DNA of 64,000 bases from sequence record PZ445429.1; one strand, written 5' to 3'. Numbering within the stretch: position 1 is the first letter of the stretch; each line of letters starts with the position of its first letter. Made by a program: the position numbers and the translations under genes. Source of the stretch: a phage. This document shows, piece by piece, positions 1-64,000 of this stretch. The notes under the pieces are model-generated. The model worked only from the letters and a program-made list of their open reading frames with translations, did not search any database and was not told the DNA's origin.

Positions 1-122
1 TTAGAATTACGAGACCCCGCAATACTTCCTTTCGCAGCTCTACCTTTAGCTACTCTACGAGTAAAATCACCTGTATCTGGATTATACTCGAAAAGTTCTT
101 TGAGCTTATCTTGTGTTATCAT
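1..122 (-). CDS. HNH homing-endonuclease-like protein, N-terminal fragment (runs off window edge)
   Basis: Minus-strand ATG at 120-122 directly after the helicase stop; translation MITQDKLKELFEYNPDTGDFTRRVAKGRAAKGSIAG resembles N-termini of phage HNH/NUMOD-type endonucleases; truncated at position 1. Confidence 0.4.
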   Translation of the reverse strand, partial: MITQDKLKELFEYNPDTGDFTRRVAKGRAAKGSIAGSRNS

Positions 123-123
123 T

Positions 124-1470
124 TTATGCCTTAAATACTTCCTGGGCTAATCTAACTGCTTTCTCCGGAGTCATAGTAATAGTTTTCCACGCATTATTGC
201 GATACACGGCCATACGTCCAGAAGCCTGTCTTAAACCAGTACCTCCTTTCATAATTAAATCTACAACAATCGGATCTAGTTTTCCGTCAACAATACGTTG
301 AACGCGACCTGCTAGCTGTTCTATGAGAGATTCATTATTAATGAGACTTCCCATTATTAAACAAGACAGCTCGTTAAGAGAGATACCTTCTGAGAAGATA
401 CTCTGAGCTGCTGCAAGTACACATGGTCCGCCCTCCGCTACATCTTTCTGGATCCTTAATCGATCATCTAAAGGAGTTGCACCTATAATCTCATGGGTTG
501 TAACACCACGTTGTGCGAGAGCTTCTAGTATTGTTTGAATTAATTCTGTTCTATCACTTACAAAGAGAACCTTATGCCCCATAGACACATATAAATGAGC
601 TAGATTTATAATAGTTTCCCGATATTCAGGATGATTATATACATCGTTAGCCCGTAGTGCCCACGGTACGTTCTGGTTTCCTGATAACTCAACAGGCACG
701 GAGTACCTATGGATTGTGGGTGGAACAGTGTTATTAACAGGTGGGCTAAAGATCTTATATCCAAAGAAATCTTTGAACATAACTTGTAAGCCATCTTTAC
801 GTTTTAACGTGCCTGATAGACCGATCTTGTAGCGAGCACACGAGATCTCTAGGAAATTAGTGAAAGTTGTAGCCACACAGTGGTGAACTTCATCAACTAT
901 AACAGTACCGAACACCTTAGAAAGATTATTCGCATGTTTGTTCACTGTTTGTATATTACTGACCACGATTGGTGGATCAATATTATACTTCCCAGAACCT
1001 ATAATACCAGGCTCGAACCCAAACCATTTACGAACTTCTGCAGCCCACATTTCACGAATGGATGTGTTAGTGCAGATTACCAGAGTTTTCTGACCAAACT
1101 TATACGCAAGAGCTAGAGCTAAGATAGTTTTACCAAATCCAGGCTTACCATTGATAATACAAGTATCATCACACTCTTCATATATAGGAAGCTGATCTTC
1201 TTCACGTAGCTTGAACTGAGGTTCTGGTATTTCTACCGGAGCTAACGTGCGTTTATCAACTAATTCGTATTTTACTCCCTTAGCCTCTAGTAAATCCAGA
1301 CGCGTAACGGGAATCCACTTAATCTCTTTAGCAACAACACCACTATTCTTATACATAATAGGGTATTTACTAGTCATTGTCTCGATGTGATAAGTGGTTT
1401 GTTTACTACAGTAATCCCAGAGTTCATCATCGGGCTTGAAATAGGCTTTATTAGATATAACAACCTTCAT
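124..1470 (-). CDS. SF2 ATP-dependent DNA helicase
   Basis: 448 aa; Walker A GKPGFGKT, DEVHH box, helicase C-terminal motifs. Confidence 0.8.
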   Translation of the reverse strand: MKVVISNKAYFKPDDELWDYCSKQTTYHIETMTSKYPIMYKNSGVVAKEIKWIPVTRLDLLEAKGVKYELVDKRTLAPVEIPEPQFKLREEDQLPIYEECDDTCIINGKPGFGKTILALALAYKFGQKTLVICTNTSIREMWAAEVRKWFGFEPGIIGSGKYNIDPPIVVSNIQTVNKHANNLSKVFGTVIVDEVHHCVATTFTNFLEISCARYKIGLSGTLKRKDGLQVMFKDFFGYKIFSPPVNNTVPPTIHRYSVPVELSGNQNVPWALRANDVYNHPEYRETIINLAHLYVSMGHKVLFVSDRTELIQTILEALAQRGVTTHEIIGATPLDDRLRIQKDVAEGGPCVLAAAQSIFSEGISLNELSCLIMGSLINNESLIEQLAGRVQRIVDGKLDPIVVDLIMKGGTGLRQASGRMAVYRNNAWKTITMTPEKAVRLAQEVFKA

Positions 1471-1964
1471 AATTTTATTCTAAGTCTAGGAATTTCAGGC
1501 TCCTCTTGATGGACTTGGTAAATAACAGGGCTATTATTTACCAGAATATAGCTTATATAAGCTGGAACATAGGATAGTACGAATGGATATGGAACTTTGG
1601 CCACATAACATTGATACTTTCCATTATAAATTCTTGCAGAATGCAGAACTTTAGACGTGATAACATCATAGAACGTAGTTTTCTTCCAATTAATAAGATT
1701 TCCATCAGAATCTATGAACTGGCTACGCTTTGACCCAACTAATTGGGACAACATTGATATTCTACCACGAATAGGATAGAGCTTATAAGGTAATTCTTTC
1801 CGCTTCTCGAATAGGTCTAACCTACGTTGAGAGAATGTGCCAGGCAACTTCCTGTTATCTAGCACATATTTATTATATCTTGTTGTAATTACGGAATAAT
1901 CACCTTCCTGCTCAATTGATACAAACGCCCGTAAAGCATATACGGGCAATTTGAAATCAAGCAC
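1467..1964 (-). CDS. hypothetical protein
   Basis: 165-aa ORF overlapping neighbouring gene ends by 4 and 8 nt inside the replication operon. Confidence 0.5.
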   Translation of the reverse strand: MLDFKLPVYALRAFVSIEQEGDYSVITTRYNKYVLDNRKLPGTFSQRRLDLFEKRKELPYKLYPIRGRISMLSQLVGSKRSQFIDSDGNLINWKKTTFYDVITSKVLHSARIYNGKYQCYVAKVPYPFVLSYVPAYISYILVNNSPVIYQVHQEEPEIPRLRIKL

Positions 1965-4524
1965 CTAAAATCCTTTTCACATTATCCAGATCTTTACATA
2001 CAGCAATAAACTTATCATCCTTGTACTTGCTGTGGTCTGGGTGCTCTTTATCCATTGCAACTAACTTCTTATACTCGAAATCTGCATCGAGTAATACACC
2101 CTTAACATAACGAGTATATTCATCATCATCAATACAAGCGATTGATGGGTGCTGTTTCTTCATCTTACCACAAGAGTAGTCGCGAGAACCACCTTTCTCA
2201 GAATCAGAATCAATACCGATTGGGCAGCCAGGGATACTAATACCACGATCCTTCTGGATGTTACGAATCAGAATCTCGTTATACTGATCGATCAGATCTT
2301 CACGTACAATGGCAACCACGGAGTCGTGAACCAACATGACGATCTTCATCTCTTTTCCTAGACCCAGTGACAGGATTTCTTCATCAGCATCAATAGCACC
2401 TAACAACAGGCTATCAGAAGATGCAGACTGAATGATTGCGTTAAATCCAGAACGGATTTCTTCACCCTGAACACCACGATCTTCGGAATGGATGTTGTGC
2501 AGACGACGCTTACGACCAAAGTGACTATAGATGAATCCAAAGTTCTTGATCTGATCGTGGCACTTATCAATCCAACGCTTAAGCTGAGGGAACTGACCGA
2601 AGTAAGTTTCGATATAGTCCTTAGCATCTGCAACGGTACATTCAACAAACGGTTCGCCTGTCTTAGCAGCCTGTTCCAGAAGAGCTTCGTTAACAGAATG
2701 AGCTACTTTCGCTGGGCCAGAACCATACAGAATACCGAAGGTAATTGCCTTAGCAGCCTGACGCAGAGCTGGGAACAGCTTTTTAACATCACGTGGTTCA
2801 CAGGTCAGTTTAAATACCATGTGTGCGATGTTTGAGTGGAAGTCAGGGTATTTATCCGGCTCATTCTTCATGTTGATAAATACTTGTTGCATGTTTCTGT
2901 CACCAGACAGTACAGCAGCGTAATAAACTTCCGCAGTTGTTAAGTCCCATGCGATTACACGATATCCAGGGGGAGCTACTACACAACCCTTGATAATAGA
3001 TTCATCACGTGGTAACTGTTGCAGGTTTAGCTTACCAGAAGAACTCAGACGACCAGAAGTAGTCATGTGTTCGTGGAAACCGGTACGAATGCAACCATCT
3101 GCATCGATGCTCAGAAGAATCTTCTCAACATAAGTAGAGATCAGCTTAGTCAGCTTACGAATCTCTAGCAGAGTTTTAGCAATCGGGTGCTGAGTAGCCA
3201 GTTCATTCAGAGCTTCTGCATTTGTAGAATCTGCACCTGTATCCGTCAGTTTACCAGTTGGAGTCAAACCAACATAATCAAACAGAAGAACACGGAGTTG
3301 CTTAACAGAGTTCGGGTTAAACGCTTCGTTCTGATTCTTCTCCAGCTGAACGACTTCTGGATAAGTATACAGCTTCTCACGAGCCATATTTAATCGATGT
3401 GTCAACTGATACTGAGCTTCTTTCAAGCGATCAACGGAAATCGGTACACCACGATCTTCAACACGTTGCAGGAATACACAACCAGGCATCAGAACTTCGT
3501 AGTATAGACTGCAAAGCTTTTCGTTCTTCTCAATTTTTGGTAAGAAGAAGTTATGCAGACGCAGAGTAGCATCGGTATCTTTTGCAGCATATGGCCACAT
3601 AATATCAAAAGGAATCAGATCATAGCTGAAATCCTCTTTTTTGATCTTATGTGCCTTGCAATAATCATCCTTGAACTTATCCAGTTCAAAGTCATAATCG
3701 CCCATGTCAGTATACTTCATAGCCAGAGATTTCAAGCCGTGAGTACCACGACGTTCATCAAGAACATAGTGTTGCAACATGGTATCATGAAGTCTACGCT
3801 CTTTATGTGCTTTCTCGAAGGAAAGTCCTAGATGATAGGAGTAAAAGTGCATATCGAACTTCAAGTTATGAAAAACGATCTGATGATTCTTGCTATCCAG
3901 AATTTTCTGGAGATAATGTACAGCTACTTCGGTAATGCTGTCAGAGTCAATATAGACACCCTGATACTCTTGGTGAGACATAGAAACACCAAGAAGATAA
4001 CCATCACGAGCATACAGAGCTGAGGTTTCGGAGTCGAATGCGATAGGTCCGATAACCATATTATACACCATCTTGATGTATTCTTCAGCTTCATCTGGAT
4101 CAGTAATAGGACGATAATCACCAGCTTTTGCAATCTTCTCACGACCATTAATAATGTCATGAATACTTTCAACAGTTGCATCGAAAACTGGTTTCATTTC
4201 AGGTTTAAAGTGTAGCTGAGCTGGACTAATACTTGCAATCCAGTTGGCATAGCCTCCATGCTCTACACGTTTACCAGTATAATCACCGATACCTTTCTTA
4301 CCTGCGAAATACAGGAAAGGTTCAGCACCAACTAGTACAACAAAATCGTAATCGTTCGGATCGAACGGGTTATCTGGAGTTCCGATTGTAATATGCTTTT
4401 TCAGCAAACGGCCAGATAACTTCTCGTTACACATATGGAATACATCAACTTCCTCACCATAAAGCTGGAAGTGTTTATCATAACGAGTGTTATTTAGAGC
4501 TTTATCAACTACTGCAATTTTCAA
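1957..4524 (-). CDS. DNA polymerase, family A, with 3'-5' exonuclease domain
   Basis: 855 aa; exo motif DSETS, pol motif B KAITFGILYG, motif C LVHDS. Confidence 0.9.
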   Translation of the reverse strand: MKIAVVDKALNNTRYDKHFQLYGEEVDVFHMCNEKLSGRLLKKHITIGTPDNPFDPNDYDFVVLVGAEPFLYFAGKKGIGDYTGKRVEHGGYANWIASISPAQLHFKPEMKPVFDATVESIHDIINGREKIAKAGDYRPITDPDEAEEYIKMVYNMVIGPIAFDSETSALYARDGYLLGVSMSHQEYQGVYIDSDSITEVAVHYLQKILDSKNHQIVFHNLKFDMHFYSYHLGLSFEKAHKERRLHDTMLQHYVLDERRGTHGLKSLAMKYTDMGDYDFELDKFKDDYCKAHKIKKEDFSYDLIPFDIMWPYAAKDTDATLRLHNFFLPKIEKNEKLCSLYYEVLMPGCVFLQRVEDRGVPISVDRLKEAQYQLTHRLNMAREKLYTYPEVVQLEKNQNEAFNPNSVKQLRVLLFDYVGLTPTGKLTDTGADSTNAEALNELATQHPIAKTLLEIRKLTKLISTYVEKILLSIDADGCIRTGFHEHMTTSGRLSSSGKLNLQQLPRDESIIKGCVVAPPGYRVIAWDLTTAEVYYAAVLSGDRNMQQVFINMKNEPDKYPDFHSNIAHMVFKLTCEPRDVKKLFPALRQAAKAITFGILYGSGPAKVAHSVNEALLEQAAKTGEPFVECTVADAKDYIETYFGQFPQLKRWIDKCHDQIKNFGFIYSHFGRKRRLHNIHSEDRGVQGEEIRSGFNAIIQSASSDSLLLGAIDADEEILSLGLGKEMKIVMLVHDSVVAIVREDLIDQYNEILIRNIQKDRGISIPGCPIGIDSDSEKGGSRDYSCGKMKKQHPSIACIDDDEYTRYVKGVLLDADFEYKKLVAMDKEHPDHSKYKDDKFIAVCKDLDNVKRILGA

Positions 4525-4586
4525 ATTTAGTCTCCTTTTGGTAAGTAAGTATAACTTCAGTGTTTCTTCTCTAACTTACCAATATA

Positions 4587-5477
4587 TTATACCAAATCTT
4601 TGAGCGATTCGGCAACTAAAATTTCAATACGTTGAGCCAACATATCGATCTCTTCTTTATTTAAGTCACCTGGGTCTTTGCCTTCTGGAAGAAGGAAGTT
4701 ACCAACTACAGGTGTTAAACGTGTTTTTGTACGAATTAGCTTCGCTAGTGCTTGGGCAGCTTTATTACCAGAGGCATCATTATCTAGCAAGATAACAACT
4801 ACTCTTACTCCAGCAATAATGTAAGGACTAAACTTATCCGCAATGTTATCAGATGTAAACTGATGTGTACCAAAGCAGCAAGAAGCATAATCTACACCAT
4901 TGTCTTCTAGATTTAACATATCAAAGATACCTTCAACTAGAACAAGAACTGGTGTATTATATCGTACAGGGAAAATCGGTGGTGAAACTTGTTTTGGTTT
5001 TACTAAGTATTTAGGAGGGGCAGAACTGTTTATAGAACGTCCCAGGAATAGGATATTGCGTCCAACAGCATCTGTTATTGGGAATACAATTCTGCCTTCC
5101 CAGTCTGCTTGATGTTGGAAAGCAAAATATTTCTTCAAGGTCTTAGAACTGATACCTCGGAAATCACCTTCGAAAAGGTAAGCAGATTCAGGAATTGCAA
5201 GATTCGTAGATCCATTCCTAATCTCTGAAATCTTTTTACGTACTTGTGACAATCTTGGGGACTGTCTGTACTGAGTCTCATTAAAATAATGGTAAATGCT
5301 CGGTATTCCTCTACCGAAGCCACAGCTCAAGCAATGCATAATACCTGATTCAGGATCAATACGCAAGCTTGGGTGTTTATCATCATGATCTGGATTGAGA
5401 CAACAGATGAGGATGTCCCCACCTGTGTCTTTGTATTCAATGCCTTTCAGATCAAGTAGTTCTGTTATTCTACTCAT
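4587..5477 (-). CDS. DNA primase (DnaG-like zinc-binding plus Toprim)
   Basis: 296 aa; CCLNPDHDD...HCLSCG zinc motif, Toprim acidic motifs EGIFD and LLDNDASG. Confidence 0.8.
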   Translation of the reverse strand: MSRITELLDLKGIEYKDTGGDILICCLNPDHDDKHPSLRIDPESGIMHCLSCGFGRGIPSIYHYFNETQYRQSPRLSQVRKKISEIRNGSTNLAIPESAYLFEGDFRGISSKTLKKYFAFQHQADWEGRIVFPITDAVGRNILFLGRSINSSAPPKYLVKPKQVSPPIFPVRYNTPVLVLVEGIFDMLNLEDNGVDYASCCFGTHQFTSDNIADKFSPYIIAGVRVVVILLDNDASGNKAAQALAKLIRTKTRLTPVVGNFLLPEGKDPGDLNKEEIDMLAQRIEILVAESLKDLV

Positions 5478-6997
5478 ATATCGCTGGCCTGTTCACCTGT
5501 TGAATTTTCAGCTTTGTCTTTCTTAGCACGTTTAGGTTGAGCTGGTTTATCCTTTTCAATAGGAATAACGAACTCAGCTTCCATTTGCGCAATATCTTCC
5601 ATTGCTAGGTTGGTAGTGTTATCCATTCGCAGAGTTTCCCAGTTCATCTTAGGCATAAACTTCACACTATCAGAGGAACGAGTCTTAACGAAGTCAAACA
5701 TAATAGCACCTTGACCATTATCAGCTTTTGCAGCATTAAGATTAGCAGCCATATCTGCGGAATCAAGAATCCCTTTAGACATACGCGTTCTACCATCTTG
5801 GTCAATCTGGTAAGGAGCAACACCAGCCACGTTATGTTTCTGGCAGATAGATTTGAAAGACGAACTAACGACCATCTGTTCTTTCCAGTCATACATGTCA
5901 ATGGTCTTTGAATCTGGAAGTCTTGTTTGGTTAATATAGTCTAGAAGAGCTACAGTAACCTTATCACCATATTTAGCAACTAGTTTATTTAATTCTACGT
6001 CAACCGTCGTAATAGACAGTTCAGGATCGTAAACGATGATCATAGGAGTGTGAAGCTCATAGCCTTCAAGGAGTTTACTTTCCATATCATAGAAGTCACT
6101 CATTTTAGCCATAGTGTATTGCTTAACGAAGTTATCGAAAAGCTCTTCACCCCCATTAAACATCCTAGCCCTAGTTCTGGCTAATCTCAACAGAGCAGCA
6201 CCTTCAAGAGTGTTATTACGCATTGCTAATGCAGATACTCCAGCTAACATAGCCAGATTACGTCTAAACACTTCGTGCTCTTTCATCTCAATTGAGAAGT
6301 ATGGAGCAATGTCTCCATTCAAATATTGCTGAACCTGTATGTTTGAACAGATAATGGATTTACCAGTACCACGCCAACCACCAAGCAGTAACGTTTCTGT
6401 GCGAGCTAAACCAATTTGAGCGTCGAACTCATTACAAATACCAAGAGCGATCAAGTTCAGTTTGGTATCTTCTTCTCTCTGGAAAATACGCATTGTGTCT
6501 GCGTTGAATACCTTTCCAGTATTCGTTACTTTCTCTTCTAATTTTAAGTGAAGGGAGGCAACTCGGTTGAGAATTTCTCCCTGATCCAGCATTGTTAAAT
6601 CTTGAAGCACGTCTGTTTCTAGAAGTTTCAGGAATAGATCCTGTGTATATTCGGCTTCTAGGACTTCAAGCGCCTGTTCCATGCTCACTTCTGGAATTTG
6701 AGTGTTAGCTAAGACGACAAGAGCTTGAGAAAGGCGGGCGTTCCTATTGGCCTCAAGCATCAGTGCGTCAATGGACGGCATTGCGTTATATTTCTTATAA
6801 TAATTCTGGACGGCTTGGTAAATTGAGGAGAAAGCGTCATTAAAATGATCTTTATGCAGTTTTGAGAATGTTTCCAATGCTATTTGCTTCTGTTCAGAAG
6901 CGAGAAGCATCTTCAACACTACAGCTTGCACGTTAAACAAGGTCATTCTCCTTTGCACGCTTTCGTGCCTTCTAAATGCAAAAAGGGGAAGGAGCAT
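5474..6997 (-). CDS. replicative DNA helicase (DnaB-like)
   Basis: 507 aa; Walker A GGWRGTGKS; 4-nt overlap with primase gene. Confidence 0.75.
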   Translation of the reverse strand: MLLPLFAFRRHESVQRRMTLFNVQAVVLKMLLASEQKQIALETFSKLHKDHFNDAFSSIYQAVQNYYKKYNAMPSIDALMLEANRNARLSQALVVLANTQIPEVSMEQALEVLEAEYTQDLFLKLLETDVLQDLTMLDQGEILNRVASLHLKLEEKVTNTGKVFNADTMRIFQREEDTKLNLIALGICNEFDAQIGLARTETLLLGGWRGTGKSIICSNIQVQQYLNGDIAPYFSIEMKEHEVFRRNLAMLAGVSALAMRNNTLEGAALLRLARTRARMFNGGEELFDNFVKQYTMAKMSDFYDMESKLLEGYELHTPMIIVYDPELSITTVDVELNKLVAKYGDKVTVALLDYINQTRLPDSKTIDMYDWKEQMVVSSSFKSICQKHNVAGVAPYQIDQDGRTRMSKGILDSADMAANLNAAKADNGQGAIMFDFVKTRSSDSVKFMPKMNWETLRMDNTTNLAMEDIAQMEAEFVIPIEKDKPAQPKRAKKDKAENSTGEQASDI

Positions 6998-7010
6998 AGC
7001 CCCCTCCCCT
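6977..7010 (-). terminator. rho-independent terminator (minus strand)
   Basis: Minus strand GGGGAGG...CCTTCCC plus TTTTT after gene ending 7029. Confidence 0.6.
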
Positions 7011-7028
7011 TAGGTTTAATTTACCAGA

Positions 7029-7796
7029 TTATTCAGCAGCCGCAGCTTTTGCATCCAGTTTAGCACGCTTAGCAGCACCATCATAGTCCTTAGCAACCAG
7101 ACCACGACGAGACAGCATAGATTTAACACCGCGCTCAGACTTACCAGTTTTCTCAGCAACTTCTGCAACAGTCATAGAAGCCAGATCCAGACCTTCTAAC
7201 AGATCTTCACGAGTCTTAGCACTTGATGTTTCCTGTACCGGCATAGCAGCGATACGACCTTCACGAAGCAGGCTCAGAGCTTTACCACGGATCTGCTTAA
7301 TATTACGACCGAAGTGAGCAGCGATAGCTTCAATAGTAGCACCAGCAACAACCTGATTAACGAAATCAGTTTCTTCGTCAGGAGTGAAGGAACGAACAGC
7401 AGCAGCTTTTTCAGTTGGCTTAACAGAAGCGGTCATTTCCAGACTCAGGATCTTACCCTGTACCTGCTTAGCACCGAACTGACCACCAGCTACAGCAGCA
7501 GCGATTTCAGCGTAAGTATACTGACCAGCATGAGCGTTCAGGAAATCAACTAGTTCAGCTTCCTGCTCAGGAGTCCACGGGGATTTCTGTACTTCGTTAG
7601 CTTTCTGTACTTCGAAACCTTCTTTACGCAGCTTAGAGCCAACAGAGCGAGCGGTAACGTCTTTGCCAGTCTCGGTAGCCAGTTCAGCAGCGATAGCAGC
7701 TACTTGTTCTTGAGAGATTACAGCAACACCCAGAGCAGTGGCTTTTGCTTTCAGAGACTCGGTTACACCTTCTACGTTCCAGTTCAGTTTAGACAT
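7029..7796 (-). CDS. hypothetical Ala/Glu-rich protein with internal ~45-aa repeats (possible DNA-binding)
   Basis: 255-aa ORF, GC-richer codon usage; repeats TPEQEAELVDFL... and TPDEETDFVNQV...; minus-strand terminator downstream. Confidence 0.5.
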   Translation of the reverse strand: MSKLNWNVEGVTESLKAKATALGVAVISQEQVAAIAAELATETGKDVTARSVGSKLRKEGFEVQKANEVQKSPWTPEQEAELVDFLNAHAGQYTYAEIAAAVAGGQFGAKQVQGKILSLEMTASVKPTEKAAAVRSFTPDEETDFVNQVVAGATIEAIAAHFGRNIKQIRGKALSLLREGRIAAMPVQETSSAKTREDLLEGLDLASMTVAEVAEKTGKSERGVKSMLSRRGLVAKDYDGAAKRAKLDAKAAAAE

Positions 7797-8571
7797 TATT
7801 ATTTTTCTCCAATAGTTCTTTAATCGACAGGATTTCTATCCCATTCGTTTCGGCTTTCTTATAAGATGAGGAAGAACGTTTTGATTCATCCTCACAGATT
7901 AGGTATTTGACGTCTTTGGTAACGGACTTCTTGACCGTATATCCTAGACTTTCTAAATAGTTTGTTGCATCCGTTCGATTTGCAAAGTCTTGCAAAGATC
8001 CGGTAATACAGACCGTGATTCCATTTGGCTGGGCAACTAAATCATCTGTAATGATGATATCAGCTTTAGCACCTCGAATACCAGTTGAGAATTTCCACGG
8101 TAGTTCAATAACATCCTTGCCTTGTGGGGAATTTAGCCAGGTTTTGTAATTTTCTCCAGCCTTGCCGTCAGCCTTCACATCGTGGAAGCTAGTGCAATTT
8201 TGGGACAGTTTCTTTGCTGCAACCTCTCCAATAAGAGGAATTCCTAAAGAACCGAGAACTGAACCAAAGTCAATGTCTCCGCGAACCTTAGTATTTAACT
8301 CGCTAATCAACTTAGCGGCAACCTTGCTACCCACAGCTCCTACCAAATCTTCTTCGGTCAGGTAAAACAGTTCTGAGATCTTAGTCAGCTCCAGCTTCTC
8401 AATAGTTTTCGGGCCAAAGCCCTTTAACTTCATTTTTGTGCAGAAGTTCTCGATTAACTTACTTGATTGCGCTGGACAGTTGGACTTATTCCTACAGAAT
8501 AATTGCCCGTTGACAAGATCTAGCTTAGAACCACAAGAGGGACATTGTGTTGGAATTTCGATTTTCATCAA
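7789..8571 (-). CDS. NAD-dependent DNA ligase, C-terminal part (Zn finger, HhH, BRCT-like)
   Basis: 260 aa; CPSCGSKL...C..C zinc motif, HhH GFGPKTIEKL. Confidence 0.8.
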   Translation of the reverse strand: MMKIEIPTQCPSCGSKLDLVNGQLFCRNKSNCPAQSSKLIENFCTKMKLKGFGPKTIEKLELTKISELFYLTEEDLVGAVGSKVAAKLISELNTKVRGDIDFGSVLGSLGIPLIGEVAAKKLSQNCTSFHDVKADGKAGENYKTWLNSPQGKDVIELPWKFSTGIRGAKADIIITDDLVAQPNGITVCITGSLQDFANRTDATNYLESLGYTVKKSVTKDVKYLICEDESKRSSSSYKKAETNGIEILSIKELLEKNNNV

Positions 8572-8598
8572 ATTTCTTCCTTATCAATTTATATAAAT

Positions 8599-8627
8599 AT
8601 TATAGCAAGTATTTAAGCATTTAGCAA
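8599..8627 (-). promoter_or_regulatory. N25-type promoter in the gap between the two ligase ORFs
   Basis: Minus strand: TTGCTA, 17 bp, TATAAT then TATAAATTGATAAGGAAG before ATG of 7789-8571; a second TTGACA-17-TATACT lies further upstream. Confidence 0.6.
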
Positions 8628-8770
8628 CTACAATTTTAACTAACTTTGCTTACCCTCGCCATAACTTTCTATCCCTCAACTGAATGATAATAGTATATAC
8701 CTAAGCGGCGAAAATGTCAATAACCACTTTATAATTCCGACATGGTAAACGGGTAGCAAAGGGTTACGAA

Positions 8771-9745
8771 TTAGTCGTATACTCGCTCTACTATACAAGG
8801 GATTACACCACCAGCACGAATCACTCGAATCTGGCAACCGATCTCTAAATCGAGAGCGTTAATATAATCAACGTTATTAAGAGTTGCTTTAACGATTGTG
8901 GCATCATCAATAATCACCGGTTCGAAATAACCAACTGGAGTTACTTTACCAGAAGCCCCTACTTGCCATTCAACTTTAACAAGTGTGGTAATTTCGCCTT
9001 CTTCATCCTCTTTAATAGCAAATGCACCACGAGGAAATTTATTAGTCCAACCTTCACGGAAGAATTTGTTGTTATCATTAATACGAACAACTTTACCATC
9101 TGTCGGAATCCATTTAAAGAAGGAACGAACATTAATAACTGTCAAGAAGTTCTCATTCTCTAGCCAAAGCATATCTTTTAAATAGGCTTCTGTAATACCG
9201 ACTGTTTCCGCTGAACACTGGATACCATATGCAACGAAGATTAAACCACCTTCACCAATACGTTGCATGAAATCATCACTATCTTTTAGGTTAATAGCAC
9301 CAGAAGCATAGTTACGTTTGTTCTCTACTTCTTTAGTAATGAGAACTTCACCAGTGATTTGAGTTGGTACTTTTTGGGAAATAGTTTTGGGGATGTTCAG
9401 CATTTTAACATTATGCGTTACATCATTCCCTAGAATACCGTTACCACGAGTTAACGCTTGAACAAACTCACCATTAATATATAATAGAGAAATCGCACAA
9501 CCATCTAACTTATCAGTTTCAACCTGACCAAGTGGGTTGAATGGAGCTTTATCACCACGATCGTAATAGACTTTCTGCAAAGAATACATACGATACAAAT
9601 GAGGGATATCACCTTTCGGTCCGATTTCTTCCTCTAGTGGGAATCTTTTAATCAGACGATCATATTCTTCATCGGAAATAAGACTCATTCCCTGGTAGTA
9701 CGCTTCTTGACAACGTTTAATAAAGTCTTTTACATTATTCATCAT
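8771..9745 (-). CDS. NAD-dependent DNA ligase, N-terminal part (adenylation plus OB fold)
   Basis: 324 aa; adenylation motif TDKLDGCAISLLY (KxDG); OB-like C-terminus. Confidence 0.85.
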   Translation of the reverse strand: MMNNVKDFIKRCQEAYYQGMSLISDEEYDRLIKRFPLEEEIGPKGDIPHLYRMYSLQKVYYDRGDKAPFNPLGQVETDKLDGCAISLLYINGEFVQALTRGNGILGNDVTHNVKMLNIPKTISQKVPTQITGEVLITKEVENKRNYASGAINLKDSDDFMQRIGEGGLIFVAYGIQCSAETVGITEAYLKDMLWLENENFLTVINVRSFFKWIPTDGKVVRINDNNKFFREGWTNKFPRGAFAIKEDEEGEITTLVKVEWQVGASGKVTPVGYFEPVIIDDATIVKATLNNVDYINALDLEIGCQIRVIRAGGVIPCIVERVYD

Positions 9746-9953
9746 CTGCGATTTCCATTTTGAGTTCTTTACTATACTGTGCAGCCATACCAGCTAAATC
9801 AGCAGCTTCTTTCAACCACGCATCTTTGTACGCTTTCTGGTTTGGAGTGCCGATACTATCCTGGTAATTGATTCTTGCTATGGAGAGCAAATTAAGTTTT
9901 GCTTGAATCTTTGGAAGTGTTATTGTCATTGCCATAATTGATCCTCTCATCAA
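9735..9953 (-). CDS. hypothetical protein
   Basis: 72-aa ORF directly downstream of a minus-strand N25-type promoter. Confidence 0.4.
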   Translation of the reverse strand: MMRGSIMAMTITLPKIQAKLNLLSIARINYQDSIGTPNQKAYKDAWLKEAADLAGMAAQYSKELKMEIADDE

Positions 9954-9964
9954 TTTATATAAAT

Positions 9965-9993
9965 ATTATATATGAAAACTGAGTCGAAAGCAA
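9965..9993 (-). promoter_or_regulatory. N25-type promoter (minus strand)
   Basis: Minus strand: TTGCTT, 17 bp, TATAAT then TATAAATTGATGAGAGGATC before ATG at 9953. Confidence 0.65.
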
Positions 9994-10000
9994 GTACATT

Positions 10001-10035
10001 TATAAAGAAAAAGCCAAGAACTAGACATTCTTGGC
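10001..10035 (-). terminator. rho-independent terminator (minus strand)
   Basis: GCCAAGA...TCTTGGC hairpin with U-tract on minus strand after gene ending 10021. Confidence 0.6.
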
Positions 10036-10329
10036 TTTGAGTTCTTCAGCTCGTTTCTGTACTTCATGCAAGACCTCTGATTCACTGAGGATTTGCGTAA
10101 AAGCGTAGAATAGCTGTGATGTAGTTTCTAGGGTATAAGGAAAAGAGAAGCCGGATTTCGTTGGAAACCACTCTCCAGTAATATCTTGGAGCCAGTAACG
10201 AATTCCCATGTATAGATTCCCACGAAATTCAGATACGGTTAGTCTTACTTGTTCCCCCTCCTTCTCCCAAAGCATGATGGACTGGTCGTCAACGTGTCCT
10301 TCATAGTTTTGATTTACCTGATCGCTCAT
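10021..10329 (-). CDS. hypothetical protein
   Basis: 102-aa ORF followed by a minus-strand terminator hairpin. Confidence 0.5.
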   Translation of the reverse strand: MSDQVNQNYEGHVDDQSIMLWEKEGEQVRLTVSEFRGNLYMGIRYWLQDITGEWFPTKSGFSFPYTLETTSQLFYAFTQILSESEVLHEVQKRAEELKAKNV

Positions 10330-10379
10330 TTACATATCCCAAATACACAAAAAGCCCCATATAGGGGCTAATTGGTTTC

Positions 10380-10676
10380 TTATCGGCCTACTGGAGAAGC
10401 ACGATCTAACTCTGACTGGAGGCTCGTCACACGGCGAACTTTCGCAACAGGAATGAAACGGAAGCTATCATTAGTACGAGAGAAAACGAGGATTTCATCT
10501 TCTTTCGGCTTACGGATGCGCTCACGTTTAATACGCTCAGCCAGGTATTTATCCTGAGCTGGATCAAATTCCATCGTACCCTGAAGGTACGTGGTTCCTT
10601 TCTGACGAAGTTTTTCGTAATGAAGATAAAACTCACCAAATTTTTCGCATTGAGCAATAATTTCAGCTTTATTCAT
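10380..10676 (-). CDS. hypothetical protein
   Basis: 98-aa ORF. Confidence 0.5.
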   Translation of the reverse strand: MNKAEIIAQCEKFGEFYLHYEKLRQKGTTYLQGTMEFDPAQDKYLAERIKRERIRKPKEDEILVFSRTNDSFRFIPVAKVRRVTSLQSELDRASPVGR

Positions 10677-10712
10677 AACTGTATTCCTTGTGTTGGTGGA
10701 TTTATCTAAGAA

Positions 10713-11123
10713 TTACTTAGTGATAGCTCGGATAGCTTCTGCCAGATGAGCAGCTGCTTTACCGGTCAGCTTGTCGATGATTGCGTCGTCCAGGAAGTCC
10801 GGGGCTAAGCCAGCATCAGAGAATGCAGAGCGAAGATCGGAGTGAGCCTGAGCTTTGGAAGTACGAGAACCACCAGAAGCTTTTTCTCCAGTAGATGCGC
10901 TTGATTTAGAAGTAGAGCCAGCAGCTTTCTTGATATACAGACCTGCTTTGGTCAGCTTCATACGGAAACCGTTCGGAGTTACACCATTTTCCTGAGCAAT
11001 TTCGCTAACAATTTCCATGCTAACGCCCGGACGCTCATCTTCTGGGAATTGCTCCATACGAGCAACGTAGTCGGAAGACATTTTTTCGAACAGTTCATCA
11101 GTCCACTGAGTTGGAGTAGTCAT
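10713..11123 (-). CDS. hypothetical protein sharing a repeat module with the 7029-7796 product
   Basis: 136-aa ORF, GC-richer codons. Confidence 0.5.
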   Translation of the reverse strand: MTTPTQWTDELFEKMSSDYVARMEQFPEDERPGVSMEIVSEIAQENGVTPNGFRMKLTKAGLYIKKAAGSTSKSSASTGEKASGGSRTSKAQAHSDLRSAFSDAGLAPDFLDDAIIDKLTGKAAAHLAEAIRAITK

Positions 11124-11230
11124 ATTTTTCGATTTCCTTAATTAAGAATTAAACAGAATAGTTCTTTCAAACTATGAGAATATTATATCAAGAATTACAG
11201 GATTAAGCAACTGAAATTTTTCAGTAACTG

Positions 11231-11485
11231 CTACACATCTAGTTCAACGATCTCCCAATCGTCGGCCAGAGCTTCGTCTAGAGTTAGCTCAGTGGTTTTC
11301 CACGATGCATCGTCTAGCGTGAGTTTAGTACGCCCATCTTTAGACCACCACCAAGTAAATTCTATAATGTCGTTATTATCAACATCTACTTTGATGATAG
11401 TGGTAGAATAAGTATTATTTTCCCAGCTATCTCGCTGGAGATATTTTACGTCTCCAGCTTTTAACAGATCAGTTAGTTTACTCAC
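11231..11485 (-). CDS. hypothetical protein
   Basis: 84-aa ORF. Confidence 0.45.
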   Translation of the reverse strand: MSKLTDLLKAGDVKYLQRDSWENNTYSTTIIKVDVDNNDIIEFTWWWSKDGRTKLTLDDASWKTTELTLDEALADDWEIVELDV

Positions 11486-12182
11486 GGCGTTTTCCTTTCT
11501 CTTTATCGAGTTTCAGTGCAGCTTTAACAGCTTCATTAACCAACGTGATAACTTCTTCACGGCTCCATTTAAAGCCAAGAGCTTTAACATCAACTCCCAG
11601 CTTTTCCAGATGTTTAACAGAAGCTAATTCGTAGTGCATATAGTGAACGTTCTGTTGTTTACCTTCTGATAACAACCAAACACGATAGCAACCAACTGGG
11701 TTAGTCATTGCTTTCTTGATTTCACCAATACACTGATAGCCAGGAACCCAAACAAGTTCACCAACTTCAAATTCCTCTGCCATTGCATCATCAGGAATCA
11801 ATGGAGGATTCAATGGATCAACAATATCATTTAAACGAAGCAGAGCACCGTAACGTTCTAGAACAGATTTAATCATCGCTACAGAACGATAATTACGATC
11901 AGCGATTTCTTCAAAAGAATCACCAGAAAGATACTGTTCAATTACGTTTGCAAGCTCAACACCTTCAATCAGTGTTCCGCGCTTCTTCTTTTTCATTTCC
12001 GCAACTTGAACCTGACGATCTCTCCATTCCTCGATCATTCGTTCCATAGTTGGGTTAGAAGAAACGCCGAGCATTTCACATGCTGCTTTCTTAGTACCAC
12101 CATTCTCTAGATGTTCAATAACCTTTTTAAAGGTTTCATCAGGGATTTCATGGATAAGTTTCTTTCTACGAGAACCAGCCAT
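11478..12182 (-). CDS. putative HTH DNA-binding protein
   Basis: 234 aa; HTH-like segment GGTKKAACEMLGVSSNPTMERMIEEW. Confidence 0.5.
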   Translation of the reverse strand: MAGSRRKKLIHEIPDETFKKVIEHLENGGTKKAACEMLGVSSNPTMERMIEEWRDRQVQVAEMKKKKRGTLIEGVELANVIEQYLSGDSFEEIADRNYRSVAMIKSVLERYGALLRLNDIVDPLNPPLIPDDAMAEEFEVGELVWVPGYQCIGEIKKAMTNPVGCYRVWLLSEGKQQNVHYMHYELASVKHLEKLGVDVKALGFKWSREEVITLVNEAVKAALKLDKEKGKRRE

Positions 12183-12250
12183 ATTTAAACTCCTCTCTCA
12201 AATTTATGAATCTATTATACAGAAAAATTTTTCTGAAAGCAAATAAATTT

Positions 12251-12484
12251 TTACGATTCTTTGAGCAAAGAAGCAAGTTCAGCATAGACTTTATCTAACT
12301 CAAAGCCAATGCGAAGAGACACACGAGTCTTCCGTTGTTTAAGTAACCATATGGAGACGTTAGGGATGCCAGCGAGACGAGGTGGTACAACCCTACATAG
12401 TTTCTCCGCAGTATCGTAAACAGAAGTTTTACGTTCTTTTACGGGAAACTTCCTTGTTTCCCACTTTTTATTCTTCGCTGTCAT
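12251..12484 (-). CDS. small hypothetical protein
   Basis: Internal ATG (MTAKNKK...) of track ORF 12251-12535; overlaps the end of the upstream large gene. Confidence 0.3.
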   Translation of the reverse strand: MTAKNKKWETRKFPVKERKTSVYDTAEKLCRVVPPRLAGIPNVSIWLLKQRKTRVSLRIGFELDKVYAELASLLKES

Positions 12485-15380
12485 TTCTAGCCCCCAATTC
12501 AGCAAGAGCTTCCTCATGCATCTGACGTTCTTCATCTGTCATAAACTTAACTGGAATCGGCATACATTCGATCTTACAGTAAGTTCTGTACCAGTCCACA
12601 ATCTTTTCCGTATCCAGATCTTTACCGATACCCATCATGCCAAGATACATACGAGCATATTTTGGGTTAGCGCTCTGACCTGTCTTAAGGAAGAAATCCT
12701 TCTTCTTATTCTTAAGAGCTTCGATAAACGGTTTGATTGTTACGTTTGAACACTTTTTAATATCTTCCCAGAACATGTCGTGCATCTTATGGAAGAATGC
12801 AGCTCTATCGTTTGGTTTATCCTTAATATACTGTTCAACGTGTTCCACTATTACATCTTTAATAGAATCCAGATGATAATAGCGAACCAGAAGTAACTTG
12901 GCTTCATAGGCATCTGCATGACGTGGTGCGCAATATTCAGGAGTTGAGTGCAAAATAGCTTTGATTCGCTCTTCTATATACTCTTTGCCTGCACCTTCGA
13001 TAGTTCCCCAGCTTTCGCTGAAAATATCGATAGTTGCACCCTGATCAAGCAGATAATAACGCAAAGTACTAGTATAGTTTCTAGATTCCAGCTCACGACG
13101 ACGTGCGTACAGTTGTTGGGCTAACTCAATCCAACCTTCGTCAATATTATATTGCTCGGAACCCGCAGAAAATCCACTCGTAGATTTATCAATAAAATAA
13201 TAAATGTTCTGAGCACCACGGTCGCGCCTGATTGCTTGGAAACGCATGTTTGGCGCTTGGTTTGAGGTTCTAGTGATTACGAATACGTTATCAAAATAGT
13301 TAAAGTCAACACCACTAGTTACAGATGGACTACATAACAAACAATCAATCTGTTGATCAATTAGCTCATTAGTTGTATAATCCAGAATACGTCGGATATC
13401 TATATCAGACGTAGAGTTTGAGTGAATTTCTTTAACCAACGCACCAGTATTACGACGTAACGCCATTCCCTTTTCATTCAGTTCATCTGGTCCACAGTCA
13501 GATACTAGGATTGACTTCTCACCCATCTCTAGAGATGTTTGAAGTGCAACCCAAATACTGGATTCGTCAGGGAATTCATAAGCGTGAGCTTTCGCCAGCA
13601 TTTTACGGTGATGATTATAGAATGCAACTGGTTTATCAAAATCAATCAAAGAACCATAGGCTTCAATCGTTTCTGCACTGATATCACCATCAGATAAGAT
13701 AACAGTTTTAGCAGTAATAAGGATATCACGAAGAACCTGAATACATTCACGACGGTTTTTAACAACCGGAGCGAATAACAGATCATTCATTACTGCGTCA
13801 CATTCATCAATAAAGATCGTATCAATCTGACCCACAAAGCTCTTGAACTTATGGATAGAGTGAATAGTTGAAGACATACGATCAATAGCACCACGTTTGA
13901 AGTTCAGCATATCAACTGACTTATCATACTGGCCAGCACCGAATTTCTTCGCGTTAGAAGATACAAGTGCCCTAGTATTTGTGATTGCAATAAAGTTTCC
14001 TGGAAGAACACCTGCATCTAGCCACTTAGTTACTGCTGTAGTTTTACCCGTACCAAGACTTGCCTTAACAAATGTTAAATGTCCTTTTGGGGGTACAATG
14101 TTAATTTTCAGGTACGGAACTTCTGGTGGAGAATCTGTGTCTAGACGTTTTAATGGTACACCTTTTAAGTTTGGTGGAATCTCACGTTTGGAGTTATTTA
14201 CAAAGGCTTTGAGAGCCTGCTTACGACCATTATTAAAGTAATCTTGAATATTACGACTATTATCTTTAGTCGCAATATACTCAGATAAAGCTGGTTTAAT
14301 CTCACGTTCTAACCACGTAAAGTCAACACCATCTTCTAACGCTCTGTGATAAAGTTTTGGGATAATACGCAGGTACACTCCATCCTCAGCTTCTTCTAGT
14401 TCGCTGATGGTTTCTTCCACTTTATCAGATGCAGCCTTCTTGCCTTTAATTTGATCAAGTAAGGAGTAGAACTCTTCTTTAAACTCACCTCTAGTTGTTT
14501 CAAAGTCAACTAGGTTATTAGGTAGATTCACCTTCGAACCCTTAACATATACAAGACGTGGTTTATTCTCCGCTTTAAACGGATCGACTATATCATCATC
14601 AAATAAGGGATCTGCGAAATAGTGAAGCTGAACAGAAGAATAATAAGCTAAGTCAGCAATATCAAAACCATACTTTTGCTTACTACTGTCATTGATAGAT
14701 GTAAATAAGAACTTTAACTGTCCCTGCGTTACCTTGACATTAGATTCTAGCATTAAGTGCATTCGGATACCTGGTTTTAATCCAGCCGAAGACGATGCAT
14801 GGGCAATAAACCCTGCATCAAGAGGAAACATATCCTCACTAATACTATTCAACATCTTAATAATATGACGTGCCATGCCAACAAGATTAAACTTGTCATA
14901 GCCACCAGTATCTACAATACCATCCACGTCCATAGCAATAATATGACTAGGATTGGATACATTAAAGTTTCCTCTGGTACGACGCACATTATCTTTTGGA
15001 GCTAAACATTTACCACGAATAGCTACAATATGCGGGTCTTTGGTAAGACGACGCATGATAGGTAACATTTCAGCAAGGTTTTGCGGGTCAAGTTCTTCAA
15101 GTACATCAAATTTGAAGGGCATGGAAGCTGGTTTACCTTCTGGATGCTCTTTAGAGAATCGCTTTGCAAAGGTGTAATCTTCCACTTTGATCTCTTTCCA
15201 GATGCCAGTGGCTTTATCTCTGGAAAATCCTGCGTGACCTTGTAGGATTGAGAACACAACAATACTCCTATGTTGGTTATTCGGATATCTTTCTTTAGGA
15301 CTATTCAAAAGAATAGAACAACTATTACTACCATTTACACAAACATTAATCATCATCAAGCAGTATGAATAAGTTATCAT
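12468..15380 (-). CDS. large P-loop NTPase, probable replication initiator/origin-binding helicase-like protein
   Basis: ~970-aa ORF; Walker A LGTGKTT, Walker B IFIDECD; true start may be the downstream GTG near 15257 preceded by AGGAG. Confidence 0.7.
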   Translation of the reverse strand: MITYSYCLMMINVCVNGSNSCSILLNSPKERYPNNQHRSIVVFSILQGHAGFSRDKATGIWKEIKVEDYTFAKRFSKEHPEGKPASMPFKFDVLEELDPQNLAEMLPIMRRLTKDPHIVAIRGKCLAPKDNVRRTRGNFNVSNPSHIIAMDVDGIVDTGGYDKFNLVGMARHIIKMLNSISEDMFPLDAGFIAHASSSAGLKPGIRMHLMLESNVKVTQGQLKFLFTSINDSSKQKYGFDIADLAYYSSVQLHYFADPLFDDDIVDPFKAENKPRLVYVKGSKVNLPNNLVDFETTRGEFKEEFYSLLDQIKGKKAASDKVEETISELEEAEDGVYLRIIPKLYHRALEDGVDFTWLEREIKPALSEYIATKDNSRNIQDYFNNGRKQALKAFVNNSKREIPPNLKGVPLKRLDTDSPPEVPYLKINIVPPKGHLTFVKASLGTGKTTAVTKWLDAGVLPGNFIAITNTRALVSSNAKKFGAGQYDKSVDMLNFKRGAIDRMSSTIHSIHKFKSFVGQIDTIFIDECDAVMNDLLFAPVVKNRRECIQVLRDILITAKTVILSDGDISAETIEAYGSLIDFDKPVAFYNHHRKMLAKAHAYEFPDESSIWVALQTSLEMGEKSILVSDCGPDELNEKGMALRRNTGALVKEIHSNSTSDIDIRRILDYTTNELIDQQIDCLLCSPSVTSGVDFNYFDNVFVITRTSNQAPNMRFQAIRRDRGAQNIYYFIDKSTSGFSAGSEQYNIDEGWIELAQQLYARRRELESRNYTSTLRYYLLDQGATIDIFSESWGTIEGAGKEYIEERIKAILHSTPEYCAPRHADAYEAKLLLVRYYHLDSIKDVIVEHVEQYIKDKPNDRAAFFHKMHDMFWEDIKKCSNVTIKPFIEALKNKKKDFFLKTGQSANPKYARMYLGMMGIGKDLDTEKIVDWYRTYCKIECMPIPVKFMTDEERQMHEEALAELGARNDSEE

Positions 15381-15753
15381 ACCTCAGTGCTGCGCTCTCT
15401 TAACTCTTATCCAGATCAGAACCTAGGTCATTGGCCGCTAAGCCGATTCTGATTGCCCTCACTATCCTATTGGTAGGTGGCTACTGGACGTGTCACCATT
15501 CGCTGCTCTTTTCGTTCGCACCCCCATATAAAACTCTGCCTATATAACGAGCTAAATATGCACGGTTTGGATTTACCTTTCCGAATTCAGGGTACGCAGA
15601 TCACTTAATTGATAATTAACTAATGCAGTATAAACACTAGTAATAGTTAAAACAACCCTTAATGGGGCAGCCTAACTGTTCCGTATTGCGGATTGTAAAC
15701 AAGAAAAATTAGCAAAATCAATTTTTACTAATGTCTCTCAATTCAATATAAAT

Positions 15754-15782
15754 ATTATATCAAGATTTTGAGCATCCTGCAA
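15754..15782 (-). promoter_or_regulatory. promoter-like element upstream of the ~970-aa gene
   Basis: Minus strand: TTGCAG, 17 bp, TATAAT; ~370-nt untranslated region before the ATG at 15380. Confidence 0.45.
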
Positions 15783-15820
15783 GTAAAATTTTTCCGAAGG
15801 TGCTATCAGTGTCTTTGAGC

Positions 15821-15850
15821 ACAGAGAAAACCGAGCCAAAATGACTCGGT
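15821..15850 (-). terminator. terminator-like hairpin (minus strand)
   Basis: ACCGAG...CTCGGT hairpin followed on minus strand by TTTTCTCTG. Confidence 0.5.
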
Positions 15851-15873
15851 AATCAGGATTGGACTAATGAAAA

Positions 15874-16269
15874 TCAATCATCATTTAGGCCTGGAACATA
15901 GATCCCAATGCGATTTAATTTACCTTTAGCTTCTTCGAGAATATCTTCGGTGTACTCCCAAATATCATCTTCTACTTGCAAAAGATAAGGGGATTCACCA
16001 GTTTCGGGGTCACGTGTAATGGCTAAGCCACGTGGATGGAATATAGAGAAGTTGAGGGCAACAATCAAGCCCATACTGGACAATTCATTCCAGTCAGCTT
16101 CCCAACCATCATCTTCATCTTCGTCCACAAAGACACCTACACTAGGGTCTGTTACAGAAGTAAACGGAAATGTTACACTAACCTTGTCAACCCCCAACCA
16201 ACGTGCAAGGAGCCCTTCAGCACGCTCTACCAAACTAGGATCTATCTGACGCCAAAATACTTGTTCCAT
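15874..16269 (-). CDS. hypothetical protein, tandem paralog A
   Basis: 131 aa; shares W.EL..MGL..ALN...F.P...GE.P...V...W.Y..E...KL.R.G.Y.PGL pattern with the next ORF. Confidence 0.5.
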   Translation of the reverse strand: MEQVFWRQIDPSLVERAEGLLARWLGVDKVSVTFPFTSVTDPSVGVFVDEDEDDGWEADWNELSSMGLIVALNFSIFHPRGLAITRDPETGESPYLLQVEDDIWEYTEDILEEAKGKLNRIGIYVPGLNDD

Positions 16270-16278
16270 TCTGCCTCC

Positions 16279-16707
16279 TTAAGCAGTTAAACCTGGGATC
16301 ATATACCCTAAACGACGAAGTTTCTGAATCCCCTCATTTACTTCTTCGGGCGAATATGACCAGCCCTCACGTTCATTTACCTGGAAAGCAGGAGCTTCAC
16401 CAGTGCGATAGTTTACAATAAGACGGTGATTTGCAGGCATAAACAGCTTATGGTTCAAGGCAAAAACCAGACCCATTTCATCGAGTTCTTTCCAGTCTAC
16501 AATTTCTTCTACTCCCTCACCTAAATCCACGCTAACTCCAATACATGGAGCTTCCTCTAGTGGGCCTTTAAAGGATAGGAAGATATCGTTATTCTCACAC
16601 CAAATCTTAAGCAGATTGATGGTTTCATTATACATACCATTAGGGAGAGAACGCCAGAAGTTGAGGAGCATAGGGTTTACCTCTTTCATGAAAAGATTAT
16701 CGAACAT
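16279..16707 (-). CDS. hypothetical protein, tandem paralog B
   Basis: 142 aa; paralog of 15874-16269. Confidence 0.5.
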   Translation of the reverse strand: MFDNLFMKEVNPMLLNFWRSLPNGMYNETINLLKIWCENNDIFLSFKGPLEEAPCIGVSVDLGEGVEEIVDWKELDEMGLVFALNHKLFMPANHRLIVNYRTGEAPAFQVNEREGWSYSPEEVNEGIQKLRRLGYMIPGLTA

Positions 16708-16709
16708 AT

Positions 16710-17249
16710 TTACACCTTAAGTTTCTGAAGAGCCTTACACATTTCAAGATCTGGACTAAACTCCAGCATATAGCTGATAGCATTTAAATCTTGAAGGTTT
16801 ATTCCAGTCCTGCCATTTACAATAACAGTAGGGAATTGGTACATCATAGCACCAGCATCATCTAGGACACACCAATGCTTGAGCTTATATTTTTCGACGA
16901 AACGTAAAACAGAATTACCCCGAGATAAACCACCTCCAGTAAAATCTGTTGTACCAAGGAAACGATCGATCAAACCGAGTCCGGTCATAATCTGAACGTT
17001 CTCCATTTCATTTCGTACAGAAAACCATGAAGAGACCCCAACAATCATTATTGGGGAGGGTTTAAGAAAGTTCTGAAAAGCCTGGAGTAATGGCTTATAA
17101 ACCCAATCACTGCCAAAGAACAGCTTTTCACTGTCTGGAGCATGATGGTGAGAGATGCTCGAATTGAGCACCCCATCAATATCCAGGAAAATCACAGGAG
17201 TATTACTTATTTCCACTAGTAGCATCCCACGTCCAGACTTTAACTTCAT
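16710..17249 (-). CDS. HAD-superfamily phosphatase-like protein
   Basis: 179 aa; HAD motif I VIFLDIDGVLN; start codon uncertain. Confidence 0.5.
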   Translation of the reverse strand: MKLKSGRGMLLVEISNTPVIFLDIDGVLNSSISHHHAPDSEKLFFGSDWVYKPLLQAFQNFLKPSPIMIVGVSSWFSVRNEMENVQIMTGLGLIDRFLGTTDFTGGGLSRGNSVLRFVEKYKLKHWCVLDDAGAMMYQFPTVIVNGRTGINLQDLNAISYMLEFSPDLEMCKALQKLKV

Positions 17250-17391
17250 CAGTAAAAGGAACCGGAACCTTCAATTCACCTTTACCCCACATAACAGATA
17301 GGAACAGAGAATAAATGGTAATCATACCGATTAGGTTGACAAACCATACTAGACCTTTCCAGATACCCTTAAAAATCTTCTTCACCATATT
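17203..17391 (-). CDS. small membrane protein
   Basis: Internal ATG preceded by AGGGAG; hydrophobic segment LIGMITIYSLFLSVMWG. Confidence 0.45.
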   Translation of the reverse strand, partial: NMVKKIFKGIWKGLVWFVNLIGMITIYSLFLSVMWGKGELKVPVPFTDEVKVWTWDATSGNK

Positions 17392-17551
17392 CTCCCTCCT
17401 TAATAAGGAACTCTTTCCATTCTGCTGTATCCTCATAGATAACGCAGAAATCATCACTCTTCCATGAGAAGTCATCGGTAGCAAATTCGAAACGGTAGCA
17501 CCAACTACCGTCCGGCCATACTAAAAGATCACACATGCTCTTGCGGTGCAT
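17369..17551 (-). CDS. hypothetical small protein
   Basis: 60-aa ORF overlapping both neighbours; weak. Confidence 0.3.
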   Translation of the reverse strand: MHRKSMCDLLVWPDGSWCYRFEFATDDFSWKSDDFCVIYEDTAEWKEFLIKEGEYGEEDF

Positions 17552-18380
17552 AAATAGTTCCTTCCATAAAGGCTTCTACTTGACCAATGAAATGCTTGTT
17601 ACCAAAAACTTCGGCAGCTCCAGCACGCCATACAGTAACACCACGTTTCTCATACTCAAGCTGTTCATCATAACGAACTTGAGGATTAACAACCATCATC
17701 TTAGTTCCACGACATACAGCAGGAAATAATTCCCAGTTGAAGTTGATAACTTGGTTGCTACAACCCACCACAATAACCATGTCATTGCTAGTAAGAGTAT
17801 CAAACAGGTTGATTTGACCCATGTACCACGGAGCCGTCTCACCAAAGAATGTTACGTTTGGTTTTACCCATTCGTAATCCTCAGGGGCAATCGCAGTATA
17901 CCCAACATCTTCGATGATTTGGTTGCGACCCTGACGATAGATCACCTCTTTCAAGTACCCGTGAGCGTGAATGATTTCATCACGAGGGATACCAGCACGT
18001 TCCAGAAGGTCATCAACGTTAGTAGTGAAGTTCTTCACGCTATCCGCACCATAACGCTGGAACCATTCTGCAATTCGCAGATGGGCAATGTTAGGCTCAA
18101 CAGTCTGTAATTCCTGACGACGCATGTTGTAGAACTCATGAGTCTTGAGATATAGATCGTTACCATCTTCATCAATGCCAGGGAAACGAGCACTGAAGTA
18201 GTTAGGATCATCTTCACCACAGAAGCGACGGAAGCCAGCTTCAAAGTTAGGCAAGCTACATACTTCCTCTAGATCGTACTCATCCCACAAGGATTTCCCA
18301 CTAGCAGTATCAGTACGGAATGCACGGATACCACTATCAACACTTAAACCAGCACCACTAACAACGATTAGTCTACGCAT
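17529..18380 (-). CDS. Sir2-family NAD-dependent protein (no canonical zinc ribbon seen)
   Basis: 283 aa; GAGLSVDSGIRAFR, TTNVDDLLERAG, HAHG, FFGE, VVGCS motifs; no CxxC...CxxC module. Confidence 0.75.
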   Translation of the reverse strand: MRRLIVVSGAGLSVDSGIRAFRTDTASGKSLWDEYDLEEVCSLPNFEAGFRRFCGEDDPNYFSARFPGIDEDGNDLYLKTHEFYNMRRQELQTVEPNIAHLRIAEWFQRYGADSVKNFTTNVDDLLERAGIPRDEIIHAHGYLKEVIYRQGRNQIIEDVGYTAIAPEDYEWVKPNVTFFGETAPWYMGQINLFDTLTSNDMVIVVGCSNQVINFNWELFPAVCRGTKMMVVNPQVRYDEQLEYEKRGVTVWRAGAAEVFGNKHFIGQVEAFMEGTIYAPQEHV

Positions 18381-18574
18381 TATACGATTCCTTGCTTGAA
18401 TCCTTCGATGATATTTTGGAGCAGAATTGCTTCTTCTGGGCGAACCTTCTCTTGCTTAATAAGCATATCCAAACCAGCAATACAGGTAGCTACTCCAGCA
18501 TTATACCCAGCATTCCACTGCTCCATGAGCATATTTTCTAAATTACTTTTTAGATTCTGATTCAAGAAGTCCAT
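18380..18574 (-). CDS. hypothetical small protein
   Basis: Internal ATG (MDFLNQ...) preceded by GGAGG. Confidence 0.4.
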   Translation of the reverse strand: MDFLNQNLKSNLENMLMEQWNAGYNAGVATCIAGLDMLIKQEKVRPEEAILLQNIIEGFKQGIV

Positions 18575-18746
18575 AAAGTTTTTCCTCCAATTCCATAATA
18601 CGATTTTCGTAAGAAGCACGCAGCTTCTCGATGGACAAAGCACGAACTGTAACTTCATCTGAATTGATCGCTAGCTGAGCTAGATCTTCTGTTTCCATAC
18701 GTCCGTTGTAAATTAAGCGATATTTGAGATGTTTTACGTTTTTCAT
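18543..18746 (-). CDS. hypothetical small protein
   Basis: 67-aa ORF, coiled-coil-like. Confidence 0.35.
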   Translation of the reverse strand: MKNVKHLKYRLIYNGRMETEDLAQLAINSDEVTVRALSIEKLRASYENRIMELEEKLYGLLESESKK

Positions 18747-18755
18747 TCTTGTTCC

Positions 18756-19037
18756 TTAGTTCTGTACTGTAAACTCATTCTTATCACAGTGAGCATAATA
18801 ATACCCATACATACGATAAATTTTCACAGCCTTAGTAGACCCCTTCGATTCTTCATAATCGATCCAGAGCCACTTGTCTTTACCTACATAATGTACCCGA
18901 AACTTCTTAACTTTCTTATCATTCCATGTTGCAACAACACGACGATAATCAAATCCGCCCAACCAATCTAGAGCCTTACGTTCTTCACTAGGCTCTCCAA
19001 GATGGGAAACATCTACTTTAGGAAGCAATTCGCTCAT
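18756..19037 (-). CDS. hypothetical protein
   Basis: 93-aa ORF. Confidence 0.5.
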   Translation of the reverse strand: MSELLPKVDVSHLGEPSEERKALDWLGGFDYRRVVATWNDKKVKKFRVHYVGKDKWLWIDYEESKGSTKAVKIYRMYGYYYAHCDKNEFTVQN

Positions 19038-19135
19038 AGCTTTCTCCTCTCAAATTTATAAATCAATTATACATAAGTTTTAGCTAGAAAGCAAATAAAA
19101 TAAAAGCCAGGTCGACTAGCAACCTGGCTGATTCA

Positions 19136-21010
19136 TTATTTAGCGCGAATGTCCTGATGTTTCACTCGACCCATAACCTCATGTTGTTTACCTGGGTTAA
19201 ACGGACGAGCACCTGGATTTCCAAGATAGCCACAAACTCGACGAGTTACCTCAAGAGTCTCAGGATCATGGTTGCCACAAATAGGGCATTTGAAACCATC
19301 CTCAGAAGCTATAGTTTCACCCAAGAACCCACATTCCCCACAAGAGTCTACTGGAGTATTAATACCGAAGTAATGAACTTTACTTGCAGCATAGTTAATA
19401 ACCCATTCCAGTGCATCAGGGAATCGTTTCATATCCGGTAATTCCACATAGGAAATGCACCCACCAGAAGCAATAGGAGTAAAGTTAGACTCATAATCAA
19501 ACTTCACATTTGGAGCAACCTTACGTTCTACATCAAGGTGATGGGAATTAGTGTAATATCCTTTAGCCAGAATATCTTCATGCTCTGGGAAATACTCACG
19601 GTCTAGGCGACAGAAGCGATCACATAGAGATTCAGATGGTGTAGCATACAGACTATACCCTAATTGAGTCTCTTCCTTCTTCTGATCAGCACGATCACGC
19701 ATGTATTGTAGCACACGTTGAACGAACTTGATACAAGACTCAGACATTGTATCTACATCTTTACCAAACATGAGTTGCAACATTTCGTGGCAGCCAATAT
19801 ATCCTAGGGATACAGAAGCACGCTTGTAGAAATGATCAAATACATATTCATCTGGCCCCAGACGTAATCCAAAGGCTCCTGACATATAGAGGATGGGCGC
19901 AGCTTTAGCTTGAATGTATTTTAAGCGATCAACTCTCCACTCCAATGCTTTTAACGCGGTATCCACACGCAGCTCAAGCAGATCGAAGAATAGATCAATA
20001 TTTCCTTCCGCTTCGATAGCGATTCGAGGAAGGTTTACGGAAACAACGCCTAAGTTGTTACGACCAGAAGTTTCACCATCTTCCGCAGCAGCCAGGAATG
20101 AACGACAGCCCATAGAGACTTTGTAGCCCCCCGTAACTTCTACAACCTTATCATAACTGATGTAGTCAGGATACATACGTTCAGCAGTACATTTCATAGC
20201 TAACTTCTTGATATCATAGTTAACATCACCAGGTTTCATGTTTACGCCCTCACGCAAAACAAATACCAGTTTAGGGAAGATAGCTGTACGTTTATTGATA
20301 CCCAAACCATCCATACGTACTTCTAGTATTGCTTTCTGTACAAGACGTGCTTCCCAAGAAGTTCCTAGACCAAAACCAAAGGTAATAAACGGACTTTGAC
20401 CATTAGAGTTGAACATCGTATTGATTTCATACTCCAGGCCCTGACAGGCATCGTAAACTTCTTTCTCAGTCATTTCCGTAGCCATTACAGATGCTTTAGC
20501 TTCATCCTTAGTCCAGCGCTTTGCAAACGCATGATTCTTATCATAAGACTTACGAACATAAGGAGCCAATACTTCATCTAATCGGTCCACAGAAGTACCC
20601 CCATATTGATGTGAACTAACCTGAGTGATAATCTGAGCTGTGATAGCAGCCGCAGTAGTAATAGAGTTTGGTGTACTGATTTCAGCATTACCAACCTTCA
20701 TACCATTCTTCAACATATCTTCCAAAGCAACCAGGCAACAGTTAGTCATACCTAACGCAGCGTAATCAGCATCATGGAAGTGAATATCACCAATCATGTG
20801 AGCATTTCGAATCTGGATTGGCATTTCTTCCAGAATCAGATATTTACTCAATTCCCCTGCAAGCATATCCCTTTGTGTAGGGAAACGTTCTGAGGGCTTA
20901 TTGGCATTATTAAACAGCAGCTCTTCATCTGCTGAACCTTCGATAATTTCTTTGCAGTTTCGAATCAAGGACTGCATTCCTTTATACTTTAGTTCTTCAT
21001 TGCGATTCAT
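19136..21010 (-). CDS. nrdD: anaerobic ribonucleoside-triphosphate reductase (class III)
   Basis: 624 aa; C-terminal zinc ribbon CGECGF...CPICG followed by glycyl-radical motif RRVCGYLG. Confidence 0.9.
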   Translation of the reverse strand: MNRNEELKYKGMQSLIRNCKEIIEGSADEELLFNNANKPSERFPTQRDMLAGELSKYLILEEMPIQIRNAHMIGDIHFHDADYAALGMTNCCLVALEDMLKNGMKVGNAEISTPNSITTAAAITAQIITQVSSHQYGGTSVDRLDEVLAPYVRKSYDKNHAFAKRWTKDEAKASVMATEMTEKEVYDACQGLEYEINTMFNSNGQSPFITFGFGLGTSWEARLVQKAILEVRMDGLGINKRTAIFPKLVFVLREGVNMKPGDVNYDIKKLAMKCTAERMYPDYISYDKVVEVTGGYKVSMGCRSFLAAAEDGETSGRNNLGVVSVNLPRIAIEAEGNIDLFFDLLELRVDTALKALEWRVDRLKYIQAKAAPILYMSGAFGLRLGPDEYVFDHFYKRASVSLGYIGCHEMLQLMFGKDVDTMSESCIKFVQRVLQYMRDRADQKKEETQLGYSLYATPSESLCDRFCRLDREYFPEHEDILAKGYYTNSHHLDVERKVAPNVKFDYESNFTPIASGGCISYVELPDMKRFPDALEWVINYAASKVHYFGINTPVDSCGECGFLGETIASEDGFKCPICGNHDPETLEVTRRVCGYLGNPGARPFNPGKQHEVMGRVKHQDIRAK

Positions 21011-21039
21011 TATACCCTCCTTCTCTAACTAAGACTACT

Positions 21040-21069
21040 ATTATAACTCATTCGAAGGCGGATGTCAAC
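21040..21069 (-). promoter_or_regulatory. consensus sigma70 promoter for nrdD
   Basis: Minus strand: TTGACA, 18 bp, TATAAT. Confidence 0.6.
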
Positions 21070-21260
21070 AATATTTTACTATAAAGTTCTGTAACATGAT
21101 CTGAGTCAAAAAATTTTATTTGCCAACCTCTACTAAAAATAGTATAATCACGCATCCGTGTACGCGATATAAAATGATTATCTAGTACCATACATCTCCC
21201 AATAAAAGCAAGCAAATTTTTTATTTAAATGCAATATCATAGGCTTATTTAAAATTGTAG

Positions 21261-21289
21261 TTGCTTTCTCCCGTATATATTGGTATAAT
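21261..21289 (+). promoter_or_regulatory. sigma70-like promoter upstream of phoH
   Basis: -35 TTGCTT, 17 bp, -10 TATAAT. Confidence 0.6.
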
Positions 21290-21362
21290 ATATTTGTAAG
21301 TTGATAAACAAGATCTTTTTGTTGATCCTCTGTTAGCGAAGTACACTATAGGAGTGTTATTT

Positions 21363-22115
21363 ATGGGAAAAGCACGTCAAAAAAGAGAGAACCGCAATGG
21401 TTCAAGAAAGCGTGGCAACAAGTATGAGAGTAACGTAATTCAAGCAGATTTCTCTGGTGATTACGCCAATCCAGTTGCTAAATCCCTAGTTGGTAAAAAC
21501 CGTGAGCAAAAATCATATATCAATATGATCAAGAACAACACAGTGACTGTGGGTATTGGTGAACCAGGTACTGGTAAAACCTTTATTCCGTCCGTTCTTG
21601 CAGCTCAGGAACTCGTAGACATTCACTCAGATATTGAGCAAGTGATCCTCGTGCGTCCGAACGAACCTCTAGGTAAATCTCTTGGTATGCTCCCAGGTGA
21701 TCTGGCAGAAAAGCTAGAGCCTTGGTTGGAACCAATAGCCGATGGCATGAAATGGGCAATCGGTGATCACGCCTACAAAGGATATGTCGAACGTCAGAAA
21801 ATTAAATTCCTGGCTATCGAACATGCCCGTGGCCGAACTTTCAACAACTCCTATGTAATTGTCGATGAAGCTCAGAATATCTCCGTTGAAGCAATGATCT
21901 GTCTTTTGACCCGTGTAGGACAAGATTGTCGTTTAATTATCTGTGGAGATATAGCTCAGAAAGACATCAAGGGTGATTCAGGTCTAGCACTTCTTATGGA
22001 AGTCTATGAGAAGTACGAAAACTCTCCTTTCTCTATGATCGAACTGATCGACAACGTTCGCTCACCAGAGTCTAAAGCATTCTACGATATCTTTAAGGAT
22101 ATGGGGAAGGTGTAA
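21363..22115 (+). CDS. phoH: PhoH-like ATPase
   Basis: Walker A GEPGTGKT, Walker B VIVDEAQN; ATG 21363 preceded by AGGAG (track start is an upstream GTG). Confidence 0.85.
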   Translation: MGKARQKRENRNGSRKRGNKYESNVIQADFSGDYANPVAKSLVGKNREQKSYINMIKNNTVTVGIGEPGTGKTFIPSVLAAQELVDIHSDIEQVILVRPNEPLGKSLGMLPGDLAEKLEPWLEPIADGMKWAIGDHAYKGYVERQKIKFLAIEHARGRTFNNSYVIVDEAQNISVEAMICLLTRVGQDCRLIICGDIAQKDIKGDSGLALLMEVYEKYENSPFSMIELIDNVRSPESKAFYDIFKDMGKV

Positions 22116-22116
22116 T

Positions 22117-22359
22117 ATGGGAAACGTCGTACATCTGCACCGCAAAACTAAGATCCACCGTACTTCATTGAGTGCTGCTAATATGATTACACGTAAGGAA
22201 GGGGAAGAAAGTCCTAAGACTACCCTAGCGTGGAAAATTGTAGCCTCTAATCCAAATCGGCCTTTCAACTATAATGAACTGAGTACTTCTATAGACATTC
22301 TTATGGCTAAGGAAATACGACAGAAACTAACTGATATGACCGATAAACTTAAATGGTAA
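22117..22359 (+). CDS. hypothetical protein
   Basis: 80-aa ORF; terminator hairpin downstream. Confidence 0.4.
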   Translation: MGNVVHLHRKTKIHRTSLSAANMITRKEGEESPKTTLAWKIVASNPNRPFNYNELSTSIDILMAKEIRQKLTDMTDKLKW

Positions 22360-22366
22360 GACAGAC

Positions 22367-22399
22367 GAGCCTGGGTATGAAAATATCCGGGCTCTTTTT
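22367..22399 (+). terminator. rho-independent terminator
   Basis: Hairpin GAGCCT...GGGCTC followed by TTTTT. Confidence 0.6.
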
Positions 22400-22482
22400 A
22401 TCTGTAAAATTGTACTTGCTAAATGACTGAGAATAAAGTAAACTATTTCCTAAATCCTGATAACTACAAAAAGGAAAGCCAA

Positions 22483-24813
22483 ATGAGCCATCGCATCGAA
22501 AAAGTAATTAAACGTGACGGTACTGTTCAGGACTTTGCTCCTGAAAAACTCAATGATTGGGCTGCATGGGCATGTAAAGATACTGACGTAAGTTGGTCTG
22601 CCGTAGTTATGGCTGCCCTGAAAAATCTACCCAAAGGTGTTGTAGATTCCGATACACTCCAAGATGTGTTAATTAAAGCTGCTGAAGGTCTTATCAAAGA
22701 CAATCCAGCATATGATACTGTAGCAAAGGAATTACGTCTTGCGCAGATGCGTAAACGCCTCTATGATTCCTTCGAACCACCTTCTCTACGTTTCTTCCAC
22801 GATCATATGGTTCGTGTCGGCGCTTGGGAAGACATGAGTGCATGGATTAGCGATGATCAGTTTGACGCTCTGAACCAAGTTATTGATCATGATCGCGATC
22901 GTTTATTCACCAGTGGTGGACTGAAACAGTTCTTCGACAAGTATTCCCGTCGTAATATTGCAACTGGTGAAATTTATGAAACCCCGCAGTTTGCCTACAT
23001 GGGTATGGCAATGGCGATGCTATCTCAACCTAACTGGACAATTCTCGATGCAATCGACCTCTACAACGCAATGTCACTCCATAAAATCAACGTGCCGACT
23101 CCACCTCTCGTGGGTCTTAGGAGCAGCGACCGCGGTTTTGCTTCTTGTTGTCTTGTTGATAGTACTGATACCCTCGATTCAATCGACACAGCCGAGCACA
23201 TCGTCTTCAAAATGGTCGCAGCCAGAGCGGGAATCGGGTATCATCTTGAAAGCCGATCAATTGCTGATCCGGTGCGAAATGGGGCATTCCCGCATTCCGG
23301 AAAACTGCCATATTATCGACACATTGACCGATCAGTAAAAGCTAACACTCAGCAAACCCGTGGTGGTTCTGCTACTGTGTCTTACCCATACTTCGATCCT
23401 GAAATCATTCAGTTGATGCAGGTTAAGCAGCAACGTGCTACAGACGAGAATAAAATCGATAAGATGGATTACTCTCTGAGCTTTAACAACCTTCTGTTAA
23501 AACGTTACCTGAAAAATGAAGATATTACGCTAATGTCCTACTTCTACGCACCAGAAGTTCATGAAGCGTTTTATGGCGAAGATGAGGCTAAGTTTGAAGA
23601 AATCTACGTGGCAGCGGAGAAACGTGTGGCATCTCTTACAAAGATCGACCACGAAGGAAAAACAATTCCAGCAGCTCCTAGAATCTCTGCAAAAGAAATC
23701 CTAGATACTTGGTTACGTATCCGTATGGAAACAGGGCGTATGTATGCTCATCACATTGGTGAATCTAACCGTCATGGTAACTTCCTTGACCCGATTCGTA
23801 TGACCAACCTTTGTGTTGAAATTACTCAGCCAACCCGTCCATTCCATCACATTACGGAGCTGTATAAGACCCAAGATCAGTTAGACGATATGCGTCCAGA
23901 AGATATTGGTGAAGTATCTCTGTGTAACTTAGGTGGTGTTGTACTAGGTCGTATGGAATCTCTGGCTGAATGGGAGAAAACTTGCTACATTCTTCTGAAA
24001 TTCGTTGATACAATCATCGAGATTCAGGATTACCCATTCCCAACTATGGAGTACACGGCTAAGAAACGTCGTAACGTTGGTATTGGTCTGATGAACGCAG
24101 CAGGTGCAATGGCAGCAGAAGGTTTGGCTTACGAAGGTGTTGAAGCCCGTAACTGGATTCACCGTGAAGCTGAAAAGCTGTCCTACTTCCTACATAAAGC
24201 CTCTGTACGTCTGGCTAAAGAACAAGGTGCATGTGACTGGTTTAATCGTACTAAGCCTTCGCAAGGAACTCTGGTAATCGACACGTACAAGAAAACTGTT
24301 GATGAACTGGTAACTGTAGGTCTAGAAATGGATTGGGAATCTCTGCGTGCAGATATTCTGAAATATGGTATGCGCAACTCTGTTCTGACTGCTCAGATGC
24401 CAGGTGAAAGTTCCTCTGTACTGCTAGGTGTTACTAACTCTATCGAACCGCCCCGTAAGATCGTATCTATCAAGGGTAGTGCAGTGAATAAAGTAATTGC
24501 AATTGCTCCAGGTGCAACTGATTGGGATACATTAATGAGCTATAAACTGGCTTATGATGTAGATCGTATCGAGTGGATCAAATGGGTAGCAACCATGCAG
24601 AAATTCTTCAGCCAGTCTATCAGTACGAATATGTACTATGACTACACCAAGTTCGAGAATGAAATCATTCCCGGCCCAGTAGTAGTTCGTGACTTTATGA
24701 CTGCTGTTAAGTACGGTTGGAAAACTTGGTACTACGCTAACTTCAACACTGAAAATGGTGGTGGAGCTGGTGAAGAAGCAGCAGGTTGTGCATCAGGTGG
24801 TTGTAACCTATAA
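22483..24813 (+). CDS. nrdA: ribonucleoside-diphosphate reductase large subunit (class Ia) with ATP-cone
   Basis: ~776 aa from ATG 22483 (RBS AAGGAAAG); ATP-cone VIKRDGT; terminator downstream. Confidence 0.9.
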   Translation: MSHRIEKVIKRDGTVQDFAPEKLNDWAAWACKDTDVSWSAVVMAALKNLPKGVVDSDTLQDVLIKAAEGLIKDNPAYDTVAKELRLAQMRKRLYDSFEPPSLRFFHDHMVRVGAWEDMSAWISDDQFDALNQVIDHDRDRLFTSGGLKQFFDKYSRRNIATGEIYETPQFAYMGMAMAMLSQPNWTILDAIDLYNAMSLHKINVPTPPLVGLRSSDRGFASCCLVDSTDTLDSIDTAEHIVFKMVAARAGIGYHLESRSIADPVRNGAFPHSGKLPYYRHIDRSVKANTQQTRGGSATVSYPYFDPEIIQLMQVKQQRATDENKIDKMDYSLSFNNLLLKRYLKNEDITLMSYFYAPEVHEAFYGEDEAKFEEIYVAAEKRVASLTKIDHEGKTIPAAPRISAKEILDTWLRIRMETGRMYAHHIGESNRHGNFLDPIRMTNLCVEITQPTRPFHHITELYKTQDQLDDMRPEDIGEVSLCNLGGVVLGRMESLAEWEKTCYILLKFVDTIIEIQDYPFPTMEYTAKKRRNVGIGLMNAAGAMAAEGLAYEGVEARNWIHREAEKLSYFLHKASVRLAKEQGACDWFNRTKPSQGTLVIDTYKKTVDELVTVGLEMDWESLRADILKYGMRNSVLTAQMPGESSSVLLGVTNSIEPPRKIVSIKGSAVNKVIAIAPGATDWDTLMSYKLAYDVDRIEWIKWVATMQKFFSQSISTNMYYDYTKFENEIIPGPVVVRDFMTAVKYGWKTWYYANFNTENGGGAGEEAAGCASGGCNL

Positions 24814-24822
24814 TAAAAACAA

Positions 24823-24850
24823 GGAGATCTTCGGGTCTCCTTTTTTCTTT
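24823..24850 (+). terminator. rho-independent terminator after nrdA
   Basis: GGAGATC-TTCG-GGTCTCC plus TTTTTTCTTT. Confidence 0.75.
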
Positions 24851-24860
24851 GAAATTTTAC

Positions 24861-24889
24861 TTGCTAATCGCTACCAGATTTGCTATAAT
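24861..24889 (+). promoter_or_regulatory. promoter upstream of HNH gene
   Basis: TTGCTA, 17 bp, TATAAT. Confidence 0.6.
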
Positions 24890-24913
24890 ATCTCTATATT
24901 AAGGAGATATACT

Positions 24914-25432
24914 GTGAAACCTCAACTAACAAAAGAATTTCTAGAGAAATATCTAGAACTCAGAGAAGATACTCTCTATTGGAAGCCAAGAGAGACTAAT
25001 AAAGGTGGATTTAATACTAGATTTGCTGGAAAACCTGTAGGAGCCGTCAATGGAAATGGCTACCTATGCTTCCGACTTAACGTGGAAGGTTATAGATGGG
25101 AATTAAGAAATCATGTAGTAATCTTCTGTCTCTATTATGGATATTACCCAACTAAGACAGTAGACCATAAAGATACAAATAAACTTAATAACCATCCTTT
25201 AAATCTACGAGAATCAACCGATGCTGGTAATGCCCAAAATAGGGGAGCCGGTAAAAACAATACCCATGGACATAAAAACCTAGAGCCTCTTAGTTCAGGA
25301 AACTGGAGGGTTAGGATAACACACAACGGTACTGTTTACAGATCTTCCGCAATGCCTCTAGAAAAAGCTCTAGAACATAGAGATATTAAACTTAAAGAAT
25401 TTCATGGCGAATACGCTAATAATGGAGAATAA
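24914..25432 (+). CDS. HNH homing endonuclease (free-standing, between nrdA and nrdB)
   Basis: GTG start after RBS TAAGGAGAT; HNH core DHKDTNKLNNHPLNLRESTDAGNAQN; own promoter at 24861-24889; paralog of 34849-35331. Confidence 0.7.
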   Translation: MKPQLTKEFLEKYLELREDTLYWKPRETNKGGFNTRFAGKPVGAVNGNGYLCFRLNVEGYRWELRNHVVIFCLYYGYYPTKTVDHKDTNKLNNHPLNLRESTDAGNAQNRGAGKNNTHGHKNLEPLSSGNWRVRITHNGTVYRSSAMPLEKALEHRDIKLKEFHGEYANNGE

Positions 25433-25435
25433 TTA

Positions 25436-26581
25436 ATGACAACCTTACTAAATCTGAACTGGAATCCTGATTCTGAAGAGCTATTTCTCGGAGATGCCCT
25501 GGGAGTAGCAGACTATGTTCGTGTTGCTCATCCAGAGCTAGAACGACTCGCACTATTACAGAGGAGCCAGTTTTGGACTGAAACTGAAATCAGTCTAGAA
25601 AGTGACAAAAAGCAATGGCCTAATCTTCCAAGAGAAATACAAGAAATCACTCTGCTGAACTTAGCTTGGCAGGTTCAAACAGATTCTTTCATTAGCCGTG
25701 CTCCTGAAGCAGCTATTATGCCGCTTGTAAGCCGTCCTGAATTGGAGGGTATGCTCAAGCAGTGGAGCTACTTCGAAGATCTGCACAGCCGTGCGTATAG
25801 TAATATTATTCGTAACGTTCTGACTGATCCAGCAGAATTTATTGATTCTGTAACTAAAAACCAAGAAGCATTTGCACGTATCGCAGATTCTGTTGAACTG
25901 TTTGATGAATTGTATCTGTTAGGTCAGTATTTCCTTGCAGTACGTGATCATCGTGGTGATAATACTTATCCAGAAACTGAGTTCCCTGAAGTTAAACGTG
26001 AAACTCAGGCTAAGCTGTTAGATGCTTACTTTGCAATCTACGGTCTGGAAGCAATGCAGTTCTACGCATCCTTTGCATGTACCTTTGCTCTAGCAGAGAA
26101 CGATATTCTGCAAGGTATTGCTAAGAACCTGCAATTAATCGCTAAAGATGAAGCTCTACATACTCAAATGTCTAAAGCTATCATCCAGATTATGTTTCAG
26201 CAATTTGATAAAGATCTGGTAGATGAAGCATTAGCTAAAGCACCAACACAACTCCTAAAAACTCTGAAAACTGAGATTGAATGGGGTCATTTTATCTTTA
26301 AAGGCCGTAGTCTGATTGGTTTGAACGCAGAACTGCTTGAAGAATACCTTTACTTTGTAGGACGTAACGCATTTATGCACATTGGTGTAGAATGGCCAAG
26401 CCACTTACCTGTAATTACTAAGAACCCTATTCCGTGGATCATGAACTGGTTGGATACTACATCTTTACAACCTGCTCCGCAAGAGATTCAGATTGGCGCA
26501 GCATATCGTGTAGGTCAAGTCACAGAAACATCTATGGATACTCTGAAAGATCTTGGCAACGAATTTGAGGGTATGTTCTAA
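25436..26581 (+). CDS. nrdB: ribonucleoside-diphosphate reductase small subunit
   Basis: 381 aa; ferritin-like di-iron subunit pattern. Confidence 0.9.
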   Translation: MTTLLNLNWNPDSEELFLGDALGVADYVRVAHPELERLALLQRSQFWTETEISLESDKKQWPNLPREIQEITLLNLAWQVQTDSFISRAPEAAIMPLVSRPELEGMLKQWSYFEDLHSRAYSNIIRNVLTDPAEFIDSVTKNQEAFARIADSVELFDELYLLGQYFLAVRDHRGDNTYPETEFPEVKRETQAKLLDAYFAIYGLEAMQFYASFACTFALAENDILQGIAKNLQLIAKDEALHTQMSKAIIQIMFQQFDKDLVDEALAKAPTQLLKTLKTEIEWGHFIFKGRSLIGLNAELLEEYLYFVGRNAFMHIGVEWPSHLPVITKNPIPWIMNWLDTTSLQPAPQEIQIGAAYRVGQVTETSMDTLKDLGNEFEGMF

Positions 26582-27111
26582 TGATAGCAGCAATCTATGC
26601 AACTGGGCCGAATGGGGAGTTCGGCCTCAATGGTAAACTCCCTTGGGGTTCTTTCAAAGAAGAACTAGATATCTTCTATGCTACTTTGGATTCTCTAGCA
26701 CCTGACAATATTATTGTAGGAGCAGGAACTTGGTTAGCATTCCCTGAGACTCTGCAAAAAAGAATACTAGGAGATTCTGACCTATTTATTTATGCAAATA
26801 GACCACTACCTAACTCTGTAGGATCAGCCACACGCATAAGTAATATTGGATATAGTCTGCCTGATTTCCTCAAGGAAGAAGTAACTGTAGTATTAGGAGG
26901 AGCAACTCTGCTTCTTGAAATGTACGTCAATAATCATCTAGATATGGCGTATGTATCTACTATTACTTCAGCCACACCATTATCTGCTGATGTACATCTG
27001 CATCATCATATTACTTTAACTAATTCAATGGCAACTAGAATGGACTATGTGGCAGGACAGAATGCAGATAAAACGCTTTCATTCTTACAAGAATTGGTGA
27101 TATTTAAATGA
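26581..27111 (+). CDS. dihydrofolate reductase
   Basis: 176 aa; N-terminus [22 protein letters not shown]; start overlaps nrdB stop. Confidence 0.8.
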
Positions 27112-27962
27112 AGCAATATATTGAAACTGGAAAACGTATTCTTGAAGAGGGTGTATGGGTAACGAATCCTAGAACAGGGGTTCGTTGCCTAACCATTATT
27201 GATGCAGACTTTACCTTTAACGTAGGAGCAGGAGAACTGCCGCTAGTAACTACTCGTAAAGCATTTGCTAAACAAGCAATAATGGAAATGATCGGATATC
27301 TCCGTGGGTACGACTCAGCAGCACAATTCCGCGCTATTGGTGTTAATACATGGAATGCTAATGCAAATGAAAATATTGCCTGGCTAGGTAATCCATTCCG
27401 TAAAGGCGAGGATGATATGGGACGAGTCTATGGTGTTCAAGGACGTCATTGGACTAATTCTGATGGTATGGTATTTGATCAGTTAGCCAAAGTCTATCAT
27501 AATTTGAAAAGAGGGATTGACGATCGTGGAGAAATTTTAACTTTTTGGAACCCTGGGGAATTTCGTAAAGGATGCCTACGTCCGTGTATGCATACCCATC
27601 AATTCTCTATTTTAGGTGATACACTATACCTAAACTCTTTCCAGAGGTCTAATGATTTCTTGCTGGGCCAAGTATTTAATATGGTGCAATGCTATGCACT
27701 TCTAGCTATTATGGCACAGATTACAGGTCTTAAGCCAGGTATTGCTCGTCAAAAGATTATTAATCTTCATATCTATGAAGATCAGTATAATGTTCTGATG
27801 GAGCACAAGCAATTCGATCGTGAACCTTTTGCACCTCCTACTTTAGAAATCAATCCAAATATTAGAACTTTGGATGATGTATTAACGTGGGTAAGTAAGG
27901 ATGATTTTACTGTTCGTGGCTATGAACACCATCCTGCTATTGCATATCCATTTACGGTGTAA
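27108..27962 (+). CDS. thyA: thymidylate synthase
   Basis: 284 aa; TYMS-like motifs [23 protein letters not shown] and CMHTHQF. Confidence 0.9.
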
Positions 27963-27965
27963 CAT

Positions 27966-28319
27966 ATGTTAATTATACTATTATTTGTCATATTCTTTCT
28001 AAAACATTTTATGGCCGATTATCCACTCCAAACACCATATATGCTAAGAAAGACGCATAAAATAGGGTGGAAACTTCCATTATTAACCCATTCGCTAGTA
28101 CATGCTGGATTAACATTTGCAATTCTAATCCTATTCACATCACCAGGAATGTCTATAGCTTTAGCTATTATGGAATTAATTCTACACTTTATTATAGATT
28201 ATTGGAAAGCACAACGCTGTAAATACGCTATAAGCGATGCTAAGTTTTGGATAGCTTTAGGATTTGATCAGTTACTGCATTATCTGACATACGCCCTAAT
28301 AATCTTGATTATAATCTAA
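27966..28319 (+). CDS. small integral membrane protein
   Basis: 117 aa, multiple hydrophobic segments; terminator hairpin follows. Confidence 0.5.
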   Translation: MLIILLFVIFFLKHFMADYPLQTPYMLRKTHKIGWKLPLLTHSLVHAGLTFAILILFTSPGMSIALAIMELILHFIIDYWKAQRCKYAISDAKFWIALGFDQLLHYLTYALIILIII

Positions 28320-28324
28320 TTCAA

Positions 28325-28350
28325 ATAGCCCTTCGGGGCTATTATATTTA
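28325..28350 (+). terminator. terminator hairpin
   Basis: ATAGCCC-TTCG-GGGCTAT plus TATATTT. Confidence 0.6.
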
Positions 28351-28358
28351 AATTTCAT

Positions 28359-28387
28359 TTGCTTACTGAGTGAAATTCAAATATAAT
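28359..28387 (+). promoter_or_regulatory. N25-type early promoter
   Basis: TTGCTT, 17 bp, TATAAT. Confidence 0.65.
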
Positions 28388-28417
28388 ATACTTCTAATTT
28401 GACAGAAGGATTTAATA

Positions 28418-28996
28418 ATGACAGCCATAGTAGCATTTAAATATAAAGATAAAGTATACTTAGCTGGTGATCGTATGGGTTCTAATGGCTATACGAAACT
28501 GCTGGTTAAAAATCCGAAAGTATTCAAAATCTCTGATGATTTGTACTTCGGATACACTAGTTCCTTCTACATGGGACAATTACTAGAGCATAGCTTTACT
28601 GTACCACCACGTTTAGCAGATATTTCTGATGATAAATATTTATATACGGAAATAGTACCTAAATTACGTGATATGTTTAACCAGAAAGATTTTGGCGAAA
28701 AGAAAAATGAAAAATATGCTGAACCTAATCTGGGACAATTTATTATGCTCTACAAAGGAAGAATCTTTATTTTCCAATCTAATGCTTCTATTCTAGAAGT
28801 TGAATATGCCGGTGTAGGCTGTGGAGGAGAAGATGTACTTTCCAGTATTCGTACAGGTTTAGCTATTGCGGATTGTCGAGCCACAGATTTAGATGTAGAT
28901 GATATATTTGAAATCATTGATCTGGCTTTTACGCATTGTGCAGATTATATGTGTGGTGTATCTTCTCAACATGATGTTTTAGTAATTGGAGAATAA
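28418..28996 (+). CDS. HslV/proteasome-beta-like Ntn-hydrolase
   Basis: 192 aa; Thr right after Met (MTAIVAFKYKDKVYLAGDR), GVGCGGEDV glycine motif. Confidence 0.5.
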   Translation: MTAIVAFKYKDKVYLAGDRMGSNGYTKLLVKNPKVFKISDDLYFGYTSSFYMGQLLEHSFTVPPRLADISDDKYLYTEIVPKLRDMFNQKDFGEKKNEKYAEPNLGQFIMLYKGRIFIFQSNASILEVEYAGVGCGGEDVLSSIRTGLAIADCRATDLDVDDIFEIIDLAFTHCADYMCGVSSQHDVLVIGE

Positions 28997-28998
28997 AT

Positions 28999-29268
28999 AT
29001 GTCTATTCTTTTATCTGCTTTAGAAGCAAAACAAAATACTATTGCTAGCATTAAAAAGGAAGTAATTGACCTAGAATCACTTATTGCCGTAGAGATTGAC
29101 AAAGCTATTAAAGATAAAGAATTTAATTGTCACATCCAGGGATTAACTGAATACTCAGAAAACGCTAGAAATAGCGTCATGCAAAAACTTAGCAAACTAG
29201 GTTATGTTGTAGAAGCTAAGTATGAACAGCGTGAAGGTTTTTGGCTTGAAATTGATTGGAGCAAATAA
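28999..29268 (+). CDS. hypothetical protein
   Basis: 89-aa ORF; stop overlaps RNase H start (TAATG). Confidence 0.45.
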   Translation: MSILLSALEAKQNTIASIKKEVIDLESLIAVEIDKAIKDKEFNCHIQGLTEYSENARNSVMQKLSKLGYVVEAKYEQREGFWLEIDWSK

Positions 29269-29744
29269 TGTCGGTTTTCCACATATATACAGATGGTGCA
29301 TGTAAAGGCAATCCTGGTTTAGGTGCGTGGGGATTCGTTGTCTATAATGATAATGATGATCGTATTGGCTCTAAATCTGGCTTCAGCCCTAAAACTACTA
29401 ATAACGAAATGGAACTTACTGCAATTGTAGAAGTTCTTCGTTGGTCTACTAAGAAAGATAATCGTCCAGTAATTATCTACACTGATTCTGCTTACTGCAA
29501 AAATGGTATGGAAAGCTGGATGTGGTCTTGGCAGAAGAAAGGCTGGAAGAAGGGAGATGGTGAAACTCCTCTTAATCTAGAACTCTGGCAAGAAGCATTT
29601 AAACTAACTCAACAGTATATTAACTTCCATGATACCAATCCAACCTTTGTTAAGGTTAAAGGTCACTCAGGTATTCGTGGTAATGAAGAAGTTGATGCTC
29701 TATGCAATACTGTAATTACTGAGCAAGAACTTGCTGAGATGTAA
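29268..29744 (+). CDS. rnhA: ribonuclease H
   Basis: FHIYTDGACKGNPG, MELTAIVEVL, IYTDSAY, VKGHSG motifs; ATG 29268 with GGAG upstream. Confidence 0.85.
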   Translation: MSVFHIYTDGACKGNPGLGAWGFVVYNDNDDRIGSKSGFSPKTTNNEMELTAIVEVLRWSTKKDNRPVIIYTDSAYCKNGMESWMWSWQKKGWKKGDGETPLNLELWQEAFKLTQQYINFHDTNPTFVKVKGHSGIRGNEEVDALCNTVITEQELAEM

Positions 29745-29764
29745 TAAATAATTTAAAAATTCAC

Positions 29765-29793
29765 TTGCTTAAAGCCCTCGAATTTAGTATAAT
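29765..29793 (+). promoter_or_regulatory. N25-type early promoter
   Basis: TTGCTT, 17 bp, TATAAT. Confidence 0.65.
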
Positions 29794-29820
29794 ATTCGTA
29801 TTGAAAGTGAGGAGGGCTTT

Positions 29821-30099
29821 ATGCGAATTTACAACTCAAATTCATTAGGATTTAAACCTTTGAGAAAACGCGCACAATCTCCGCGTCAGATCAGAAAGGC
29901 AAATATTGGTGAGCCAGAAACTAGGCTTCCACCACCTCCGGAGCAGCGTCTAGTTTATCTAGATGAAGAATTAGCCGAAAGGGAACGCAAAGCTCAAGAA
30001 GAAATTGAGCGCAAGAAACTGTGTACTGCTCCTGCATATAACAAGGGTGGTTATCAGTACGTTTCCAGTGAGGAACAAGCTAAGATGATCGGCAGATAA
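29821..30099 (+). CDS. hypothetical basic protein
   Basis: 92-aa ORF directly after an N25-type promoter. Confidence 0.5.
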   Translation: MRIYNSNSLGFKPLRKRAQSPRQIRKANIGEPETRLPPPPEQRLVYLDEELAERERKAQEEIERKKLCTAPAYNKGGYQYVSSEEQAKMIGR

Positions 30100-30115
30100 T
30101 TTTTAAAAAATTCAT

Positions 30116-30144
30116 TTGCTAAACGCTTCAAAATTTCGTATAAT
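30116..30144 (+). promoter_or_regulatory. N25-type early promoter
   Basis: AAAAATTCATTTGCTAAA...TATAAT then CATAAATTGATCA. Confidence 0.7.
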
Positions 30145-30182
30145 ATATCTCATAAATTGATCAACAAAAAGGAAAACAAATA

Positions 30183-30698
30183 ATGGCTAAGCAGAAAAAC
30201 GCAAAAACTCAGGCAGCTCCGGCAGTTAAAACTTTCGCTCAGACCGAAGCCAATCGTAAGGCTCGTCTGGAACGTCATCTGCGTAAGCATCCTACTGATG
30301 CTCAGGCTCAGACTGCCCTGAAGTCTGCGGCTCCGGTTCGCCAGAAGCCGAAGGCCAAGAACTCTACTCGCGCAACTGCTAAGCAGGTTGTGTTCATCAA
30401 GGGTGAAGGTCATAAGTCTGTACCGGTAACTCTGAGCTTTAACGGCGGTGCTGAGATGTTCGCCCGCAACGGTATGGCTCTGAAAGACTACGAAAAAGCA
30501 GTCAATCAGAAGCGTAAGCCAATGGCTGACGTAATGCGTGAATCCCGTGGACAGTTTGGCTCCGTTAAACCGAATATTTTCGGTGTAGAGTATAGCCGTG
30601 ACAACGTTCGCGCTCTGTGCTACGGTATCGGTATTAAGTTTACTGGTGCTTCTGATCGTAAATCCGCTAAACCTACTCGTAAGCGTAAAGCGAAGTAA
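30183..30698 (+). CDS. hypothetical highly basic Lys/Ala-rich protein
   Basis: 171 aa; strong promoter and RBS AAAGGAAAAC; E. coli-like codon usage; hairpin downstream. Confidence 0.6.
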   Translation: MAKQKNAKTQAAPAVKTFAQTEANRKARLERHLRKHPTDAQAQTALKSAAPVRQKPKAKNSTRATAKQVVFIKGEGHKSVPVTLSFNGGAEMFARNGMALKDYEKAVNQKRKPMADVMRESRGQFGSVKPNIFGVEYSRDNVRALCYGIGIKFTGASDRKSAKPTRKRKAK

Positions 30699-30705
30699 TG
30701 ATTGA

Positions 30706-30721
30706 TGGGGCGAAAGCCCCA
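30706..30721 (+). other. GC hairpin with GAAA loop (no U-tract)
   Basis: TGGGGC-GAAA-GCCCCA directly after the 30183-30698 stop. Confidence 0.4.
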
Positions 30722-30759
30722 TATACTAACTCTTTCTCTGACTAATTAAGGATATTTTT

Positions 30760-30975
30760 ATGTTCTCTAAGAAACCACGTTCCGTTACTGAAATCGTTGC
30801 TTCCTTTACCACTATTACTGATGAACTTCAAGCTCGTATTGAAGCTGACCAGAAAACTGCTGCTGATATTCAGAAACAGCAGGAAGAACTCGCTCTGAAA
30901 CTGGCTGAAACCAATAAGAGTGAAAAATCTGCTCAAACTATTAAGGAAAATATCCTTAAACTGCTGGGCAAGTAA
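30760..30975 (+). CDS. hypothetical coiled-coil protein
   Basis: 71-aa ORF flanked by two GC hairpins with GAAA loops. Confidence 0.5.
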   Translation: MFSKKPRSVTEIVASFTTITDELQARIEADQKTAADIQKQQEELALKLAETNKSEKSAQTIKENILKLLGK

Positions 30976-30983
30976 TTTAAATC

Positions 30984-31008
30984 AGGGGGCGAAAGCCCCT
31001 CTTATTTG
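30984..31008 (+). terminator. hairpin terminator/attenuator
   Basis: GGGGGC-GAAA-GCCCCT then CTTATTTGG. Confidence 0.5.
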
Positions 31009-31016
31009 GAGAAACT

Positions 31017-31229
31017 ATGCGTAACTTCGTTGCAAAGAATGATTTTAACCGTGCTAGCACTCACAAGTCTGCTAGAGACTACACTCGTCTTTCTAAACAT
31101 GAGCTTCTAGAAGAAATCATGGAAGAAAACTGGGATGTTAGTGAAAATGGAACAGACCTGTTTGAAGAAGAGGAACTTCCTCTGAAAGACCCCAAACAGT
31201 GGGAGTCTATTAAAGAGACAGCTCTTTAA
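31017..31229 (+). CDS. hypothetical acidic protein
   Basis: 70-aa ORF. Confidence 0.5.
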   Translation: MRNFVAKNDFNRASTHKSARDYTRLSKHELLEEIMEENWDVSENGTDLFEEEELPLKDPKQWESIKETAL

Positions 31230-31259
31230 TAGTTTTCTACAACAATAAAGGACATAATT

Positions 31260-31961
31260 ATGAAATTCAAGCCCTTTGGTATGCTGGACATTGAATCTCT
31301 AGGTACTCCAGGAAATTGCGGTACTACTCATATTGCAATGCCTTCTTTCGCTTTTGTAGCGATGCACGGAATTGATAAAGATCCTGATCTGGTATTCGTT
31401 ACTCTAGACGTTCAAGATCAGCTTAATGCGGGTGCTAAGGTAACTGCCTCTACTATTGCATTCTGGATGGATCAAGCTAAAAACAGTCCATCTGCGCTCC
31501 ATATTATGGAGGCTCTAAATGGTCGTAATCCTAAACTGATTGCCTTCCGTGATGGTAAGCATCACTGCACTAATGACGTAGGCTCTAATTATGCTGCCTT
31601 CTCTATGGCTCAGAACATTATGGAATTGTCTCTAGGAGATAATGCTCTGTATTACGGCAATGGCCCAGAGTTTGATATGACAATCTACTCTGCAAATACG
31701 TTCCATGCCGGAACCCATGAAGAAATAGTTCCGTGGAAATTCTGGAACTTAGGTAACGTTCGATCTTTCCGTAATCAGTGGATGCAAGCTGGTTATAGCT
31801 ATAAAGATCTAGAAGCCGAAGGTGCTAGCTGGGCAAAAGCTAAAATGGAAAAGATGGACACCATTCGTTATGGAATCTATCCTGTGAAGCATGATCCAGC
31901 ATTCGATGCTTTAGTTGAAAGTTATTGTGTAGCCGTCATGATCGAAAAAATCAAAATTTGA
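31260..31961 (+). CDS. DEDD-type 3'-5' exonuclease-like protein
   Basis: 233 aa; Exo I-like LDIESLG, Exo III-like YPVKHDPAFDALVESY. Confidence 0.45.
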   Translation: MKFKPFGMLDIESLGTPGNCGTTHIAMPSFAFVAMHGIDKDPDLVFVTLDVQDQLNAGAKVTASTIAFWMDQAKNSPSALHIMEALNGRNPKLIAFRDGKHHCTNDVGSNYAAFSMAQNIMELSLGDNALYYGNGPEFDMTIYSANTFHAGTHEEIVPWKFWNLGNVRSFRNQWMQAGYSYKDLEAEGASWAKAKMEKMDTIRYGIYPVKHDPAFDALVESYCVAVMIEKIKI

Positions 31962-31962
31962 T

Positions 31963-31991
31963 TTGCTTTCAGCTCCAAAATTCTGTATAAT
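31963..31991 (+). promoter_or_regulatory. N25-type early promoter
   Basis: TTGCTT, 17 bp, TATAAT then TTCATAAATTTGAGAG. Confidence 0.7.
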
Positions 31992-32031
31992 ATATTCATA
32001 AATTTGAGAGAACAACAAAAGGAAAACAATT

Positions 32032-32214
32032 ATGCCAGTATCTAAAAACGTCCGTAAAAATGGTAAAGTAGCAAAACGTAACCTGGGTCTGCGTCGTATG
32101 GCTGAACGTCAGTCCGGCATCCAGAAAATCTTTAACGTACTGAATCGCGCCAATCCGAATATTGATAACAGTTCTGATACTGTTCTGCGCACTCTGCTCG
32201 CAATCGGTCTGTAA
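32032..32214 (+). CDS. hypothetical small basic protein
   Basis: 60-aa ORF, promoter plus RBS AAAGGAAAAC. Confidence 0.5.
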   Translation: MPVSKNVRKNGKVAKRNLGLRRMAERQSGIQKIFNVLNRANPNIDNSSDTVLRTLLAIGL

Positions 32215-32268
32215 TAGACCGTTTTTAAAACAAATTCAAATCTCAAACTTCATATAAGGAAGCAAATA

Positions 32269-32907
32269 ATGACTACTCGTATCTCTAAAACTCGTGCTCT
32301 GGCAACTATCAAGTCTCTGGAAGCTAAAATCCGTAAAGCTACTGAACAACAGCTTTTGATTGCTGTTGGTGAAGGTAAAGACAAGAATCAAGTTGTCGTT
32401 GGTGCTGCAATCGAAGTAGATGCTCTGTCTACTCGTATTAAAACTGATTTCCAGTCTCTGCTGGATATGATGACCCAGCGTGATCATCTGAAAGCAGCGC
32501 TGATCAAGAGCAATGCTGAAACTGTTGTAGAGATCGGTTCCCGCTCTATGACTGTTGCGGAAGCAATCGAAGCTAAGCGTTCTATGGAACTCAAAGCTCA
32601 GTTGCTGGCTAACATGCGTAAGCAGTTCCATGCTGCTACTGTTAAGTTTAACACTCAAAAGGCTCAGTTTGATGCCAAGTATGAGCGTTTGCAGGATACC
32701 ATGGCTACCCGTGACAAGAAGACTTCCGAGGATGAAGTTAAGATGCAGCTTAACCTGCTGGAACTCAAGAACACTCCGTTCCTGATCGATCCGCTGGAGC
32801 TGGAAAAGCTGATCAAGCAACACGACGAAGAGTACCAGGACTTTGCAACCAACGTTGACTTTGTTCTGTCTGAGTCCAACGCCTCTACTTTTATCGAAGT
32901 AGAGTAA
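32269..32907 (+). CDS. hypothetical protein
   Basis: 212-aa ORF, E. coli-like codon usage, RBS AAGGAAG. Confidence 0.6.
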   Translation: MTTRISKTRALATIKSLEAKIRKATEQQLLIAVGEGKDKNQVVVGAAIEVDALSTRIKTDFQSLLDMMTQRDHLKAALIKSNAETVVEIGSRSMTVAEAIEAKRSMELKAQLLANMRKQFHAATVKFNTQKAQFDAKYERLQDTMATRDKKTSEDEVKMQLNLLELKNTPFLIDPLELEKLIKQHDEEYQDFATNVDFVLSESNASTFIEVE

Positions 32908-33291
32908 TAATTTAAAAGACTAGTAAATCGGTAGACGAAAGCCCAAGCATCTTACCTCGCAGCAGCGGTTGAAATACGAGGTTAAATAAGACCGCTGACC
33001 ATACTATAAAGTATAATCTATTGGAGATTATGTTTATTACATCAGACATTTAATCTGACACGTAAAAACAAAAGGTCGTTGGTAGTACCAACACAACTTC
33101 AAAGATCAACGCTCAAGTATGAAAGCTGAAAAGTTAAAAGCACTCAAACTTCTAACCTTCTAAAGCTAAAAGATGCAAAGTATTCGTTGATGATTCAAAC
33201 CCTAGATCAAAGGTACATGGCTCATAAGATATGGCCTGTGGCGCCTCTAGGCTGTTTATCGGTTTACTAGTCTCTCAATTTAAAAATGTAT

Positions 33292-33320
33292 TTGCTAATT
33301 AGTTTAGTTTTCTGTATAAT
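33292..33320 (+). promoter_or_regulatory. N25-type early promoter
   Basis: TTGCTA, 17 bp, TATAAT then AAATTGATGAGA. Confidence 0.7.
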
Positions 33321-33350
33321 ATATTTTTAAATTGATGAGACGAGGCTATT

Positions 33351-33668
33351 ATGATTTTTCATATTCTGATTGATGATGTGCGTAACCTTCATGGAATGGA
33401 CATTATCATTCGAACCCCCGAAGCCGCTGTTGAGTTTCTGAATAAAACCGATACCACCGGACATTTCATTTATATGGATAACGATCTGGCTGTAGATGGT
33501 ATGGAAGGTTATCAAATTCTTCGATTACTCCTAGAATTTGGTCAGAGACCCAAGAAAGTGGTACTAGTAACCTCGAACCCAGTAGCTAAAGAGACCATGC
33601 GTAATGATCTCTTAGACGAAGGGTATCAAGAAAGCCCTAATCGTATTGAGTACGATTGGCCGGAGTAA
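33351..33668 (+). CDS. stand-alone CheY-like receiver-domain protein
   Basis: 105 aa; HILIDDV, FIYMDNDLAVDGMEGYQILRLL, VVLVTS mirror receiver-domain motifs. Confidence 0.45.
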   Translation: MIFHILIDDVRNLHGMDIIIRTPEAAVEFLNKTDTTGHFIYMDNDLAVDGMEGYQILRLLLEFGQRPKKVVLVTSNPVAKETMRNDLLDEGYQESPNRIEYDWPE

Positions 33669-33673
33669 ATAAA

Positions 33674-34123
33674 ATGAAGGCAGCTTTGCTTTTAATAGCT
33701 GCCCTAACCTATAGCTTCAATAGTCATGCGACCTACGACTCAAAGCAGATTGATTGCATTGCAAAAAATATCTACTTCGAAGCACGAGGTGAGGGCACTA
33801 AAGGAATGATCGCAGTTGCACAGGTTACTAAAAACCGTGTTAACTCTGGTACTTTTCCTGATTCTTACTGTAAAGTAGTATATCAGTCTAACCAGTTCTC
33901 TTGGGTGGCCAAGAGACCAAAAGTTGATAAAACCGATGAGGCTTGGCAAGTTGCTAAGAATTTAGCTAGAGTGATATACTACGTTGATTTACCACAAGAT
34001 CCAACACATGGAGCGTTATACTTCCATAGTGGTAAAGATAAACCGTACTGGACAAAGAAGTTTAAGAAAACAACGAAGATTCAAGGCCATACGTTCTACA
34101 AGCCTGTGGTTAAGAAAACTTAA
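33674..34123 (+). CDS. SleB-like cell-wall hydrolase with signal peptide
   Basis: ATG 33674; signal peptide MKAALLLIAALTYSFNSHA; hydrolase-like core. Confidence 0.65.
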   Translation: MKAALLLIAALTYSFNSHATYDSKQIDCIAKNIYFEARGEGTKGMIAVAQVTKNRVNSGTFPDSYCKVVYQSNQFSWVAKRPKVDKTDEAWQVAKNLARVIYYVDLPQDPTHGALYFHSGKDKPYWTKKFKKTTKIQGHTFYKPVVKKT

Positions 34124-34131
34124 AAATTCGA

Positions 34132-34160
34132 TTGCTTAAAGCCTTAAATTTCTGTATAAT
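34132..34160 (+). promoter_or_regulatory. N25-type early promoter
   Basis: TTGCTT, 17 bp, TATAAT then CATAAATTAATGAGAGG. Confidence 0.7.
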
Positions 34161-34191
34161 ACTTTCATAAATTAATGAGAGGAAGCGAAAT

Positions 34192-34362
34192 ATGAAATCA
34201 GTTGTAATTATTGGTGTTAATACTCGTGGTATCCGTACTACGAAAACAGTTAAAACTACTAACGTTGCTGAAATTACTACAAACCCTAAGAAGTTTGATT
34301 TCGCCAAAGTCTCAGCAGTTATGACAGAACAATCTTTTAACCAAGCACTGGGAATTAAATAA
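34192..34362 (+). CDS. small hypothetical protein (56 aa)
   Basis: Below track cutoff; N25-type promoter upstream, RBS GAGAGGAAG; stop overlaps next ATG. Confidence 0.4.
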   Translation: MKSVVIIGVNTRGIRTTKTVKTTNVAEITTNPKKFDFAKVSAVMTEQSFNQALGIK

Positions 34363-34805
34363 TGGAAGAGAATATTCTAGATGTTTTGCGTAGGGCTTTG
34401 CAGGAATCTAAGGTTGATGGTTCTGATAAAGAAGTAGCTAAAAGCTACCAGACCATAATCGGAGATCTTCAGCGTGTTGATAAAGACTTCATTACTTCTG
34501 AACAGTTTGTATCTTATCTAAAAGCTCAACTGAAAAGCATTAATCAGACGAAAGCTAAACTTCACGGTCAAGACCTCGATAATTATAGCTTGCAGTCTGC
34601 TCAGTATGAATATATACTGAACAAATGGTTACAGCAGTATTTGCCTCCTCAGCTATCTGATTCTGAGATTCGCAAATACTTTGCAGAATTAGTTAAGTTG
34701 AACCCTGGGATTACAAAAGGTATGCTGATGAAAGCGATTAAGGAAGAGTTTCCTGGTCGTTACGACGGTGGCATTGCTGCTCAGGTTGCTGGCGAATTTA
34801 ATTAA
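34362..34805 (+). CDS. GatB/YqeY-domain protein
   Basis: 147 aa with YqeY-like composition. Confidence 0.6.
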   Translation: MEENILDVLRRALQESKVDGSDKEVAKSYQTIIGDLQRVDKDFITSEQFVSYLKAQLKSINQTKAKLHGQDLDNYSLQSAQYEYILNKWLQQYLPPQLSDSEIRKYFAELVKLNPGITKGMLMKAIKEEFPGRYDGGIAAQVAGEFN

Positions 34806-34813
34806 AAATTGAT

Positions 34814-34842
34814 TTGCTAAACGCCTCAAAATTCTGTATAAT
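34814..34842 (+). promoter_or_regulatory. N25-type promoter abutting the HNH start codon
   Basis: TTGCTA, 17 bp, TATAAT; ATG 6 nt downstream. Confidence 0.6.
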
Positions 34843-34848
34843 AGATTC

Positions 34849-35331
34849 ATGAAAAGGAAAGAATACCCTACTAAAGAAATACTTGAAAAATATTTTGTAG
34901 CTGATCCTGATAATGGGATACTATATAGGAAAACAAAGAAAGGTTTGAAAGAGTGTTGTGCCAATAATAAGAAATCACATCCAGATGTGGGATTTCAGGG
35001 CGACACCTATCAACTGCATGTCTTATTATTTATTATGTACTATGGATATAGGCCTGAAGAAGTAGATCATAAGGATACTAATCCTAGAAATAATAGGAAA
35101 AATAATCTAAGGGACGCCTCTAGATCGCAAAATAATGCGAATAGAAACCAACAATGCAATAATACTTCTGGGTACAAAGGAGTAAGTTGGGAAGGCTCTT
35201 CCTGGAGATACCAAGTAAGACATGAAGGAAAAAATTACAGTAAAAGAGGGTTTAAAACTGCGGAAGAGGCTTTCGAGGCCTCTAAGATATTAAGAGAATC
35301 CTTACATAAAGAATTTACTAACTTTGGTTAG
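34849..35331 (+). CDS. HNH homing endonuclease
   Basis: 160 aa; HNH core VDHKDTNPRNNRKNNLRDASRSQNNANR; paralog of 24914-25432; ATG 6 nt after promoter -10. Confidence 0.7.
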   Translation: MKRKEYPTKEILEKYFVADPDNGILYRKTKKGLKECCANNKKSHPDVGFQGDTYQLHVLLFIMYYGYRPEEVDHKDTNPRNNRKNNLRDASRSQNNANRNQQCNNTSGYKGVSWEGSSWRYQVRHEGKNYSKRGFKTAEEAFEASKILRESLHKEFTNFG

Positions 35332-35959
35332 TAATAGTGGGGTGCCGAAACCACTTATGTAACAACACTGCCGTCCTAGTATAATAGGTATTATTAGGGC
35401 TTCACCGCCTGAAGATGTGGGTTCGAGTCCCACGGTCGGAAAGAGTTGGATAACTGGTGCTTCTAATGGCGAAGCAATCGCAGGCAGTTGCGCACTGCCA
35501 AAACCACGCGGTAGTTGGTTCCAGGCTAACCAACCACTCTTGAAAAGTATATACTATGGTTTTGCTTGTTCAAGAAGCTTCGCATCGAAAATCGGAGGTG
35601 CGATTTTATCCGACCGCGTGGAGGACGTCTCTCCGTTAAGTGACGAAAAGTGGGACGATTCAGGTAGAGCTGGATATGGAACACCTATACATATGCGGAG
35701 TGCGCACAAAGCATATTGCGGTGGTACTAAACGAAATTAGGAGTCATGACCTGCACAAGTTTAGTATGTCATAACCGATGTACATTCAGTACAAAAACCA
35801 CTGAAGCTAAGATAGATAGTCACCTTGACTTAAACTGGAAGATATTGTCTGACGGAAGGGCTGCAGAGCTTAATCTGAGGGGGCTGACCCTACCTACCGT
35901 CGGGTATCTTTAAGAGCTTTTATAAGAGTTCTTAAAAATACCTAACAAAAGGAATCAAT
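35332..35959 (+). ncRNA. ORF-poor GC-rich structured region downstream of an HNH gene
   Basis: ~630 nt; perfect T-arm-like hairpin GTGGG-TTCGAGT-CCCAC at 35417-35433 without matching acceptor; only a doubtful GTG-start ORF. Confidence 0.3.
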
Positions 35960-36469
35960 ATGAATCTAGGAACAACTTGTATCTTTGATCATCAAGAAAT
36001 GTGTTGCCCTCGTATTCTGCATATAGCACACTTCTCCGAACGATTGACGCTTGATCAAGCTCGTGAGAAAATGAGTGAGATTACAGGATACAATCTTCGA
36101 GAAGGTGAATACTTTAGCGTAGCTTTGGATTATATCGACAATACTCGTCTTTATCACTTAGTTCAGCTTGGTGAAGAAACTGAGGAAGTAAAAATGGCGA
36201 AAGATACATTACGTCGTTATCGCCCTCAGATTCTAGAGCGTACACTTCGTGGAGAGCCTAGTGATTACTTCTATATGCGTTGCTATGACGCAGATGCTAC
36301 TCAATATGTTAATCTAAATCGCTTCTATCATGATGTGAATGATTTTCTGGACAAGAAATATGATGAATTAATCATAGCATCCAAAGCACAACGTGCCGCT
36401 AGAAATGCTGAAAAGGCTGCTAAAGAAGCTGTAGAAAGCCAAACTAAATTGAACGAAATCATTAAGTAA
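35960..36469 (+). CDS. hypothetical protein
   Basis: 169-aa ORF with RBS AAAAGGAATC. Confidence 0.5.
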   Translation: MNLGTTCIFDHQEMCCPRILHIAHFSERLTLDQAREKMSEITGYNLREGEYFSVALDYIDNTRLYHLVQLGEETEEVKMAKDTLRRYRPQILERTLRGEPSDYFYMRCYDADATQYVNLNRFYHDVNDFLDKKYDELIIASKAQRAARNAEKAAKEAVESQTKLNEIIK

Positions 36470-36477
36470 TCAACTTT

Positions 36478-36552
36478 CGGGGTGTAGTCTAAAGGAGAGG
36501 CAGGAGTCTTCTAAATTCCTTTATGCAGGTTCGAATCCTGTCACCTCGGCCA
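36478..36552 (+). tRNA. tRNA-Arg (anticodon TCT)
   Basis: Hand-folded cloverleaf: acceptor CGGGGTG/CACCTCG, T-loop TTCGAAT, anticodon loop CTTCTAA, CCA encoded. Confidence 0.7.
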
Positions 36553-36585
36553 ATTTTATTAACTGTAATTAAACAAAGGAAATAT

Positions 36586-37530
36586 ATGTTTACTAAAAAC
36601 ACTAAAGAACTGACTTCTGAGCAAAAAGTAATTCGCACTATCAAACGTTGGGGTGTTGGTGCTGTATTTGGTCTTGGCGCTATTATTCTGGCTCTCAATT
36701 CCTACACAGTTGTTCAGGATGGTACTGTTAAGACTCAAACCTTCCTGGGTAAAGTTAGCCCGAACCCTGTACTGCCCGGCTTCCATATTGTTAACCCATT
36801 TGCTTCTTTTGATACTTTTAGTACGAAAGATATTTCTATGAAACTGGATAAACTTCAGGTTCCTAGCCAGGATAAGTTTAAGTCTACTGTTGACATTACC
36901 GTTATGTTGCAGTTTGATGGTGCTAAAGCTCCTATGAACCGTGTTAACGCAGGTACTCAGGATCAGGCTCTGAACAAGTACGTTGAAGAGAAGATGCTAT
37001 CTACGATTCGTGAGTTTGGTAAGTCTGTACCAAAAGCACAAGATCTGTTCGACGCTAAGATTCAGGCTCAACTGCAAACTGCTATTCAGCAAGAAGTAGA
37101 AGAGTATGCGCGTCCTTATGGTTACACCGTTAAGCAAGTATTCCTTCAGGATATTACTCTGCCACCGGTAATCATGGAACAGGTACAGAACACCAAAGTT
37201 CGTGAAGAACAAGTTAACGCTGCAAAAGCTGAACTGGCTCGTGTTGAACAAGAAGCACAGCAGAAAGTTAAGCAAGCTGAGGCAGATCGTTCCGCTCGTG
37301 AAAACATGGCAGTAGCTAACGAACGTGACGCAGATGCTAAACTGTACGCAGCTAAGAAAGAAGCTGAAGCTAACGCCGCTCTGCAACGTACCATTACTCC
37401 TGAAATGATTCGTTGGAAGCAGCTGGAAGTTGAAATGCTTCGTGCTGAAAAATACCAAGGTGGTGTACCGCAGACTGTTGTTGGTACTGGCTATGATGGT
37501 CAAATGATCATGGATATGCGTAACAAGTAA
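36586..37530 (+). CDS. SPFH/band-7 domain membrane protein
   Basis: ATG 36586; N-terminal TM WGVGAVFGLGAIILAL, SPFH core, Ala/Glu/Gln-rich coiled-coil tail; two terminator hairpins follow. Confidence 0.75.
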   Translation: MFTKNTKELTSEQKVIRTIKRWGVGAVFGLGAIILALNSYTVVQDGTVKTQTFLGKVSPNPVLPGFHIVNPFASFDTFSTKDISMKLDKLQVPSQDKFKSTVDITVMLQFDGAKAPMNRVNAGTQDQALNKYVEEKMLSTIREFGKSVPKAQDLFDAKIQAQLQTAIQQEVEEYARPYGYTVKQVFLQDITLPPVIMEQVQNTKVREEQVNAAKAELARVEQEAQQKVKQAEADRSARENMAVANERDADAKLYAAKKEAEANAALQRTITPEMIRWKQLEVEMLRAEKYQGGVPQTVVGTGYDGQMIMDMRNK

Positions 37531-37555
37531 TAGTTACACGTAATCTTCGAACCAA

Positions 37556-37590
37556 GCCCGCGTTTCCTCCGAGAGCGCGGGCTTTTCTGT
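37556..37590 (+). terminator. rho-independent terminator after SPFH gene
   Basis: GCCCGCG...CGCGGGC plus TTTTCTGT. Confidence 0.75.
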
Positions 37591-37600
37591 ATTTAAGACA

Positions 37601-37640
37601 AAAGAAAAGCCCCTTACCTTTCGGCAGGGGCTTTGTTTTT
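37601..37640. terminator. bidirectional terminator at a convergent gene junction
   Basis: AGCCCCT...AGGGGCT hairpin with T-runs on both strands. Confidence 0.65.
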
Positions 37641-37847
37641 GGTTTAGAACCATATACTCTTGTTACAGCAACCACCCATACGGGAGACCAATCTTGACTG
37701 AAAATCTACTCTAGGGGGCAGGATAAGAGTAGGCTTAAAGGCAAACGGATTGAACACCGGTATTTGCGTAAACATTGCTGGAGAGCAACAACGTGCTACA
37801 GGCATTGGGCAGCATGACGTAGGTTTTCTACAACACATATAAACTCC

Positions 37848-38267
37848 TTAGGATTTCTCCCCATTTTGCGCTTTTGCAACTTGACTTTGACAGAAACTGT
37901 TAAACTTACCCATAAGTGATACAAGTTGCTTTCCATCCTCTGTTTTAGCGAAGTCTTCGAAAAGGGCTAGAACAGCCTGTCCTTCCGCAGATACCTGCGG
38001 TTGTTGGGTTTGTTGAGTCATCTGCTGCTGTGGTTGCATTTGCTGAGGCATCATCTGCTGAGGCATCATTTGTTGCATTTGCATTTGCGGCTGCATTTGC
38101 ATCTGGTTGATGTTTCCCTGCGGGTTTTGCAGGGAATTTTGCATTTGCTGTGCTTCTGCCAATCTCTGTTGCAACTGTTGTAAGTAGGGGTTATCAAGCC
38201 CCGGAACGGGCTGCTGGGAGCCCATACTTTGATTAAATCCGTTGTTCACAAAACCATATTTACTCAT
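37848..38267 (-). CDS. Gln/Met-rich low-complexity protein
   Basis: 139 aa, QMQMQPQMQMQQMMPQQ repeats; opposite strand to flanking genes; terminator downstream. Confidence 0.5.
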   Translation of the reverse strand: MSKYGFVNNGFNQSMGSQQPVPGLDNPYLQQLQQRLAEAQQMQNSLQNPQGNINQMQMQPQMQMQQMMPQQMMPQQMQPQQQMTQQTQQPQVSAEGQAVLALFEDFAKTEDGKQLVSLMGKFNSFCQSQVAKAQNGEKS

Positions 38268-38289
38268 GATGGGCTCCTCCCCTTAATTA

Positions 38290-39285
38290 TTAAGCCGGCA
38301 GTTTAGCCTGCAGACCAGCCAGAGTCTGAGTGATAGCACCAAGACTTACAGCGATTTGGTTGATTACCTGACCGTTAGCACCACTACCCTGAGCGATAGC
38401 TTCACGCAGACGGCATTCGTTCAGTTCGTCCTGAATACGCGCAGTAGTTACACCAGCGATTGCAGACTGAAGTTCACAGCAGCATTCAGCGATCTGACGT
38501 TCCAGAGCGTTCTGGTTAGCACAAGCCTGAGCAGCTACAGCAGCGAACTGGTTGTTAGTCTGGATAGACTGAGCAAACATGATCTGAGCGGTATCGAACT
38601 TGTCTTGAGCACGTGCGATCTGGTTAGCAGCGAAAGCTTGATCCATCTGGCGAGAAAGATCGAACTGACCCTGAATAACGTTACGAGTTTCCTGACAGAT
38701 CTGGTTGGACAGGTTAGCACCAGTACCGTAGATCGTAGTCAGAAGCTGTTGAGTACTAGCAGCTTGAGCAGCTCCTACACCATTTACTGCACTCAGAACA
38801 GCACCAGTACCCTGATTAGCTTCAGTACGAGTAGTGTTGATTGCAGCTAGAATACTTGCAGTATCCTGGTTAGAAAGGATCGCGTCCACAGCAGTTCCCT
38901 CAGCGGCAACACCAGCACCGCGGCCAAAACCACCGAAACCACCGAATCCACCTGTTAATAGAGCACCGATTAAGATAGCTCCGAATAGACCCATACCTTC
39001 ACCACCGAAAGCACCGTTAGCAACTGCTGGGTAACCACCCATTAGGCCAGGGAAGCCACTAGTGAATACGTTTACTGGTTCTTGCATTTTATGTTTTCCA
39101 TGTTTATGACAATGTTCATCATCGTCATCTTCTTCATCATCTTCATCGTGTTCACGATGTTCTTTTTCGTAGGCTTTGACCTTCTCCCACTTTTTCTTGT
39201 CTGATTCTTCGTGACGACGCAGTTCTGCTGCTACGCCAGCGACCGTATCAGGACTCTTAGCTACTTCTTCTGTCATTTTTGACAC
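38290..39285 (-). CDS. glycine-zipper membrane protein with acidic/His-rich N-terminus and Gln/Ala-rich tail
   Basis: 331 aa; EHDEDDEEDDDDEHCHKHGKHK, GAILIGALLTGGFGGFGGFG, Q/A-rich C-terminus. Confidence 0.55.
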   Translation of the reverse strand: MSKMTEEVAKSPDTVAGVAAELRRHEESDKKKWEKVKAYEKEHREHDEDDEEDDDDEHCHKHGKHKMQEPVNVFTSGFPGLMGGYPAVANGAFGGEGMGLFGAILIGALLTGGFGGFGGFGRGAGVAAEGTAVDAILSNQDTASILAAINTTRTEANQGTGAVLSAVNGVGAAQAASTQQLLTTIYGTGANLSNQICQETRNVIQGQFDLSRQMDQAFAANQIARAQDKFDTAQIMFAQSIQTNNQFAAVAAQACANQNALERQIAECCCELQSAIAGVTTARIQDELNECRLREAIAQGSGANGQVINQIAVSLGAITQTLAGLQAKLPA

Positions 39286-39482
39286 CTCCTAGTATATAGA
39301 AAATGTGTGTCTCTTTGATCACTCATCCATAACATATACTTTACACTACCCCAGCGAAAATGTCAAGGGGTCTTTAAAAATTGCCCCCGGATTTTTAGTG
39401 GGGTAACAATTTCTGGACCTCACCACTCACCTGCTACCCTTAAGTGCCCTGCGATTTTCCACTAAAAAGTTTAAAAATTCGA

Positions 39483-39511
39483 TTGCTTGAATGCTAAATT
39501 CTCTATATAAT
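39483..39511 (+). promoter_or_regulatory. N25-type early promoter (nadR-like operon)
   Basis: TTGCTT, 17 bp, TATAAT then TATAAATTTGAGAGAGG. Confidence 0.7.
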
Positions 39512-39541
39512 ATATTTATAAATTTGAGAGAGGAATCAAAT

Positions 39542-40597
39542 ATGATTAAGACTGGTCTAGTAATTGGTAAGTTCGCACCATTAACGCGTGGTCATATTAA
39601 CCTAATAAACACAGCAGCAACTATGTGTGAACGAGTTATTGTTGTAGTTAGTCATGATAATCGTTGGCTGGATAAGCAGAACACACGTGATCAGGAAGTA
39701 TTACAGTTAAAGAATCGACTTCGTTGGTTAGAACAAACTTACGCGGATATTGAGCACATTTCGGTAGAGTACATTATTGAAGATGATATTCCTGAATATC
39801 CGAATGGTTGGCCGGAATATGCTAGAATCCTTAATGAAAATTACGGACATTTGCCTGAGATCACCATTTTCTCTAGCGAACTAGACTATGATGCAGAATA
39901 TAAGAAATATCTGCCGAAGTTTGGTCATTATATTGTAGATTCTGATCGGACTCGTGTTCCAATCTCAGCTACAATGATTCGTAATGATCTTATGAAGTAT
40001 TGGGAGTTTCTTCCTAGCGTAGTTCGTAAAGATTACGTGCGTAAGGTTGTAATCATTGGGACTGAAAGCTCGGGAAAGACTACTTTAACAAAATACCTTG
40101 CGAAGCTATACAACACTTCGTGGGTAGAAGAATATGGCCGAACGTATTGTGAAGTTGATCTAGTTGGTAACGAAAATCTACTTACCAGTGAAGATTATAG
40201 TAAAATTGCGTTCAGACACAAAGAGCTAGAGTTTGAAGCAGAACGTACTGCAAATAAGATCATGTTTGTGGATACAAATGCTTTTATTACTGAGTTCTAC
40301 CACAGACTTTATGAACATCGTAAGAATCCTGTGGTTACAGCAATTGCAAAAGAAGAACATTACGATTTAGTAATTGTTCTAGCGCCTACTGTTAAGTGGG
40401 TAGATGATGGTTTACGTATTAACTCCGATCGTTCAATTACTTCTGAACTGTTCGAGCAGATGAAGAAAGAATTTCCAAATCAGTTCCCTGAAGGGCGTAC
40501 TGTTTACATCGACTCCCCGGACTACAAAGTTCGTATGGACGAAGCAGTAAACGCAGTAGACTGGCTGATTCATCACTTTAACGTTGGAGAGTTTTAA
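39542..40597 (+). CDS. nadR: NadR-like bifunctional NMN adenylyltransferase / ribosylnicotinamide kinase (no HTH domain)
   Basis: ATG 39542; GKFAPLTRGH motif, C-terminal Walker A GTESSGKTT. Confidence 0.8.
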   Translation: MIKTGLVIGKFAPLTRGHINLINTAATMCERVIVVVSHDNRWLDKQNTRDQEVLQLKNRLRWLEQTYADIEHISVEYIIEDDIPEYPNGWPEYARILNENYGHLPEITIFSSELDYDAEYKKYLPKFGHYIVDSDRTRVPISATMIRNDLMKYWEFLPSVVRKDYVRKVVIIGTESSGKTTLTKYLAKLYNTSWVEEYGRTYCEVDLVGNENLLTSEDYSKIAFRHKELEFEAERTANKIMFVDTNAFITEFYHRLYEHRKNPVVTAIAKEEHYDLVIVLAPTVKWVDDGLRINSDRSITSELFEQMKKEFPNQFPEGRTVYIDSPDYKVRMDEAVNAVDWLIHHFNVGEF

Positions 40598-40598
40598 T

Positions 40599-41276
40599 AT
40601 GACTAACTATCTTGTAAATGACTTTAAAAACTGGAAACCTTTGGAATATCTGTGGCTGTTTATAGCAGTCGCCTTTATTAGTTTAGCAAACTATAATGGT
40701 ACAGCTCTAGATTGGGCTACTGCAATAACCAATGTGGTTTGTGTTATTCTGGTTGCAAAAGGACGTGTTTCCAACTATATTTGGGGCTTAGTGGGTGTTC
40801 TTACATACGGTATTACAGCTTTAAACGCAGATCTTTATGGTAATGCTGCACTAAACCTGCTATACTACGTTCCTATGCAGTTTTATGGAATGTACTTATG
40901 GCATAAAAATAAGCCAAGTAATCTGCCAGATGTTCCAACTAAGGTTCTGAATAAAGCCCAAGCTCTGCTGACTCTAGGGATTCTAGCAGTAGCTACTTTA
41001 GGTTACGGCAGCTTCCTTGCTACTACCGCTGATCCATTCCCAATGCTTGACGCATTTACTGCGGTTGGTAGTGTGATTGCTATGTGGCTTATGGTCAAAC
41101 AATATGCTGAACAATGGCTGATTTGGATTGTTATTAACATTGGTACTGTGTACATTTGGCTTGTAACTGCTCAATCTACAGGTGCATCTTACGCAATCCT
41201 AGCAATGTGGCTAGTATTCTTAGGCAACTCTATTCTTGGAGCTTATAAAGGATACTTTGTACGCGTTAACAAATAA
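40599..41276 (+). CDS. pnuC: PnuC-like nicotinamide riboside transporter
   Basis: ATG 40599; polytopic membrane protein with SNYIWGL motif; adjacent to nadR-like gene. Confidence 0.7.
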   Translation: MTNYLVNDFKNWKPLEYLWLFIAVAFISLANYNGTALDWATAITNVVCVILVAKGRVSNYIWGLVGVLTYGITALNADLYGNAALNLLYYVPMQFYGMYLWHKNKPSNLPDVPTKVLNKAQALLTLGILAVATLGYGSFLATTADPFPMLDAFTAVGSVIAMWLMVKQYAEQWLIWIVINIGTVYIWLVTAQSTGASYAILAMWLVFLGNSILGAYKGYFVRVNK

Positions 41277-41283
41277 AGTAGTT

Positions 41284-41310
41284 ATAGCCCTCTAAGCGAG
41301 GGCTATTATA
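41284..41310 (+). terminator. terminator-like hairpin after pnuC
   Basis: AGCCCTC-TAAGC-GAGGGCT then ATTATA; weak U-tract. Confidence 0.45.
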
Positions 41311-41323
41311 CAGAAATTTTCAC

Positions 41324-41352
41324 TTGCTTAATATAGAAAATTTCTGTATAAT
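41324..41352 (+). promoter_or_regulatory. N25-type early promoter
   Basis: TTGCTT, 17 bp, TATAAT then ATAAATTCGAGAGAGAGAGG. Confidence 0.7.
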
Positions 41353-41386
41353 ATATTTATAAATTCGAGAGAGAGAGGAATCAAAC

Positions 41387-41683
41387 ATGAAACGCATTGT
41401 ACTTGCATTGACTCTAGTATCTACTTCTGTATTTGCTGCTCCGCAACAGGAACTTTGTCAAGTTCAGGTTTGTAATAAGTTAGAACGATTTACTTTGGAT
41501 ATTTGGTCACACATTAAAGATAATATGGGTGAACAGTGTTTTGATATTGTTCTGCCAAAAGAGCAGGCTGTTCCTGGTGCTGTTCTTAGCTCAGAGTCAC
41601 GTTGGTGGCAGGGTTCTTCTATCAACCCAACTAAGAAGTCAGTGACACGTATCAAACAGGTATATCAGTGCAATGTTCAGTAA
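41387..41683 (+). CDS. secreted small protein
   Basis: 98 aa, signal peptide MKRIVLALTLVSTSVFA. Confidence 0.5.
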   Translation: MKRIVLALTLVSTSVFAAPQQELCQVQVCNKLERFTLDIWSHIKDNMGEQCFDIVLPKEQAVPGAVLSSESRWWQGSSINPTKKSVTRIKQVYQCNVQ

Positions 41684-41691
41684 AATTTCAC

Positions 41692-41720
41692 TTGCTTAAT
41701 GCCGAAATTTTCTGTATAAT
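41692..41720 (+). promoter_or_regulatory. N25-type promoter driving tRNA-Ser/tRNA-CAT
   Basis: TTGCTT, 17 bp, TATAAT; tRNA begins ~15 nt downstream. Confidence 0.7.
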
Positions 41721-41734
41721 ATATTCATAAATTT

Positions 41735-41828
41735 GGAAGATTAACCCTAAAGGTAAGGGAGCTGTTTGCTAAACAGCCAGTAACTGTGGATACACGGTGT
41801 GCCAGTTCGAATCTGGCATCTTCCTCCA
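41735..41828 (+). tRNA. tRNA-Ser (GCT), type II
   Basis: Acceptor GGAAGAT/ATCTTCC, T-arm GCCAG-TTCGAAT-CTGGC, loop TTGCTAA, long variable arm, CCA. Confidence 0.75.
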
Positions 41829-41833
41829 AATTT

Positions 41834-41911
41834 GGTTCTCAAGCTCATTTGGTATGAGCCGTCGCCTCATAAGCGAAAGGTAGGTAGGTTCGAATCCTCC
41901 GGGAGCCACCA
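41834..41911 (+). tRNA. tRNA with CAT anticodon (Met or Ile2)
   Basis: Acceptor GGTTCTC/GGGAGCC, D-stem GCTC/GAGC, loop CTCATAA, CCA. Confidence 0.65.
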
Positions 41912-41928
41912 ATTAATTAGGAGACTAT

Positions 41929-42114
41929 ATGTCTAGATTCTACGAAATGAAGAAAGCATTAGAAGAATGTCGGTGTAAGGACTGTCATGGTGGTGGTAGG
42001 CAGGATGATGCAGAACCTGGGGATATTTTCTGTAGAGAATGGGAATGTCCTACATGTAAAGGTACTGGTATCAACCCTGAATATGCAATTTGTCTAGACA
42101 TTGAGCGAGGCTAA
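41929..42114 (+). CDS. small zinc-ribbon protein
   Basis: 61 aa; CRCKDCHGG...CPTCKG. Confidence 0.45.
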   Translation: MSRFYEMKKALEECRCKDCHGGGRQDDAEPGDIFCREWECPTCKGTGINPEYAICLDIERG

Positions 42115-42454
42115 GATGGATATTTTTACTACTCCGGCAATAAACCTTTTAGGTGTTGGCTTGTTCCAAGCTACGGTGTATCGTACTGATGATTCTACTG
42201 ATGTGGTAACGTTCATCGTACCTGAGTTCTTCCTAGAAAAGTTCTTTGAAGAGTTTGAGCAGTTCCGTGAAGAACACAATGCTCATTCCGATATGGAAGA
42301 TCTAGCAGCTATGTTCCCTGTGGTTTACGGCTATATCTTTGAAGGTAATGGCCTAGATCTTAATAAATCTGAACTCGTTGAACTTAACTGGGGCATCAAT
42401 TTTGAAGTTGGCTCTCCATTTCCTCGATATTTCCAGGGTTTAGAGATTCGATAA
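42101..42454 (+). CDS. hypothetical protein
   Basis: 117-aa ORF; stop 8 nt before a tRNA. Confidence 0.5.
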   Translation: MSEAKMDIFTTPAINLLGVGLFQATVYRTDDSTDVVTFIVPEFFLEKFFEEFEQFREEHNAHSDMEDLAAMFPVVYGYIFEGNGLDLNKSELVELNWGINFEVGSPFPRYFQGLEIR

Positions 42455-42462
42455 GATTACAT

Positions 42463-42539
42463 GGGGGTGTAATCGAATTGGCATAGGTACTGGACTTAAA
42501 ATTCAGGTTTTGTGGGTTCGAATCCCACCACCCCTACCA
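42463..42539 (+). tRNA. tRNA with TAA anticodon (Leu-type) but class-I short variable arm
   Basis: Acceptor GGGGGTG/CACCCCT, T-arm GTGGG-TTCGAAT-CCCAC, loop CTTAAAA, 5-nt variable region, A73, CCA. Confidence 0.6.
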
Positions 42540-42690
42540 AATTAAGGAAATAAAATGAAAGCTAGTAAGAAAGCACTACGTAAATTTATGTACTGTCGTT
42601 TTCATAGCATCAAGACTTCAACTAATGGTACGACTTATGATCGCTATGATCCTAAGTTTGGCTTACATTCTAAATAACTGGAGAAAACAA

Positions 42691-42897
42691 ATGGCTAATC
42701 CTGAAATTACGGCACAGCGCTTTATGCTAAAAGGTATTATTGCTGAAGCAGGCGTGACACAAGAAGTGGAAGATTTCCATAAGCAGTTCCTAAATATTCT
42801 CACTCAAGCCAAAGAGCTAGGAGAGAAAGAACATGGCGCGGCTATTATGGCAATCACATTGGTTGGGCTTGATCTGGCAGAAGAATCAGGAGTTTAA
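42691..42897 (+). CDS. hypothetical small protein
   Basis: ATG 42691 preceded by GGAGAAAAC. Confidence 0.45.
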   Translation: MANPEITAQRFMLKGIIAEAGVTQEVEDFHKQFLNILTQAKELGEKEHGAAIMAITLVGLDLAEESGV

Positions 42898-42927
42898 CTC
42901 CTCCAAGCAGAAATTTTAAAAATGTAC

Positions 42928-42957
42928 TTGCCTTTTGCTTTAAATTTCTGGTATAAT
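42928..42957 (+). promoter_or_regulatory. N25-type early promoter
   Basis: TTGCCT, 18 bp, TATAAT then TATAAATTGATGAAGGAG. Confidence 0.6.
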
Positions 42958-42987
42958 AGTTATATAAATTGATGAAGGAGTTAACGA

Positions 42988-43263
42988 ATGCAAAATCGTG
43001 TTATAGCAACTGGTATTGAAAGTGCAATCTGTAAATCCTGGGAAGGCTGGGAAGGTGAGATTGAATGGCTTTATTTCTACGATGTAGAACTTCTGCCGGA
43101 AGTTAAAGCTAAATGTGTTGAAGCTGGCATGGCTCCAGATGCAAAAGCTGATATTGATATTTCAATGTCTGAACTTAAAGGTCGTGTAATTACTGTTAGT
43201 GATGAGGGCGAAGAAGTTTTCGAACTTCCATTCTCCTTAACTGTCACTCCTAAGTTCGATTAA
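42988..43263 (+). CDS. hypothetical protein
   Basis: 91-aa ORF, promoter plus RBS GAAGGAG. Confidence 0.5.
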   Translation: MQNRVIATGIESAICKSWEGWEGEIEWLYFYDVELLPEVKAKCVEAGMAPDAKADIDISMSELKGRVITVSDEGEEVFELPFSLTVTPKFD

Positions 43264-43299
43264 CTAATACAGCACTTAGCAAGTTCTTTAAAATTTGAC

Positions 43300-43328
43300 T
43301 TGCTCAGTGCCTTAAAACTTGATATAAT
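43300..43328 (+). promoter_or_regulatory. promoter driving tRNA-Tyr/Glu/Trp/Phe cluster
   Basis: TTGCTC, 17 bp, TATAAT; ~120-nt leader before first tRNA. Confidence 0.6.
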
Positions 43329-43453
43329 AGTTATCTAATTTGGAAAACATATCTGAATGAGAAGTAACTAAGCGAGTTGCTTTTAGGGGTAAAGTCAGGA
43401 TTTCCTGAAATATTCCACTTTGAGTTTAACCGACTTACTTTTCATTCAAATAT

Positions 43454-43534
43454 GGGGGATTGGCTCAGTGGCGACGGCGCCTGGCTGTAGACCGGGTATA
43501 TCACGCGGAGGTTCGAGTCCTCCATCCCCCACCA
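43454..43534 (+). tRNA. tRNA-Tyr (GTA)
   Basis: Acceptor GGGGGAT/ATCCCCC, T-arm GGAGG-TTCGAGT-CCTCC, loop CTGTAGA, 10-nt variable arm, CCA. Confidence 0.7.
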
Positions 43535-43542
43535 AAATTAAT

Positions 43543-43617
43543 GCACCTATCGTCTAATGGTTAGGACATCAGGATTTCAATCTGAGAATCGGAGTTCAAT
43601 TCTCCGTGGGTGTGCCA
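43543..43617 (+). tRNA. tRNA-Glu (TTC)
   Basis: Acceptor GCACCTA/TGGGTGT, D-stem GTCT/GGAC, loop ATTTCAA, T-loop TTCAATT, CCA. Confidence 0.7.
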
Positions 43618-43626
43618 ATTAATAAT

Positions 43627-43697
43627 TGGGGTACGCATAGGTTGCTAGTGGGCCTCCAAAACCCATGAAAAGGTTTCGAATACCTTTACCCCTGCCA
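43627..43697 (+). tRNA. tRNA-Trp-like (CCA), irregular D-arm
   Basis: T-arm AAGGT-TTCGAAT-ACCTT, 3' TACCCCT-G-CCA, loop CTCCAAA; short, U1-U72 mismatch; may be degenerate. Confidence 0.45.
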
Positions 43698-43703
43698 ATA
43701 TTT

Positions 43704-43778
43704 GCACCTTTAGCTGAGATGGATTAGCGCTTGCCTGAAGAGCTTGAGAGGTTGGATCGTTACCAACGGGGTGCACCA
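43704..43778 (+). tRNA. tRNA-Phe-like (GAA)
   Basis: Acceptor GCACCTT/GGGGTGC, D-stem GCTG/TAGC, loop CTGAAGA; two U-U mismatches in anticodon stem, non-canonical T-loop ATCGTTA. Confidence 0.5.
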
Positions 43779-43795
43779 ATTTGAAGGAGATGCTG

Positions 43796-44068
43796 ATGCA
43801 TCCTGAAAACTTCTTTATTTACTGTGCGGATAAGTCATTAAAACGCAGAATTAATAAAGTCTATCATTATCGTGCCAGTCAACAGCCTTATGTTTATGCT
43901 TTTGACGGAGATCACATCCCACTAGAACAATTGGCATGTGATTACATGGTATTGAAGAACTTTGACGAGACAAAGATCTCAAGCGTTCATAATCGACAGA
44001 ACCCGTTAACGTGGAAATATAAGAAGAAAAAGAAAGGCATCATATTTCTGAAAAATGTAGTTGCTTAA
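43796..44068 (+). CDS. hypothetical protein
   Basis: ATG 43796 six nt after AGGAG. Confidence 0.45.
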   Translation: MHPENFFIYCADKSLKRRINKVYHYRASQQPYVYAFDGDHIPLEQLACDYMVLKNFDETKISSVHNRQNPLTWKYKKKKKGIIFLKNVVA

Positions 44069-44089
44069 CCACTTAAAGTTCTGTATAAT
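44061..44089 (+). promoter_or_regulatory. N25-type early promoter
   Basis: TTGCTT (inside preceding ORF 3' end), 17 bp, TATAAT. Confidence 0.6.
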
Positions 44090-44118
44090 TATTACATAAG
44101 TTGAACTGGAGAAGCAAC

Positions 44119-44343
44119 ATGACAGAACAAGAATTGAAAGAACGTAAGCTGGTAATGCTTCGCTTACTAAACATTTTCTCTGGTATGGATGGTGGTATTG
44201 ACTTCATTCAACTACGCACTTTTGTAGAAGAAGCAGAAGGCGAGGCTATCACTAGGATTCTTAAACATATGGGTTTGTTACTAGATGCTGCTAATGTGGC
44301 TACTCAATATAAACTCAAAGATTTACCAGAGCGTGTTAAATGA
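44119..44343 (+). CDS. hypothetical protein
   Basis: ATG 44119 after RBS GGAGAAG. Confidence 0.5.
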   Translation: MTEQELKERKLVMLRLLNIFSGMDGGIDFIQLRTFVEEAEGEAITRILKHMGLLLDAANVATQYKLKDLPERVK

Positions 44344-44531
44344 AAATGTTAGTTAAATTTAAGTGTTGTGGTTCTGAACATATTTTCACTCGTTATAGAG
44401 AGTTTAAGATGTGTGAGTGTGGTAAGTCAGGCTATGATGCTGGAGATGGCTTTTATGCTAGATCTTTAGGACATTCTAAAGATCTAGAGTTTACTAATCT
44501 CGAAAAGCAAGATAAATCGACCGTTGGCTGA
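44340..44531 (+). CDS. small Cys-rich zinc-ribbon-like protein
   Basis: 63 aa, KCCGSEH...CECG; 3' end overlaps tRNA start by 14 nt. Confidence 0.45.
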   Translation: MKMLVKFKCCGSEHIFTRYREFKMCECGKSGYDAGDGFYARSLGHSKDLEFTNLEKQDKSTVG

Positions 44532-44593
44532 ATGGCTTAGGCGGAGGCCTGCAAAACCTCCTTATGTGAGTTCGAATCTCATGCGGTCGTCCA
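44518..44593 (+). tRNA. tRNA-Cys (GCA)
   Basis: Acceptor CGACCGT/GCGGTCG, T-loop TTCGAAT, loop CTGCAAA, CCA. Confidence 0.65.
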
Positions 44594-44599
44594 AATTTA

Positions 44600-44685
44600 G
44601 GGCCGTTGGCTGAATGGTTTAAGCGCCGGACTGTTAATCCGTATCCGCAAGGATAAAGTAGGTTCGACTCCTACACGGCCCGCCA
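44600..44685 (+). tRNA. tRNA-Asn-type (GTT) with unusually long variable region
   Basis: Acceptor GGGCCGT/ACGGCCC, anticodon arm CCGGA-CTGTTAA-TCCGT, 15-nt variable region with GCAA-loop hairpin, G73, CCA. Confidence 0.6.
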
Positions 44686-44712
44686 ATTTCATTAACAACT
44701 GAGGAAATAGAT

Positions 44713-44898
44713 ATGACAACTCGTGCAATTGCTCGACTAGAAGCTGATCGTGATAATCTGATTAATAATATTAAGGTTCGTGGTAATATTATTAAGGCTC
44801 TGAAAGCTGAACTTCTTGAAGAACTTCAAGGTCAAGTAGAGCGTCGTGAAGCTCTAAAAGAGGTTGAGGAAGCTATCGAAAAACTCAAGGCTGAATAA
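44713..44898 (+). CDS. hypothetical coiled-coil protein
   Basis: 61-aa ORF with RBS GAGGAAATAG. Confidence 0.45.
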   Translation: MTTRAIARLEADRDNLINNIKVRGNIIKALKAELLEELQGQVERREALKEVEEAIEKLKAE

Positions 44899-44901
44899 AT
44901 T

Positions 44902-45483
44902 ATGCACGGAATATCCTTACCCATTCCAGGGTTTGAGGAGTACTTAGTAAGTTTGGATGGGTTAGTATTTAGTATCAAATCAAACAAAATACTAACCCCA
45001 ATAACCAGTAATTACGGATACTTATCTATACGTCTCCATAAAAATGGTCAACAGAGAAATACCGGTGTACATAGGATTTTAGCATGTGCATTTAAGAAAT
45101 TACCAAGTCTAGACTCTGAACTAGAAGTTGACCATATTAACACAGACATTACTTATTGGGGTCTTAATAACTTACAAGTGCTCACAAAAGAGCAGCATCT
45201 AGAAAAGACTTTAAAAGACAAAGGATTTAGTAAACTAAACCATGATAATTGTTGTAAGGATTGTGGTAAAGCTATTTCTTTAAAAGCTGAAAAATGTCAG
45301 GAGTGCTCTTCACATAAACCAAAAGATATCTCTATAACTAAAGAAATAATCGAGGTTACAGTAAGAGAGCTAGGCTGGTCAGGTGCAGGGAGAAAGTTAA
45401 GTTATTCAGATAATGGGTTGCGTAAAAGATACACTTCTTTAGGAGGCAATCCTAAAGAACTTAAAAAGTTAAAGGTACTATAG
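44902..45483 (+). CDS. HNH homing endonuclease inside the tRNA cluster
   Basis: 193 aa; HNH core EVDHINTD...NNLQVLTKEQH plus zinc ribbon CCKDCG...CQEC; stop overlaps tRNA start. Confidence 0.7.
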   Translation: MHGISLPIPGFEEYLVSLDGLVFSIKSNKILTPITSNYGYLSIRLHKNGQQRNTGVHRILACAFKKLPSLDSELEVDHINTDITYWGLNNLQVLTKEQHLEKTLKDKGFSKLNHDNCCKDCGKAISLKAEKCQECSSHKPKDISITKEIIEVTVRELGWSGAGRKLSYSDNGLRKRYTSLGGNPKELKKLKVL

Positions 45484-45548
45484 TCTAACGGTTAGGATAC
45501 TCCCCTGTCACGGGAGAGGTAGGGTTTCGATTACCCTTAGTACCGCCA
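45474..45548 (+). tRNA. tRNA-Asp (GTC)
   Basis: Acceptor GGTACTA/TAGTACC, anticodon arm CTCCC-CTGTCAC-GGGAG, T-arm AGGGT-TTCGATT-ACCCT, CCA. Confidence 0.8.
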
Positions 45549-45554
45549 AATTAT

Positions 45555-45631
45555 ACATCCATAGCTCAATTGGTTAGAGCTACCGCCTCTTAAGCGGTAG
45601 GTTCTAGGTTCAAGTCCTAGTGGGTGTACCA
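45555..45631 (+). tRNA. tRNA-Lys (CTT)
   Basis: Acceptor ACATCCA/TGGGTGT, D-stem GCTC/GAGC, anticodon arm ACCGC-CTCTTAA-GCGGT, CCA. Confidence 0.8.
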
Positions 45632-45844
45632 AACATCAGAGCAGCGTGATGTACTGCAAAGACCCAAAGTCCGGGGTGGACTTCTTGATTCAAAGGAGCA
45701 GGCATTAATTATCATTCTAGCGTGGTGGAGAGGGGACACCAGCTTGCCGAGGGTAGAAGCTCGTTCGATTCGAGTGAAAGAATGGTTCTCGTAAATCCGC
45801 ACAAGTGATAGTAGGTTCAAGTCCTACCTAGATTGACTCATTAT
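45632..45844 (+). ncRNA. ORF-free tRNA-like region (candidate stable RNA or degenerate tRNA genes)
   Basis: 213 nt between two tRNAs; two T-arm-like hairpins (GCTCG-TTCGATT-CGAGT near 45757; GTAGG-TTCAAGT-CCTAC at 45811-45827) without a matching 5' acceptor strand. Confidence 0.3.
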
Positions 45845-45915
45845 GCGTTCGTAGTTAAAAGGTATAATTTTTGGTTGCCAACCAGAAGTTGAGGGTTCGA
45901 TTCCCTCCGACCGCA
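45845..45915 (+). tRNA. tRNA-Gly (GCC), no encoded CCA
   Basis: Acceptor GCGTTCG/CGACCGC (one mismatch), loop TTGCCAA, T-arm GAGGG-TTCGATT-CCCTC; 3' end ...A-CAA. Confidence 0.55.
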
Positions 45916-46173
45916 CAAAATCTTTGTAGGTCGCGTCACTTATAGTGGGACTACAGGGTAAACAAGGCGATGAGTTTCCGGCCGGTTCTAGTCGCTGAAA
46001 ATCCTCCCGACCAGGTAGGTGTAGGTAAACGAAAGTTTACTTATTGAGTAGGTTCCGATAGATCGGCGGGTCTATTCTGGCGTTTAAGAGAAGTCTCGCA
46101 AACTTCTTTGTCAGCCGTGGGGCTTGAACCCTCCAGGTGGCCTACGCAATAAGTAAATTTATTAAAAATTCAT
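45916..46173 (+). ncRNA. ORF-free structured region (candidate small RNA)
   Basis: ~255 nt, GC-richer than surroundings, hairpins such as GTAAAC-GAAA-GTTTAC; no ORF of 60 aa or more. Confidence 0.25.
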
Positions 46174-46202
46174 TTGCTATTTTGCTTAATTCTCTGTATA
46201 AT
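46174..46202 (+). promoter_or_regulatory. N25-type early promoter
   Basis: AAAAATTCATTTGCTAT...TATAAT. Confidence 0.7.
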
Positions 46203-46234
46203 ATATCTTATAAAGTGTTGAGAAGGAAAGCAAA

Positions 46235-46432
46235 ATGAAAAAAGTTATGTTACTATCTGTATTCTTACTCACTGGTTGCTTTAAATTTGATTCAACCATT
46301 AACAAGGAGTATGAATTTGCAAAAAATTTCTGTGGTGGAGAGAGTAAAATACAAAACTTCAGTATACACTCTACAATTCCTAGTACCATTTACTGCATAG
46401 ATGGACGGAATATTAATATTCCACCACAATAA
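46235..46432 (+). CDS. small lipoprotein
   Basis: 65 aa; lipobox LLTGC. Confidence 0.55.
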   Translation: MKKVMLLSVFLLTGCFKFDSTINKEYEFAKNFCGGESKIQNFSIHSTIPSTIYCIDGRNINIPPQ

Positions 46433-46441
46433 AAGAATATT

Positions 46442-46518
46442 CTCCGATTAGCTCAATTGGCTAGAGTACACCGTTTGGGGCGGTGGGGTTGAAGGTTCGA
46501 GTCCTTCATTGGAGACCA
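46442..46518 (+). tRNA. tRNA-Pro (TGG)
   Basis: Acceptor CTCCGAT/ATTGGAG, anticodon arm CACCG-TTTGGGG-CGGTG, T-arm GAAGG-TTCGAGT-CCTTC, CCA. Confidence 0.8.
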
Positions 46519-46524
46519 AACAAT

Positions 46525-46602
46525 TGCGGGTTAGATCTTTGGTAGAGATCGCTAGTCTCATAAGCTAGAAAGAGGTAGGTTCGATTCCTACACCCGCTTC
46601 CA
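46525..46602 (+). tRNA. tRNA with CAT anticodon (Met or Ile2), U1-U72 mismatch
   Basis: Acceptor TGCGGGT/ACCCGCT, D-stem GATC/GATC, anticodon arm CTAGT-CTCATAA-GCTAG, CCA. Confidence 0.65.
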
Positions 46603-46623
46603 ATTTAATAGAAGGATTTCGAA

Positions 46624-46788
46624 ATGAAATTATTTCGTTTAAAAGTAAGTGATCTACGTTCTAGCAAAGATCGTAAGAAGTATCCACTAGCCCATTACGG
46701 TAAAGATGAAAACGAAGTGATGGCGGAATTTGGTATTAATCATCCTTACTTAAAAGTCTACTCTATTAAAGAAGTCTATGCTAATTAA
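46624..46788 (+). CDS. small hypothetical protein (54 aa)
   Basis: Below track cutoff; RBS AAGGA; overlaps next gene start. Confidence 0.35.
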   Translation: MKLFRLKVSDLRSSKDRKKYPLAHYGKDENEVMAEFGINHPYLKVYSIKEVYAN

Positions 46789-47251
46789 TAAAGTTTTAGC
46801 TGCCTTAAACCTTCCTGATAACTTCATTATAGATGATAAGCTCATAAGAGCTTATATGAGCAAATATAACGAAATTTCGGGTAAAGAAGGTAAGTTAAAA
46901 ACTTCAGAGTTTAGATTCTGTTATCGAATGGCAGCCTTAAATCTCTTAAAGTATAAAAGGGAGCATAAAATACCTATAACGGAAGGTTTTGTATATGTAA
47001 TTGGTAATCCAGCATGGCCAGGCATGTATAAAATAGGTATGACTATAGATGTGAATGAGAGGTTAGCAAGTTATCAAACTTATTCACCTAATAGAGACTA
47101 CAAGCTATACCATTTCAGATTTTCGTCGGATAAAAGACGTACAGAGAAAGAATTACATAATCTTCTTAAAGATTATAGAGTATCTGGAGAATGGTTTGAA
47201 GTACCTGTACTAGATGCTTTTAAATTATTAGTAGAAAAATTGGATTGCTAG
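46778..47251 (+). CDS. T5orf172/GIY-YIG-like domain protein (putative endonuclease)
   Basis: 157 aa; GFVYVIGNPAWPGMYKIGMTIDVNERL; stop overlaps tRNA. Confidence 0.65.
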   Translation: MLINKVLAALNLPDNFIIDDKLIRAYMSKYNEISGKEGKLKTSEFRFCYRMAALNLLKYKREHKIPITEGFVYVIGNPAWPGMYKIGMTIDVNERLASYQTYSPNRDYKLYHFRFSSDKRRTEKELHNLLKDYRVSGEWFEVPVLDAFKLLVEKLDC

Positions 47252-47319
47252 CTCAACTGGATAAGAGTAGCGGACCTTTAATCCGTCAGTTCTGGGTTCG
47301 AATCCCAGGCAATCCACCA
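47242..47319 (+). tRNA. tRNA-Lys (TTT)
   Basis: Acceptor GGATTGC/GCAATCC, loop CCTTTAA, T-arm CTGGG-TTCGAAT-CCCAG, CCA; 5' end overlaps upstream stop codon. Confidence 0.7.
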
Positions 47320-47323
47320 AATT

Positions 47324-47397
47324 GCTCGGTTAGTTTAATGGGAGAACCCCGTCTTTACACGGCGGTTGCGATAGTTCGATTCTATCACCGAGTACCA
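47324..47397 (+). tRNA. tRNA-Val (TAC)
   Basis: Acceptor GCTCGGT/ACCGAGT, anticodon arm CCGTC-TTTACAC-GGCGG, CCA. Confidence 0.8.
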
Positions 47398-47422
47398 ATT
47401 AACTCAAAATAAGGAATTGCAA

Positions 47423-47776
47423 ATGCAATTATCAAGCAAGGTTCAAGGCTATTTCGGGCATGTAACAATGGAGTTCGCTATCTCTAAAGGTTGGGACTTC
47501 GAACAAGATCTAGCTGAGTTCTACAAAGATATTGATCTGAACGTACCATACATGGGACTCTCCACTGGTCAAGAGATCACAGAAGGCGATGTGTTCAAGG
47601 CAAGTCAAGGTGAGGTAACACCTAGTTTTGCCAAGTTCTGGTTAGGTATCACACTGAAAGAAGATGCACCAGAGGATGGTGTGGTTATGCAGAGTATGCA
47701 CTCTGGAAGCTCTGATTACCTTTTCGTTAGTGACGTTAAGGAAATACAAGAAATCGCTAAAAATGTACTTGCTTGA
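47423..47776 (+). CDS. hypothetical protein
   Basis: ATG 47423 six nt after AAGGAA. Confidence 0.5.
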   Translation: MQLSSKVQGYFGHVTMEFAISKGWDFEQDLAEFYKDIDLNVPYMGLSTGQEITEGDVFKASQGEVTPSFAKFWLGITLKEDAPEDGVVMQSMHSGSSDYLFVSDVKEIQEIAKNVLA

Positions 47777-47797
47777 TGCTTAATTTCTTGTTATAAT
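47769..47797 (+). promoter_or_regulatory. N25-type promoter driving a noncoding leader and tRNA-Ala cluster
   Basis: TTGCTT, 17 bp, TATAAT then TATAAATTGATGAGGAG. Confidence 0.7.
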
Positions 47798-48037
47798 ATT
47801 TATATAAATTGATGAGGAGAAATCCTCATCAAAGTTCACTAAGGTATTAGCTCGACCCAGGACTGGCTGCCAAAAAGCACGATCCCTACGACTCGGGAGA
47901 AGTTCTAGATTAGTCCACTAGATTCAGCGGCAACTGAATAGTGTATCGGGTTTGTGAAGAGCGGTTATCCTCTACTGGCTAATGTCTGAGGGTAATACGC
48001 ACACCGAGCTAATAGCCTTAGTAAACTTAAAGATTTT
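47798..48037 (+). ncRNA. promoter-driven 240-nt leader upstream of tRNA-Ala (candidate small RNA or processed spacer)
   Basis: N25-type promoter at 47769-47797, then hairpin TGATGAGGA-GAAAT-CCTCATCA and 220 nt without an ORF. Confidence 0.3.
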
Positions 48038-48111
48038 GGGGATATAGTTTAATGGTAGAACATCTGCTTTGCACGCAGAAGACGAGGGTTCAACTCCCTC
48101 TTTCTCCACCA
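48038..48111 (+). tRNA. tRNA-Ala (TGC)
   Basis: Acceptor GGGGATA with G3-U70, anticodon arm TCTGC-TTTGCAC-GCAGA, CCA. Confidence 0.75.
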
Positions 48112-48117
48112 AAATTC

Positions 48118-48193
48118 GGGGTCATAGGTTATTTGGTTAAACTTACTGCCTTGCAAGCAGTGGAACTCAGTTCAATTCTGAGTGACTCCACCA
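48118..48193 (+). tRNA. tRNA-Ala-like (TGC), second copy with different body
   Basis: Acceptor GGGGTCA/TGACTCC with G3-U70, anticodon arm ACTGC-CTTGCAA-GCAGT, CCA. Confidence 0.6.
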
Positions 48194-48200
48194 AACAAAT

Positions 48201-48281
48201 GGGGATGTGGCGAAATTGGCAGACGCGCTAGATTTAGGTTCTAGTCTTCGGGTGTGGGTTCGAGTCCCTCCATCCCTACCA
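48201..48281 (+). tRNA. tRNA-Leu (TAG), type II
   Basis: Acceptor GGGGATG/CATCCCT, D-arm TGGCGAAATTGGCAGACGCG, anticodon arm CTAGA-TTTAGGT-TCTAG, extended variable arm, CCA. Confidence 0.75.
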
Positions 48282-48455
48282 AACATTGGATTAACTCATG
48301 ATGAAAACTCCTATAACTGATATCTGGTTAGCTGTTAATACATTAACTAAAGAGTATGTGTTTATAGAGTATGGTCAGAGGTATGACCAAAAGATGTATA
48401 ATCTCATACTTCCAGTATCCGCTAATGAAGTTTATGATTTAATCCTGAGATCTAC

Positions 48456-48547
48456 GGAAGAGCAAATCGATAGGTGACGAAAACCGCTTGGAAAGTGGCT
48501 GACTTGTTAAAGCAGGCTTGAGAGTTCGAATCTCTCTTCTTCCGCCA
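48456..48547 (+). tRNA. tRNA-Ser (GGA), type II
   Basis: Acceptor GGAAGAG/TTCTTCC, loop TTGGAAA, ~20-nt variable arm, T-arm GAGAG-TTCGAAT-CTCTC, CCA. Confidence 0.6.
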
Positions 48548-48554
48548 AACAACT

Positions 48555-48644
48555 GGAAGGTAGGACATAGTGGTATGTAACAGGTCTTGAAAACCTGCCC
48601 GCTGTAGCGATATGGTGATGGTTCGACTCCATTACCTTCCTCCA
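48555..48644 (+). tRNA. tRNA-Ser (TGA), type II
   Basis: Acceptor GGAAGGT/ACCTTCC, anticodon arm CAGGT-CTTGAAA-ACCTG, long variable arm with CGC/GCG stem, CCA. Confidence 0.75.
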
Positions 48645-48660
48645 ACTAATAAGGAAAAAT

Positions 48661-48996
48661 ATGAGTAGTTATACTAAAATGTATATTGCAGTACTAGATG
48701 AAGCACCCGATTATATGGTACCAACTCTAGTTGCTCACTCTGTTTTAAACGCTCATATTAAGTTTCAGGATGACCCTAGGTATGGGGATTGGCTTGATAA
48801 TTCTTTTAAGAAAGTAATTCTTAGGGTTAATAAAAAAGAATTTAAAAAGATCATATCTACCCTAGAGTGTTACGTAGGTTTTGAGCGCACTATCTGTAAT
48901 GCAGAACCTAGCTGTTTAGTAGTTATGCCTATGAGTTCTGTTGATATGCCAAATGTTTTAAAATTTGCTAGACTTTGGAAACCTAAAGATGTTTAG
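48661..48996 (+). CDS. hypothetical protein
   Basis: 111-aa ORF with RBS AAGGAAAAAT. Confidence 0.5.
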   Translation: MSSYTKMYIAVLDEAPDYMVPTLVAHSVLNAHIKFQDDPRYGDWLDNSFKKVILRVNKKEFKKIISTLECYVGFERTICNAEPSCLVVMPMSSVDMPNVLKFARLWKPKDV

Positions 48997-49384
48997 CAAC
49001 TAGTATTCTTGAAGTATGCCGGAATCGGTAGACGGGGCTTCCTAAAGGGCGTAAGGGGAACATCCACTCCTCATAAGATACCCGAAAACGAGGCTGAGAT
49101 AAATGGTCTATCTCATGAAGGTTCAAGTCCTTCTGCTTCTTGATATTCAATGGCTCAAAGTGTAACGGTGCTATTTGATGTTCTTAGTAAGACTTTCCCG
49201 ACATGCGTTCGGGAGTAAGCTGCTAAGGCTAGAGTAGAAGAGTTTCGGAGAGCCGCCACAATTGAGTATTACTAGAGAGCATTCGCAAGAAAGAATCAGG
49301 AGAAAGACCTGTGCGCAGAATGACTAACTTTGGTACCTTAGACGGCCAAATGGAGGACTGATCATCCCCTAATAGTATTCAATT
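48997..49384 (+). ncRNA. ORF-free tRNA-like region
   Basis: ~390 nt; tRNA D-arm-like GAATCGGTAGACG at 49022-49034 and T-arm GAAGG-TTCAAGT-CCTTC at 49117-49133 but no canonical cloverleaf. Confidence 0.3.
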
Positions 49385-49461
49385 GTGGCTATATCATAAT
49401 TGGTTAATGATCCTGATTGTGAATCAGGCCTATGTGGATTCGAATTCCACTAGCCACCCCA
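49385..49461 (+). tRNA. tRNA-His (GTG)
   Basis: Acceptor GTGGCTA/TAGCCAC, anticodon arm CCTGA-TTGTGAA-TCAGG, C73, CCA. Confidence 0.8.
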
Positions 49462-49467
49462 AATATT

Positions 49468-49542
49468 GCGTCCTTATTTCAACGGAAAGAATGTAAAGCT
49501 ACGAACTTTACGATCGGGGTTCGATTCCCTGAGGATGCACCA
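49468..49542 (+). tRNA. tRNA-Arg (ACG)
   Basis: Acceptor GCGTCCT/AGGATGC, anticodon arm TAAAG-CTACGAA-CTTTA, CCA. Confidence 0.75.
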
Positions 49543-49566
49543 ATTAACTTAAACAGGAAATAAAAT

Positions 49567-49767
49567 ATGGCTGATTTCTGCAAAGAATGCTCTATTGATA
49601 TGTGGGGAAGAGATACTGGTGATCTTTCTGGTCTGATTACAGAAGCCGAAGTTAAAGAAGGCTATGGTGCCGTTGTAATCTGTGAAGGTTGTGGCATTAT
49701 CCGTGTTGATCATAATGGTAAACGTCTAGAAGAGCCTGATCCAATCGCCACGGTTTCTGTAGAATAA
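49567..49767 (+). CDS. small Cys-rich protein
   Basis: 66 aa; CKEC...CEGCG. Confidence 0.45.
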   Translation: MADFCKECSIDMWGRDTGDLSGLITEAEVKEGYGAVVICEGCGIIRVDHNGKRLEEPDPIATVSVE

Positions 49768-49775
49768 AAAATTAT

Positions 49776-49851
49776 TGGAGTGTAGCTCAACTGGCAGAGC
49801 GACGGTTTCTGACACCGTAGGTTTCTAGTTCGATCCTAGACATTCCAGCCA
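49776..49851 (+). tRNA. tRNA-Gln (CTG)
   Basis: Acceptor TGGAGTG/CATTCCA (U1-A72), anticodon arm ACGGT-TTCTGAC-ACCGT, G73, CCA. Confidence 0.75.
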
Positions 49852-49857
49852 AACAAT

Positions 49858-49935
49858 TGGGGATTAGCTTAGCTTGGCCTAAAGCTTCGGCCTTTGAAGT
49901 CGAGATCATTGGTTCAAATCCAATATCCCCTGCCA
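49858..49935 (+). tRNA. tRNA-Gln (TTG)
   Basis: Acceptor TGGGGAT/ATCCCCT (U1-U72), anticodon arm TCGGC-CTTTGAA-GTCGA, G73, CCA. Confidence 0.7.
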
Positions 49936-49943
49936 AACAATAA

Positions 49944-50019
49944 GCGGTTAAGCACACGGGTTGTGCCGCAGGCCTTCCAAGCCCCGCTGAGTAGGGTTCG
50001 ATTCCCTCTAGCCGCTCCA
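49944..50019 (+). tRNA. tRNA-Gly-like (TCC), weak anticodon stem
   Basis: Acceptor GCGGTTA/TAGCCGC, loop CTTCCAA, T-loop TTCGATT, U73, CCA; only 3 bp in anticodon stem. Confidence 0.5.
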
Positions 50020-50036
50020 ACTTTAAGGAAACATTT

Positions 50037-50258
50037 ATGCACGTTTTTGAGTTTCGTGATAAAAGTAACAATAAACGAGTTATTGTTATTGGAGAAACAT
50101 ACCTAGCATACGAACAAACTGACGGCTCTGTTATCTTGAATGATGAGAAAGCAAATTTTAGCTTTTATCCAGAAGAACCTTATGAAGAGTTTCGTACTAA
50201 GTTTCTTTTACCAGACTGGCTAGCAGTAGCCGAGCAACTAGAATCCGAAGATGGCTGA
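50037..50258 (+). CDS. hypothetical protein
   Basis: 73-aa ORF with RBS AAGGAAAC. Confidence 0.45.
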   Translation: MHVFEFRDKSNNKRVIVIGETYLAYEQTDGSVILNDEKANFSFYPEEPYEEFRTKFLLPDWLAVAEQLESEDG

Positions 50259-50415
50259 TAACCTGAAACTAAAGGTTGACAAACAAAAGAAACGTGTAGA
50301 GATTGAGCTTGGTGACGAACGCCTAGCACTATCCTTCGAGTTTCTTCAGCAGTTGGCGATGACAGTAATGTCTGATAAGTCTCCTGTATTTGAAAAAGAA
50401 ATCCCGTTGAAATGA
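50251..50415 (+). CDS. small hypothetical protein (54 aa)
   Basis: Below track cutoff; overlaps previous stop; weak. Confidence 0.3.
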   Translation: MADNLKLKVDKQKKRVEIELGDERLALSFEFLQQLAMTVMSDKSPVFEKEIPLK

Positions 50416-50425
50416 CGGGTTTATT

Positions 50426-50500
50426 GCTCCTAAAGCATTGCTGGCGATGCAGTTGCCTTGTAAGCATCTGAACTGGGTTCGACTCCTGGTGGGAGCACCA
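50426..50500 (+). tRNA. tRNA-Thr (TGT)
   Basis: Acceptor GCTCCTA/TGGGAGC, D-stem GCAT/ATGC, loop CTTGTAA, CCA. Confidence 0.7.
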
Positions 50501-50515
50501 AATTTAAAAATTCAT

Positions 50516-50544
50516 TTGCCTTCTCTCTTATTTCTTGTTATAAT
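50516..50544 (+). promoter_or_regulatory. N25-type early promoter
   Basis: TTGCCT, 17 bp, TATAAT then TATAAATTAATGAGAGGG. Confidence 0.7.
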
Positions 50545-50574
50545 ATTTATATAAATTAATGAGAGGGAAACCAA

Positions 50575-50868
50575 ATGAAACGTTATCTTTCTGTCGTATT
50601 CCAAACGGGTGGTCAACGCTATACTTACGAATTTCCTGAGTCTTGGAAAATTAAAGAAGGTGATCAAGTTGTTGTATTAACACCTCGTGAAGGCTTCAAA
50701 GTAGTAACGGTTAAACAAGTCTTTCCAAAAGATCACGAACCATCTAAGTCTATTCAGTACAAGATGATTCACGGTCTGGTACGAAAAGTACCTAGAACAG
50801 AAGTCGAAGTAGATAAAACTGGGGAAGCTAAATACCAGTATACTTCTTACTTGGATGAAATGATGTAA
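50575..50868 (+). CDS. hypothetical protein
   Basis: 97-aa ORF, promoter plus RBS GAGAGGGAAACC. Confidence 0.5.
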   Translation: MKRYLSVVFQTGGQRYTYEFPESWKIKEGDQVVVLTPREGFKVVTVKQVFPKDHEPSKSIQYKMIHGLVRKVPRTEVEVDKTGEAKYQYTSYLDEMM

Positions 50869-50869
50869 T

Positions 50870-50945
50870 GCTCTGATAGTTCAACAGGTTAGAACAGGCG
50901 ACCGATAATCGTCAAATCTTGGTTCGATCCCAAGTCGGAGTACCA
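50870..50945 (+). tRNA. tRNA-Ile (GAT)
   Basis: Acceptor GCTCTGA/TCGGAGT, anticodon arm GGCGA-CCGATAA-TCGTC, T-arm CTTGG-TTCGATC-CCAAG, CCA. Confidence 0.7.
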
Positions 50946-50951
50946 AATTAT

Positions 50952-51027
50952 AGTTAGTTGGCAGAGTGGTTATGCACCTCCTTCATACGGAGCGACTACA
51001 GTGGTTCAACTCCACTACTAACTACCA
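50952..51027 (+). tRNA. tRNA with CAT anticodon (third copy)
   Basis: Acceptor AGTTAGT/ACTAACT, loop TTCATAC, T-arm AGTGG-TTCAACT-CCACT, CCA. Confidence 0.55.
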
Positions 51028-51210
51028 AAGATAAGATCAGGCCTTTGTGCCAGATCTCTGTGTTTATTAAACTGAATGGGACTATCAATCCACAAGCCGG
51101 ACTACGAGCGATTATCGGGTATTCACTTAATAAACAGCCTGCCTCCCAGTTTTTATCTTGCTTCTGGGTTAACAAAAAGCTGAGCCAAATTCTAACATCA
51201 GGGAGATCTA

Positions 51211-51579
51211 ATGAAAGCATATCAAAGTCTTAAGTCTGGCGTAATTAACCTTGTTCATGATAACCAGATCATTCAGCTATATTCTAAAGATGGTGAACTT
51301 AAACAAAAGGTTCTAGTTGAAGATCTAGAGGATATCACACCTCATTTTGACCCTGAGGCCTTCCGCATTGTAGATGTAGAAGTGGTTCCTCAAGTCGAGG
51401 GTGGTCAGCACCTAAATGTCAATGTGTTAAGCCGTGATCAGCTTTTGGATGCACAGAAACATCCTGAAAAATATCCTCAGTTGACCATCCGTGTCTCTGG
51501 CTATGCTGTTCGATTTAACGCATTGACGCGTGAACAACAGAACGACGTTATTAGTCGTACATTTACTCAGGCGATATAA
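51211..51579 (+). CDS. GrcA/YfiD-like autonomous glycyl-radical cofactor protein
   Basis: 122 aa; C-terminus [12 protein letters not shown]...[37 protein letters not shown] matches the glycyl-radical spare-part domain (RVSGY). Confidence 0.75.
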
Positions 51580-51660
51580 TGGGGTTTGGATACGATTTCT
51601 CCCAGCTACGCAAGGTAGTCGAGCAAACTCCATTTATCTCCCAAGTTTTAGGAGAAATGT

Positions 51661-51960
51661 GTGGATCGAGCATTAAGACGCCATCACCGGCAACGTGTGA
51701 AAAACAATCGCAAGAAGTATTGGACAGTCTTCCCACACGAAGAAAGTCCTAAGCGGTTAGGCATTATCACTACCACTCCTTGCATCTGTTCTTGTTGGAT
51801 GTGTGGGAATCCTCGCAAATACTATAAGAATAGTAAAGCAGGCATGAAAATCTCGGAGATTAAAAAGATGGATGCAATGATTATGGGCATCACCTTTACA
51901 GGTGGTATCTCTGATGAATTCGACGGTTTTGTAAATCAGGATATTGTCGAAATTATCTAA
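51661..51960 (+). CDS. hypothetical Cys-containing protein
   Basis: GTG start after AGGAGAAATG; terminator downstream. Confidence 0.4.
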   Translation: MDRALRRHHRQRVKNNRKKYWTVFPHEESPKRLGIITTTPCICSCWMCGNPRKYYKNSKAGMKISEIKKMDAMIMGITFTGGISDEFDGFVNQDIVEII

Positions 51961-51971
51961 TTAATAATAAA

Positions 51972-52006
51972 CCCCAGCTATTGAATAAGTAGTCTGGGGT
52001 TTTCTT
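51972..52006 (+). terminator. rho-independent terminator
   Basis: CCCCAG...CTGGGG plus TTTTCTT. Confidence 0.7.
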
Positions 52007-52024
52007 GTATATAGGATTTTCGAA

Positions 52025-52210
52025 ATGAAAATTTTTAAAGTGAACTATAGCGGCCTGTGGTTAGGTGGTACAGCTATTGTTGTTGCGGAAACTGCAGAAG
52101 AAGCAATCGAACTGGCTAGAAATCATAGAAGTTCTATAGAATTCGAGAATGTGACAGTAGAAGAACTCCCTAGCAGTGGGGTAGTATACAACGACAACGG
52201 AGATTACTAA
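52025..52210 (+). CDS. hypothetical small protein
   Basis: 61-aa ORF. Confidence 0.4.
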   Translation: MKIFKVNYSGLWLGGTAIVVAETAEEAIELARNHRSSIEFENVTVEELPSSGVVYNDNGDY

Positions 52211-52268
52211 TGTTATATTTTGAAGTTCGTCCACATTAAGTTAATTTAAAAGACTTAATGGAGGTAAT

Positions 52269-52664
52269 ATGAGCCGTACATATCGTAAACAATCTGGTGA
52301 TCGTCACTGGCGTGATGCACATCGTTCTACTTATAATTTTCATAGCACTAATATCCGTATTCCGTATATCTACACGGATAGGGATGGTAAGCAGTGGAAA
52401 TATTATCAAGTTCGATCCAATGAAGCATGGGCTAAAACTTGGGATGAAATTGAGAAGGAGATTCAGGAAAATATCATTCGTAACGAGAAGAAAGATGGGC
52501 ACTGGTGGGATTCTATTAGTAGAAGTGTTAAGTGGCATTCTAACAAAATGGTTCGTCAGGGAAACCGTCGTGAACTTCACCGTGTGATGAAAGATCCAGA
52601 AAATTACGACTATAATCGTGATCATGACCTGCGTAAGCGTGGGTTATGGTGGGTTTATGACTAA
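52269..52664 (+). CDS. hypothetical basic Trp-rich protein
   Basis: 131-aa ORF with RBS ATGGAGGTAAT. Confidence 0.5.
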   Translation: MSRTYRKQSGDRHWRDAHRSTYNFHSTNIRIPYIYTDRDGKQWKYYQVRSNEAWAKTWDEIEKEIQENIIRNEKKDGHWWDSISRSVKWHSNKMVRQGNRRELHRVMKDPENYDYNRDHDLRKRGLWWVYD

Positions 52665-52681
52665 TTTCATAAATAATTCAT

Positions 52682-52710
52682 TTGCTAAAACCCTCTCCTT
52701 TTGATATAAT
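52682..52710 (+). promoter_or_regulatory. N25-type early promoter
   Basis: TTGCTA, 17 bp, TATAAT then TATAAATTGATGAGAGGG. Confidence 0.7.
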
Positions 52711-52740
52711 ATTTATATAAATTGATGAGAGGGCTTTGAA

Positions 52741-53013
52741 ATGAAAGAAGCAGAAATTAATGAAATGGCTAGAATATTCATCGTTTCCTATATGCAAGGC
52801 AGTTGCAATAGTTTATTCGAGTCTGCTATAGTATTTCAGGAAATGTTAGCCGAGAAAGGCGTACATATGGAAGATACTGAAATTGAAGATCTTCTAATGG
52901 AAACTTGTAGTAGTGCTGAAGTCTTCCAGTGTGGTAACTGTAATTGGTGGTGTCCAGAGCATGATCGTTCTGAAGAAGGTTCCTACTGTTCCGATTGTGA
53001 AGGAGAAGAATAA
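52741..53013 (+). CDS. small zinc-binding-like protein
   Basis: 90 aa; CGNCNWWCPEHD...CSDCEG. Confidence 0.45.
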   Translation: MKEAEINEMARIFIVSYMQGSCNSLFESAIVFQEMLAEKGVHMEDTEIEDLLMETCSSAEVFQCGNCNWWCPEHDRSEEGSYCSDCEGEE

Positions 53014-53312
53014 TGAATAAGTTTATTATTGCTCTAGTAATTTCAGCAGTTAGTTTCGGTTCTCTGGCATCTACCAAAGTTTCTATGAAAAATGGTAATG
53101 TTAAAGTTCAGCAGAATGGCATTACCACCGAATATGGTAAAGTACGTGATGTAAAAGAACGTAATGGCAAAGTAGAAATATATACTAATAAAAACTTCTC
53201 TACTCCGGCTGTTACTATTAGTAAACGTGGTGAAATCACTACTCAACGTACTAATAGTTCTGATTCTTTTACTTGCCGTTATGACTGCGGCTTTGAAGGT
53301 GAAGATGAGTAA
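53013..53312 (+). CDS. secreted small protein
   Basis: 99 aa; signal peptide MNKFIIALVISAVSFGSLAS. Confidence 0.5.
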   Translation: MNKFIIALVISAVSFGSLASTKVSMKNGNVKVQQNGITTEYGKVRDVKERNGKVEIYTNKNFSTPAVTISKRGEITTQRTNSSDSFTCRYDCGFEGEDE

Positions 53313-53724
53313 TTTAGACCCTAGAATTAAACATGCAGTTGAAGAAATCCAAGATCAAATCGATGAGGATTTCACTGTTTGGTCAAGATTTGGTAATGGT
53401 GAAGGTTGTCAGCTTTATAGCATGAAAATGGGTATCTCGATTGAACTTAGTATCAATCCCGAGGGTAACGTAGAAGCCCAACCCATGTTCAGTGTTCCAG
53501 GCTTCTCTGGATTTGTTATGGGCATGAAACTATGTCTACCAAATAAACATCTTTACCGTGTTATCTGTCAGCTAGAAACAATTAAACATTTCTTGCCAGA
53601 AGATAACATTAATGACTACTATCATGAAGTTGTAGCAGCTTACATGATGAAAGAACGCAAACGTCGGAGAGCAGAACGTGAAAGAGCTAAATCTCAACAG
53701 TCTAGTACAGATTCCAGCAACTGA
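53305..53724 (+). CDS. hypothetical protein
   Basis: ATG 53305 overlapping previous stop (ATGAGTAA). Confidence 0.45.
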   Translation: MSNLDPRIKHAVEEIQDQIDEDFTVWSRFGNGEGCQLYSMKMGISIELSINPEGNVEAQPMFSVPGFSGFVMGMKLCLPNKHLYRVICQLETIKHFLPEDNINDYYHEVVAAYMMKERKRRRAERERAKSQQSSTDSSN

Positions 53725-53970
53725 TGCTGTACTAGACTTCCTCAAGCAGGAACATATTAAGTTCTGGACTAACTATGCAGAACAGTACGAAGAAACTTCT
53801 AGTGCAATAACATTCGCGGATAAACGAATAGCTGAGTATACAGATCCTAGAGTTAAAAATGGTATGATTACCTTACCACTTTGGGATGTAATGGAAAAGT
53901 TTGGTAAAGATTTGTGCCCAGGTTGTATACCATTGTTTGTTACTATTCTAATTGACGAAAAGGATCTTAA

Positions 53971-54255
53971 ATGATTATCTCTCCATTTGCTTTGTGGTTT
54001 GTTATTGGTGCAGTTGTCGCGATTTACAGTCTGATTGATGATCTGTATATCTCTAAAAATAAAGATGTTATTCTTTATGTTATAAACAAATATCGTCCGC
54101 CAGAATTAGCAGAATTTGACGATGAAAAGATGTTCAAATTCATTATGTCAGGTATGCTTATTATGGACACCTTATTCGGGCCAGTAGCTACTTATTTCTT
54201 CTTCCGTAAAACTCGTAAGATGAAAAAGTTCCGTGCTGAAATGCAGAGCAAGTAA
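53971..54255 (+). CDS. small membrane protein
   Basis: 94 aa, two hydrophobic segments. Confidence 0.45.
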   Translation: MIISPFALWFVIGAVVAIYSLIDDLYISKNKDVILYVINKYRPPELAEFDDEKMFKFIMSGMLIMDTLFGPVATYFFFRKTRKMKKFRAEMQSK

Positions 54256-54371
54256 AGAACTCGCGTAGGACCGAGTTGCGTCACCTGCAACTGTTACGGA
54301 TAAGGGAGTCGTGCCCCTTAGTGCGGTAAGTGGTGAGTTGGTCGCTGACCTCAACTTTAACTGGAGATATC

Positions 54372-54719
54372 ATGAGCTTTATTTTATTCATTGTAGCAGC
54401 ATGGTTTATTATTGGTTTAGGCTATGCTATTGCAGTTATTCGTCATCTGGATGAATATTCTGCTGAATGGTTTATTAAGTACCTACGTTTAGACGATCAA
54501 GAACACGAGTTCGACAGTGCTGAGGAAAGACAGGCTGTCCAGTCAATGACTCCCAAAGAATGCTTGCTTTACATGCGTGTAATTGGTTTCTTTGGACTGT
54601 TGGTAGCGGGGCCGCTAGGTCTTACTATTGCTCCCTACAAAGAAGTTGTTGACGACATTAAACTATGGAGAACCGCTGGATCGCTACGTCGTGCTAGAGA
54701 ATTAAGTAAACAAGAGTGA
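54372..54719 (+). CDS. small membrane protein
   Basis: ATG 54372 after GGAGAT; terminator downstream. Confidence 0.45.
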   Translation: MSFILFIVAAWFIIGLGYAIAVIRHLDEYSAEWFIKYLRLDDQEHEFDSAEERQAVQSMTPKECLLYMRVIGFFGLLVAGPLGLTIAPYKEVVDDIKLWRTAGSLRRARELSKQE

Positions 54720-54755
54720 TGATAATCACCTCCTAGCAAGAATAATAATGACAAA

Positions 54756-54789
54756 GCCCAGCCTGCAATTTTGCGACTGGGCTATTTTT
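54756..54789 (+). terminator. rho-independent terminator
   Basis: GCCCAG...CTGGGC plus ATTTTT. Confidence 0.7.
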
Positions 54790-54804
54790 GTAATAAAATT
54801 TCAG

Positions 54805-54833
54805 TTGCTCAGATGCCACAAGTATTGTATAAT
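54805..54833 (+). promoter_or_regulatory. sigma70-like promoter
   Basis: TTGCTC, 17 bp, TATAAT. Confidence 0.6.
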
Positions 54834-54864
54834 ATGTTTATAGATTGAGGCAAAAGGATAATTT

Positions 54865-55563
54865 ATGAGAATCATTTCAAAGTTCAATGATGTATACGAT
54901 TTGCAGAATAGTTTATTTGATCCAGATCGTGTCTGGGAGCGTAAAACTGAAGAGCTGCTGGTAAAAGTAACTGACGATGTAGAAAAGAATATCGTTCATA
55001 ATCGTCAGGTGTTTCGTGAGGGTTCCTTATCCTTCCGTGGTGATTTCGAATACTCAGTAAATCCGCTATTTATTGCAGGTGAAGTTTACTGGTTACATGA
55101 GCTGTCCTGCTGGCATCCGGCATTCAGTTTCAAAACGTTCAACATCGATGCTGTATTTGATAAAATGGAAGAAATGGGATTACATGCCCGTTCTTACTTA
55201 CTAGATAAGAATCGTGGTGATGTTCGTGAAACCATGCGAGATATGTTGGTTGAAGCAAAACCTAAAGCAGAACGTATCTTATCTGAACTGCGCGTACCAA
55301 TTGCGTATGTGAAAGGTATTAAGAAGAACGATAACGATGATGTTCGTAACTTCGTAATTCAGACAAACATTCGTTTCCACCAGTCAGATATTCCGTGGCA
55401 GGAAATTGAAAGTAACTTATACCGTTTACACCAAGTTCTCGAACAGTATATCTTCGGTGTATTAGGAACTGGTGAGCCTGATATGATTACCGTATCAGAT
55501 AAAGACAGGTTAGCAGCACATGGATTTGATACAAAAACTTCTTTCAGGAATATGGCAAGGTAA
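54865..55563 (+). CDS. hypothetical protein
   Basis: 232-aa ORF after promoter and RBS AAAAGGATAAT. Confidence 0.5.
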   Translation: MRIISKFNDVYDLQNSLFDPDRVWERKTEELLVKVTDDVEKNIVHNRQVFREGSLSFRGDFEYSVNPLFIAGEVYWLHELSCWHPAFSFKTFNIDAVFDKMEEMGLHARSYLLDKNRGDVRETMRDMLVEAKPKAERILSELRVPIAYVKGIKKNDNDDVRNFVIQTNIRFHQSDIPWQEIESNLYRLHQVLEQYIFGVLGTGEPDMITVSDKDRLAAHGFDTKTSFRNMAR

Positions 55564-55969
55564 GTGGTATATCCTGGGAGCTGGTCTTGCGATAGGTATC
55601 GGATTCGGTGCTTATCATTTAGTAAATAAGGTTGAAACTTTAGCGGGAGATCTTGCAGTTGCGACTAAAAAGATCTCCACTCTAGAGACTTCTCTTAATA
55701 AAGTGAAAACTGAGAGTGAACTTCGTGAGACTCGAATGAATCAGTATTTCACAATGAATAATGTTTCGCAAGCAGATCTAGACAAAAAGATTAAGCAGTT
55801 AGATAAAGCTCTTAGTCGTCAAGATGTTATCGCTGCAAAGCCTGGATTGGTAACATTAATTGCTAAAAAGCAGAATAAAGAGTTCGAGGAAAGATTAGCA
55901 TGTTTAACTGGAAACTTGGAGTACTGCTCGCAGCCGCAATCACAATCACAGGCTGTGCAGAAGAAATAA
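55520..55969 (+). CDS. inner-membrane spanin-like protein (TM plus coiled coil)
   Basis: 149 aa; N-terminal TM WYILGAGLAIGIGFGAY; 3' end overlaps next lipoprotein ORF. Confidence 0.4.
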   Translation: MDLIQKLLSGIWQGKWYILGAGLAIGIGFGAYHLVNKVETLAGDLAVATKKISTLETSLNKVKTESELRETRMNQYFTMNNVSQADLDKKIKQLDKALSRQDVIAAKPGLVTLIAKKQNKEFEERLACLTGNLEYCSQPQSQSQAVQKK

Positions 55970-56253
55970 AACCAGAGCCATCTCATGAGTTAAAGCAAGC
56001 TCATGTTGACTGGCCTAAAGGACTTCAGCCGTGTAGCTTTGATTTCAAATTCGAAAAGAAATTAGCTACAAATGGTGAAGATGGCGTAGTAGTTGTTGTA
56101 CCTTACAAAGATTGGAATGCAAAAGCAAAATGCGAGGAAGCAGTTTACTCTTACATTTCACGACTGACCGGTATGGTTTGCTTCTATCGTCAAGATTTAC
56201 AAGAAAAACGTTGCTTAGTTTACTATCCACCCATTACAAATAGGAAAGATTAA
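55900..56253 (+). CDS. outer-membrane spanin-like lipoprotein
   Basis: 117 aa; lipobox LLAAAITITGC; start embedded in preceding ORF. Confidence 0.45.
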   Translation: MFNWKLGVLLAAAITITGCAEEIKPEPSHELKQAHVDWPKGLQPCSFDFKFEKKLATNGEDGVVVVVPYKDWNAKAKCEEAVYSYISRLTGMVCFYRQDLQEKRCLVYYPPITNRKD

Positions 56254-57005
56254 TGTCAGTATTAGTCGGTTTACATGGTGAGGCTGGTGCGGGAAAAGAT
56301 ACCGTTGCAGAATTAATGATTGACTGGTGTAATGACACGTTCCCAACGTGTTTATCCCGTCGTTACAGTTTTGCTAAACCCGTTTACGAACTTGCATCCG
56401 TAATCCTCGGGGTAACTCCAGAGTTTCTGGGAGAGCGCAGGGGAAAAGAGATTGACCAATGGTTTACGGTCACACAATCTCAATTGGAGCGAGCTAGAGA
56501 CGTATGGTTTAAGTATGGTATCGATAAGTTTGAGGACTTCTCGTACGTTTGGCCGATTTTTGAAGGAAAATACCTTGATCCTCAGCAGTTAATTGGGCAA
56601 GCTGATGATGCGCTGTATAGCGTGTTTATCTCCCCAAGAAAAATGCTACAGCTTGTAGGTACTGAGTTAGGAAGGCAGCTGGTGCATGAACGCATTTGGC
56701 TCATAATTCTGGAGCAATCCATCGATAAAGACGACCCAGACGTCGCAATCGTTACCGATGTGCGTTTCCCCAATGAGGGAGAGCTAATCATGGAAACCAA
56801 TACTCTAGATATGGATTCCATGCTTATTAAGGTTGAATCTGGTATTACTAATAAGTATCGCATCGAGACAGATCATCCGTCTGAAAGCGGTATTCCTGAA
56901 AAATACATTTCTCATAAATTTGAGAATACCTTCAACGGACTTGATGCACTTCGTACCGATGTGTACCACTTCTGTGACTTAGAGCTAGAACCACTAGTTG
57001 GATAA
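56253..57005 (+). CDS. deoxynucleoside monophosphate kinase-like P-loop protein
   Basis: 250 aa; P-loop GLHGEAGAGKDT. Confidence 0.55.
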   Translation: MSVLVGLHGEAGAGKDTVAELMIDWCNDTFPTCLSRRYSFAKPVYELASVILGVTPEFLGERRGKEIDQWFTVTQSQLERARDVWFKYGIDKFEDFSYVWPIFEGKYLDPQQLIGQADDALYSVFISPRKMLQLVGTELGRQLVHERIWLIILEQSIDKDDPDVAIVTDVRFPNEGELIMETNTLDMDSMLIKVESGITNKYRIETDHPSESGIPEKYISHKFENTFNGLDALRTDVYHFCDLELEPLVG

Positions 57006-57017
57006 TTAAGGATCACT

Positions 57018-57617
57018 ATGACTAATAAGAAAGAAGAAAAGACTAACCTGTTTCACACTGTTCGCCAATCTAACGAATATACCTTTTTCTTTGATGAAGA
57101 ATTAGGCTCACCGGATGAGTATCGTGACCTATCCATGATACTGATGCAGGCTGGTGAAGATGATGAAATTAATCTGATGATTAATGGGCCTGGTGGTTAC
57201 GTTGATACTGCTGCACAACTATCTAACTTAATCGCTAACTGTCGTGGAACGGTTATTGGACACCTGCTCGGTCCTAGTGCTTCTGCTTACTGCACAATCT
57301 TCCTGTCTTGCCACGGTTGGGTTGTACATCCACATGCTACGCTTATGGGGCATACGTTCTCTGGCGGATTCTGTGAGAAAGGTCAAGAAATCAAGAAAGC
57401 CTATGAATCTTACAACCAGTTTGTAGAAGATATGATGCTAGATGTTTACTTCCCGTTCTTCTCTATTGACGAGATCGAGGACATGGTAAAAGAGAATAAG
57501 AATATCTACCTCAACAGCAAAGAAATCAATAAGCGTATTGAAATTTTGGCGAATTATCGCAAAGAGCAATATAGTAAAGCTCAAGCTCCGCATCCAGAAG
57601 AACATGGAGAAGTGTAA
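57018..57617 (+). CDS. ClpP-like serine protease
   Basis: 199 aa; INGPGGYV, GPSASAYC, VVHPH align with ClpP motifs; terminator downstream. Confidence 0.5.
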   Translation: MTNKKEEKTNLFHTVRQSNEYTFFFDEELGSPDEYRDLSMILMQAGEDDEINLMINGPGGYVDTAAQLSNLIANCRGTVIGHLLGPSASAYCTIFLSCHGWVVHPHATLMGHTFSGGFCEKGQEIKKAYESYNQFVEDMMLDVYFPFFSIDEIEDMVKENKNIYLNSKEINKRIEILANYRKEQYSKAQAPHPEEHGEV

Positions 57618-57627
57618 GTAGTTTTAA

Positions 57628-57658
57628 GCCAGAGTTTAACGACTCTGGCTTTTCTTTT
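57628..57658 (+). terminator. rho-independent terminator after ClpP-like gene
   Basis: GCCAGAG...CTCTGGC plus TTTTCTTTT. Confidence 0.75.
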
Positions 57659-57720
57659 GCCTAAAATTCTTCTTGACAACGACAAAAAATTGTGCTCCAG
57701 AAGTGATCTTTAAAAACACA

Positions 57721-57749
57721 TTGTAATTTTCCTCTAGAATTAGTATAAT
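57721..57749 (+). promoter_or_regulatory. sigma70-like promoter upstream of holin/endolysin pair
   Basis: TTGTAA, 17 bp, TATAAT; TTGACA also at 57673. Confidence 0.5.
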
Positions 57750-57773
57750 GGTAATGGTTAGAGGAGGTTACAA

Positions 57774-58430
57774 GTGGAAAAGTTTCTACAACTATTAACG
57801 GTACTGCTCCAAGAAGCGAAAGATCCAGCTTCGCTACTAAAACGTCTGCTAACTATCTTAGTTGCTGTCATTATTTTCTTGTTTGTAAGTAACACTAGCG
57901 AGGTGATGTCATTTTTAAAGACTTTCTCCACGTCTGCGGTTTTACAGGATGTTCAAACCCAAAGGATAGATAACTTTCCTAATGTAGCACGAGAAAAGAG
58001 CATGGTTCTTTTCTCTCAGACGGGTGCGGATGCTGTTTTTGTAGTCAAGTATAAACCCGATGCTATAAACGATTATTCGAACATTATTGCATGGGAAAGC
58101 AATGCGCAATTGGATAGGGCTGACTTGGCCGATAAAGCAGTAAACAAGACGTCTGAACTTTATAGACGTCACCTGGAAGGCTTTAACTATGCTTCGGATT
58201 TAAGTGTAAAAGTAAATAAATATATGGGGTCAAATATACCCGCGTTTAAGAACGTTACTTTTAATTACGTCTACACTTGTCCGTATTTCAACCTAAATAA
58301 TATCTATGCTGGATACATAGGTATTGCCTGGAAGGATAAACCCGTAGATACAGCTGACTCGGAACAATTTAATGAGTACTTAACAAAGCTTTGCTCACCG
58401 CAGCAAAGATCATTAGGTAGATCTATATGA
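57774..58430 (+). CDS. putative holin / membrane lysis protein
   Basis: GTG start after GAGGAGG; TM LLTILVAVIIFLFV; immediately upstream of endolysin. Confidence 0.4.
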   Translation: MEKFLQLLTVLLQEAKDPASLLKRLLTILVAVIIFLFVSNTSEVMSFLKTFSTSAVLQDVQTQRIDNFPNVAREKSMVLFSQTGADAVFVVKYKPDAINDYSNIIAWESNAQLDRADLADKAVNKTSELYRRHLEGFNYASDLSVKVNKYMGSNIPAFKNVTFNYVYTCPYFNLNNIYAGYIGIAWKDKPVDTADSEQFNEYLTKLCSPQQRSLGRSI

Positions 58431-58840
58431 GTTTTAAATTTGGTAAAAATAGCGAAAAACAATTAGCAACTGTTAAGCCCGAGCTACAGAAGGTAGCTCG
58501 TAGGGCTTTAGAATTATCTCCATATGATTTCACAATCGTACAGGGTATTCGTACAGTAGCACAAAGTGCCCAAAACATTGCTAATGGTACTTCATTTTTG
58601 AAAGACCCTAGCAAGAGTAAGCATGTAACTGGAGACGCTATCGATTTTGCACCATATATTAATGGAAAGATTGATTGGAAAGATCTGGAAGCATTTTGGG
58701 CTGTTAAGAAGGCTTTTGAACAAGCCGGTAAGGAACTTGGTGTCAAACTTCGTTTTGGTGCCGACTGGAATAGTTCTGGTGATTATCATGATGAGATCGA
58801 TCGTGGTACTTACGACGGTGGTCACGTAGAATTAGTCTGA
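58427..58840 (+). CDS. endolysin, L-alanyl-D-glutamate peptidase-like
   Basis: 137 aa; recognised by resemblance to the T5 endolysin; sits in a holin-endolysin pair; terminator downstream. Confidence 0.65.
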   Translation: MSFKFGKNSEKQLATVKPELQKVARRALELSPYDFTIVQGIRTVAQSAQNIANGTSFLKDPSKSKHVTGDAIDFAPYINGKIDWKDLEAFWAVKKAFEQAGKELGVKLRFGADWNSSGDYHDEIDRGTYDGGHVELV

Positions 58841-58851
58841 TAATAAATCAA

Positions 58852-58873
58852 GGCGGGGTAATTCCCGCCTTTT
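58852..58873 (+). terminator. rho-independent terminator after endolysin
   Basis: GGCGGG-GTAATT-CCCGCC plus TTTT. Confidence 0.7.
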
Positions 58874-58915
58874 AAAGCAAAGGGGGCTTTAAAAACTTAA
58901 TGATAGGAGAAAGCC

Positions 58916-59332
58916 ATGTTTGCAGAACTATTCACCATGATATTACTAGGAATATGGAAAATAAGCCTAGTAATTTTCATCTTAATGATAATTCTCACTG
59001 TTGTCACACTAGTTACCCAAAATGATACATTAAAGAAAGTCGTTCATGGGCTAGAGTATATAATTATGGGCACATTCGGCGTTTGCAAATGCAACTGCCA
59101 GAGGAATACGAAATATTGTTGGCTTTGGATGGAGTTAGAGAACTGCATCACAGTAGCCCTGGCTGTCTCATTCGGTATGATTCTTATGGCCCTAACTCTA
59201 GCATTGATACCACTAATGTTAGCTGGGGGAGTCACGGCTTATTTCACCCTTTTCTCCCCTATACTTATGTATTCAATATATCCAATAACTATGTACTTAG
59301 TTAGGAAGAGATTCCCACATCAAGCACACTAA
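58916..59332 (+). CDS. integral membrane protein
   Basis: 138 aa, 3-4 hydrophobic helices. Confidence 0.45.
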   Translation: MFAELFTMILLGIWKISLVIFILMIILTVVTLVTQNDTLKKVVHGLEYIIMGTFGVCKCNCQRNTKYCWLWMELENCITVALAVSFGMILMALTLALIPLMLAGGVTAYFTLFSPILMYSIYPITMYLVRKRFPHQAH

Positions 59333-59345
59333 TATAAAAAAGTAG

Positions 59346-59374
59346 TTGACTTTCCGCTGAAATTTTTATATAAT
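59346..59374 (+). promoter_or_regulatory. N25-type early promoter
   Basis: TTGACT, 17 bp, TATAAT then TATAAATTGAATCAGAGGAG. Confidence 0.7.
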
Positions 59375-59407
59375 ATTTGTATAAATTGAATCAGAGGAGT
59401 TTCACAA

Positions 59408-59818
59408 ATGTCAGATCGTTACTATACTCAGATGGCTAACCATTACAATATGGCTCCGTATGAATTGAACATCGCATTACGTGACCTCGATTCACCAGAG
59501 CGTGCAAAACTTGAGAAAAAGGCGGGAATTCGTATGTCTAGCAAGGGCAAGAAACTTACTCGTATTGACTTAAATACCATGCTAATGGAAGAGCTTGGCG
59601 TGAATATTGAAGGTCAGAAGTTGCCTCTCAATGTTCTTGAAACGATGCTGGATAAAGTCAAAAAGAAAACCTATAAGAAAGTACAAGTACCGGAAGGCAG
59701 GCTAAAAGCCCCTTATCAGGCTGCTGTATCTGAGTGCTTAGGTGCTACCTTAGATCTTAGCACTGCAACTGTTAAAGTGATGAAGGCATTTTTGGAGGCC
59801 ATTAATAAACATGAGTAA
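59408..59818 (+). CDS. hypothetical protein
   Basis: 136-aa ORF after promoter and RBS AGAGGAG. Confidence 0.5.
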   Translation: MSDRYYTQMANHYNMAPYELNIALRDLDSPERAKLEKKAGIRMSSKGKKLTRIDLNTMLMEELGVNIEGQKLPLNVLETMLDKVKKKTYKKVQVPEGRLKAPYQAAVSECLGATLDLSTATVKVMKAFLEAINKHE

Positions 59819-60101
59819 ATTAGTATATCTATTAAAGGGATCTACCTGCAATCCGTGCAAAATGTTCGAGCCTGTATTCGATAAAGTAGTACAGGACTAC
59901 AGTCTAGAAGTTCATAAAGAGACTGATAACACAGAACTTATGCAGAAATTTGGCGTTCGTCAGGTTCCTGTAGTAGTTCTAGCAGATCGTCTCCCTAATG
60001 GTCGTGTGGAAGCCAACCACATTCTGATTGGTCGTCAGCTTCGTAAAGAAACTATGCACGATGCAATCAAAAACTTCCTGGAAGATAATCCAGAAGATTA
60101 A
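59811..60101 (+). CDS. thioredoxin/glutaredoxin-like protein
   Basis: 96 aa; CNPC active-site-like motif in thioredoxin context. Confidence 0.55.
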   Translation: MSKLVYLLKGSTCNPCKMFEPVFDKVVQDYSLEVHKETDNTELMQKFGVRQVPVVVLADRLPNGRVEANHILIGRQLRKETMHDAIKNFLEDNPED

Positions 60102-60108
60102 TAAATCC

Positions 60109-60138
60109 AACCCAGATCTTAGCTGATCTGGGTTTTTA
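60109..60138 (+). terminator. rho-independent terminator
   Basis: AACCCAGATC...GATCTGGGTT plus TTTTT. Confidence 0.75.
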
Positions 60139-60142
60139 TTAC

Positions 60143-60171
60143 TTGCTTTCTGCTAAAAATTTTGATATAAT
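60143..60171 (+). promoter_or_regulatory. N25-type early promoter
   Basis: TTGCTT, 17 bp, TATAAT then TATAAATTGATGAGAGGAG. Confidence 0.7.
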
Positions 60172-60202
60172 ATATGTATAAATTGATGAGAGGAGTATCA
60201 CA

Positions 60203-60583
60203 TTGAATTACGCATATCTTATAATACATAACAACGTGGTCTGTGGTACTCGAGCTGTAGAGATGGGAATCACAGAAGAAAAGTATAACTCTTTGTCTAA
60301 ATCGGAGCAAGAATACTATGTTGAACAGGCTGCTTGGGAATATGCTGAGGCTTATCCCGAAGAACGTGAAGGCCGTGTTACTATTGTTGTTACTTTGGGA
60401 CTGGTGGGCTGTGATACCGAAGTTGATACAGATCTAGAAACACTTGAAGAATGGGAAGAATTGGATATTGCAGAACAAAATGCTATCATCCGTCAATCTT
60501 TCTGGGAAGCAGTAGACTGTCACGTTGTCTTTGAGCCAAATGATACAGAAGCTGAAAAACACACTAATTGGATGACTCGATAA
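60203..60583 (+). CDS. hypothetical acidic protein
   Basis: TTG start after GAGAGGAG. Confidence 0.45.
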   Translation: MNYAYLIIHNNVVCGTRAVEMGITEEKYNSLSKSEQEYYVEQAAWEYAEAYPEEREGRVTIVVTLGLVGCDTEVDTDLETLEEWEELDIAEQNAIIRQSFWEAVDCHVVFEPNDTEAEKHTNWMTR

Positions 60584-61446
60584 TGAAAAAAGAATTTAAC
60601 CTGCACGAAATGTTAGTAGTACCAGACGATGTTAACCTGTTCTTCGTAGGAGATATTCACGGCTGTAATGATATGCTGGAAGGTGCTCTTAAACTAGCAG
60701 GATATAAAGAAAAGCGTGACTATGTTGTCTGTGTTGGCGACTTAATTGACCGTGGCCCGCAGAACTTACAGGTTCTAGCCAAATTCTTATATAACCCACG
60801 CTTCCGCAGCGTTCGTGGCAACCATGATCAGTTTATGATTGCTGGTGACTACGCCAACTGGATGTATAATGGTGGAATGTGGGCAATGAATGATCTAGAT
60901 ACCGATACAATTAAAGGTATCGCAGAAGATATGGCAGTTAAAATGCCAGTATTCATGACTGTACTCCATCGTGGCAAGAAATATGGTGTTGTTCATGGTG
61001 GAATACCATTCCGATATAAAGATGCGGGATTAGATGTACATACACCTAATTGGGACGATATTATTGATCATATCGCTGCAAGTGAAAATGATCCTAATGA
61101 TCATCCTAGTTATTACATTGAGCCATATCTATGGGATCGTGATGTAATTCAGGAAATTGGTTTTCATCTGTCTAAGCAAGGTGCAGAGCACCCCTATTTC
61201 CAGCGTTATGCAGGATTTAAAGATGAACTGACTGTGGAAGTGCCAGAAGTTGAAAGTGTAGATTTCGTATTCCATGGTCACACTGGTGTTCCTTACCCAA
61301 TTCTGTACAAGAACCGTGTTTATCTCGATACTGGCGGTGTTTTCAACGGGCAGTTGACGGTTGCGCAACTTAATGATGAAGCCGGTAAAATCATGACATT
61401 TACCACAGATAAAAATGATAGCTGTGGTATACAGAGGATTCTATAA
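60568..61446 (+). CDS. Ser/Thr protein phosphatase (calcineurin-like metallophosphoesterase)
   Basis: 292 aa; GDIHGC, GDLIDRGP, RGNHD, HGH motifs. Confidence 0.7.
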   Translation: MDDSIMKKEFNLHEMLVVPDDVNLFFVGDIHGCNDMLEGALKLAGYKEKRDYVVCVGDLIDRGPQNLQVLAKFLYNPRFRSVRGNHDQFMIAGDYANWMYNGGMWAMNDLDTDTIKGIAEDMAVKMPVFMTVLHRGKKYGVVHGGIPFRYKDAGLDVHTPNWDDIIDHIAASENDPNDHPSYYIEPYLWDRDVIQEIGFHLSKQGAEHPYFQRYAGFKDELTVEVPEVESVDFVFHGHTGVPYPILYKNRVYLDTGGVFNGQLTVAQLNDEAGKIMTFTTDKNDSCGIQRIL

Positions 61447-61814
61447 TGGAACGTGAAGAACGTTATGTAGTTATAAAGCTATCTGATATTGAGAAAGCCA
61501 TAGAATTAGGGCATATCACTCAAAGTAACTTTACTACTTTGGAGCATATCTTGTCCAAACTATGGTATAGTCGAGCACAACGTGGTAAAGAGGATCTTAA
61601 AACAGTCGTAGTAGAGCATGATTGGCCAGAGTACGAAGAAGTCTGGAAGATGCTAGAGAATCGTGTTGAATTTGAACAAGCACGACAGGAAGAGATTGAC
61701 AAAGGCTACCAAGAAGCGAAAGAGCACCATGAGGTTTATGATGAAATATTCAAACTTCGTGGTATTAGTAGTTATTATCAGGGTTGGAATAAATATGCGG
61801 AGGAAGTTCTGTAA
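61446..61814 (+). CDS. hypothetical protein
   Basis: 122-aa ORF. Confidence 0.45.
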   Translation: MEREERYVVIKLSDIEKAIELGHITQSNFTTLEHILSKLWYSRAQRGKEDLKTVVVEHDWPEYEEVWKMLENRVEFEQARQEEIDKGYQEAKEHHEVYDEIFKLRGISSYYQGWNKYAEEVL

Positions 61815-62020
61815 TGAAGAGATTACTACTATTATCAGTACTAATACTAGCTGGATGTGATTCCTACGACGATAATGTGAGATTTACTGCAGAAGATACA
61901 AAACACTTATGTGATGTAGCTGGAGGTGAGCTAGATTATTCCAGTATTCAAATTGGACTCACAAAAGGTATATTCTACGATAGTTATACTATTACATCCA
62001 CATGTGTAAGGAATAAATAA
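61814..62020 (+). CDS. small lipoprotein
   Basis: 68 aa; lipobox ILAGC; signal peptide resembles the 46235 lipoprotein. Confidence 0.5.
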   Translation: MKRLLLLSVLILAGCDSYDDNVRFTAEDTKHLCDVAGGELDYSSIQIGLTKGIFYDSYTITSTCVRNK

Positions 62021-62610
62021 TGAAAGTTAAATTCTGGAGTGAACTCCACTTAGACCACCCAGGGATTCTTCGTTTTCGCCCCTGGTTTAAGAACATGAAA
62101 GAGCACGATGAGTATATCCTAGATACTTTGTCCAAGCACATTGGCAAGCGTACAAAACTTGTGCTGCTAGGAGATAGTGCCGTGGGGCGAGAAGGGTTGG
62201 CCAAGTTGAAGTCGGTTATCCACAACGTGCCTAACCAACTAATTATGGGAAACCACGATGCTGAGCGTCAGGGTCTGCATATTAAAGATCTTGTAGACGT
62301 TTATGATGATATTCAGGCTCTAGGTAAGCAAACAGGTGGTGGCAAGAAGTTTTGGCTGTCACATTGTCCATTGCACGAAGCAGAACTTCGTGGTAGGCTA
62401 AACATTCACGGACATGTGCACACTAATTCTGTGCGTGACCCACGTTATATCAACGTCTCTTTTGAGATGAGCAAGACTCCTATTCCTCTAGAGGATATTG
62501 TGTCTGGCAAATTCACAAGCTATGATAAAGTGGTTAACTGCACTACTGGTGAAGTACTCCAAATCGATGAAGATGTGGCAGCGGTATTGAGGGGAGATAT
62601 CAATGTTTGA
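62020..62610 (+). CDS. calcineurin-like metallophosphoesterase (second copy)
   Basis: 196 aa; HLDH, LGDSA, GNHD, HGHVH motifs. Confidence 0.6.
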   Translation: MKVKFWSELHLDHPGILRFRPWFKNMKEHDEYILDTLSKHIGKRTKLVLLGDSAVGREGLAKLKSVIHNVPNQLIMGNHDAERQGLHIKDLVDVYDDIQALGKQTGGGKKFWLSHCPLHEAELRGRLNIHGHVHTNSVRDPRYINVSFEMSKTPIPLEDIVSGKFTSYDKVVNCTTGEVLQIDEDVAAVLRGDINV

Positions 62611-62712
62611 TTTTGATGGCATGGCTCGTGAGATATTTATAGCAATAGGGATAGTAGTTCTTATCTCTTTCTTTATAGGCCTAGGCTTAGGCCTTTTATT
62701 TTAAAACTTCAT

Positions 62713-62741
62713 TTGCTAAAACTCTTAGTTTTCTGTATAAT
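62713..62741 (+). promoter_or_regulatory. N25-type early promoter
   Basis: TTGCTA, 17 bp, TATAAT then TATAAATTGATGAGAAGG. Confidence 0.7.
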
Positions 62742-62771
62742 TACTTTATAAATTGATGAGAAGGAATCAAA

Positions 62772-63203
62772 ATGCAAAAGATTGATAAAGCACTTTTAAT
62801 CGCAACAGCAGATAAGTTTGAGCAAGTTAAATCTACTTTTAAGGCAGTCTTTCAGTCCTATGTTCAAGACAAATCGAACCCGATTTCTGAGCGTTTGATG
62901 ATGTGGGAATGTTTTGCTTGCAATGCTCTGCTAATTTCCGATTATAAGGGAGAAGTATCTGAGGAATTGCATGAGATCTTTATTAATGAGGATACTCCAC
63001 GCTATCAGTTAGTGAACTTCCAAGATCTAGCTGAGCAAGTTATTCCTGATGATCTTTGGGACAAGTATTACGGTGATCCTGAAGAAGATGGTATGGAACC
63101 TGAGAAGTGCATCGAACTGATCTGTAAGGATCATACTGAAATTGCTGAGAAATTTGAGTTAGTATTTGCTTCTGAGTTCTCAGGTTTCGTTAACGATTGG
63201 TAA
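62772..63203 (+). CDS. hypothetical acidic protein
   Basis: 143-aa ORF after promoter and RBS GAAGGAATC. Confidence 0.5.
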   Translation: MQKIDKALLIATADKFEQVKSTFKAVFQSYVQDKSNPISERLMMWECFACNALLISDYKGEVSEELHEIFINEDTPRYQLVNFQDLAEQVIPDDLWDKYYGDPEEDGMEPEKCIELICKDHTEIAEKFELVFASEFSGFVNDW

Positions 63204-63220
63204 GTAAATAAAAAATTCAG

Positions 63221-63249
63221 TTGCTTTTAGCTTTAAAATTCTGTATAAT
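63221..63249 (+). promoter_or_regulatory. N25-type early promoter
   Basis: TTGCTT, 17 bp, TATAAT then CATAAATTAATGAGAGAGG. Confidence 0.7.
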
Positions 63250-63281
63250 AAGTTCATAAATTAATGAGAGAGGAAATTCTA

Positions 63282-63533
63282 ATGGAAAACATGACTAAAA
63301 CTGAAATGGCTAACGTTCTGGCAATTCTCCTCGATATGCAGGGTTTTGAAGGTCAGCTCATGAAGATGTCTATTCCGGCAATGAAAAAGATGTATGATTC
63401 TCTGAACAAGAATGCTATGGCATTCAACCTTGCGAAACAAGAAGCACGTTTTGCGAAAGAGCATCAGGCAACTGCCGAACGTCGTGCAGCATCTTTTGAG
63501 CGTGAAGTTAAGCAACTGAAAGGTAAGAAATAA
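63282..63533 (+). CDS. hypothetical coiled-coil protein
   Basis: ATG 63282 after GAGAGGAA. Confidence 0.45.
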   Translation: MENMTKTEMANVLAILLDMQGFEGQLMKMSIPAMKKMYDSLNKNAMAFNLAKQEARFAKEHQATAERRAASFEREVKQLKGKK

Positions 63534-63931
63534 TGACTAATGGAAAATTCTTACTTGTACTAGGGCTGAATGCCCTAGTCTCCCTAGCTATCACACTCGG
63601 TGTTAGTGACCTCATGCTTAATCAGCATGAGAAGAAAGAAGCTCTTGAACAAGTGTACATTAGCCCGGAAATCAAAGAACAAGCAAAACGTAATAAAATG
63701 CTCGCAGAAGCAAACCTTGTGCTTAATCAAGCAGAGTTTGATATAGCTCTCTCAAAATATTCCGGTGCTGAAGTAAAAGATGCACACGTTATGAAAGACT
63801 TGGAAGAAATAAAGCATCAAATTGAAGAGGCCAAAAGATTTTGTAAATCAATTGACCAATCTTTAGAAAAAATCACGTTTTATAGAACTATAAGCCCATA
63901 TATTGAATGTGGCAACGGAGTATTTAAATGA
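63533..63931 (+). CDS. hypothetical membrane-anchored protein
   Basis: 132 aa; N-terminal hydrophobic segment. Confidence 0.45.
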   Translation: MTNGKFLLVLGLNALVSLAITLGVSDLMLNQHEKKEALEQVYISPEIKEQAKRNKMLAEANLVLNQAEFDIALSKYSGAEVKDAHVMKDLEEIKHQIEEAKRFCKSIDQSLEKITFYRTISPYIECGNGVFK

Positions 63932-64000
63932 TTACAGAAATTTTAATTGGATTGCTGGTTCTCACGACTTTAGCAGCAATTGGCGGAATCATTGGCATTA
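63928..64000 (+). CDS. membrane protein, 5' fragment (runs off window)
   Basis: ATG 63928; MITEILIGLLVLTTLAAIGGIIGI...; truncated. Confidence 0.35.
   Translation, partial: MITEILIGLLVLTTLAAIGGIIGI

What the first reader, a model, noticed from the sequence alone, without database searches (positions are those of the whole stretch)
45632..46173. ORF-free tRNA-like regions inside the tRNA cluster
Between tRNA-Lys(CTT) and the next promoter lie ~500 nt with no ORF of 60 aa or more but several tRNA hallmarks: T-arm-like hairpins (GCTCG-TTCGATT-CGAGT; GTAGG-TTCAAGT-CCTAC) lacking matching acceptor strands, a plausible tRNA-Gly (45845-45915) without encoded CCA, and stable hairpins (GTAAAC-GAAA-GTTTAC). 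These may be stable small RNAs, degenerate or fragmented tRNA genes, or processing scaffolds.
Basis: seen in the sequence. Interest (0 to 1): 0.6.

Follow-up and report, generated by a model that had tools for sequence, protein, structure and literature searches.

The report
Known T5 tRNA-like stable RNA genes
The ORF-free stretch holds RNA genes already annotated in phages T5 and BF23 (RNA2, tRNA-Gly, RNAIV), and RNA2 proves to be a complete tRNA body carrying a highly conserved 55-base module in place of its anticodon loop, with function still unknown.

Summary
The window comes from a T5-like phage (99.6% identical to E. coli phage vB_EcoS_Ace). Region 45632-46173 is a row of RNA genes on the + strand. 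In order: a conserved 81-nt spacer element (X), the orthologue of T5/BF23 "RNA2" (45713-45837), a genuine tRNA-Gly(GCC) (45845-45915), four hairpins (Y), and the orthologue of "RNAIV" (46046-46148). The annotated promoter P13a (46174-46202) follows.

RNA2 and RNAIV are already annotated in GenBank as a tRNA-like RNA and a stable RNA of unknown function, so their existence is not new.

The anatomy of RNA2 goes beyond what these records and Rfam show. It has a full tRNA cloverleaf: acceptor, D-arm, 5-bp anticodon stem, 4-nt variable loop and T-arm. Its anticodon loop is replaced by a 55-nt three-way junction holding a second T-loop hairpin and an anticodon-loop-like hairpin (C-N-CGUAA). Thirty pairs are 97% paired across 25 homologues, 24 with changes on both sides. 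Relatives occur in T4-like Acinetobacter phages and uncultured phages, and Rfam has no matching family.

RNAIV is a non-canonical cloverleaf found only in T5-likes here. Function remains inferred; a tRNA-mimic or decoy role is my best guess.

The parts
45632..45712 (+). X element. An 81-nt conserved spacer RNA lying between the CCA of tRNA-Lys(CTT) and the 5' end of RNA2. Predicted fold: a 6-bp hairpin plus a small three-way junction.
   Evidence: It is 93-98% identical in Enterobacter phage KKP_3711 and in Klebsiella Sugarlandvirus phages, where it again sits between a tRNA-like CCA end and the next tRNA. The RNAalifold consensus has 19 pairs. All substitutions fall in unpaired or G-U positions and there is no covariation, so the structure is unproven. 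It is absent from T5 and BF23.
45713..45837 (+). RNA2 orthologue (125 nt): a tRNA-bodied RNA.
- Acceptor: 45714-45720 pairs with 45828-45834; G45835 is the discriminator, or an eighth pair with C45713.
- D-arm: 45723-45741.
- Anticodon stem: 45742-45746 pairs with 45802-45806.
- Variable loop: 45807-45810.
- T-arm: 45811-45827.
   Evidence: It is 88% identical over its full length to the annotated T5 rna2, in the same gene order as BF23. Covariance models R1 and R2 find one copy in the window at 135.7 and 137.9 bits, while tRNAs score 26 bits or less. Pair counts on 25 homologues are.
45747..45801 (+). 55-nt insert that replaces the anticodon loop of RNA2, folded as a three-way junction.
- J1: CCGAGGGUAGAAG.
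- HP1: 45760-45774, CUCG-UUCGAUU-CGAG, with a T-loop sequence.
- J2: UGAAAGAA.
- HP2: 45783-45799, UGGUU-CUCGUAA-AUCCG.
- J3: CA.
   Evidence: Insert length is 55-57 nt in all 25 aligned homologues, and it is the most conserved part of the molecule. HP1 shows changes on both sides in 3 of 4 pairs. The HP2 stem is kept through U-A to A-U (KKP_3711) and U.U to U-A (L084). Nothing similar occurs in 5,426 E. coli genomes. The only matches in bacterial genomes are chance hits inside coding sequence.
45845..45915 (+). tRNA-Gly(GCC), canonical; it is followed by CAA instead of CCA.
   Evidence: Called by ARAGORN and scored at 61.1 bits by Rfam RF00005. It is annotated as tRNA-Gly in BF23 and many relatives.
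45922..46042 (+). Y hairpin array.
- Y1: 45922-45958, variable in sequence but always a hairpin.
- Y2: 45966-45996, conserved GGCGAU/GUCGCU stem whose loop carries the palindrome CCGGCCGG (45978-45985).
- Y3: 46003-46019.
- Y4: 46023-46042, the GAAA-tetraloop hairpin.
   Evidence: Six variants were aligned. Y2 is invariant. Y1 (CACU/AGUG to CACC/GGUG) and Y3 (C-G to U-A) each keep their hairpin through a compensatory change. T5 lacks Y1-Y3, the 5' half of Y4 and tRNA-Gly through a deletion, so the array is dispensable. It is not annotated in any record I viewed.
46046..46148 (+). RNAIV orthologue (103 nt), a non-canonical cloverleaf.
- P1: 9 bp with one bulge, GUAGGUUCC / GG-U-GGCCUAC.
- P2: 8 bp with a GGCG loop.
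- P3: 5+8 bp with a 5-nt bulge and the 7-nt loop CUCGCAA.
- P4: 3-4 bp with a 7-nt loop.
   Evidence: It is 94% identical to the annotated T5 RNAIV (annotation). Across 21 variants, 98.9% of cells are paired, against 39-55% when partners are slid by 1-3 columns. Three pairs change on both sides. Model R3 finds only this copy in the window and none in distant RNA2-bearing loci.
46174..46202 (+). Sigma-70 promoter (TTGCTA, 17-nt spacer, TATAAT), equivalent to T5/BF23 promoter P13a. It marks the start of the next transcription unit.
   Evidence: The promoter scan gives a 10/12 match. The site aligns with the annotated P13a of T5 and BF23. No promoter-like or terminator-like site lies on the + strand within 45632-46173.

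Best explanation
The stretch is a co-transcribed row of small RNA genes inside the early tRNA operon of a T5-like phage. The order is X spacer, RNA2, tRNA-Gly(GCC), Y hairpins, RNAIV, and then promoter P13a. RNA2 and RNAIV are the orthologues of the stable RNAs annotated in T5 and BF23.

**Shown here.**
- RNA2 is a complete class-I tRNA body with a 7-8 bp acceptor stem, a D-arm with GG in its loop, a 5-bp anticodon stem, a 4-nt variable loop and a T-arm.
- Its 7-nt anticodon loop is replaced by a near-invariant 55-nt three-way junction.
- That junction carries a second T-loop hairpin and a hairpin whose 7-nt loop, C-N-C-G-U-A-A, looks like the anticodon loop of a tRNA that reads ANN codons.
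- RNAIV is a four-helix cloverleaf with a similar loop, CUCGCAA.

**Inferred.**
- The tRNA body makes RNA2 a substrate for the host tRNA maturation enzymes (RNase P at the 5' end, 3' trimming, CCA addition or repair).
- RNA2 would then be cut out of the polycistronic precursor and persist as a stable RNA. This is the natural counterpart of the engineered 'tRNA scaffold'.
- The conserved insert is the working part.

**Most likely function (low confidence, about 0.25).** RNA2 is a tRNA mimic that titrates or occupies a tRNA-binding factor. That factor could be a tRNA-targeting defence nuclease or a host anticodon-loop-binding enzyme. On this view RNA2 is an accessory, counter-defence-type function, not a decoder in translation.

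The confidence figure given refers to identity and architecture, not to function.
For: **Identity**
- The window is 99.6% identical to a T5-like phage.
- T5 rna2 and RNAIV map to 45713-45837 and 46048-46148 at 88% and 94% identity.
- Gene order matches BF23 and T5, including promoter P13a.

**Architecture of RNA2**
- On 25 homologues aligned to the model, 30 pairs in 7 helices are 97.2% paired.
- 24 pairs change on both sides and 0 of 500 shuffles reach the observed values. Sliding the partners by 1-3 columns drops pairing to 26-48%.
- Acceptor stems are entirely different sequences in different phages yet always pair: ATTCTAG/CTAGAAT, GTTCTAG/CTAGAAC, TACGGGG/TCCCGTA, GACTTTG/CAAAGTC, ACTGACC/GGTCAGT.
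- The anticodon-stem helix covaries in 5 of 5 pairs: CUUG/CAAG, CCCAU/AUGGG, CCACA/UGUGG, AGACCA/UGGUCU, CCUC/GAGG.
- Swapping the insert for a 7-nt loop in silico makes ARAGORN of 22 distinct members a tRNA. It of 440 shuffled controls. Among the unmodified RNAs it makes one partial call.

**3' ends**
- CCA is encoded after the discriminator in KKP_3711, Kpn_3, L061 and one T5-like variant, L017.

**Conservation beyond T5-likes**
- Relatives occur in Acinetobacter phages 133 and Acj9, in 164-167 kb IMG/VR contigs, and in metagenome contigs. For most of these loci tRNA genes lie nearby.

**No coding alternative**
- Only short ORFs overlap the region.

**Dispensability**
- The viable T5_Mos deletion (30,661-38,625 of AY543070) spans rna2, which lies at about 32,972-33,034. 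This fits an accessory role.
Against: - No expression, end-mapping, aminoacylation or binding data are available here. 'Stable RNA' rests on the GenBank annotation and on my memory of 1980s work from the Ksenzenko/Bayev laboratory, which I could not retrieve.
- The pair counts come from alignments fitted to the model, which favours the model.
- Position 33 of the anticodon-like loop is variable and the U-turn U is not conserved, so the loop is not a faithful anticodon-loop copy.
- The T4-like 'short forms' (phages 133, Acj9, locus L084) lack a clean acceptor stem and D-arm. The tRNA chassis is therefore not universal in the family.
- The decoy idea has only circumstantial support. T5_Mos needs more tRNAs than T5_123 to escape PARIS, but it has also lost more tRNA genes.
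- Covariation for RNAIV is thin: 3 pairs, at 95% sequence identity.
Confidence: 0.8

Rival explanations
1. RNA2 is an intron-containing tRNA gene. The 55-nt (or about 49-nt) insert would be removed, leaving a working tRNA whose loop would read C-N-A-G-G-A, a Leu-like NAG anticodon.
For: - The insert sits exactly where the anticodon loop should be, and its length is constant at 55-57 nt.
- ARAGORN in intron mode calls L047 and L061 as full-length intron-bearing tRNAs.
- The first bases of the insert (C-N-A-G-G) resemble the 5' half of a tRNA-Leu(NAG) anticodon loop (my reading).
Against: - The insert is the most conserved part of the molecule, while the supposed exons drift freely. Acceptor stems and discriminators differ completely between phages, so no synthetase identity set is preserved.
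- U33 is absent.
- 55 nt is far too short for a group I intron, and Rfam gives no intron or ribozyme match.
- To my knowledge, bacteria lack a bulge-helix-bulge splicing endonuclease.
- GenBank annotates the unspliced 125-nt species as the RNA.
Confidence: 0.05
2. The non-tRNA pieces are decaying remnants of tRNA genes (pseudogenes or recombination scars left by homing endonucleases) with no function of their own.
For: - The tRNA region of T5-like phages is a mosaic with many insertions and deletions and HNH endonuclease genes.
- T5 itself has lost tRNA-Gly and most of Y.
- In Klebsiella phage Kpn_3 the RNA2 5' part is a recombinant with a broken D-stem.
- X and Y show little or no covariation.
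- The region can be deleted: T5_Mos is viable.
Against: - For RNA2 this is excluded by compensatory change in 24 of 30 pairs and by a near-invariant core shared with T4-like phages.
- RNAIV is 95% conserved across 21 variants, and its changes preserve pairing.
- The idea remains possible for X and for parts of Y.
Confidence: 0.1
3. RNA2, and perhaps RNAIV, acts through loop-loop base pairing and not through protein mimicry. The loops CGU-A (RNA2) and CGC-A (RNAIV) are both arginine codons followed by a purine. They could kiss the anticodon loop of tRNA-Arg(ICG), or pair with another complementary RNA, to shield or sequester it.
For: - Both loops are 7 nt and share C-U-C-G-N-A-A.
- In RNA2 homologues, CGUAA at the 3' side of the loop is invariant, even where KKP_3711 lengthens the loop by 2 nt on the 5' side. 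This is how an exposed pairing face would behave.
- Complementary anticodon-anticodon complexes are known to be unusually stable (my knowledge).
Against: - Only 3-5 bp of complementarity are available.
- No covariation is possible because the loop is invariant.
- No partner has been identified.
- RNAIV does not co-occur with RNA2 outside T5-likes.
Confidence: 0.1
4. The region encodes small proteins, as some GenBank records annotate ('hypothetical protein' over this stretch).
For: - A 56-aa GTG ORF lies on the + strand and a 67-aa TTG ORF on the - strand.
- Several phage records place a hypothetical protein here.
Against: - The start codons are non-ATG.
- The ORFs overlap helices whose substitutions are compensatory at the RNA level.
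- The curated T5 and BF23 records annotate RNAs, not CDSs, at these positions.
Confidence: 0.02

Closest known systems
Phage T5 / BF23 'RNA2' (misc_RNA rna2 in AY692264, AY543070, AJ604530: 'tRNA-like RNA with unknown functions')
   Same: It is the orthologue: 88% identity over the whole 125 nt, the same neighbours and the same strand.
   Different: In this phage RNA2 is preceded by tRNA-Lys(CTT) plus the X element, not by the ~120-nt non-coding leader of T5/BF23. The acceptor stem has one U.U mismatch. Neither record I viewed carries a structural description of a tRNA body plus a 55-nt insert.
Phage T5 / BF23 'RNAIV' ('stable RNA with unknown functions')
   Same: It is the orthologue: 94% identity, lying immediately upstream of promoter P13a.
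   Different: P4 and its loop differ (GGGG-CUUGAAC-CCUC here, GGGG-UUGGUAG-CCUC in T5). As in BF23, it is preceded here by the Y hairpins that T5 has lost.
Phage T4 species 1 and species 2 RNAs (rnaC, rnaD)
   Same: They are stable small RNAs of unknown function encoded at the end of a phage tRNA cluster. rnaC also ends in a T-arm followed by an acceptor-like 3' strand.
   Different: They are not homologous. The RNA2 model scores rnaC at 17 bits and gives no match to rnaD, which is within the range of ordinary tRNAs. The 55-nt module is not shared.
tmRNA (tRNA-like domain carrying a large functional insert)
   Same: Both have a tRNA-like acceptor/T-arm end with the anticodon region replaced by other functional RNA.
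   Different: RNA2 has no tag reading frame, no pseudoknots and no G3.U70, but it does have a full D-arm. ARAGORN finds no tmRNA, and Rfam tmRNA scores 5.8 bits against a threshold of 47.
Engineered 'tRNA scaffold' for expressing recombinant RNA in E. coli (Ponchon and Dardel; cited from my knowledge)
   Same: The design is the same: an RNA of interest replaces the anticodon loop of a tRNA, so that the chimera is processed and stabilised like a tRNA.
   Different: That system is man-made. Here the design is natural and conserved. Processing of RNA2 by tRNA enzymes is inferred, not shown.
Y RNA-like YrlA and other bacterial or phage tRNA mimics
   Same: They are non-coding RNAs with tRNA-like T- and D-arm modules that engage tRNA-handling proteins.
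   Different: YrlA closes its tRNA-like module with a Ro-binding stem, not a free acceptor end. The Rfam YrlA match in this region scores 16.5 bits against a threshold of 69, and it lies over tRNA-Asp/tRNA-Lys, not RNA2.

Membership tests
T5/BF23 RNA2 | Sequence homology over the full annotated RNA | tested here: met
   blastn of T5 rna2 against the window covers 1-124 of 125 nt at 88% identity, E = 2e-40, mapping to 45713-45837.
T5/BF23 RNA2 | Position in the tRNA operon, upstream of tRNA-Gly, RNAIV and promoter P13a on the same strand | tested here: met
   The annotated order in BF23 is RNA2, tRNA-Gly, RNAIV, P13a. The window has the same order.
T5/BF23 RNA2 | Accumulates as a stable ~125-nt RNA in infected cells | not testable with these tools
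   This rests only on the GenBank annotation. No expression data were available.
T5/BF23 RNAIV | Sequence homology and position immediately upstream of P13a | tested here: met
   94% identity to T5 RNAIV at 46048-46148. The promoter lies at 46174-46202.
Canonical tRNA (Rfam RF00005) | Cloverleaf with a 7-nt anticodon loop, detectable by tRNA models | tested here: not met
   For RNA2 and RNAIV there is no RF00005 match even at E up to 10, and ARAGORN finds nothing. For 45845-45915 (tRNA-Gly) the feature is met at 61.1 bits.
Canonical tRNA (Rfam RF00005) | Acceptor stem stacked on a T-arm, D-arm with GG, 5-bp anticodon stem, short variable loop | tested here: met
   All four helices of the RNA2 body covary. 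With the insert replaced by a 7-nt loop, ARAGORN of 22 members a tRNA, against 0 of 440 shuffles.
Canonical tRNA (Rfam RF00005) | Aminoacylation and decoding | not testable with these tools
   Acceptor stems and discriminators differ between phages, which argues against a conserved synthetase identity set.
Intron-containing tRNA | A recognisable intron class (group I, or bulge-helix-bulge) in the anticodon loop, with exons more conserved than the intron | tested here: not met
   Rfam gives no intron or ribozyme match. The insert is only 55 nt and is more conserved than the flanking body. ARAGORN intron mode of 7 tested sequences as intron-bearing, with arbitrary anticodons.
tmRNA | Tag reading frame, pseudoknots and an alanine identity pair | tested here: not met
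   ARAGORN finds no tmRNA in the window. RF00023 scores 5.8 bits and the permuted tmRNA model 11.9 bits, both against a threshold of 47.
T4 rnaC / rnaD | Homology to the T4 stable RNAs | tested here: not met
   Model R2 run with filters off on the T4 tRNA region gives at most 17.3 bits over rnaC, which is within the tRNA background.

The most novel reading that the evidence does not exclude
RNA2-like RNAs form a widespread phage RNA family that is absent from Rfam and, as far as I could find, structurally undescribed. It spans T5-like siphoviruses, T4-like Acinetobacter phages and uncultured phages. In it, a disposable tRNA chassis delivers a near-invariant 55-nt module made of a second T-loop 'elbow' and an anticodon-loop mimic. 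On this reading the module works as an RNA anti-defence decoy or inhibitor of tRNA-targeting immune nucleases (PARIS AriB-like, PrrC/RloC-like), or of another universal anticodon-loop-binding enzyme.
Probability: 0.2. Interest if true: 0.8.

Novelty: already known. Interest (0 to 1): 0.42.

Why it matters
The loci themselves are ordinary for a T5-like phage. RNA2, tRNA-Gly and RNAIV are annotated in the T5 and BF23 reference records.

What is worth keeping is the anatomy. RNA2 is a natural 'tRNA scaffold' whose cargo, not its tRNA body, is under the strongest selection, and that cargo is shared with unrelated phage families.

Phage-encoded tRNAs have recently been shown to defeat tRNA-cleaving defence systems (PARIS and Retron-Eco7; papers seen). 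Against that background, these functionally uncharacterised tRNA-like RNAs become concrete, testable candidates for RNA-based counter-defence or tRNA mimicry. Existing T5 deletion strains that keep them (T5_123) or lack them (T5_Mos) are already in use in that field.

Tried and rejected
- **Rfam.** At the gathering threshold on the whole window, and at E up to 10 on 45500-46300, only tRNAs and noise appear: Plastid-ycf2 (antisense to the tRNAs), snoR160, YrlA, WT1-AS and tmRNA, all far below threshold.
- **Single-sequence folding.** The four pieces give z-scores of -0.16, -0.63, -0.52 and -0.13, which is not informative.
- **A proximal acceptor for the first T-arm.** CATTCT could pair with AGAATG. 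Rejected because the pairing is not kept in KKP_3711, Kpn_3, L047 or L067.
- **A local stem closing the 'CGAGGG' region** (GCUU/AAGC). Rejected because it does not covary and clashes with HP1. The 5' strand instead pairs at long range with the strand just before the T-arm.
- **Pairing of GGGUAG with the T-stem 3' strand.** The apparent lineage correlation fails in KKP_3711, Kamaji and L067.
- **Hammerhead-like reading of the three-way junction.** J1 does not fit CUGANGA in BF23, and Rfam gives no hit.
- **RNAIV short hairpin CCGA-UAGA-UCGG versus the 8-bp hairpin with a GGCG loop.** The variants GAUAGACC and GGUAAACC/GGUUUAUU favour the long hairpin.
- **The 'tRNA-Arg(CCG)' annotated in KKP_3711 over the 5' part of RNA2.** It is a spurious partial call.
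- **Exact-pattern scans of bacterial genomes for the core.** Four hits, all chance matches inside coding sequence.
- **E. coli genomes.** No match to the insert.
- **T4 rnaC/rnaD.** Not homologous.
- **RNAIV model on distant RNA2-bearing loci.** Nothing found.
- **Origin of RNA2 parts.** Comparing HP2 and the RNA2 body with the 28 tRNAs of the window showed no close paralogue.
- **Literature.** Searches for T5 stable RNAs and tRNA-like RNAs found no paper in the library that describes RNA2 or RNAIV.
Full report
**1. What the window is.**
- The 1-kb stretch around the finding is 99.6% identical to E. coli phage vB_EcoS_Ace. It is 88-97% identical to many Salmonella and Escherichia T5-like phages of the family Demerecviridae.
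- ARAGORN finds 28 tRNA genes between 35.3 and 51.0 kb, all on the + strand. The finding therefore lies inside the well-known T5-type tRNA region.

**2. Checking the observation.**
- tRNA-Gly(GCC) at 45845-45915 is real: ARAGORN calls it and Rfam scores it at 61.1 bits against a threshold of 29.
- It is followed by CAA, where relatives have CCA.
- On the + strand the longest ORF is 56 aa with a GTG start. On the - strand there is a 67-aa TTG ORF.
- Folding energies of the single sequences are unremarkable, with z-scores from -0.13 to -0.63. Thermodynamics alone would not have singled out this region.

**3. It is annotated elsewhere.**
- BLAST of the two non-tRNA blocks finds 502 and 405 phage records.
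- In the curated records of T5 (AY692264, AY543070) and BF23 (AJ604530) the matches fall on two features. One is 'rna2: tRNA-like RNA with unknown functions' (125 nt). The other is 'rnaIV: stable RNA with unknown functions' (103 nt). Promoter P13a follows them.
- Direct blastn places T5 rna2 at 45713-45837 (88%) and T5 RNAIV at 46048-46148 (94%).
- A three-way alignment shows that BF23 has the same order: RNA2, tRNA-Gly, about 150 nt, RNAIV, P13a. T5 has lost tRNA-Gly and most of the intervening sequence.
- The promoter scan finds TTGCTA-17-TATAAT at 46174-46202. It finds no + strand promoter or terminator inside the finding. The pieces are therefore most simply co-transcribed with the upstream tRNA-Asp and tRNA-Lys(CTT).

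**4. Anatomy of RNA2: collecting homologues.**
- I gathered homologues by BLAST and by exact-pattern scans of IMG/VR, metagenomes and bacterial genomes.
- Apart from dozens of near-identical T5-likes, divergent members turned up in these sources:
  - Enterobacter phage KKP_3711.
  - Klebsiella phage vB_Kpn_3.
  - Serratia phage Kamaji.
  - The T4-like Acinetobacter phages 133 and Acj9.
  - Two 164-167 kb IMG/VR contigs (L047, L084).
  - Two metagenome contigs (L061, L067).
- Apart from L047, where ARAGORN found no tRNA in the fetched stretch, these loci have tRNA genes nearby.
- The four bacterial-genome hits were chance matches inside coding sequence. E. coli genomes contain nothing similar.

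**5. Anatomy of RNA2: the structure.**
- A covariance model of the family finds exactly one copy in the window, at 135.7 bits, while tRNAs score 26 bits or less.
- I found the long-range helix by eye and then rebuilt the model. The final structure has 30 pairs in 7 helices.
- Across 25 sequences 97.2% of cells are paired and 24 pairs show changes on both sides. No shuffle out of 500 reaches the observed values. Sliding the partners by 1-3 columns drops pairing to 26-48%.
- These alignments were fitted to the model, which favours it. Even so, the acceptor and anticodon stems are wholly different sequences in different phages and still pair perfectly.

**6. Anatomy of RNA2: the reading.**
- The body is a complete class-I tRNA:
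  - Acceptor, 45714-45720 with 45828-45834.
  - D-arm, 45723-45741.
  - A 5-bp anticodon stem, 45742-45746 with 45802-45806.
  - A 4-nt variable loop.
  - T-arm, 45811-45827.
- The anticodon loop is replaced by a 55-nt three-way junction (45747-45801).
- As a formal test I replaced the insert with a 7-nt loop. ARAGORN then of 22 distinct members a tRNA and 0 of 440 shuffled controls. Among the unmodified RNAs only one receives a call, and it is partial and spurious.
- Several members encode CCA after the discriminator.
- The insert is the most conserved part, at 55-57 nt everywhere, while the body drifts. The T4-like forms even lack a clean acceptor stem and D-arm but keep the insert, the anticodon stem and the T-arm.

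**7. RNAIV.**
- Twenty-one variants are 95% identical.
- They support a four-helix cloverleaf:
  - P1, 9 bp with one bulge.
  - P2, 8 bp with a GGCG loop.
  - P3, 5+8 bp with a 5-nt bulge and the 7-nt loop CUCGCAA.
  - P4, 3-4 bp with a 7-nt loop.
- 98.9% of cells are paired, against 39-55% for slid partners, but only three pairs change on both sides.
- The RNAIV model finds no relative in the distant RNA2-bearing loci or in T4. Within this sample RNAIV is specific to T5-likes.
- Its loop, CUCGCAA, resembles that of RNA2, CUCGUAA.

**8. The remaining pieces.**
- X (45632-45712) starts right after the CCA of tRNA-Lys(CTT) and ends at the 5' end of RNA2.
- X is 93-98% identical in KKP_3711 and in Klebsiella Sugarlandvirus phages. 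There it lies between another uncalled tRNA-like element ending in CCA and tRNA-Phe.
- Its six substitutions avoid or preserve the predicted pairs, but there is no covariation.
- Y consists of four hairpins:
  - A hairpin of variable sequence.
  - An invariant hairpin whose loop holds the palindrome CCGGCCGG.
  - A third hairpin with one compensatory change.
- T5 and phage 'phagemcphageface' lack intact versions of some of these hairpins.
- I cannot say whether X and Y are stable RNAs or structured spacers.

**9. How it probably works.**
- Shown: the identities, the structures and the conservation pattern.
- Inferred, from established knowledge of tRNA maturation: an acceptor/T-arm minihelix with a 3' NCCA is what RNase P, the 3' trimming nucleases and the CCA-adding enzyme recognise. 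That explains how RNA2 could be excised from the polycistronic transcript and persist.
- The design is that of the engineered 'tRNA scaffold', with the conserved insert as cargo.
- The cargo displays a second T-loop, plausibly docked on the invariant GGG of J1 as in a tRNA elbow.
- It also displays a 3'-stacked C-G-U-A-A that looks like positions 34-38 of a tRNA reading ANN codons. Position 33 is free, so it is not a decoding loop.
- My preferred function is tRNA mimicry or decoy towards a tRNA-binding factor, at about 0.25.
[quoted passage not shown] The authors raise competition by viral tRNAs as a possibility (10.1101/2025.02.04.636281).
- The viable T5_Mos deletion (30,661-38,625 in AY543070) spans rna2 at about 32.97-33.03 kb. 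T5_123 (29,191-32,442) retains it. T5_Mos needs more tRNAs than T5_123 to escape PARIS. This is only circumstantial, because T5_Mos has also lost more tRNA genes.
- Rivals are listed separately: a spliced intron, loop-loop pairing with tRNA-Arg(ICG), decaying remnants (for X and Y), and small proteins.

**10. Comparison and verdict.**
- RNA2 and RNAIV are members of the already annotated T5/BF23 RNA families. They meet the homology and gene-order criteria, and accumulation as stable RNAs was not testable here.
- RNA2 is not a canonical tRNA, a tmRNA, an intron-bearing tRNA of a known class, or a relative of T4 rnaC/rnaD.
- No Rfam family covers either RNA. I found no paper in the searchable library describing them.
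- The finding is therefore 'already known' as a locus. The added results are a solved secondary structure for RNA2, its reach into T4-like and uncultured phages, and testable functional hypotheses.

Noticed in passing
window 47845-48018 (promoter-like TTGCTT...TATAAT at about 47771-47800): This is the orthologue of the T5/BF23 stable RNA 'RNA 2H', at 95.6% identity over the first 113 of 172 nt. Its ends pair as a terminal stem (TATTAGCTCG / CGAGCTAATA). It lies just downstream of a P13b-like promoter and is another unexplained stable RNA gene in the same operon region.
   Followed up: partly
window 43628-43700 and 43704-43775: Two tRNA-like genes are missed by ARAGORN. The first (GGGGTAC...ACCCC-TG-CCA, with a CCA anticodon-like loop) is called by neither ARAGORN nor Rfam. 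The second is called only by Rfam (33.4 bits); it has a GAA anticodon and an odd T-loop, ATCGTTA. A near-copy of the second precedes the RNA2-like gene of Serratia phage Kamaji (L045, about 227-300).
   Followed up: no
L073 606-700 (Klebsiella phage vB_Kpn_B01); also L012 at about 5290-5375: This is a further uncalled tRNA-like RNA. It has the acceptor GGGACTT/AAGTTCC followed by A and CCA, a D-arm, an 'anticodon' stem capped by a UUCG-type loop, and a 5-bp stem with an 11-nt loop in place of a T-loop. It sits directly upstream of the X element in Klebsiella phages and upstream of the Y hairpins in some T5-likes. I found no homologue in this window.
   Followed up: partly
L003 1549-1618 (Enterobacter phage KKP_3711): The 5' part of this phage's RNA2 is annotated in GenBank as 'tRNA-Arg(ccg)'. 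ARAGORN reproduces the call, but it is a chimeric misreading: the acceptor 5' strand, D-arm, part of the insert and the inner T-loop hairpin. Several other records place 'hypothetical protein' CDSs over RNA2 or RNAIV.
   Followed up: yes
window 45916-45918: tRNA-Gly(GCC) is followed by CAA, whereas BF23, KKP_3711 and other relatives encode CCA. This phage's tRNA-Gly must therefore rely on 3' trimming and the host CCA-adding enzyme.
   Followed up: partly
window 44902-45483: A 193-aa ORF immediately upstream of tRNA-Asp is annotated in relatives as an HNH homing endonuclease. The block tRNA-Asp, tRNA-Lys(CTT), X that follows it is present in only a subset of relatives. This is consistent with endonuclease-driven mosaicism of the tRNA region.
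   Followed up: no
window 35369-35442: ARAGORN labels a 'tRNA-SeC(tca)', and Rfam tRNA scores it at only 33 bits. It is probably an atypical or suppressor-like tRNA, not a selenocysteine tRNA. I did not examine it.
   Followed up: no

What the first reader, a model, noticed from the sequence alone, without database searches (positions are those of the whole stretch)
48997..49384. Second ORF-free region with tRNA D-arm and T-arm fragments; D-arm motif recurs at 32925
This ~390-nt region contains GAATCGGTAGACG (49022-49034), the conserved D-arm of tRNA-Leu-type genes, and a T-arm GAAGG-TTCAAGT-CCTTC (49117-49133), but they cannot be joined into a canonical cloverleaf. The same AATCGGTAGACG motif occurs at 32925-32937 in another ORF-free region (32908-33291). 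This suggests decayed tRNA genes or tRNA-derived regulatory RNAs.
Basis: seen in the sequence. Interest (0 to 1): 0.5.

Follow-up and report, generated by a model that had tools for sequence, protein, structure and literature searches.

The report
T5-type stable tRNA-like RNA array
The "broken tRNA" stretch is a row of three small folded non-coding RNAs already annotated in phage T5 (function still unknown), and the second region with the same motif is a separate, larger folded RNA that is in no RNA family library I could search.

Summary
The window is a T5-like phage (Demerecviridae). The sequence observations are correct. The interpretation, decayed tRNA genes, is not.

Region 48997-49384 matches the stretch that GenBank AY692264 (phage T5) annotates as three misc_RNAs: RNA1, RNAI and RNAIII.
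- RNA1 homologue, 49010-49141. The D-arm and T-arm do join. They form a Leu-type class II cloverleaf in which the anticodon stem-loop is replaced by a 58-nt rod. There is no anticodon and no encoded CCA. On 14 sequences from three Demerecviridae lineages, 99.6% of cells pair and 14 of 33 pairs show compensatory changes. The loops are invariant.
- RNAI homologue, 49152-49258. It is 107 nt and ends in GCCA.
- Slot-C RNA, 49259-49384. It has a 15-bp closing stem. Its interior differs from T5 RNAIII.

All three are maintained structures, not pseudogenes. Their function is unknown. My inference is that RNA1 acts as a tRNA-shaped decoy or ligand.

In region 32908-33291 the 12-mer is not a D-arm. It is the 5' strand of a 21-bp closing helix of a ~357-nt RNA. 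That RNA is 98% identical to T5. Its structure is conserved in T5-like, rV5-like and metagenomic phages and in one Bacillota genome. It always lies downstream of a ~210-aa protein, and tRNA genes were seen nearby in most lineages. It has no Rfam match.

The parts
49010..49141 (+). RNA1 homologue: a tRNA-Leu-derived, class II tRNA-like RNA. Numbered as tRNA positions 1-73. There is a U.U mismatch at 1-72 and no encoded CCA.
   Evidence: 82% identical to the T5 misc_RNA 'RNA1'. Covariation on 14 sequences. The single-sequence MFE gives the same fold. CM score 176 bits.
49011..49016 (+). Acceptor stem, 5' strand. It pairs with 49134-49139.
   Evidence: 6 pairs, 4 with compensatory changes, 100% of cells paired.
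49019..49035 (+). D arm: CCG / GAAUCGGUAGA / CGG.
   Evidence: Invariant in all 14 sequences. The same D-loop type is seen in phage tRNA-Leu genes.
49037..49094 (+). Extended 'anticodon' arm. It has three helices: 49037-41/49090-94, 49047-49/49081-83 and 49055-59/49068-72. They are separated by internal loops. No anticodon loop is present.
   Evidence: 8 of the 13 pairs show compensatory changes.
49060..49067 (+). Apical loop ACAUCCAC, invariant in all 14 sequences.
   Evidence: Invariant columns G54-C65 of alignment A3.
49096..49114 (+). Long variable arm: GAGAUA / AAUGGUC / UAUCUC. The loop is invariant.
49117..49133 (+). T arm: GAAGG / UUCAAGU / CCUUC.
49152..49258 (+). RNAI homologue, 107 nt. 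It has a 5-bp terminal stem followed by G-CCA.
   Evidence: 91% identical to the T5 misc_RNA 'RNAI'. The consensus fold has 21 pairs, 7 with compensatory changes.
49259..49384 (+). Slot-C RNA. It is closed by a ~15-bp stem (AAUUGAGUAUUACUA / UAAUAGUAUUCAAUU). It sits where T5 has RNAIII, but its interior is different.
   Evidence: It is 98% identical to Citrobacter phage YZU-L1 over the full 119-nt query. Only a ~31-34-nt 3' segment, the one holding GGNCUGAUCANCC, matches Enterobacter and Pectobacterium phages at ~80%.
49385..49461 (+). tRNA-His. It abuts slot C, and its G-1 is the last base of the CAATTG junction.
32917..33273 (+). 'R1' RNA: a separate ~357-nt structured RNA.
   Evidence: 98% identical to T5. 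At least 92.6% identical in 436 records. MFE z-score -6.0. Structure conserved in 10 lineages.
32917..32937 (+). R1 closing helix, 5' strand. It contains the 12-mer at 32926-32937 and pairs with 33253-33273. The helix is 21 bp with 4 G.U pairs.
   Evidence: The helix sequence differs between lineages and is shorter on the minus strand.
32954..32997 (+). R1 H-type pseudoknot: A5' 32954-58, B5' 32963-69, A3' 32978-82, B3' 32991-97.
   Evidence: All 10 core pairs covary across 9 lineages. The segments were extracted by hand. RNAalifold finds helix A on its own.
33219..33236 (+). R1 3'-domain hairpin GGCU-CAUAAGAUAU-GGCC, with a conserved loop.
32269..32907 (+). Gene for a 212-aa, largely helical protein (phrog_1491, mislabelled 'tail fiber'). 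It always lies immediately upstream of the R1-type RNA.

Best explanation
Region 48997-49384 is a tandem array of three small structured non-coding RNAs. They lie inside the early tRNA operon of a T5-like phage. The first two are homologues of T5 RNA1 and RNAI. The third is a variant occupying the RNAIII slot.

Shown:
- Each unit brings its own 5' and 3' ends together in a helix.
- RNA1 is a tRNA-Leu-derived cloverleaf. Its acceptor stem, D arm, long variable arm and T arm are intact. Its anticodon stem-loop is replaced by a 58-nt three-helix rod.
- RNA1 has no anticodon and no encoded CCA. RNAI does end in GCCA.
- RNA1's helices covary while its loops are invariant.

Inferred:
- No + strand promoter-like site was found inside the region, so the three are probably transcribed with the flanking ORF and tRNA-His.
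- They are probably cut out by the host tRNA-maturation enzymes: RNase P at each 5' end, then exonuclease trimming at the 3' ends.
- They accumulate as stable RNAs.
- RNA1 cannot decode. It most likely acts in trans as a tRNA-shaped ligand or decoy. It would use the tRNA elbow and acceptor/T minihelix to engage a tRNA-binding partner, and the invariant apical and variable-arm loops for specificity. The partner could be a host defence nuclease, a tRNA-handling enzyme, the ribosome, or a conserved phage protein.
For: - Identity: AY692264 annotates RNA1 (144 nt), RNAI (107 nt) and RNAIII (106 nt) between T5p061 and tRNA-His. The window aligns to this stretch with the same order and boundaries.
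- RNA1 structure: 33 pairs in 7 helices, 99.6% of cells paired, 14 pairs with double changes. Controls with one partner slid by a few columns give 0-4. The MFE of the single sequence gives the same cloverleaf.
- tRNA-Leu ancestry: the RNA1 covariance model scores 145-176 bits on one locus per genome. Its next-best hits, at 34-42 bits, are the annotated tRNA-Leu genes, ahead of all other tRNAs.
- Not a decoder: 48 nt lie inside the anticodon stem and no anticodon-loop sequence is conserved. None of the 14 homologues encodes CCA, whereas 26 of 28 tRNAs in the window do.
- Selection on loops: the apical loop, the variable-arm loop and most of the D and T loops are invariant, although the lineages are only ~77-82% identical overall.
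- Distribution: the region matches 498 phage records, including Klebsiella Sugarlandvirus and Pectobacterium Hongcheonvirus.
- RNAI: 7 of 21 consensus pairs are compensatory across two interior types.
- Slot C: a 14-17-bp closing stem is present in six different sequence types.
- No + strand promoter-like site lies inside the region.
Against: - There are no expression or end-mapping data for this phage. The T5 annotations are the only sign that these are real RNAs, and I could not retrieve the primary 1980s papers.
- Single-sequence folding energies are unremarkable: z = -1.0, -1.4 and -1.2, and 0.08 for the whole region.
- The decoy function is pure inference. No partner is identified.
- No complementary target was found above chance in the window.
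- The 14 RNA1 sequences fall into a few clades, so the compensatory cell counts overstate the number of independent events.
Confidence: 0.55

Rival explanations
1. The three elements are only cis-acting processing and stability punctuation. On this reading they are tRNA-like handles that let RNase P and exonucleases separate the upstream mRNA from the tRNAs, and the excised RNAs have no function of their own.
For: - Each unit is bounded by an end-pairing helix, and each abuts the next unit or tRNA-His.
- The interiors of RNAI and slot C are freely swapped between phages while the ends are kept.
- The tRNA region of T5 tolerates deletions. The st0 mutant is viable (record description).
Against: RNase P needs only the acceptor/T minihelix. 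That does not explain a 58-nt rod with three covarying helices and an invariant 8-nt apical loop, or an invariant variable-arm loop, kept across three Demerecviridae lineages.
Confidence: 0.2
2. The RNAs are base-pairing (antisense) regulators that use the invariant loops to target phage or host mRNAs.
For: The loops are invariant and single-stranded. The apical sequence CAUCCACUCCU loosely resembles the 3' end of 16S rRNA (my recollection, not tested).
Against: Complements of the apical region and of the variable-arm loop occur in the 64-kb window no more often than in shuffles. The host genome and the rest of the phage genome were not searched.
Confidence: 0.1
3. One reading: these are decayed tRNA pseudogenes with no function.
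For: tRNA finders fail on the region. D- and T-arm motifs are present, but not at tRNA spacing.
Against: All 7 helices pair in 99.6% of cells, and 14 pairs show compensatory changes. Module A is conserved at 92% even in Klebsiella phages, where the surrounding sequence does not align. T5 annotates the elements as RNA genes.
Confidence: 0.03
4. RNA1 is a functional tRNA-Leu that carries a short intron, which is removed to give a decoding tRNA.
For: The insertion lies inside the anticodon stem. In the window its 5' end reads CUAAAGG, which resembles an anticodon loop.
Against: - That heptamer is not conserved. T5 has CGAAUAG and Pectobacterium has CUAACGA.
- The insert forms a continuous covarying rod, not a bulge-helix-bulge motif or a group I fold.
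- No Rfam intron family hits the region.
- No CCA is encoded.
- The discriminator would be U rather than the A73 that E. coli LeuRS requires (my recollection).
Confidence: 0.03
5. The shared 12-mer shows that R1 and RNA1 have a common origin, or a common recognition site such as a homing-endonuclease target.
For: The exact 12-mer appears twice against 0.14 expected. Homing-endonuclease genes sit next to R1 in some relatives and throughout the tRNA region.
Against: - There is no similarity beyond the 12-mer.
- In R1 the 12-mer is a helix strand and its sequence is not kept in other lineages. My1 has UAAGGUAGUUCUG there.
- T5 RNA1 itself has AATTGG, not AATCGG.
- The RNA1 model does not hit R1.
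Confidence: 0.1

Closest known systems
Phage T5 stable RNAs RNA1, RNAI and RNAIII (misc_RNA features of GenBank AY692264)
   Same: Same genomic slot, between the T5p061 homologue and tRNA-His. Same order. 82% (RNA1) and 91% (RNAI) identity. Same lengths. RNAI has the same GCCA end.
   Different: The third unit is not alignable to T5 RNAIII except at the junction stems. It belongs to another sequence type, shared in full with Citrobacter phage YZU-L1. Enterobacter and Pectobacterium phages share only a short 3' segment.
Class II tRNA-Leu
   Same: Acceptor stem, U8, a 3-bp D stem with the GAAUCGGUAGA loop, a long variable arm, and a T arm with UUCAAGU. tRNA-Leu genes are the best secondary hits of the RNA1 model.
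   Different: A 58-nt rod replaces the 17-nt anticodon stem-loop. There is no anticodon, no encoded CCA, and a U.U mismatch at 1-72. It scores below every tRNA model.
Phage T4 species 1 and species 2 RNAs (rnaC, rnaD), stable RNAs of unknown function in the T4 tRNA cluster (my recollection, not tested)
   Same: Small stable RNAs co-transcribed and co-processed with phage tRNAs. Function unknown.
   Different: Homology is not claimed.
GOLLD and ROOL RNAs. These are the comparison for R1, not for R2.
   Same: Large, elaborately folded RNAs with pseudoknots. They are encoded by phages and prophages, often next to tRNA islands, and their function is unknown (PMC12286853). R1 is a ~320-360-nt pseudoknotted RNA, and tRNA genes were seen near it in most of the phage lineages checked.
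   Different: No Rfam GOLLD or ROOL hit in any of 8 lineages. R1 is smaller, at about 350 nt against 580-800 nt. R1 is always coupled to an upstream ~210-aa protein gene.

Membership tests
T5 RNA1 (tRNA-like stable RNA) | Sequence homology and synteny with the AY692264 rna1 feature | tested here: met
   82% identity over 146 nt. Same position after the T5p061 homologue and before RNAI.
T5 RNA1 (tRNA-like stable RNA) | Shared secondary structure: cloverleaf plus extended anticodon arm | tested here: met
   99.6% of cells paired, and 14 of 33 pairs compensatory.
T5 RNA1 (tRNA-like stable RNA) | Accumulates as a discrete stable RNA in infected cells | not testable with these tools
   No expression data are available. 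Only the T5 annotation supports it.
T5 RNAI | 107-nt RNA with a GGCUC...GAGCC terminal stem and a GCCA 3' end, homologous to the AY692264 rnaI feature | tested here: met
   107 nt, 91% identity, same termini.
T5 RNAIII | Sequence homology to the AY692264 rnaIII feature | tested here: not met
   Only the junction stems align. BLAST of T5 RNAIII finds no match in the window's slot C. It is a positional analogue only.
Canonical tRNA (Rfam RF00005 / ARAGORN) | Cloverleaf with a 5-bp anticodon stem and a 7-nt anticodon loop | tested here: not met
   No hit at gathering score or at E<=10. 48 nt are enclosed by the anticodon stem.
Canonical tRNA (Rfam RF00005 / ARAGORN) | 3' CCA, encoded as in the phage's other tRNAs | tested here: not met
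   The sequence after the acceptor stem is UUGAUA. 26 of 28 tRNAs in the window encode CCA. Post-transcriptional CCA addition cannot be tested here.
tmRNA | tRNA-Ala-like domain plus a tag reading frame | tested here: not met
   ARAGORN finds no tmRNA. There is no Rfam tmRNA hit.
tRNA gene interrupted by a group I intron | Group I intron core inside the anticodon loop | tested here: not met
   The insert is only about 41 nt. No Intron_gpI hit at E<=10.
YrlA / bacterial Y RNA-like tRNA mimics | Match to Rfam RF02553 | tested here: not met
   No hit in the region at E<=10.
GOLLD / ROOL / RNase P RNA (considered for R1) | Match to the Rfam models | tested here: not met
   No hit at E<=10 in the window's R1, nor at E<=1 in 7 homologous loci.

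The most novel reading that the evidence does not exclude
The other ORF-free region named in the finding (R1, 32917-33273) may be a founding member of an undescribed class of ornate RNA. The class would be ~320-360 nt long and built from four parts: a 16-22-bp closing helix, a 5' H-type pseudoknot, an A-rich central stretch with repeated AAAG motifs, and a conserved 3' domain.

It is always encoded immediately downstream of a ~210-aa helical protein of unknown function, and tRNA genes lie nearby in most lineages checked. It occurs in several unrelated phage families, including the model phage T5, and in at least one Bacillota genome. The fixed pairing with the protein gene suggests a dedicated RNA-protein particle.
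Probability: 0.5. Interest if true: 0.75.

Novelty: new member of a known kind. Interest (0 to 1): 0.5.

Why it matters
T5-like phages are model systems and common therapy candidates. Phage tRNA regions are now known to counter tRNA-targeting defences: T5 tRNAs neutralise PARIS and a retron (PMC11464382, PMC10644984).

The stable RNAs between the tRNAs have had no assigned function. Most modern genome records leave them unannotated, or call spurious small ORFs over them.

Two results make the question testable:
- RNA1 is a selectively maintained tRNA-Leu mimic that cannot decode.
- Its neighbours are exchangeable cassettes with fixed ends.

Separately, R1 offers a compact, strongly conserved RNA-plus-protein pair in a tractable phage. 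It may be a smaller counterpart of the GOLLD and ROOL enigma.

Tried and rejected
- Rfam at relaxed thresholds on both regions and on 7 homologous loci: only noise and flanking tRNAs.
- Two loose gapped motif scans of IMG/VR were swamped by chance hits. The exact 16-mer scan returned 28 T5-like loci plus three chance matches in coding sequence (L137, L141, L163) that I first mistook for distant relatives.
- BLAST of a 'restored' mini-tRNA against E. coli genomes: no match, because the query is too short for a 28-Gb database.
- R1 as a replication origin: the cumulative GC-skew minimum is at ~22-24 kb, not at R1.
- R1 as coding sequence: T5p083 in AY692264 lies on the opposite strand. That frame is broken in the window, and the + strand ORF is the conserved one.
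- R1 as RNase P RNA or tmRNA: some motif resemblance by eye, but no model hit.
- Fold of the 212-aa partner protein: a confident model (pLDDT 89), but only a weak match to 3kdq, a protein of unknown function.
- RNAduplex end-pairing scan: uninterpretable. I replaced it with a contiguous-helix scan.
- Literature searches for the original T5 stable-RNA papers and for T5 transcriptomes found nothing usable in the held library.

Full report
**What the window is.** BLAST of both regions hits hundreds of Salmonella, Escherichia and Klebsiella T5-like phages of the Demerecviridae. ARAGORN finds 28 tRNA genes between 35369 and 51027, all on the + strand. Rfam agrees and adds one more at 43704-43775.

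**Checking the observation.**
- The 12-mer AATCGGTAGACG occurs exactly twice, at 49023 and at 32926. Shuffles predict 0.14 matches even with one mismatch allowed.
- No tRNA, tmRNA or other Rfam family is called in either region, even at E<=10.
- The two regions share nothing beyond the 12-mer.

**Region 48997-49384 is a known RNA gene array.** The T5 record AY692264 annotates the homologous gap, between T5p061 and tRNA-His, as three misc_RNAs. These are RNA1 (144 nt), RNAI (107 nt) and RNAIII (106 nt). The window aligns to this stretch in three modules:

| Module | Window coordinates | Relation to T5 |
|---|---|---|
| A | 49005-49150 | 82% identical to RNA1 |
| B | 49151-49265 | 91% identical to RNAI |
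| C | 49266-49384 | Alignable to RNAIII only at the junctions |

Conservation across 498 phage records is equally modular. Module A is the deepest. Its core, 49017-49133, runs exactly from the D-arm to the T-arm. It is 89-92% identical even in Klebsiella Sugarlandvirus phages, where nothing else in the region aligns.

**RNA1 is a tRNA-Leu mimic with a rod in place of the anticodon arm.** Read against tRNA numbering, 49010-49141 contains:
- a 6-bp acceptor stem, with a U.U mismatch at 1-72;
- U8;
- a 3-bp D stem with a Leu-type GAAUCGGUAGA loop;
- an 'anticodon' stem, GCUUC/GAGGC, that encloses 48 nt rather than 7;
- a 6-bp long variable arm;
- a standard T arm.

The enclosed 48 nt form two further helices capped by an 8-nt loop, ACAUCCAC.

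I tested this structure on 14 homologues. They came from Tequintavirus, Epseptimavirus, a divergent Enterobacter phage, Sugarlandvirus, Hongcheonvirus and IMG/VR contigs. The result:
- 99.6% of 454 cells form standard pairs.
- 14 of 33 pairs carry compensatory double changes.
- Controls with one partner slid by a few columns give 0-4 such pairs.

Folding the single window sequence gives the same cloverleaf on its own.

A covariance model built from the alignment finds exactly one full copy per genome, at 145-176 bits. Its next-best hits, at 34-42 bits, are the annotated tRNA-Leu genes of four phages, ahead of tRNA-Ser, tRNA-Tyr and all others. The element is therefore tRNA-Leu-derived.

RNA1 cannot decode.
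- The internal-loop sequences on either side of the rod are not conserved (CUAAA, CGAAU, CUAAC), so there is no anticodon.
- None of the 14 homologues encodes CCA, while 26 of 28 tRNAs in the window do.

The apical loop, the variable-arm loop and most of the D and T loops are invariant while the helices covary. That is the signature of a functional RNA with specific contacts, not of a pseudogene.

**RNAI and slot C.** RNAI (49152-49258) keeps its termini in every phage: GGCUCAAAG-GUAACGGUGC at the 5' end and GAGUUUC-GAGAGCC-G-CCA at the 3' end. Its interior comes in at least two sequence types of similar shape. RNAalifold predicts 21 pairs, 7 with compensatory changes.

Slot C (49259-49384) is closed by a 14-17-bp stem built on the CAATTGA...TCAATTG junctions. 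That stem is present in all six sequence types found in this slot. Their lengths are 68, 111, 122, 126, 138 and 149 nt. In the Pectobacterium phage the stem has a compensatory change, CAAGTG/CACTTG.

The window's slot-C type is shared in full with Citrobacter phage YZU-L1 (98%). Only a ~31-34-nt 3' segment, containing GGNCUGAUCANCC, matches the Enterobacter and Pectobacterium phages at about 80%. Some phages carry an extra ~118-nt unit between RNA1 and RNAI.

The array therefore behaves as a set of exchangeable cassettes with fixed ends.

**How it most likely works.**

Shown:
- three end-paired structured units;
- one of them a non-decoding tRNA mimic;
- no internal + strand promoter-like site;
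- direct abutment on tRNA-His.

Inferred:
- The units are co-transcribed with the early tRNA operon.
- Host RNase P and 3' exonucleases excise them.
- They accumulate as stable RNAs.

For RNA1, I think the best reading is a tRNA-shaped decoy or ligand. It combines an intact tRNA elbow and acceptor/T minihelix with an invariant, rod-mounted loop and an invariant variable-arm loop. This fits the recent picture of phage tRNA regions as counter-defence loci (PMC11464382, PMC10644984).

That step is not demonstrated. No partner is known. Complements of the invariant loops are not enriched in the window.

A purely cis punctuation role is the main rival. It does not explain the conserved rod and loops.

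**The second region is a different thing.** In R1 the 12-mer is the 5' strand of a 21-bp helix. AGACUAGUAAAUCGGUAGACG (32917-32937) pairs with UGUUUAUCGGUUUACUAGUCU (33253-33273). The helix has four G.U pairs, so it is complete only in + strand RNA.

R1 is 98% identical between the window and T5, although the flanks are about 87%. It is at least 92.6% identical in 436 records, almost all unannotated. It folds with z = -6.0.

The upstream + strand ORF (32269-32907, 212 aa, phrog_1491) is real and widespread. The minus-strand CDS T5p083 in AY692264 is therefore probably spurious.

Homologues of this protein are followed by an unannotated gap in every lineage I fetched. The gap is 343-437 nt, or longer where tRNA genes follow within it. 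The lineages were:
- Pectobacterium phages My1 and DU_PP_V;
- Vibrio phage ABurr;
- Erwinia phage Hena1 (Vequintavirinae);
- Pseudomonas phage PE09;
- Cronobacter phage 009;
- four metagenomic or genomic contigs, one of them from Solibacillus silvestris.

Nine of these gaps share the R1 architecture. PE09 and Cronobacter are unclear. The shared features are:
- a long closing helix of different sequence in each lineage, with 16-22 contiguous bp and 2-4 G.U pairs in seven lineages; shuffled sequences reach at most 13-15, and the minus strand gives shorter helices in six of the seven;
- a 5' H-type pseudoknot, AUCUUACCUC...GAGGUUAAA, interleaved with a second helix. All 10 core pairs covary. Those segments were extracted by hand, so that count is biased towards pairing;
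- an A-rich centre with repeated AAAG motifs;
- a 3' domain with a CAUAAGAUAU hairpin loop and a CCUCYRGGCUG motif.

An unbiased MAFFT plus RNAalifold run on 10 lineages predicts 34 pairs, 24 with compensatory changes.

Intrinsic terminator-like hairpins follow the RNA on the + strand in three lineages, read directly from the sequences. tRNA genes flank the module in most lineages. Homing-endonuclease genes sit directly 3' of it in two.

No Rfam family matches in any lineage. The partner protein models confidently (pLDDT 89) as long helices with short terminal strands, but it resembles nothing of known function.

The nearest analogues are GOLLD and ROOL. These are large phage RNAs often found near tRNA islands, of unknown function (PMC12286853). 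I could not check whether R1 is listed in uncurated catalogues such as PMC10690425.

It is wrong on decay and on the second site.

The flagged region itself is a new member of a known, though functionally unexplained, kind. Its third unit is a different sequence type from T5 RNAIII.

The more novel item is R1. The evidence supports it as a conserved large RNA paired with a protein gene. It deserves its own follow-up.

Noticed in passing
window 32917-33273 (with 32269-32907); L164:2166-2522, L167:16195-16552(-), L287:1894-2244, L289:2215-2528, L290:2196-2506, L291:2153-2472, L292:2132-2411, L165:2131-2436: A ~320-360-nt structured RNA lies downstream of a ~210-aa helical protein (phrog_1491) in several phage families and in one Solibacillus genome. 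It has a closing helix, a pseudoknot, an A-rich AAAG-repeat centre and a conserved 3' domain. It has no Rfam match.
   Followed up: yes
window 33095-33190: The central part of R1 is A-rich with repeated (U/C/G)AAAG motifs, for example the 24-nt direct repeat at 33122 and 33162. Every R1-like RNA examined has the same character there. It could be a multi-site protein-binding or Hfq-like (ARN)n tract.
   Followed up: partly
window 33351-33668: The first gene after R1 and its promoter encodes a 105-aa cREC_REC domain protein (PF20274, E 7.5e-15). This domain is a predicted cyclic-phosphate-processing enzyme linked to RNA repair and NAD+ conflict systems (PMC7824862). In Cronobacter phage 009 a PNK/phosphatase gene lies near the R1-like gap (L288:2569-3006).
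   Followed up: partly
L001 (AY692264) 35159-35956, equivalent to window 32251-33048 minus strand: The T5 CDS T5p083 is annotated on the strand opposite to the conserved 212-aa ORF and runs into R1. Its frame is broken in the window. It is probably a mis-annotation.
   Followed up: partly
L132:2084-2596 (Salmonella phage bobsandoy); L291:2491-3177: A homing-endonuclease gene (HNH type in bobsandoy, NUMOD3-containing in L291) is inserted immediately 3' of the R1-type RNA in two unrelated lineages. This suggests the conserved RNA gene is a homing target.
   Followed up: no
window ~47847-48018 and ~46046-46148: By synteny with AY692264, these ORF-free stretches are homologues of two further T5 misc_RNAs, RNA2H and RNAIV (82% and 92% blocks). 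T5 'rna2' was not aligned in the window.
   Followed up: no
window 43704-43775: Rfam calls a tRNA here (33.4 bits, above gathering score, ends GCACCA). ARAGORN did not report it.
   Followed up: no
window 35369-35442; L287:2326-2433: ARAGORN labels a UCA-anticodon tRNA as 'tRNA-SeC'. It has no encoded CCA and scores 33 bits on Rfam tRNA. Erwinia phage Hena1 has a tRNA-sup(tca) right after its R1-like RNA. These may be opal-suppressor-type tRNAs associated with the module.
   Followed up: no
L130:1040-1158 (mar003J3) and L129:840-960 (UTK0008): Some Epseptimaviruses carry an extra ~118-nt non-coding unit between RNA1 and RNAI. This shows that the array gains and loses cassettes.
   Followed up: no
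L166:19289-20601 (Klebsiella phage K30lambda2.2): A 1.3-kb unannotated, GC-rich gap lies after the endolysin gene. It contains a T-arm-like GCAGGTTCAAGTCCTGC and many hairpins. It may be another cluster of non-coding RNAs in Sugarlandvirus.
   Followed up: no
window 49002-49009 and 49373-49380: An 8-nt direct repeat, TAGTATTC, flanks the whole three-RNA array. It was not evaluated beyond noting it, and it may be chance.
   Followed up: no

Follow-up and report, generated by a model that had tools for sequence, protein, structure and literature searches.

Only two spare-part proteins have been validated biochemically: YfiD (GrcA) of Escherichia coli and Y06I, the vs.6 product of phage T4 (PMC8683613; PMC13450708). 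Both proteins reactivate O2-fragmented pyruvate formate-lyase (PFL) once PFL-AE has installed the radical (PMC8683613). Y06I was shown in 2001 (Wagner et al., BBRC 285:456), so that PFL spare parts encoded by phages have been a known concept for 25 years. Experiments on, or discussion of, a T5-type GrcA were not found in the literature that we searched.

Here we analyze a gene of this type located at 51211..51579 on the plus strand of the window, by which we mean the whole stretch of 64,000 nucleotides of phage DNA that was studied. The source phage is T5-like (Demerecviridae, Epseptimavirus). Across the 2-kb neighborhood of the gene, identity is 99.5% with Salmonella phage SE3 and 96–99% with many other T5-like phages of Salmonella and Escherichia. 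The family, its mechanism and its phage copies are established and the exact gene occurs in hundreds of T5-like records; the gene is real but ordinary.

A GrcA-like gene and its product

The ORF at 51211..51579 (+) begins with ATG and comprises 122 codons plus a stop; its translation is the one quoted in the first-pass annotation. A Shine-Dalgarno-like AGGGAG (51200..51205, +) lies 5 nt 5' of the ATG, and its T5 counterpart is AGGAGATCTAATG. The 122-residue product is the ortholog of T5.056 and a homolog of T4 vs.6 (Y06I), and its match to GrcA and PFL is far beyond chance. The best phmmer match in the PDB is an NMR structure of E. coli YfiD/GrcA (6owr, E 2.7e-29, query residues 50–121 to chain residues 53–126), followed by PflB (1h16/1cm5, E 1.9e-26), to which residues 61–121 align with PflB 698–758 without a gap. 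The Pfam Gly_radical model (PF01228) matches residues 62–103 with E 4.7e-18, and its 66.1 bits lie well above the gathering score of 22.2. PHROG 1209, a profile of 121 positions, is matched over the full length of the protein (query 1–122, E 6.8e-47).

The C-terminal glycyl-radical domain (residues 62–122; 51394..51576, +) is collinear with PflB 698–759, TdcE and GrcA to the C-terminus. The first-pass annotation had proposed such collinearity with E. coli GrcA over about 60 C-terminal residues, together with a PFL-type RVSGY radical site. Both proposals stood: the last 61 residues align to the very C-terminus of 6owr, and the sequence read directly at residues 94–100 (51490..51510, +) is RVSGYAV. 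Alignment to the C-termini of GrcA and PFL also showed that the radical glycine is kept. This residue, Gly97 (codon 51499–51501, +), is equivalent to PflB G734 and GrcA G102 and is the predicted radical site. The RVSGYAV loop is unchanged across 54 homologs, and all residues that are invariant in functional GrcAs and PFL, Gly97 and the loop included, are kept in the phage protein. The product has two of the features by which the GrcA class is recognized, being a small stand-alone protein (about 120–130 amino acids in this class) with a C-terminal Gly_radical domain and carrying a PFL-type loop in 60 C-terminal residues that are collinear with PFL 698–759. It contains no cysteine.

The top NCBIfam models for the phage protein are GrcA models, which residues 54–121 alone match. 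The scores lie below the equivalog cut-offs (TIGR04365, 118.8 versus 170 bits; GrcA3, 115.9 versus 158; GrcA2, 90.2 versus 145) because the N-terminal half is divergent, and this shortfall concerns the bacterial equivalog model rather than the functional class. A catalytic formate C-acetyltransferase was considered and rejected. Such an enzyme is defined by a ten-stranded barrel, about 750 amino acids and Cys418/Cys419, all absent from the phage protein, and TIGR01255 is matched only at positions 683–743 of 744, where the score of 84 bits falls far short of the cut-off (994). With only 122 residues and no cysteine, the protein cannot be a catalytic lyase by itself, and the label “pyruvate formate-lyase” is therefore wrong in the catalytic sense.

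Homologs were found by tblastn in 1,582 phage records, 1,422 of which cover at least 80% of the query. About 437 records hold T5-like copies that are at least 80% identical. The other ~1,100 hold more distant homologs, mostly from T4-like phages (50–58% identity over the full length) and also from Aeromonas phages. A large protein search added homologs from jumbo phages (~350 kb) and Vibrio phages, and then the bacterial GrcAs. Many phage records carry the correct name, “autonomous glycyl radical cofactor.” Elsewhere in GenBank the gene is called a pyruvate formate-lyase, a 2-ketobutyrate formate-lyase, a ribonucleotide reductase subunit or an acetyltransferase-related protein, and it has also been deposited as a truncated ORF of 67 amino acids. 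One genome paper places it among host-lysis functions (PMC12568117). Given this inconsistent naming, a clear statement of identity has curation value.

Genome setting and probable expression

The window contains 28 tRNA genes within 35369–51027 (ARAGORN). The last two, tRNA-Ile(gat) and tRNA-Met(cat), occupy 50870..51027 (+) directly 5' of the GrcA-like gene, with the end of tRNA-Met 183 nt before the ATG. The location in the tRNA region, noted at the first pass, is thus borne out, with the gene following the last member of the cluster. A sigma-70-like promoter with an extended TG (TTGCCT-17-TATAAT; 50516..50544, +) matches the consensus at 10 of 12 positions, in a region where the number of promoter-like sites (five) shows no excess over shuffled sequences (5.0). 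The site is syntenic with P11 of T5, where the gene order is P11, T5.058, tRNA-Ile, tRNA-Met and T5.056. Because of this synteny, we infer that the GrcA-like gene is cotranscribed with the two tRNAs: the promoter at 50516–50544 probably drives an ORF at 50575–50868, tRNA-Ile, tRNA-Met and the GrcA-like gene as one unit. Synteny is likewise what suggests the promoter assignment and an early timing of expression.

Several other features of the region were observed. Between tRNA-Met and the start of the GrcA-like gene (51028–51210) lies an insertion of ~170 nt, flanked on both sides by AGATC; the corresponding gap in T5 is 13 nt. The 183-nt gap 5' of the gene gave no Rfam match and no extra folding energy (z = +0.82) when examined for structured RNA. 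ARAGORN also places a “tRNA-SeC” (anticodon TCA; 35369–35442) at the beginning of the tRNA region; it could be opal-suppressor-like or degenerate. A basic ORF of 99 amino acids without a Pfam match lies 3' of the gene (51661–51960) and contains a CICSCWMC motif at 51781. Proteins of the DUF7295 and DUF7293 families flank the locus (52269–52664 and 50251–50415, respectively); they are the only neighbors recognized by Pfam, which revealed no metabolic neighbor hinting at an operon-level function. Farther away, Pfam matches identify a Sir2-family protein (17529–18380, −) and a HAD_SAK_2 domain protein (16710–17249, −) near nrdD, as well as a proteasome-subunit-like protein (28418–28996, +).

The N-terminal half and the evolution of the gene

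The N-terminal half (residues 1–61; 51211..51393, +) appears to be a diverged counterpart of the N-terminal region of GrcA. Alignments to bacterial GrcAs at the BLASTP level span only the C-terminal ~58% of the query, and a direct hhalign comparison of the T5-type and bacterial N-terminal halves aligned the last 13 columns only (Prob 22.7%, E 9.2e-4). The N-terminal halves of other phage-type proteins provide a bridge: they align with the T5-type half over 54 columns (Prob 95.8%, E 7.6e-9) and with bacterial GrcA over the full length (Prob 99.3%, E 1.1e-20). Through these intermediate phage sequences, the T5-type N-terminal half is linked to GrcA as a probable, strongly diverged homolog. Since the direct alignment covers only 13 columns, docking could differ from that of YfiD.

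The AF2 models of the phage protein and of a bacterial GrcA from Pantoea (P0100) share one layout. In both models, a β-rich N-terminal half (pLDDT 82–90; 82–89 in the phage protein) is followed by a linker, a β-hairpin tipped by the glycine and, last, a helix at the C-terminus; confidence is low for the linker over the EGGQHLNV strand in both proteins. A fold specific to the phage N-terminal half was considered and rejected, as AF2 predicts the same β-rich half for the bacterial protein. A Foldseek search with the phage model returned YfiD 6owr and PFL 1cm5/2pfl as the only significant PDB matches, and no credible PDB match was found for the N-terminal half. By NMR, residues 1–60 of YfiD are disordered, yet without them YfiD neither binds cleaved PFL tightly nor receives the radical efficiently (PMC8683613). 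Set against this disorder, the confident β-structure in the AF2 models raises the idea that the N-terminal half may fold upon binding to damaged PFL.

Comparison of the phage gene with T5.056 revealed 47 nucleotide differences, 35 of which fall at third codon positions. The dN/dS ratio is 0.07 for the whole gene, 0.10 for the N-terminal half and 0.026 for the C-terminal half. By these sequence comparisons, the gene is under strong purifying selection and is real and functional, and both of its halves matter.

At the DNA level, the best E. coli matches to the phage gene are tdcE and pflB. Recent capture from the host was nonetheless rejected as an origin: the gene shares no more than ~75% of its DNA sequence with E. 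coli pflB, tdcE and grcA, and this over the C-terminal half only, the GC content fits the phage (41% for the phage gene versus 48% for the E. coli GrcA gene), and the product is most closely related to other phage proteins. The radical domains of the family appear mosaic. In its C-terminal half, T4 Vs.6 reaches 95% identity with E. coli GrcA, whereas the T5-type C-terminal half is nearest to TdcE (84%); even so, the two phage proteins share the N-terminus MKAYQ. In several database proteins, a PflB-like C-terminal half is joined to a GrcA N-terminal half. This mosaicism suggests that grcA, pflB, tdcE and the phage copies have undergone gene conversion with one another, or that assemblies are chimeric.

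Proposed activation, client enzymes and mechanism

The window also encodes a T4/E. coli-type NrdD, a class III ribonucleotide reductase (19136..21010, −), identified by the Pfam NRDD model (E 3.3e-172) and by its match to T4 NrdD 1h78 (E 4.8e-176). The first-pass annotation had placed the GrcA-like gene well apart from this reductase, and the distance proves to be 30.2 kb. The loop of NrdD reads RVCGYLG, and the protein ends ...TRRVCGYLGNPGARPF... Class I NrdA and NrdB are encoded in the window as well (22423–24813 and 25436–26581). E. coli PFL-AE installs the radical on the peptide RVSGYAV and not on RVCGYLG (PMC13450708), so the sequence of the glycine loop affects which activase acts.

We looked for a phage activase using tblastn with E. 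coli PflA and a scan for CxxxCxxC. No credible PflA- or NrdG-like radical-SAM activase was found in the 64-kb window or in the remaining 51 kb of the genome of SE3, the phage with 99.5% identity. The only CxxxCxxC motif in the window is CICSCWMC at 51781; it belongs to the 99-residue ORF described above, which lacks a Pfam match and is no credible activase. In view of this absence, the GrcA-like protein would have to use host PflA, and the phage NrdD would depend on host NrdG.

The reading that we favor, and consider likely, is that the phage protein is a spare part that replaces the O2-cleaved radical domain of host PflB and/or TdcE after activation by PflA. It is favored because the protein is homologous over its full length to the validated T4 Y06I and apparently also to the validated YfiD, and keeps RVSGYAV exactly. 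A GrcA-like spare part for O2-cleaved host PFL, as the first-pass annotation had suggested, is thus what this homology predicts.

In the proposed mechanism, the gene would be transcribed as part of the early unit in the tRNA region. When the host ferments, its radical-SAM activase PflA would take a hydrogen from Gly97 within RVSGYAV, and the C-terminal domain of 60 residues would fill the place of the PFL radical domain that O2 cleaves at Gly734. The target would be PflB and probably its paralog TdcE too. The radical on Gly97 would then be handed to Cys419 of the enzyme, which could again turn pyruvate into acetyl-CoA plus formate. By analogy with YfiD, the N-terminal half probably aids docking onto the damaged enzyme. 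The phage would gain a continued flow of fermentative ATP and acetyl-CoA during oxygen fluctuations, which might sustain anaerobic metabolism in the gut. More speculatively, formate might be upheld as the reductant of the phage NrdD. The NrdD of E. coli uses formate as its hydrogen donor (Mulliez et al. 1995, in PMC13450708). As the phage enzyme is of the T4/E. coli type, a link from PFL through formate to anaerobic dNTP supply is plausible, albeit wholly inferential.

A broader version of this proposal would see more in the T5-type protein than a duplicate of the host's repair part and would join two glycyl radical enzymes into one circuit, in which the GrcA-like protein keeps PflB or TdcE active as O2 fluctuates, their formate serves the phage NrdD, host activases install both radicals, and the N-terminal half and tail may shift the choice of clients. 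We regard this full circuit as unlikely. GrcA is found alongside NrdD in the present T5-like phage and in T4, and several unrelated lineages of virulent enterobacterial phages have a GrcA homolog. This pattern hints that phages in low-oxygen habitats are limited in their growth by the supply of fermentative formate and ATP.

When the last 62 residues are compared, the phage protein shows its highest identity with TdcE (84%), ahead of GrcA (79%) and PflB (76%), all from E. coli, and of T4 Vs.6 (76%); T4 Vs.6 and E. coli GrcA are 95% identical to each other over the same span. The tail that follows the glycine in the T5-type protein is nearer to TdcE than to PflB or GrcA, which leaves the preferred client uncertain. 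These identities, the almost exact match of a 21-residue tail to TdcE and the ranking of tdcE and pflB as best DNA matches would fit a spare part devoted mainly to TdcE, the 2-ketobutyrate formate-lyase, rather than to PflB. Such a protein would keep threonine/2-ketobutyrate fermentation going, and with it propionyl-CoA and ATP. The differences, however, come down to a few residues of a domain that is very conserved, and the DAQ and DVISRTFT features are common to the GrcAs of jumbo phages and may instead mark a phage lineage. Moreover, PflB is the abundant enzyme in fermentation. A role mainly at TdcE is therefore quite improbable, and as TdcE is a PFL paralog activated by PflA, it would refine the favored explanation rather than provide a separate mechanism. 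The diverged but constrained N-terminal half and the TdcE-like tail might also give the phage protein other clients than host GrcA has, such as TdcE or PFL that is undamaged and non-activated. With these two features, the T5-type protein would offer a cheap third test case for N-terminal recognition of damaged PFL.

The protein could instead act as a decoy or inhibitor that soaks up host PflA or blocks PFL, so that pyruvate is redirected or host fermentation is shut down. Early phage genes often remodel host metabolism. In addition, the N-terminal half, which governs docking and activation in YfiD (PMC8683613), has strongly diverged from that of bacterial GrcA. An inhibitory role sits poorly with the conservation of the invariant residues, Gly97 among them, and with the dN/dS ratio of 0.026 in the C-terminal half. 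Furthermore, the T4 homolog, which has the same phage-type N-terminus (MKAYQ...), restores activity and does not block it (PMC8683613). We consider inhibition very improbable.

Repair of the class III NrdD of phage or host, which the first-pass annotation had entertained as a second option, is scarcely credible: the phage does encode NrdD without a detectable activase, and the same O2 cleavage hits all glycyl radical enzymes, making other spare parts conceivable (PMC8683613), but BLASTP of the phage protein against the NrdD of the window gives E = 16 with the radical sites unaligned, NrdD has, beyond its RVCGYLG loop, another kind of C-terminus, which carries a zinc-type Cys cluster, PFL-AE discriminates against that loop in peptides (PMC13450708), and the phage protein is 76–84% identical to formate-lyase termini. 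The protein was likewise rejected as an NrdD radical domain in its own right, having neither an RVCGYLG-type loop nor similarity to the NrdD C-terminus.

Comparison with known systems

The phage protein resembles the C-terminal radical domain of PflB and TdcE, with 76–84% identity over the last 62 residues and an ungapped alignment to the C-terminus. Unlike these enzymes, it lacks the barrel of ~700 residues and the catalytic Cys418/Cys419. It shares with E. coli GrcA/YfiD (P68066; 6owr; TIGR04365/IPR011140) the design of a stand-alone protein of ~125 amino acids that ends in a 60-residue copy of the PFL radical domain, RVSGYAV included. The two differ in that the present gene is phage-encoded, AT-richer and probably transcribed with tRNAs, not from the host's own grcA promoter.

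Among phage proteins, T4 Vs.6 (Y06I), whose annotation reads “autonomous glycyl radical cofactor GrcA,” is similar in size (120 versus 122 amino acids) and belongs to the same PHROG 1209. Both proteins have the N-terminus MKAYQ.L and a DPExF motif; identity over the full length is 58%, and two blocks of 11 and 20 residues are identical. Like the present phage, T4 is virulent, infects enterobacteria and has an NrdD gene as well. The middle of the N-terminal half differs between the two proteins and contains indels, and the present gene follows the tRNA cluster, whereas T4 vs.6 lies in the vs/regB block. T4 has its own nrdG, whereas our searches detected no activase in the present phage lineage. 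Activity has been shown for the T4 protein, whereas the function of the present protein is predicted from its sequence.

The closest counterpart is T5.056. Its annotation is “putative acetyltransferase-related protein” (IPR001150), and it differs from the present gene, which is preceded by the ~170-nt insertion. The two are orthologs that encode proteins of equal length, with 92% amino acid and 87% nucleotide identity, and they occupy the same place after tRNA-Ile and tRNA-Met.
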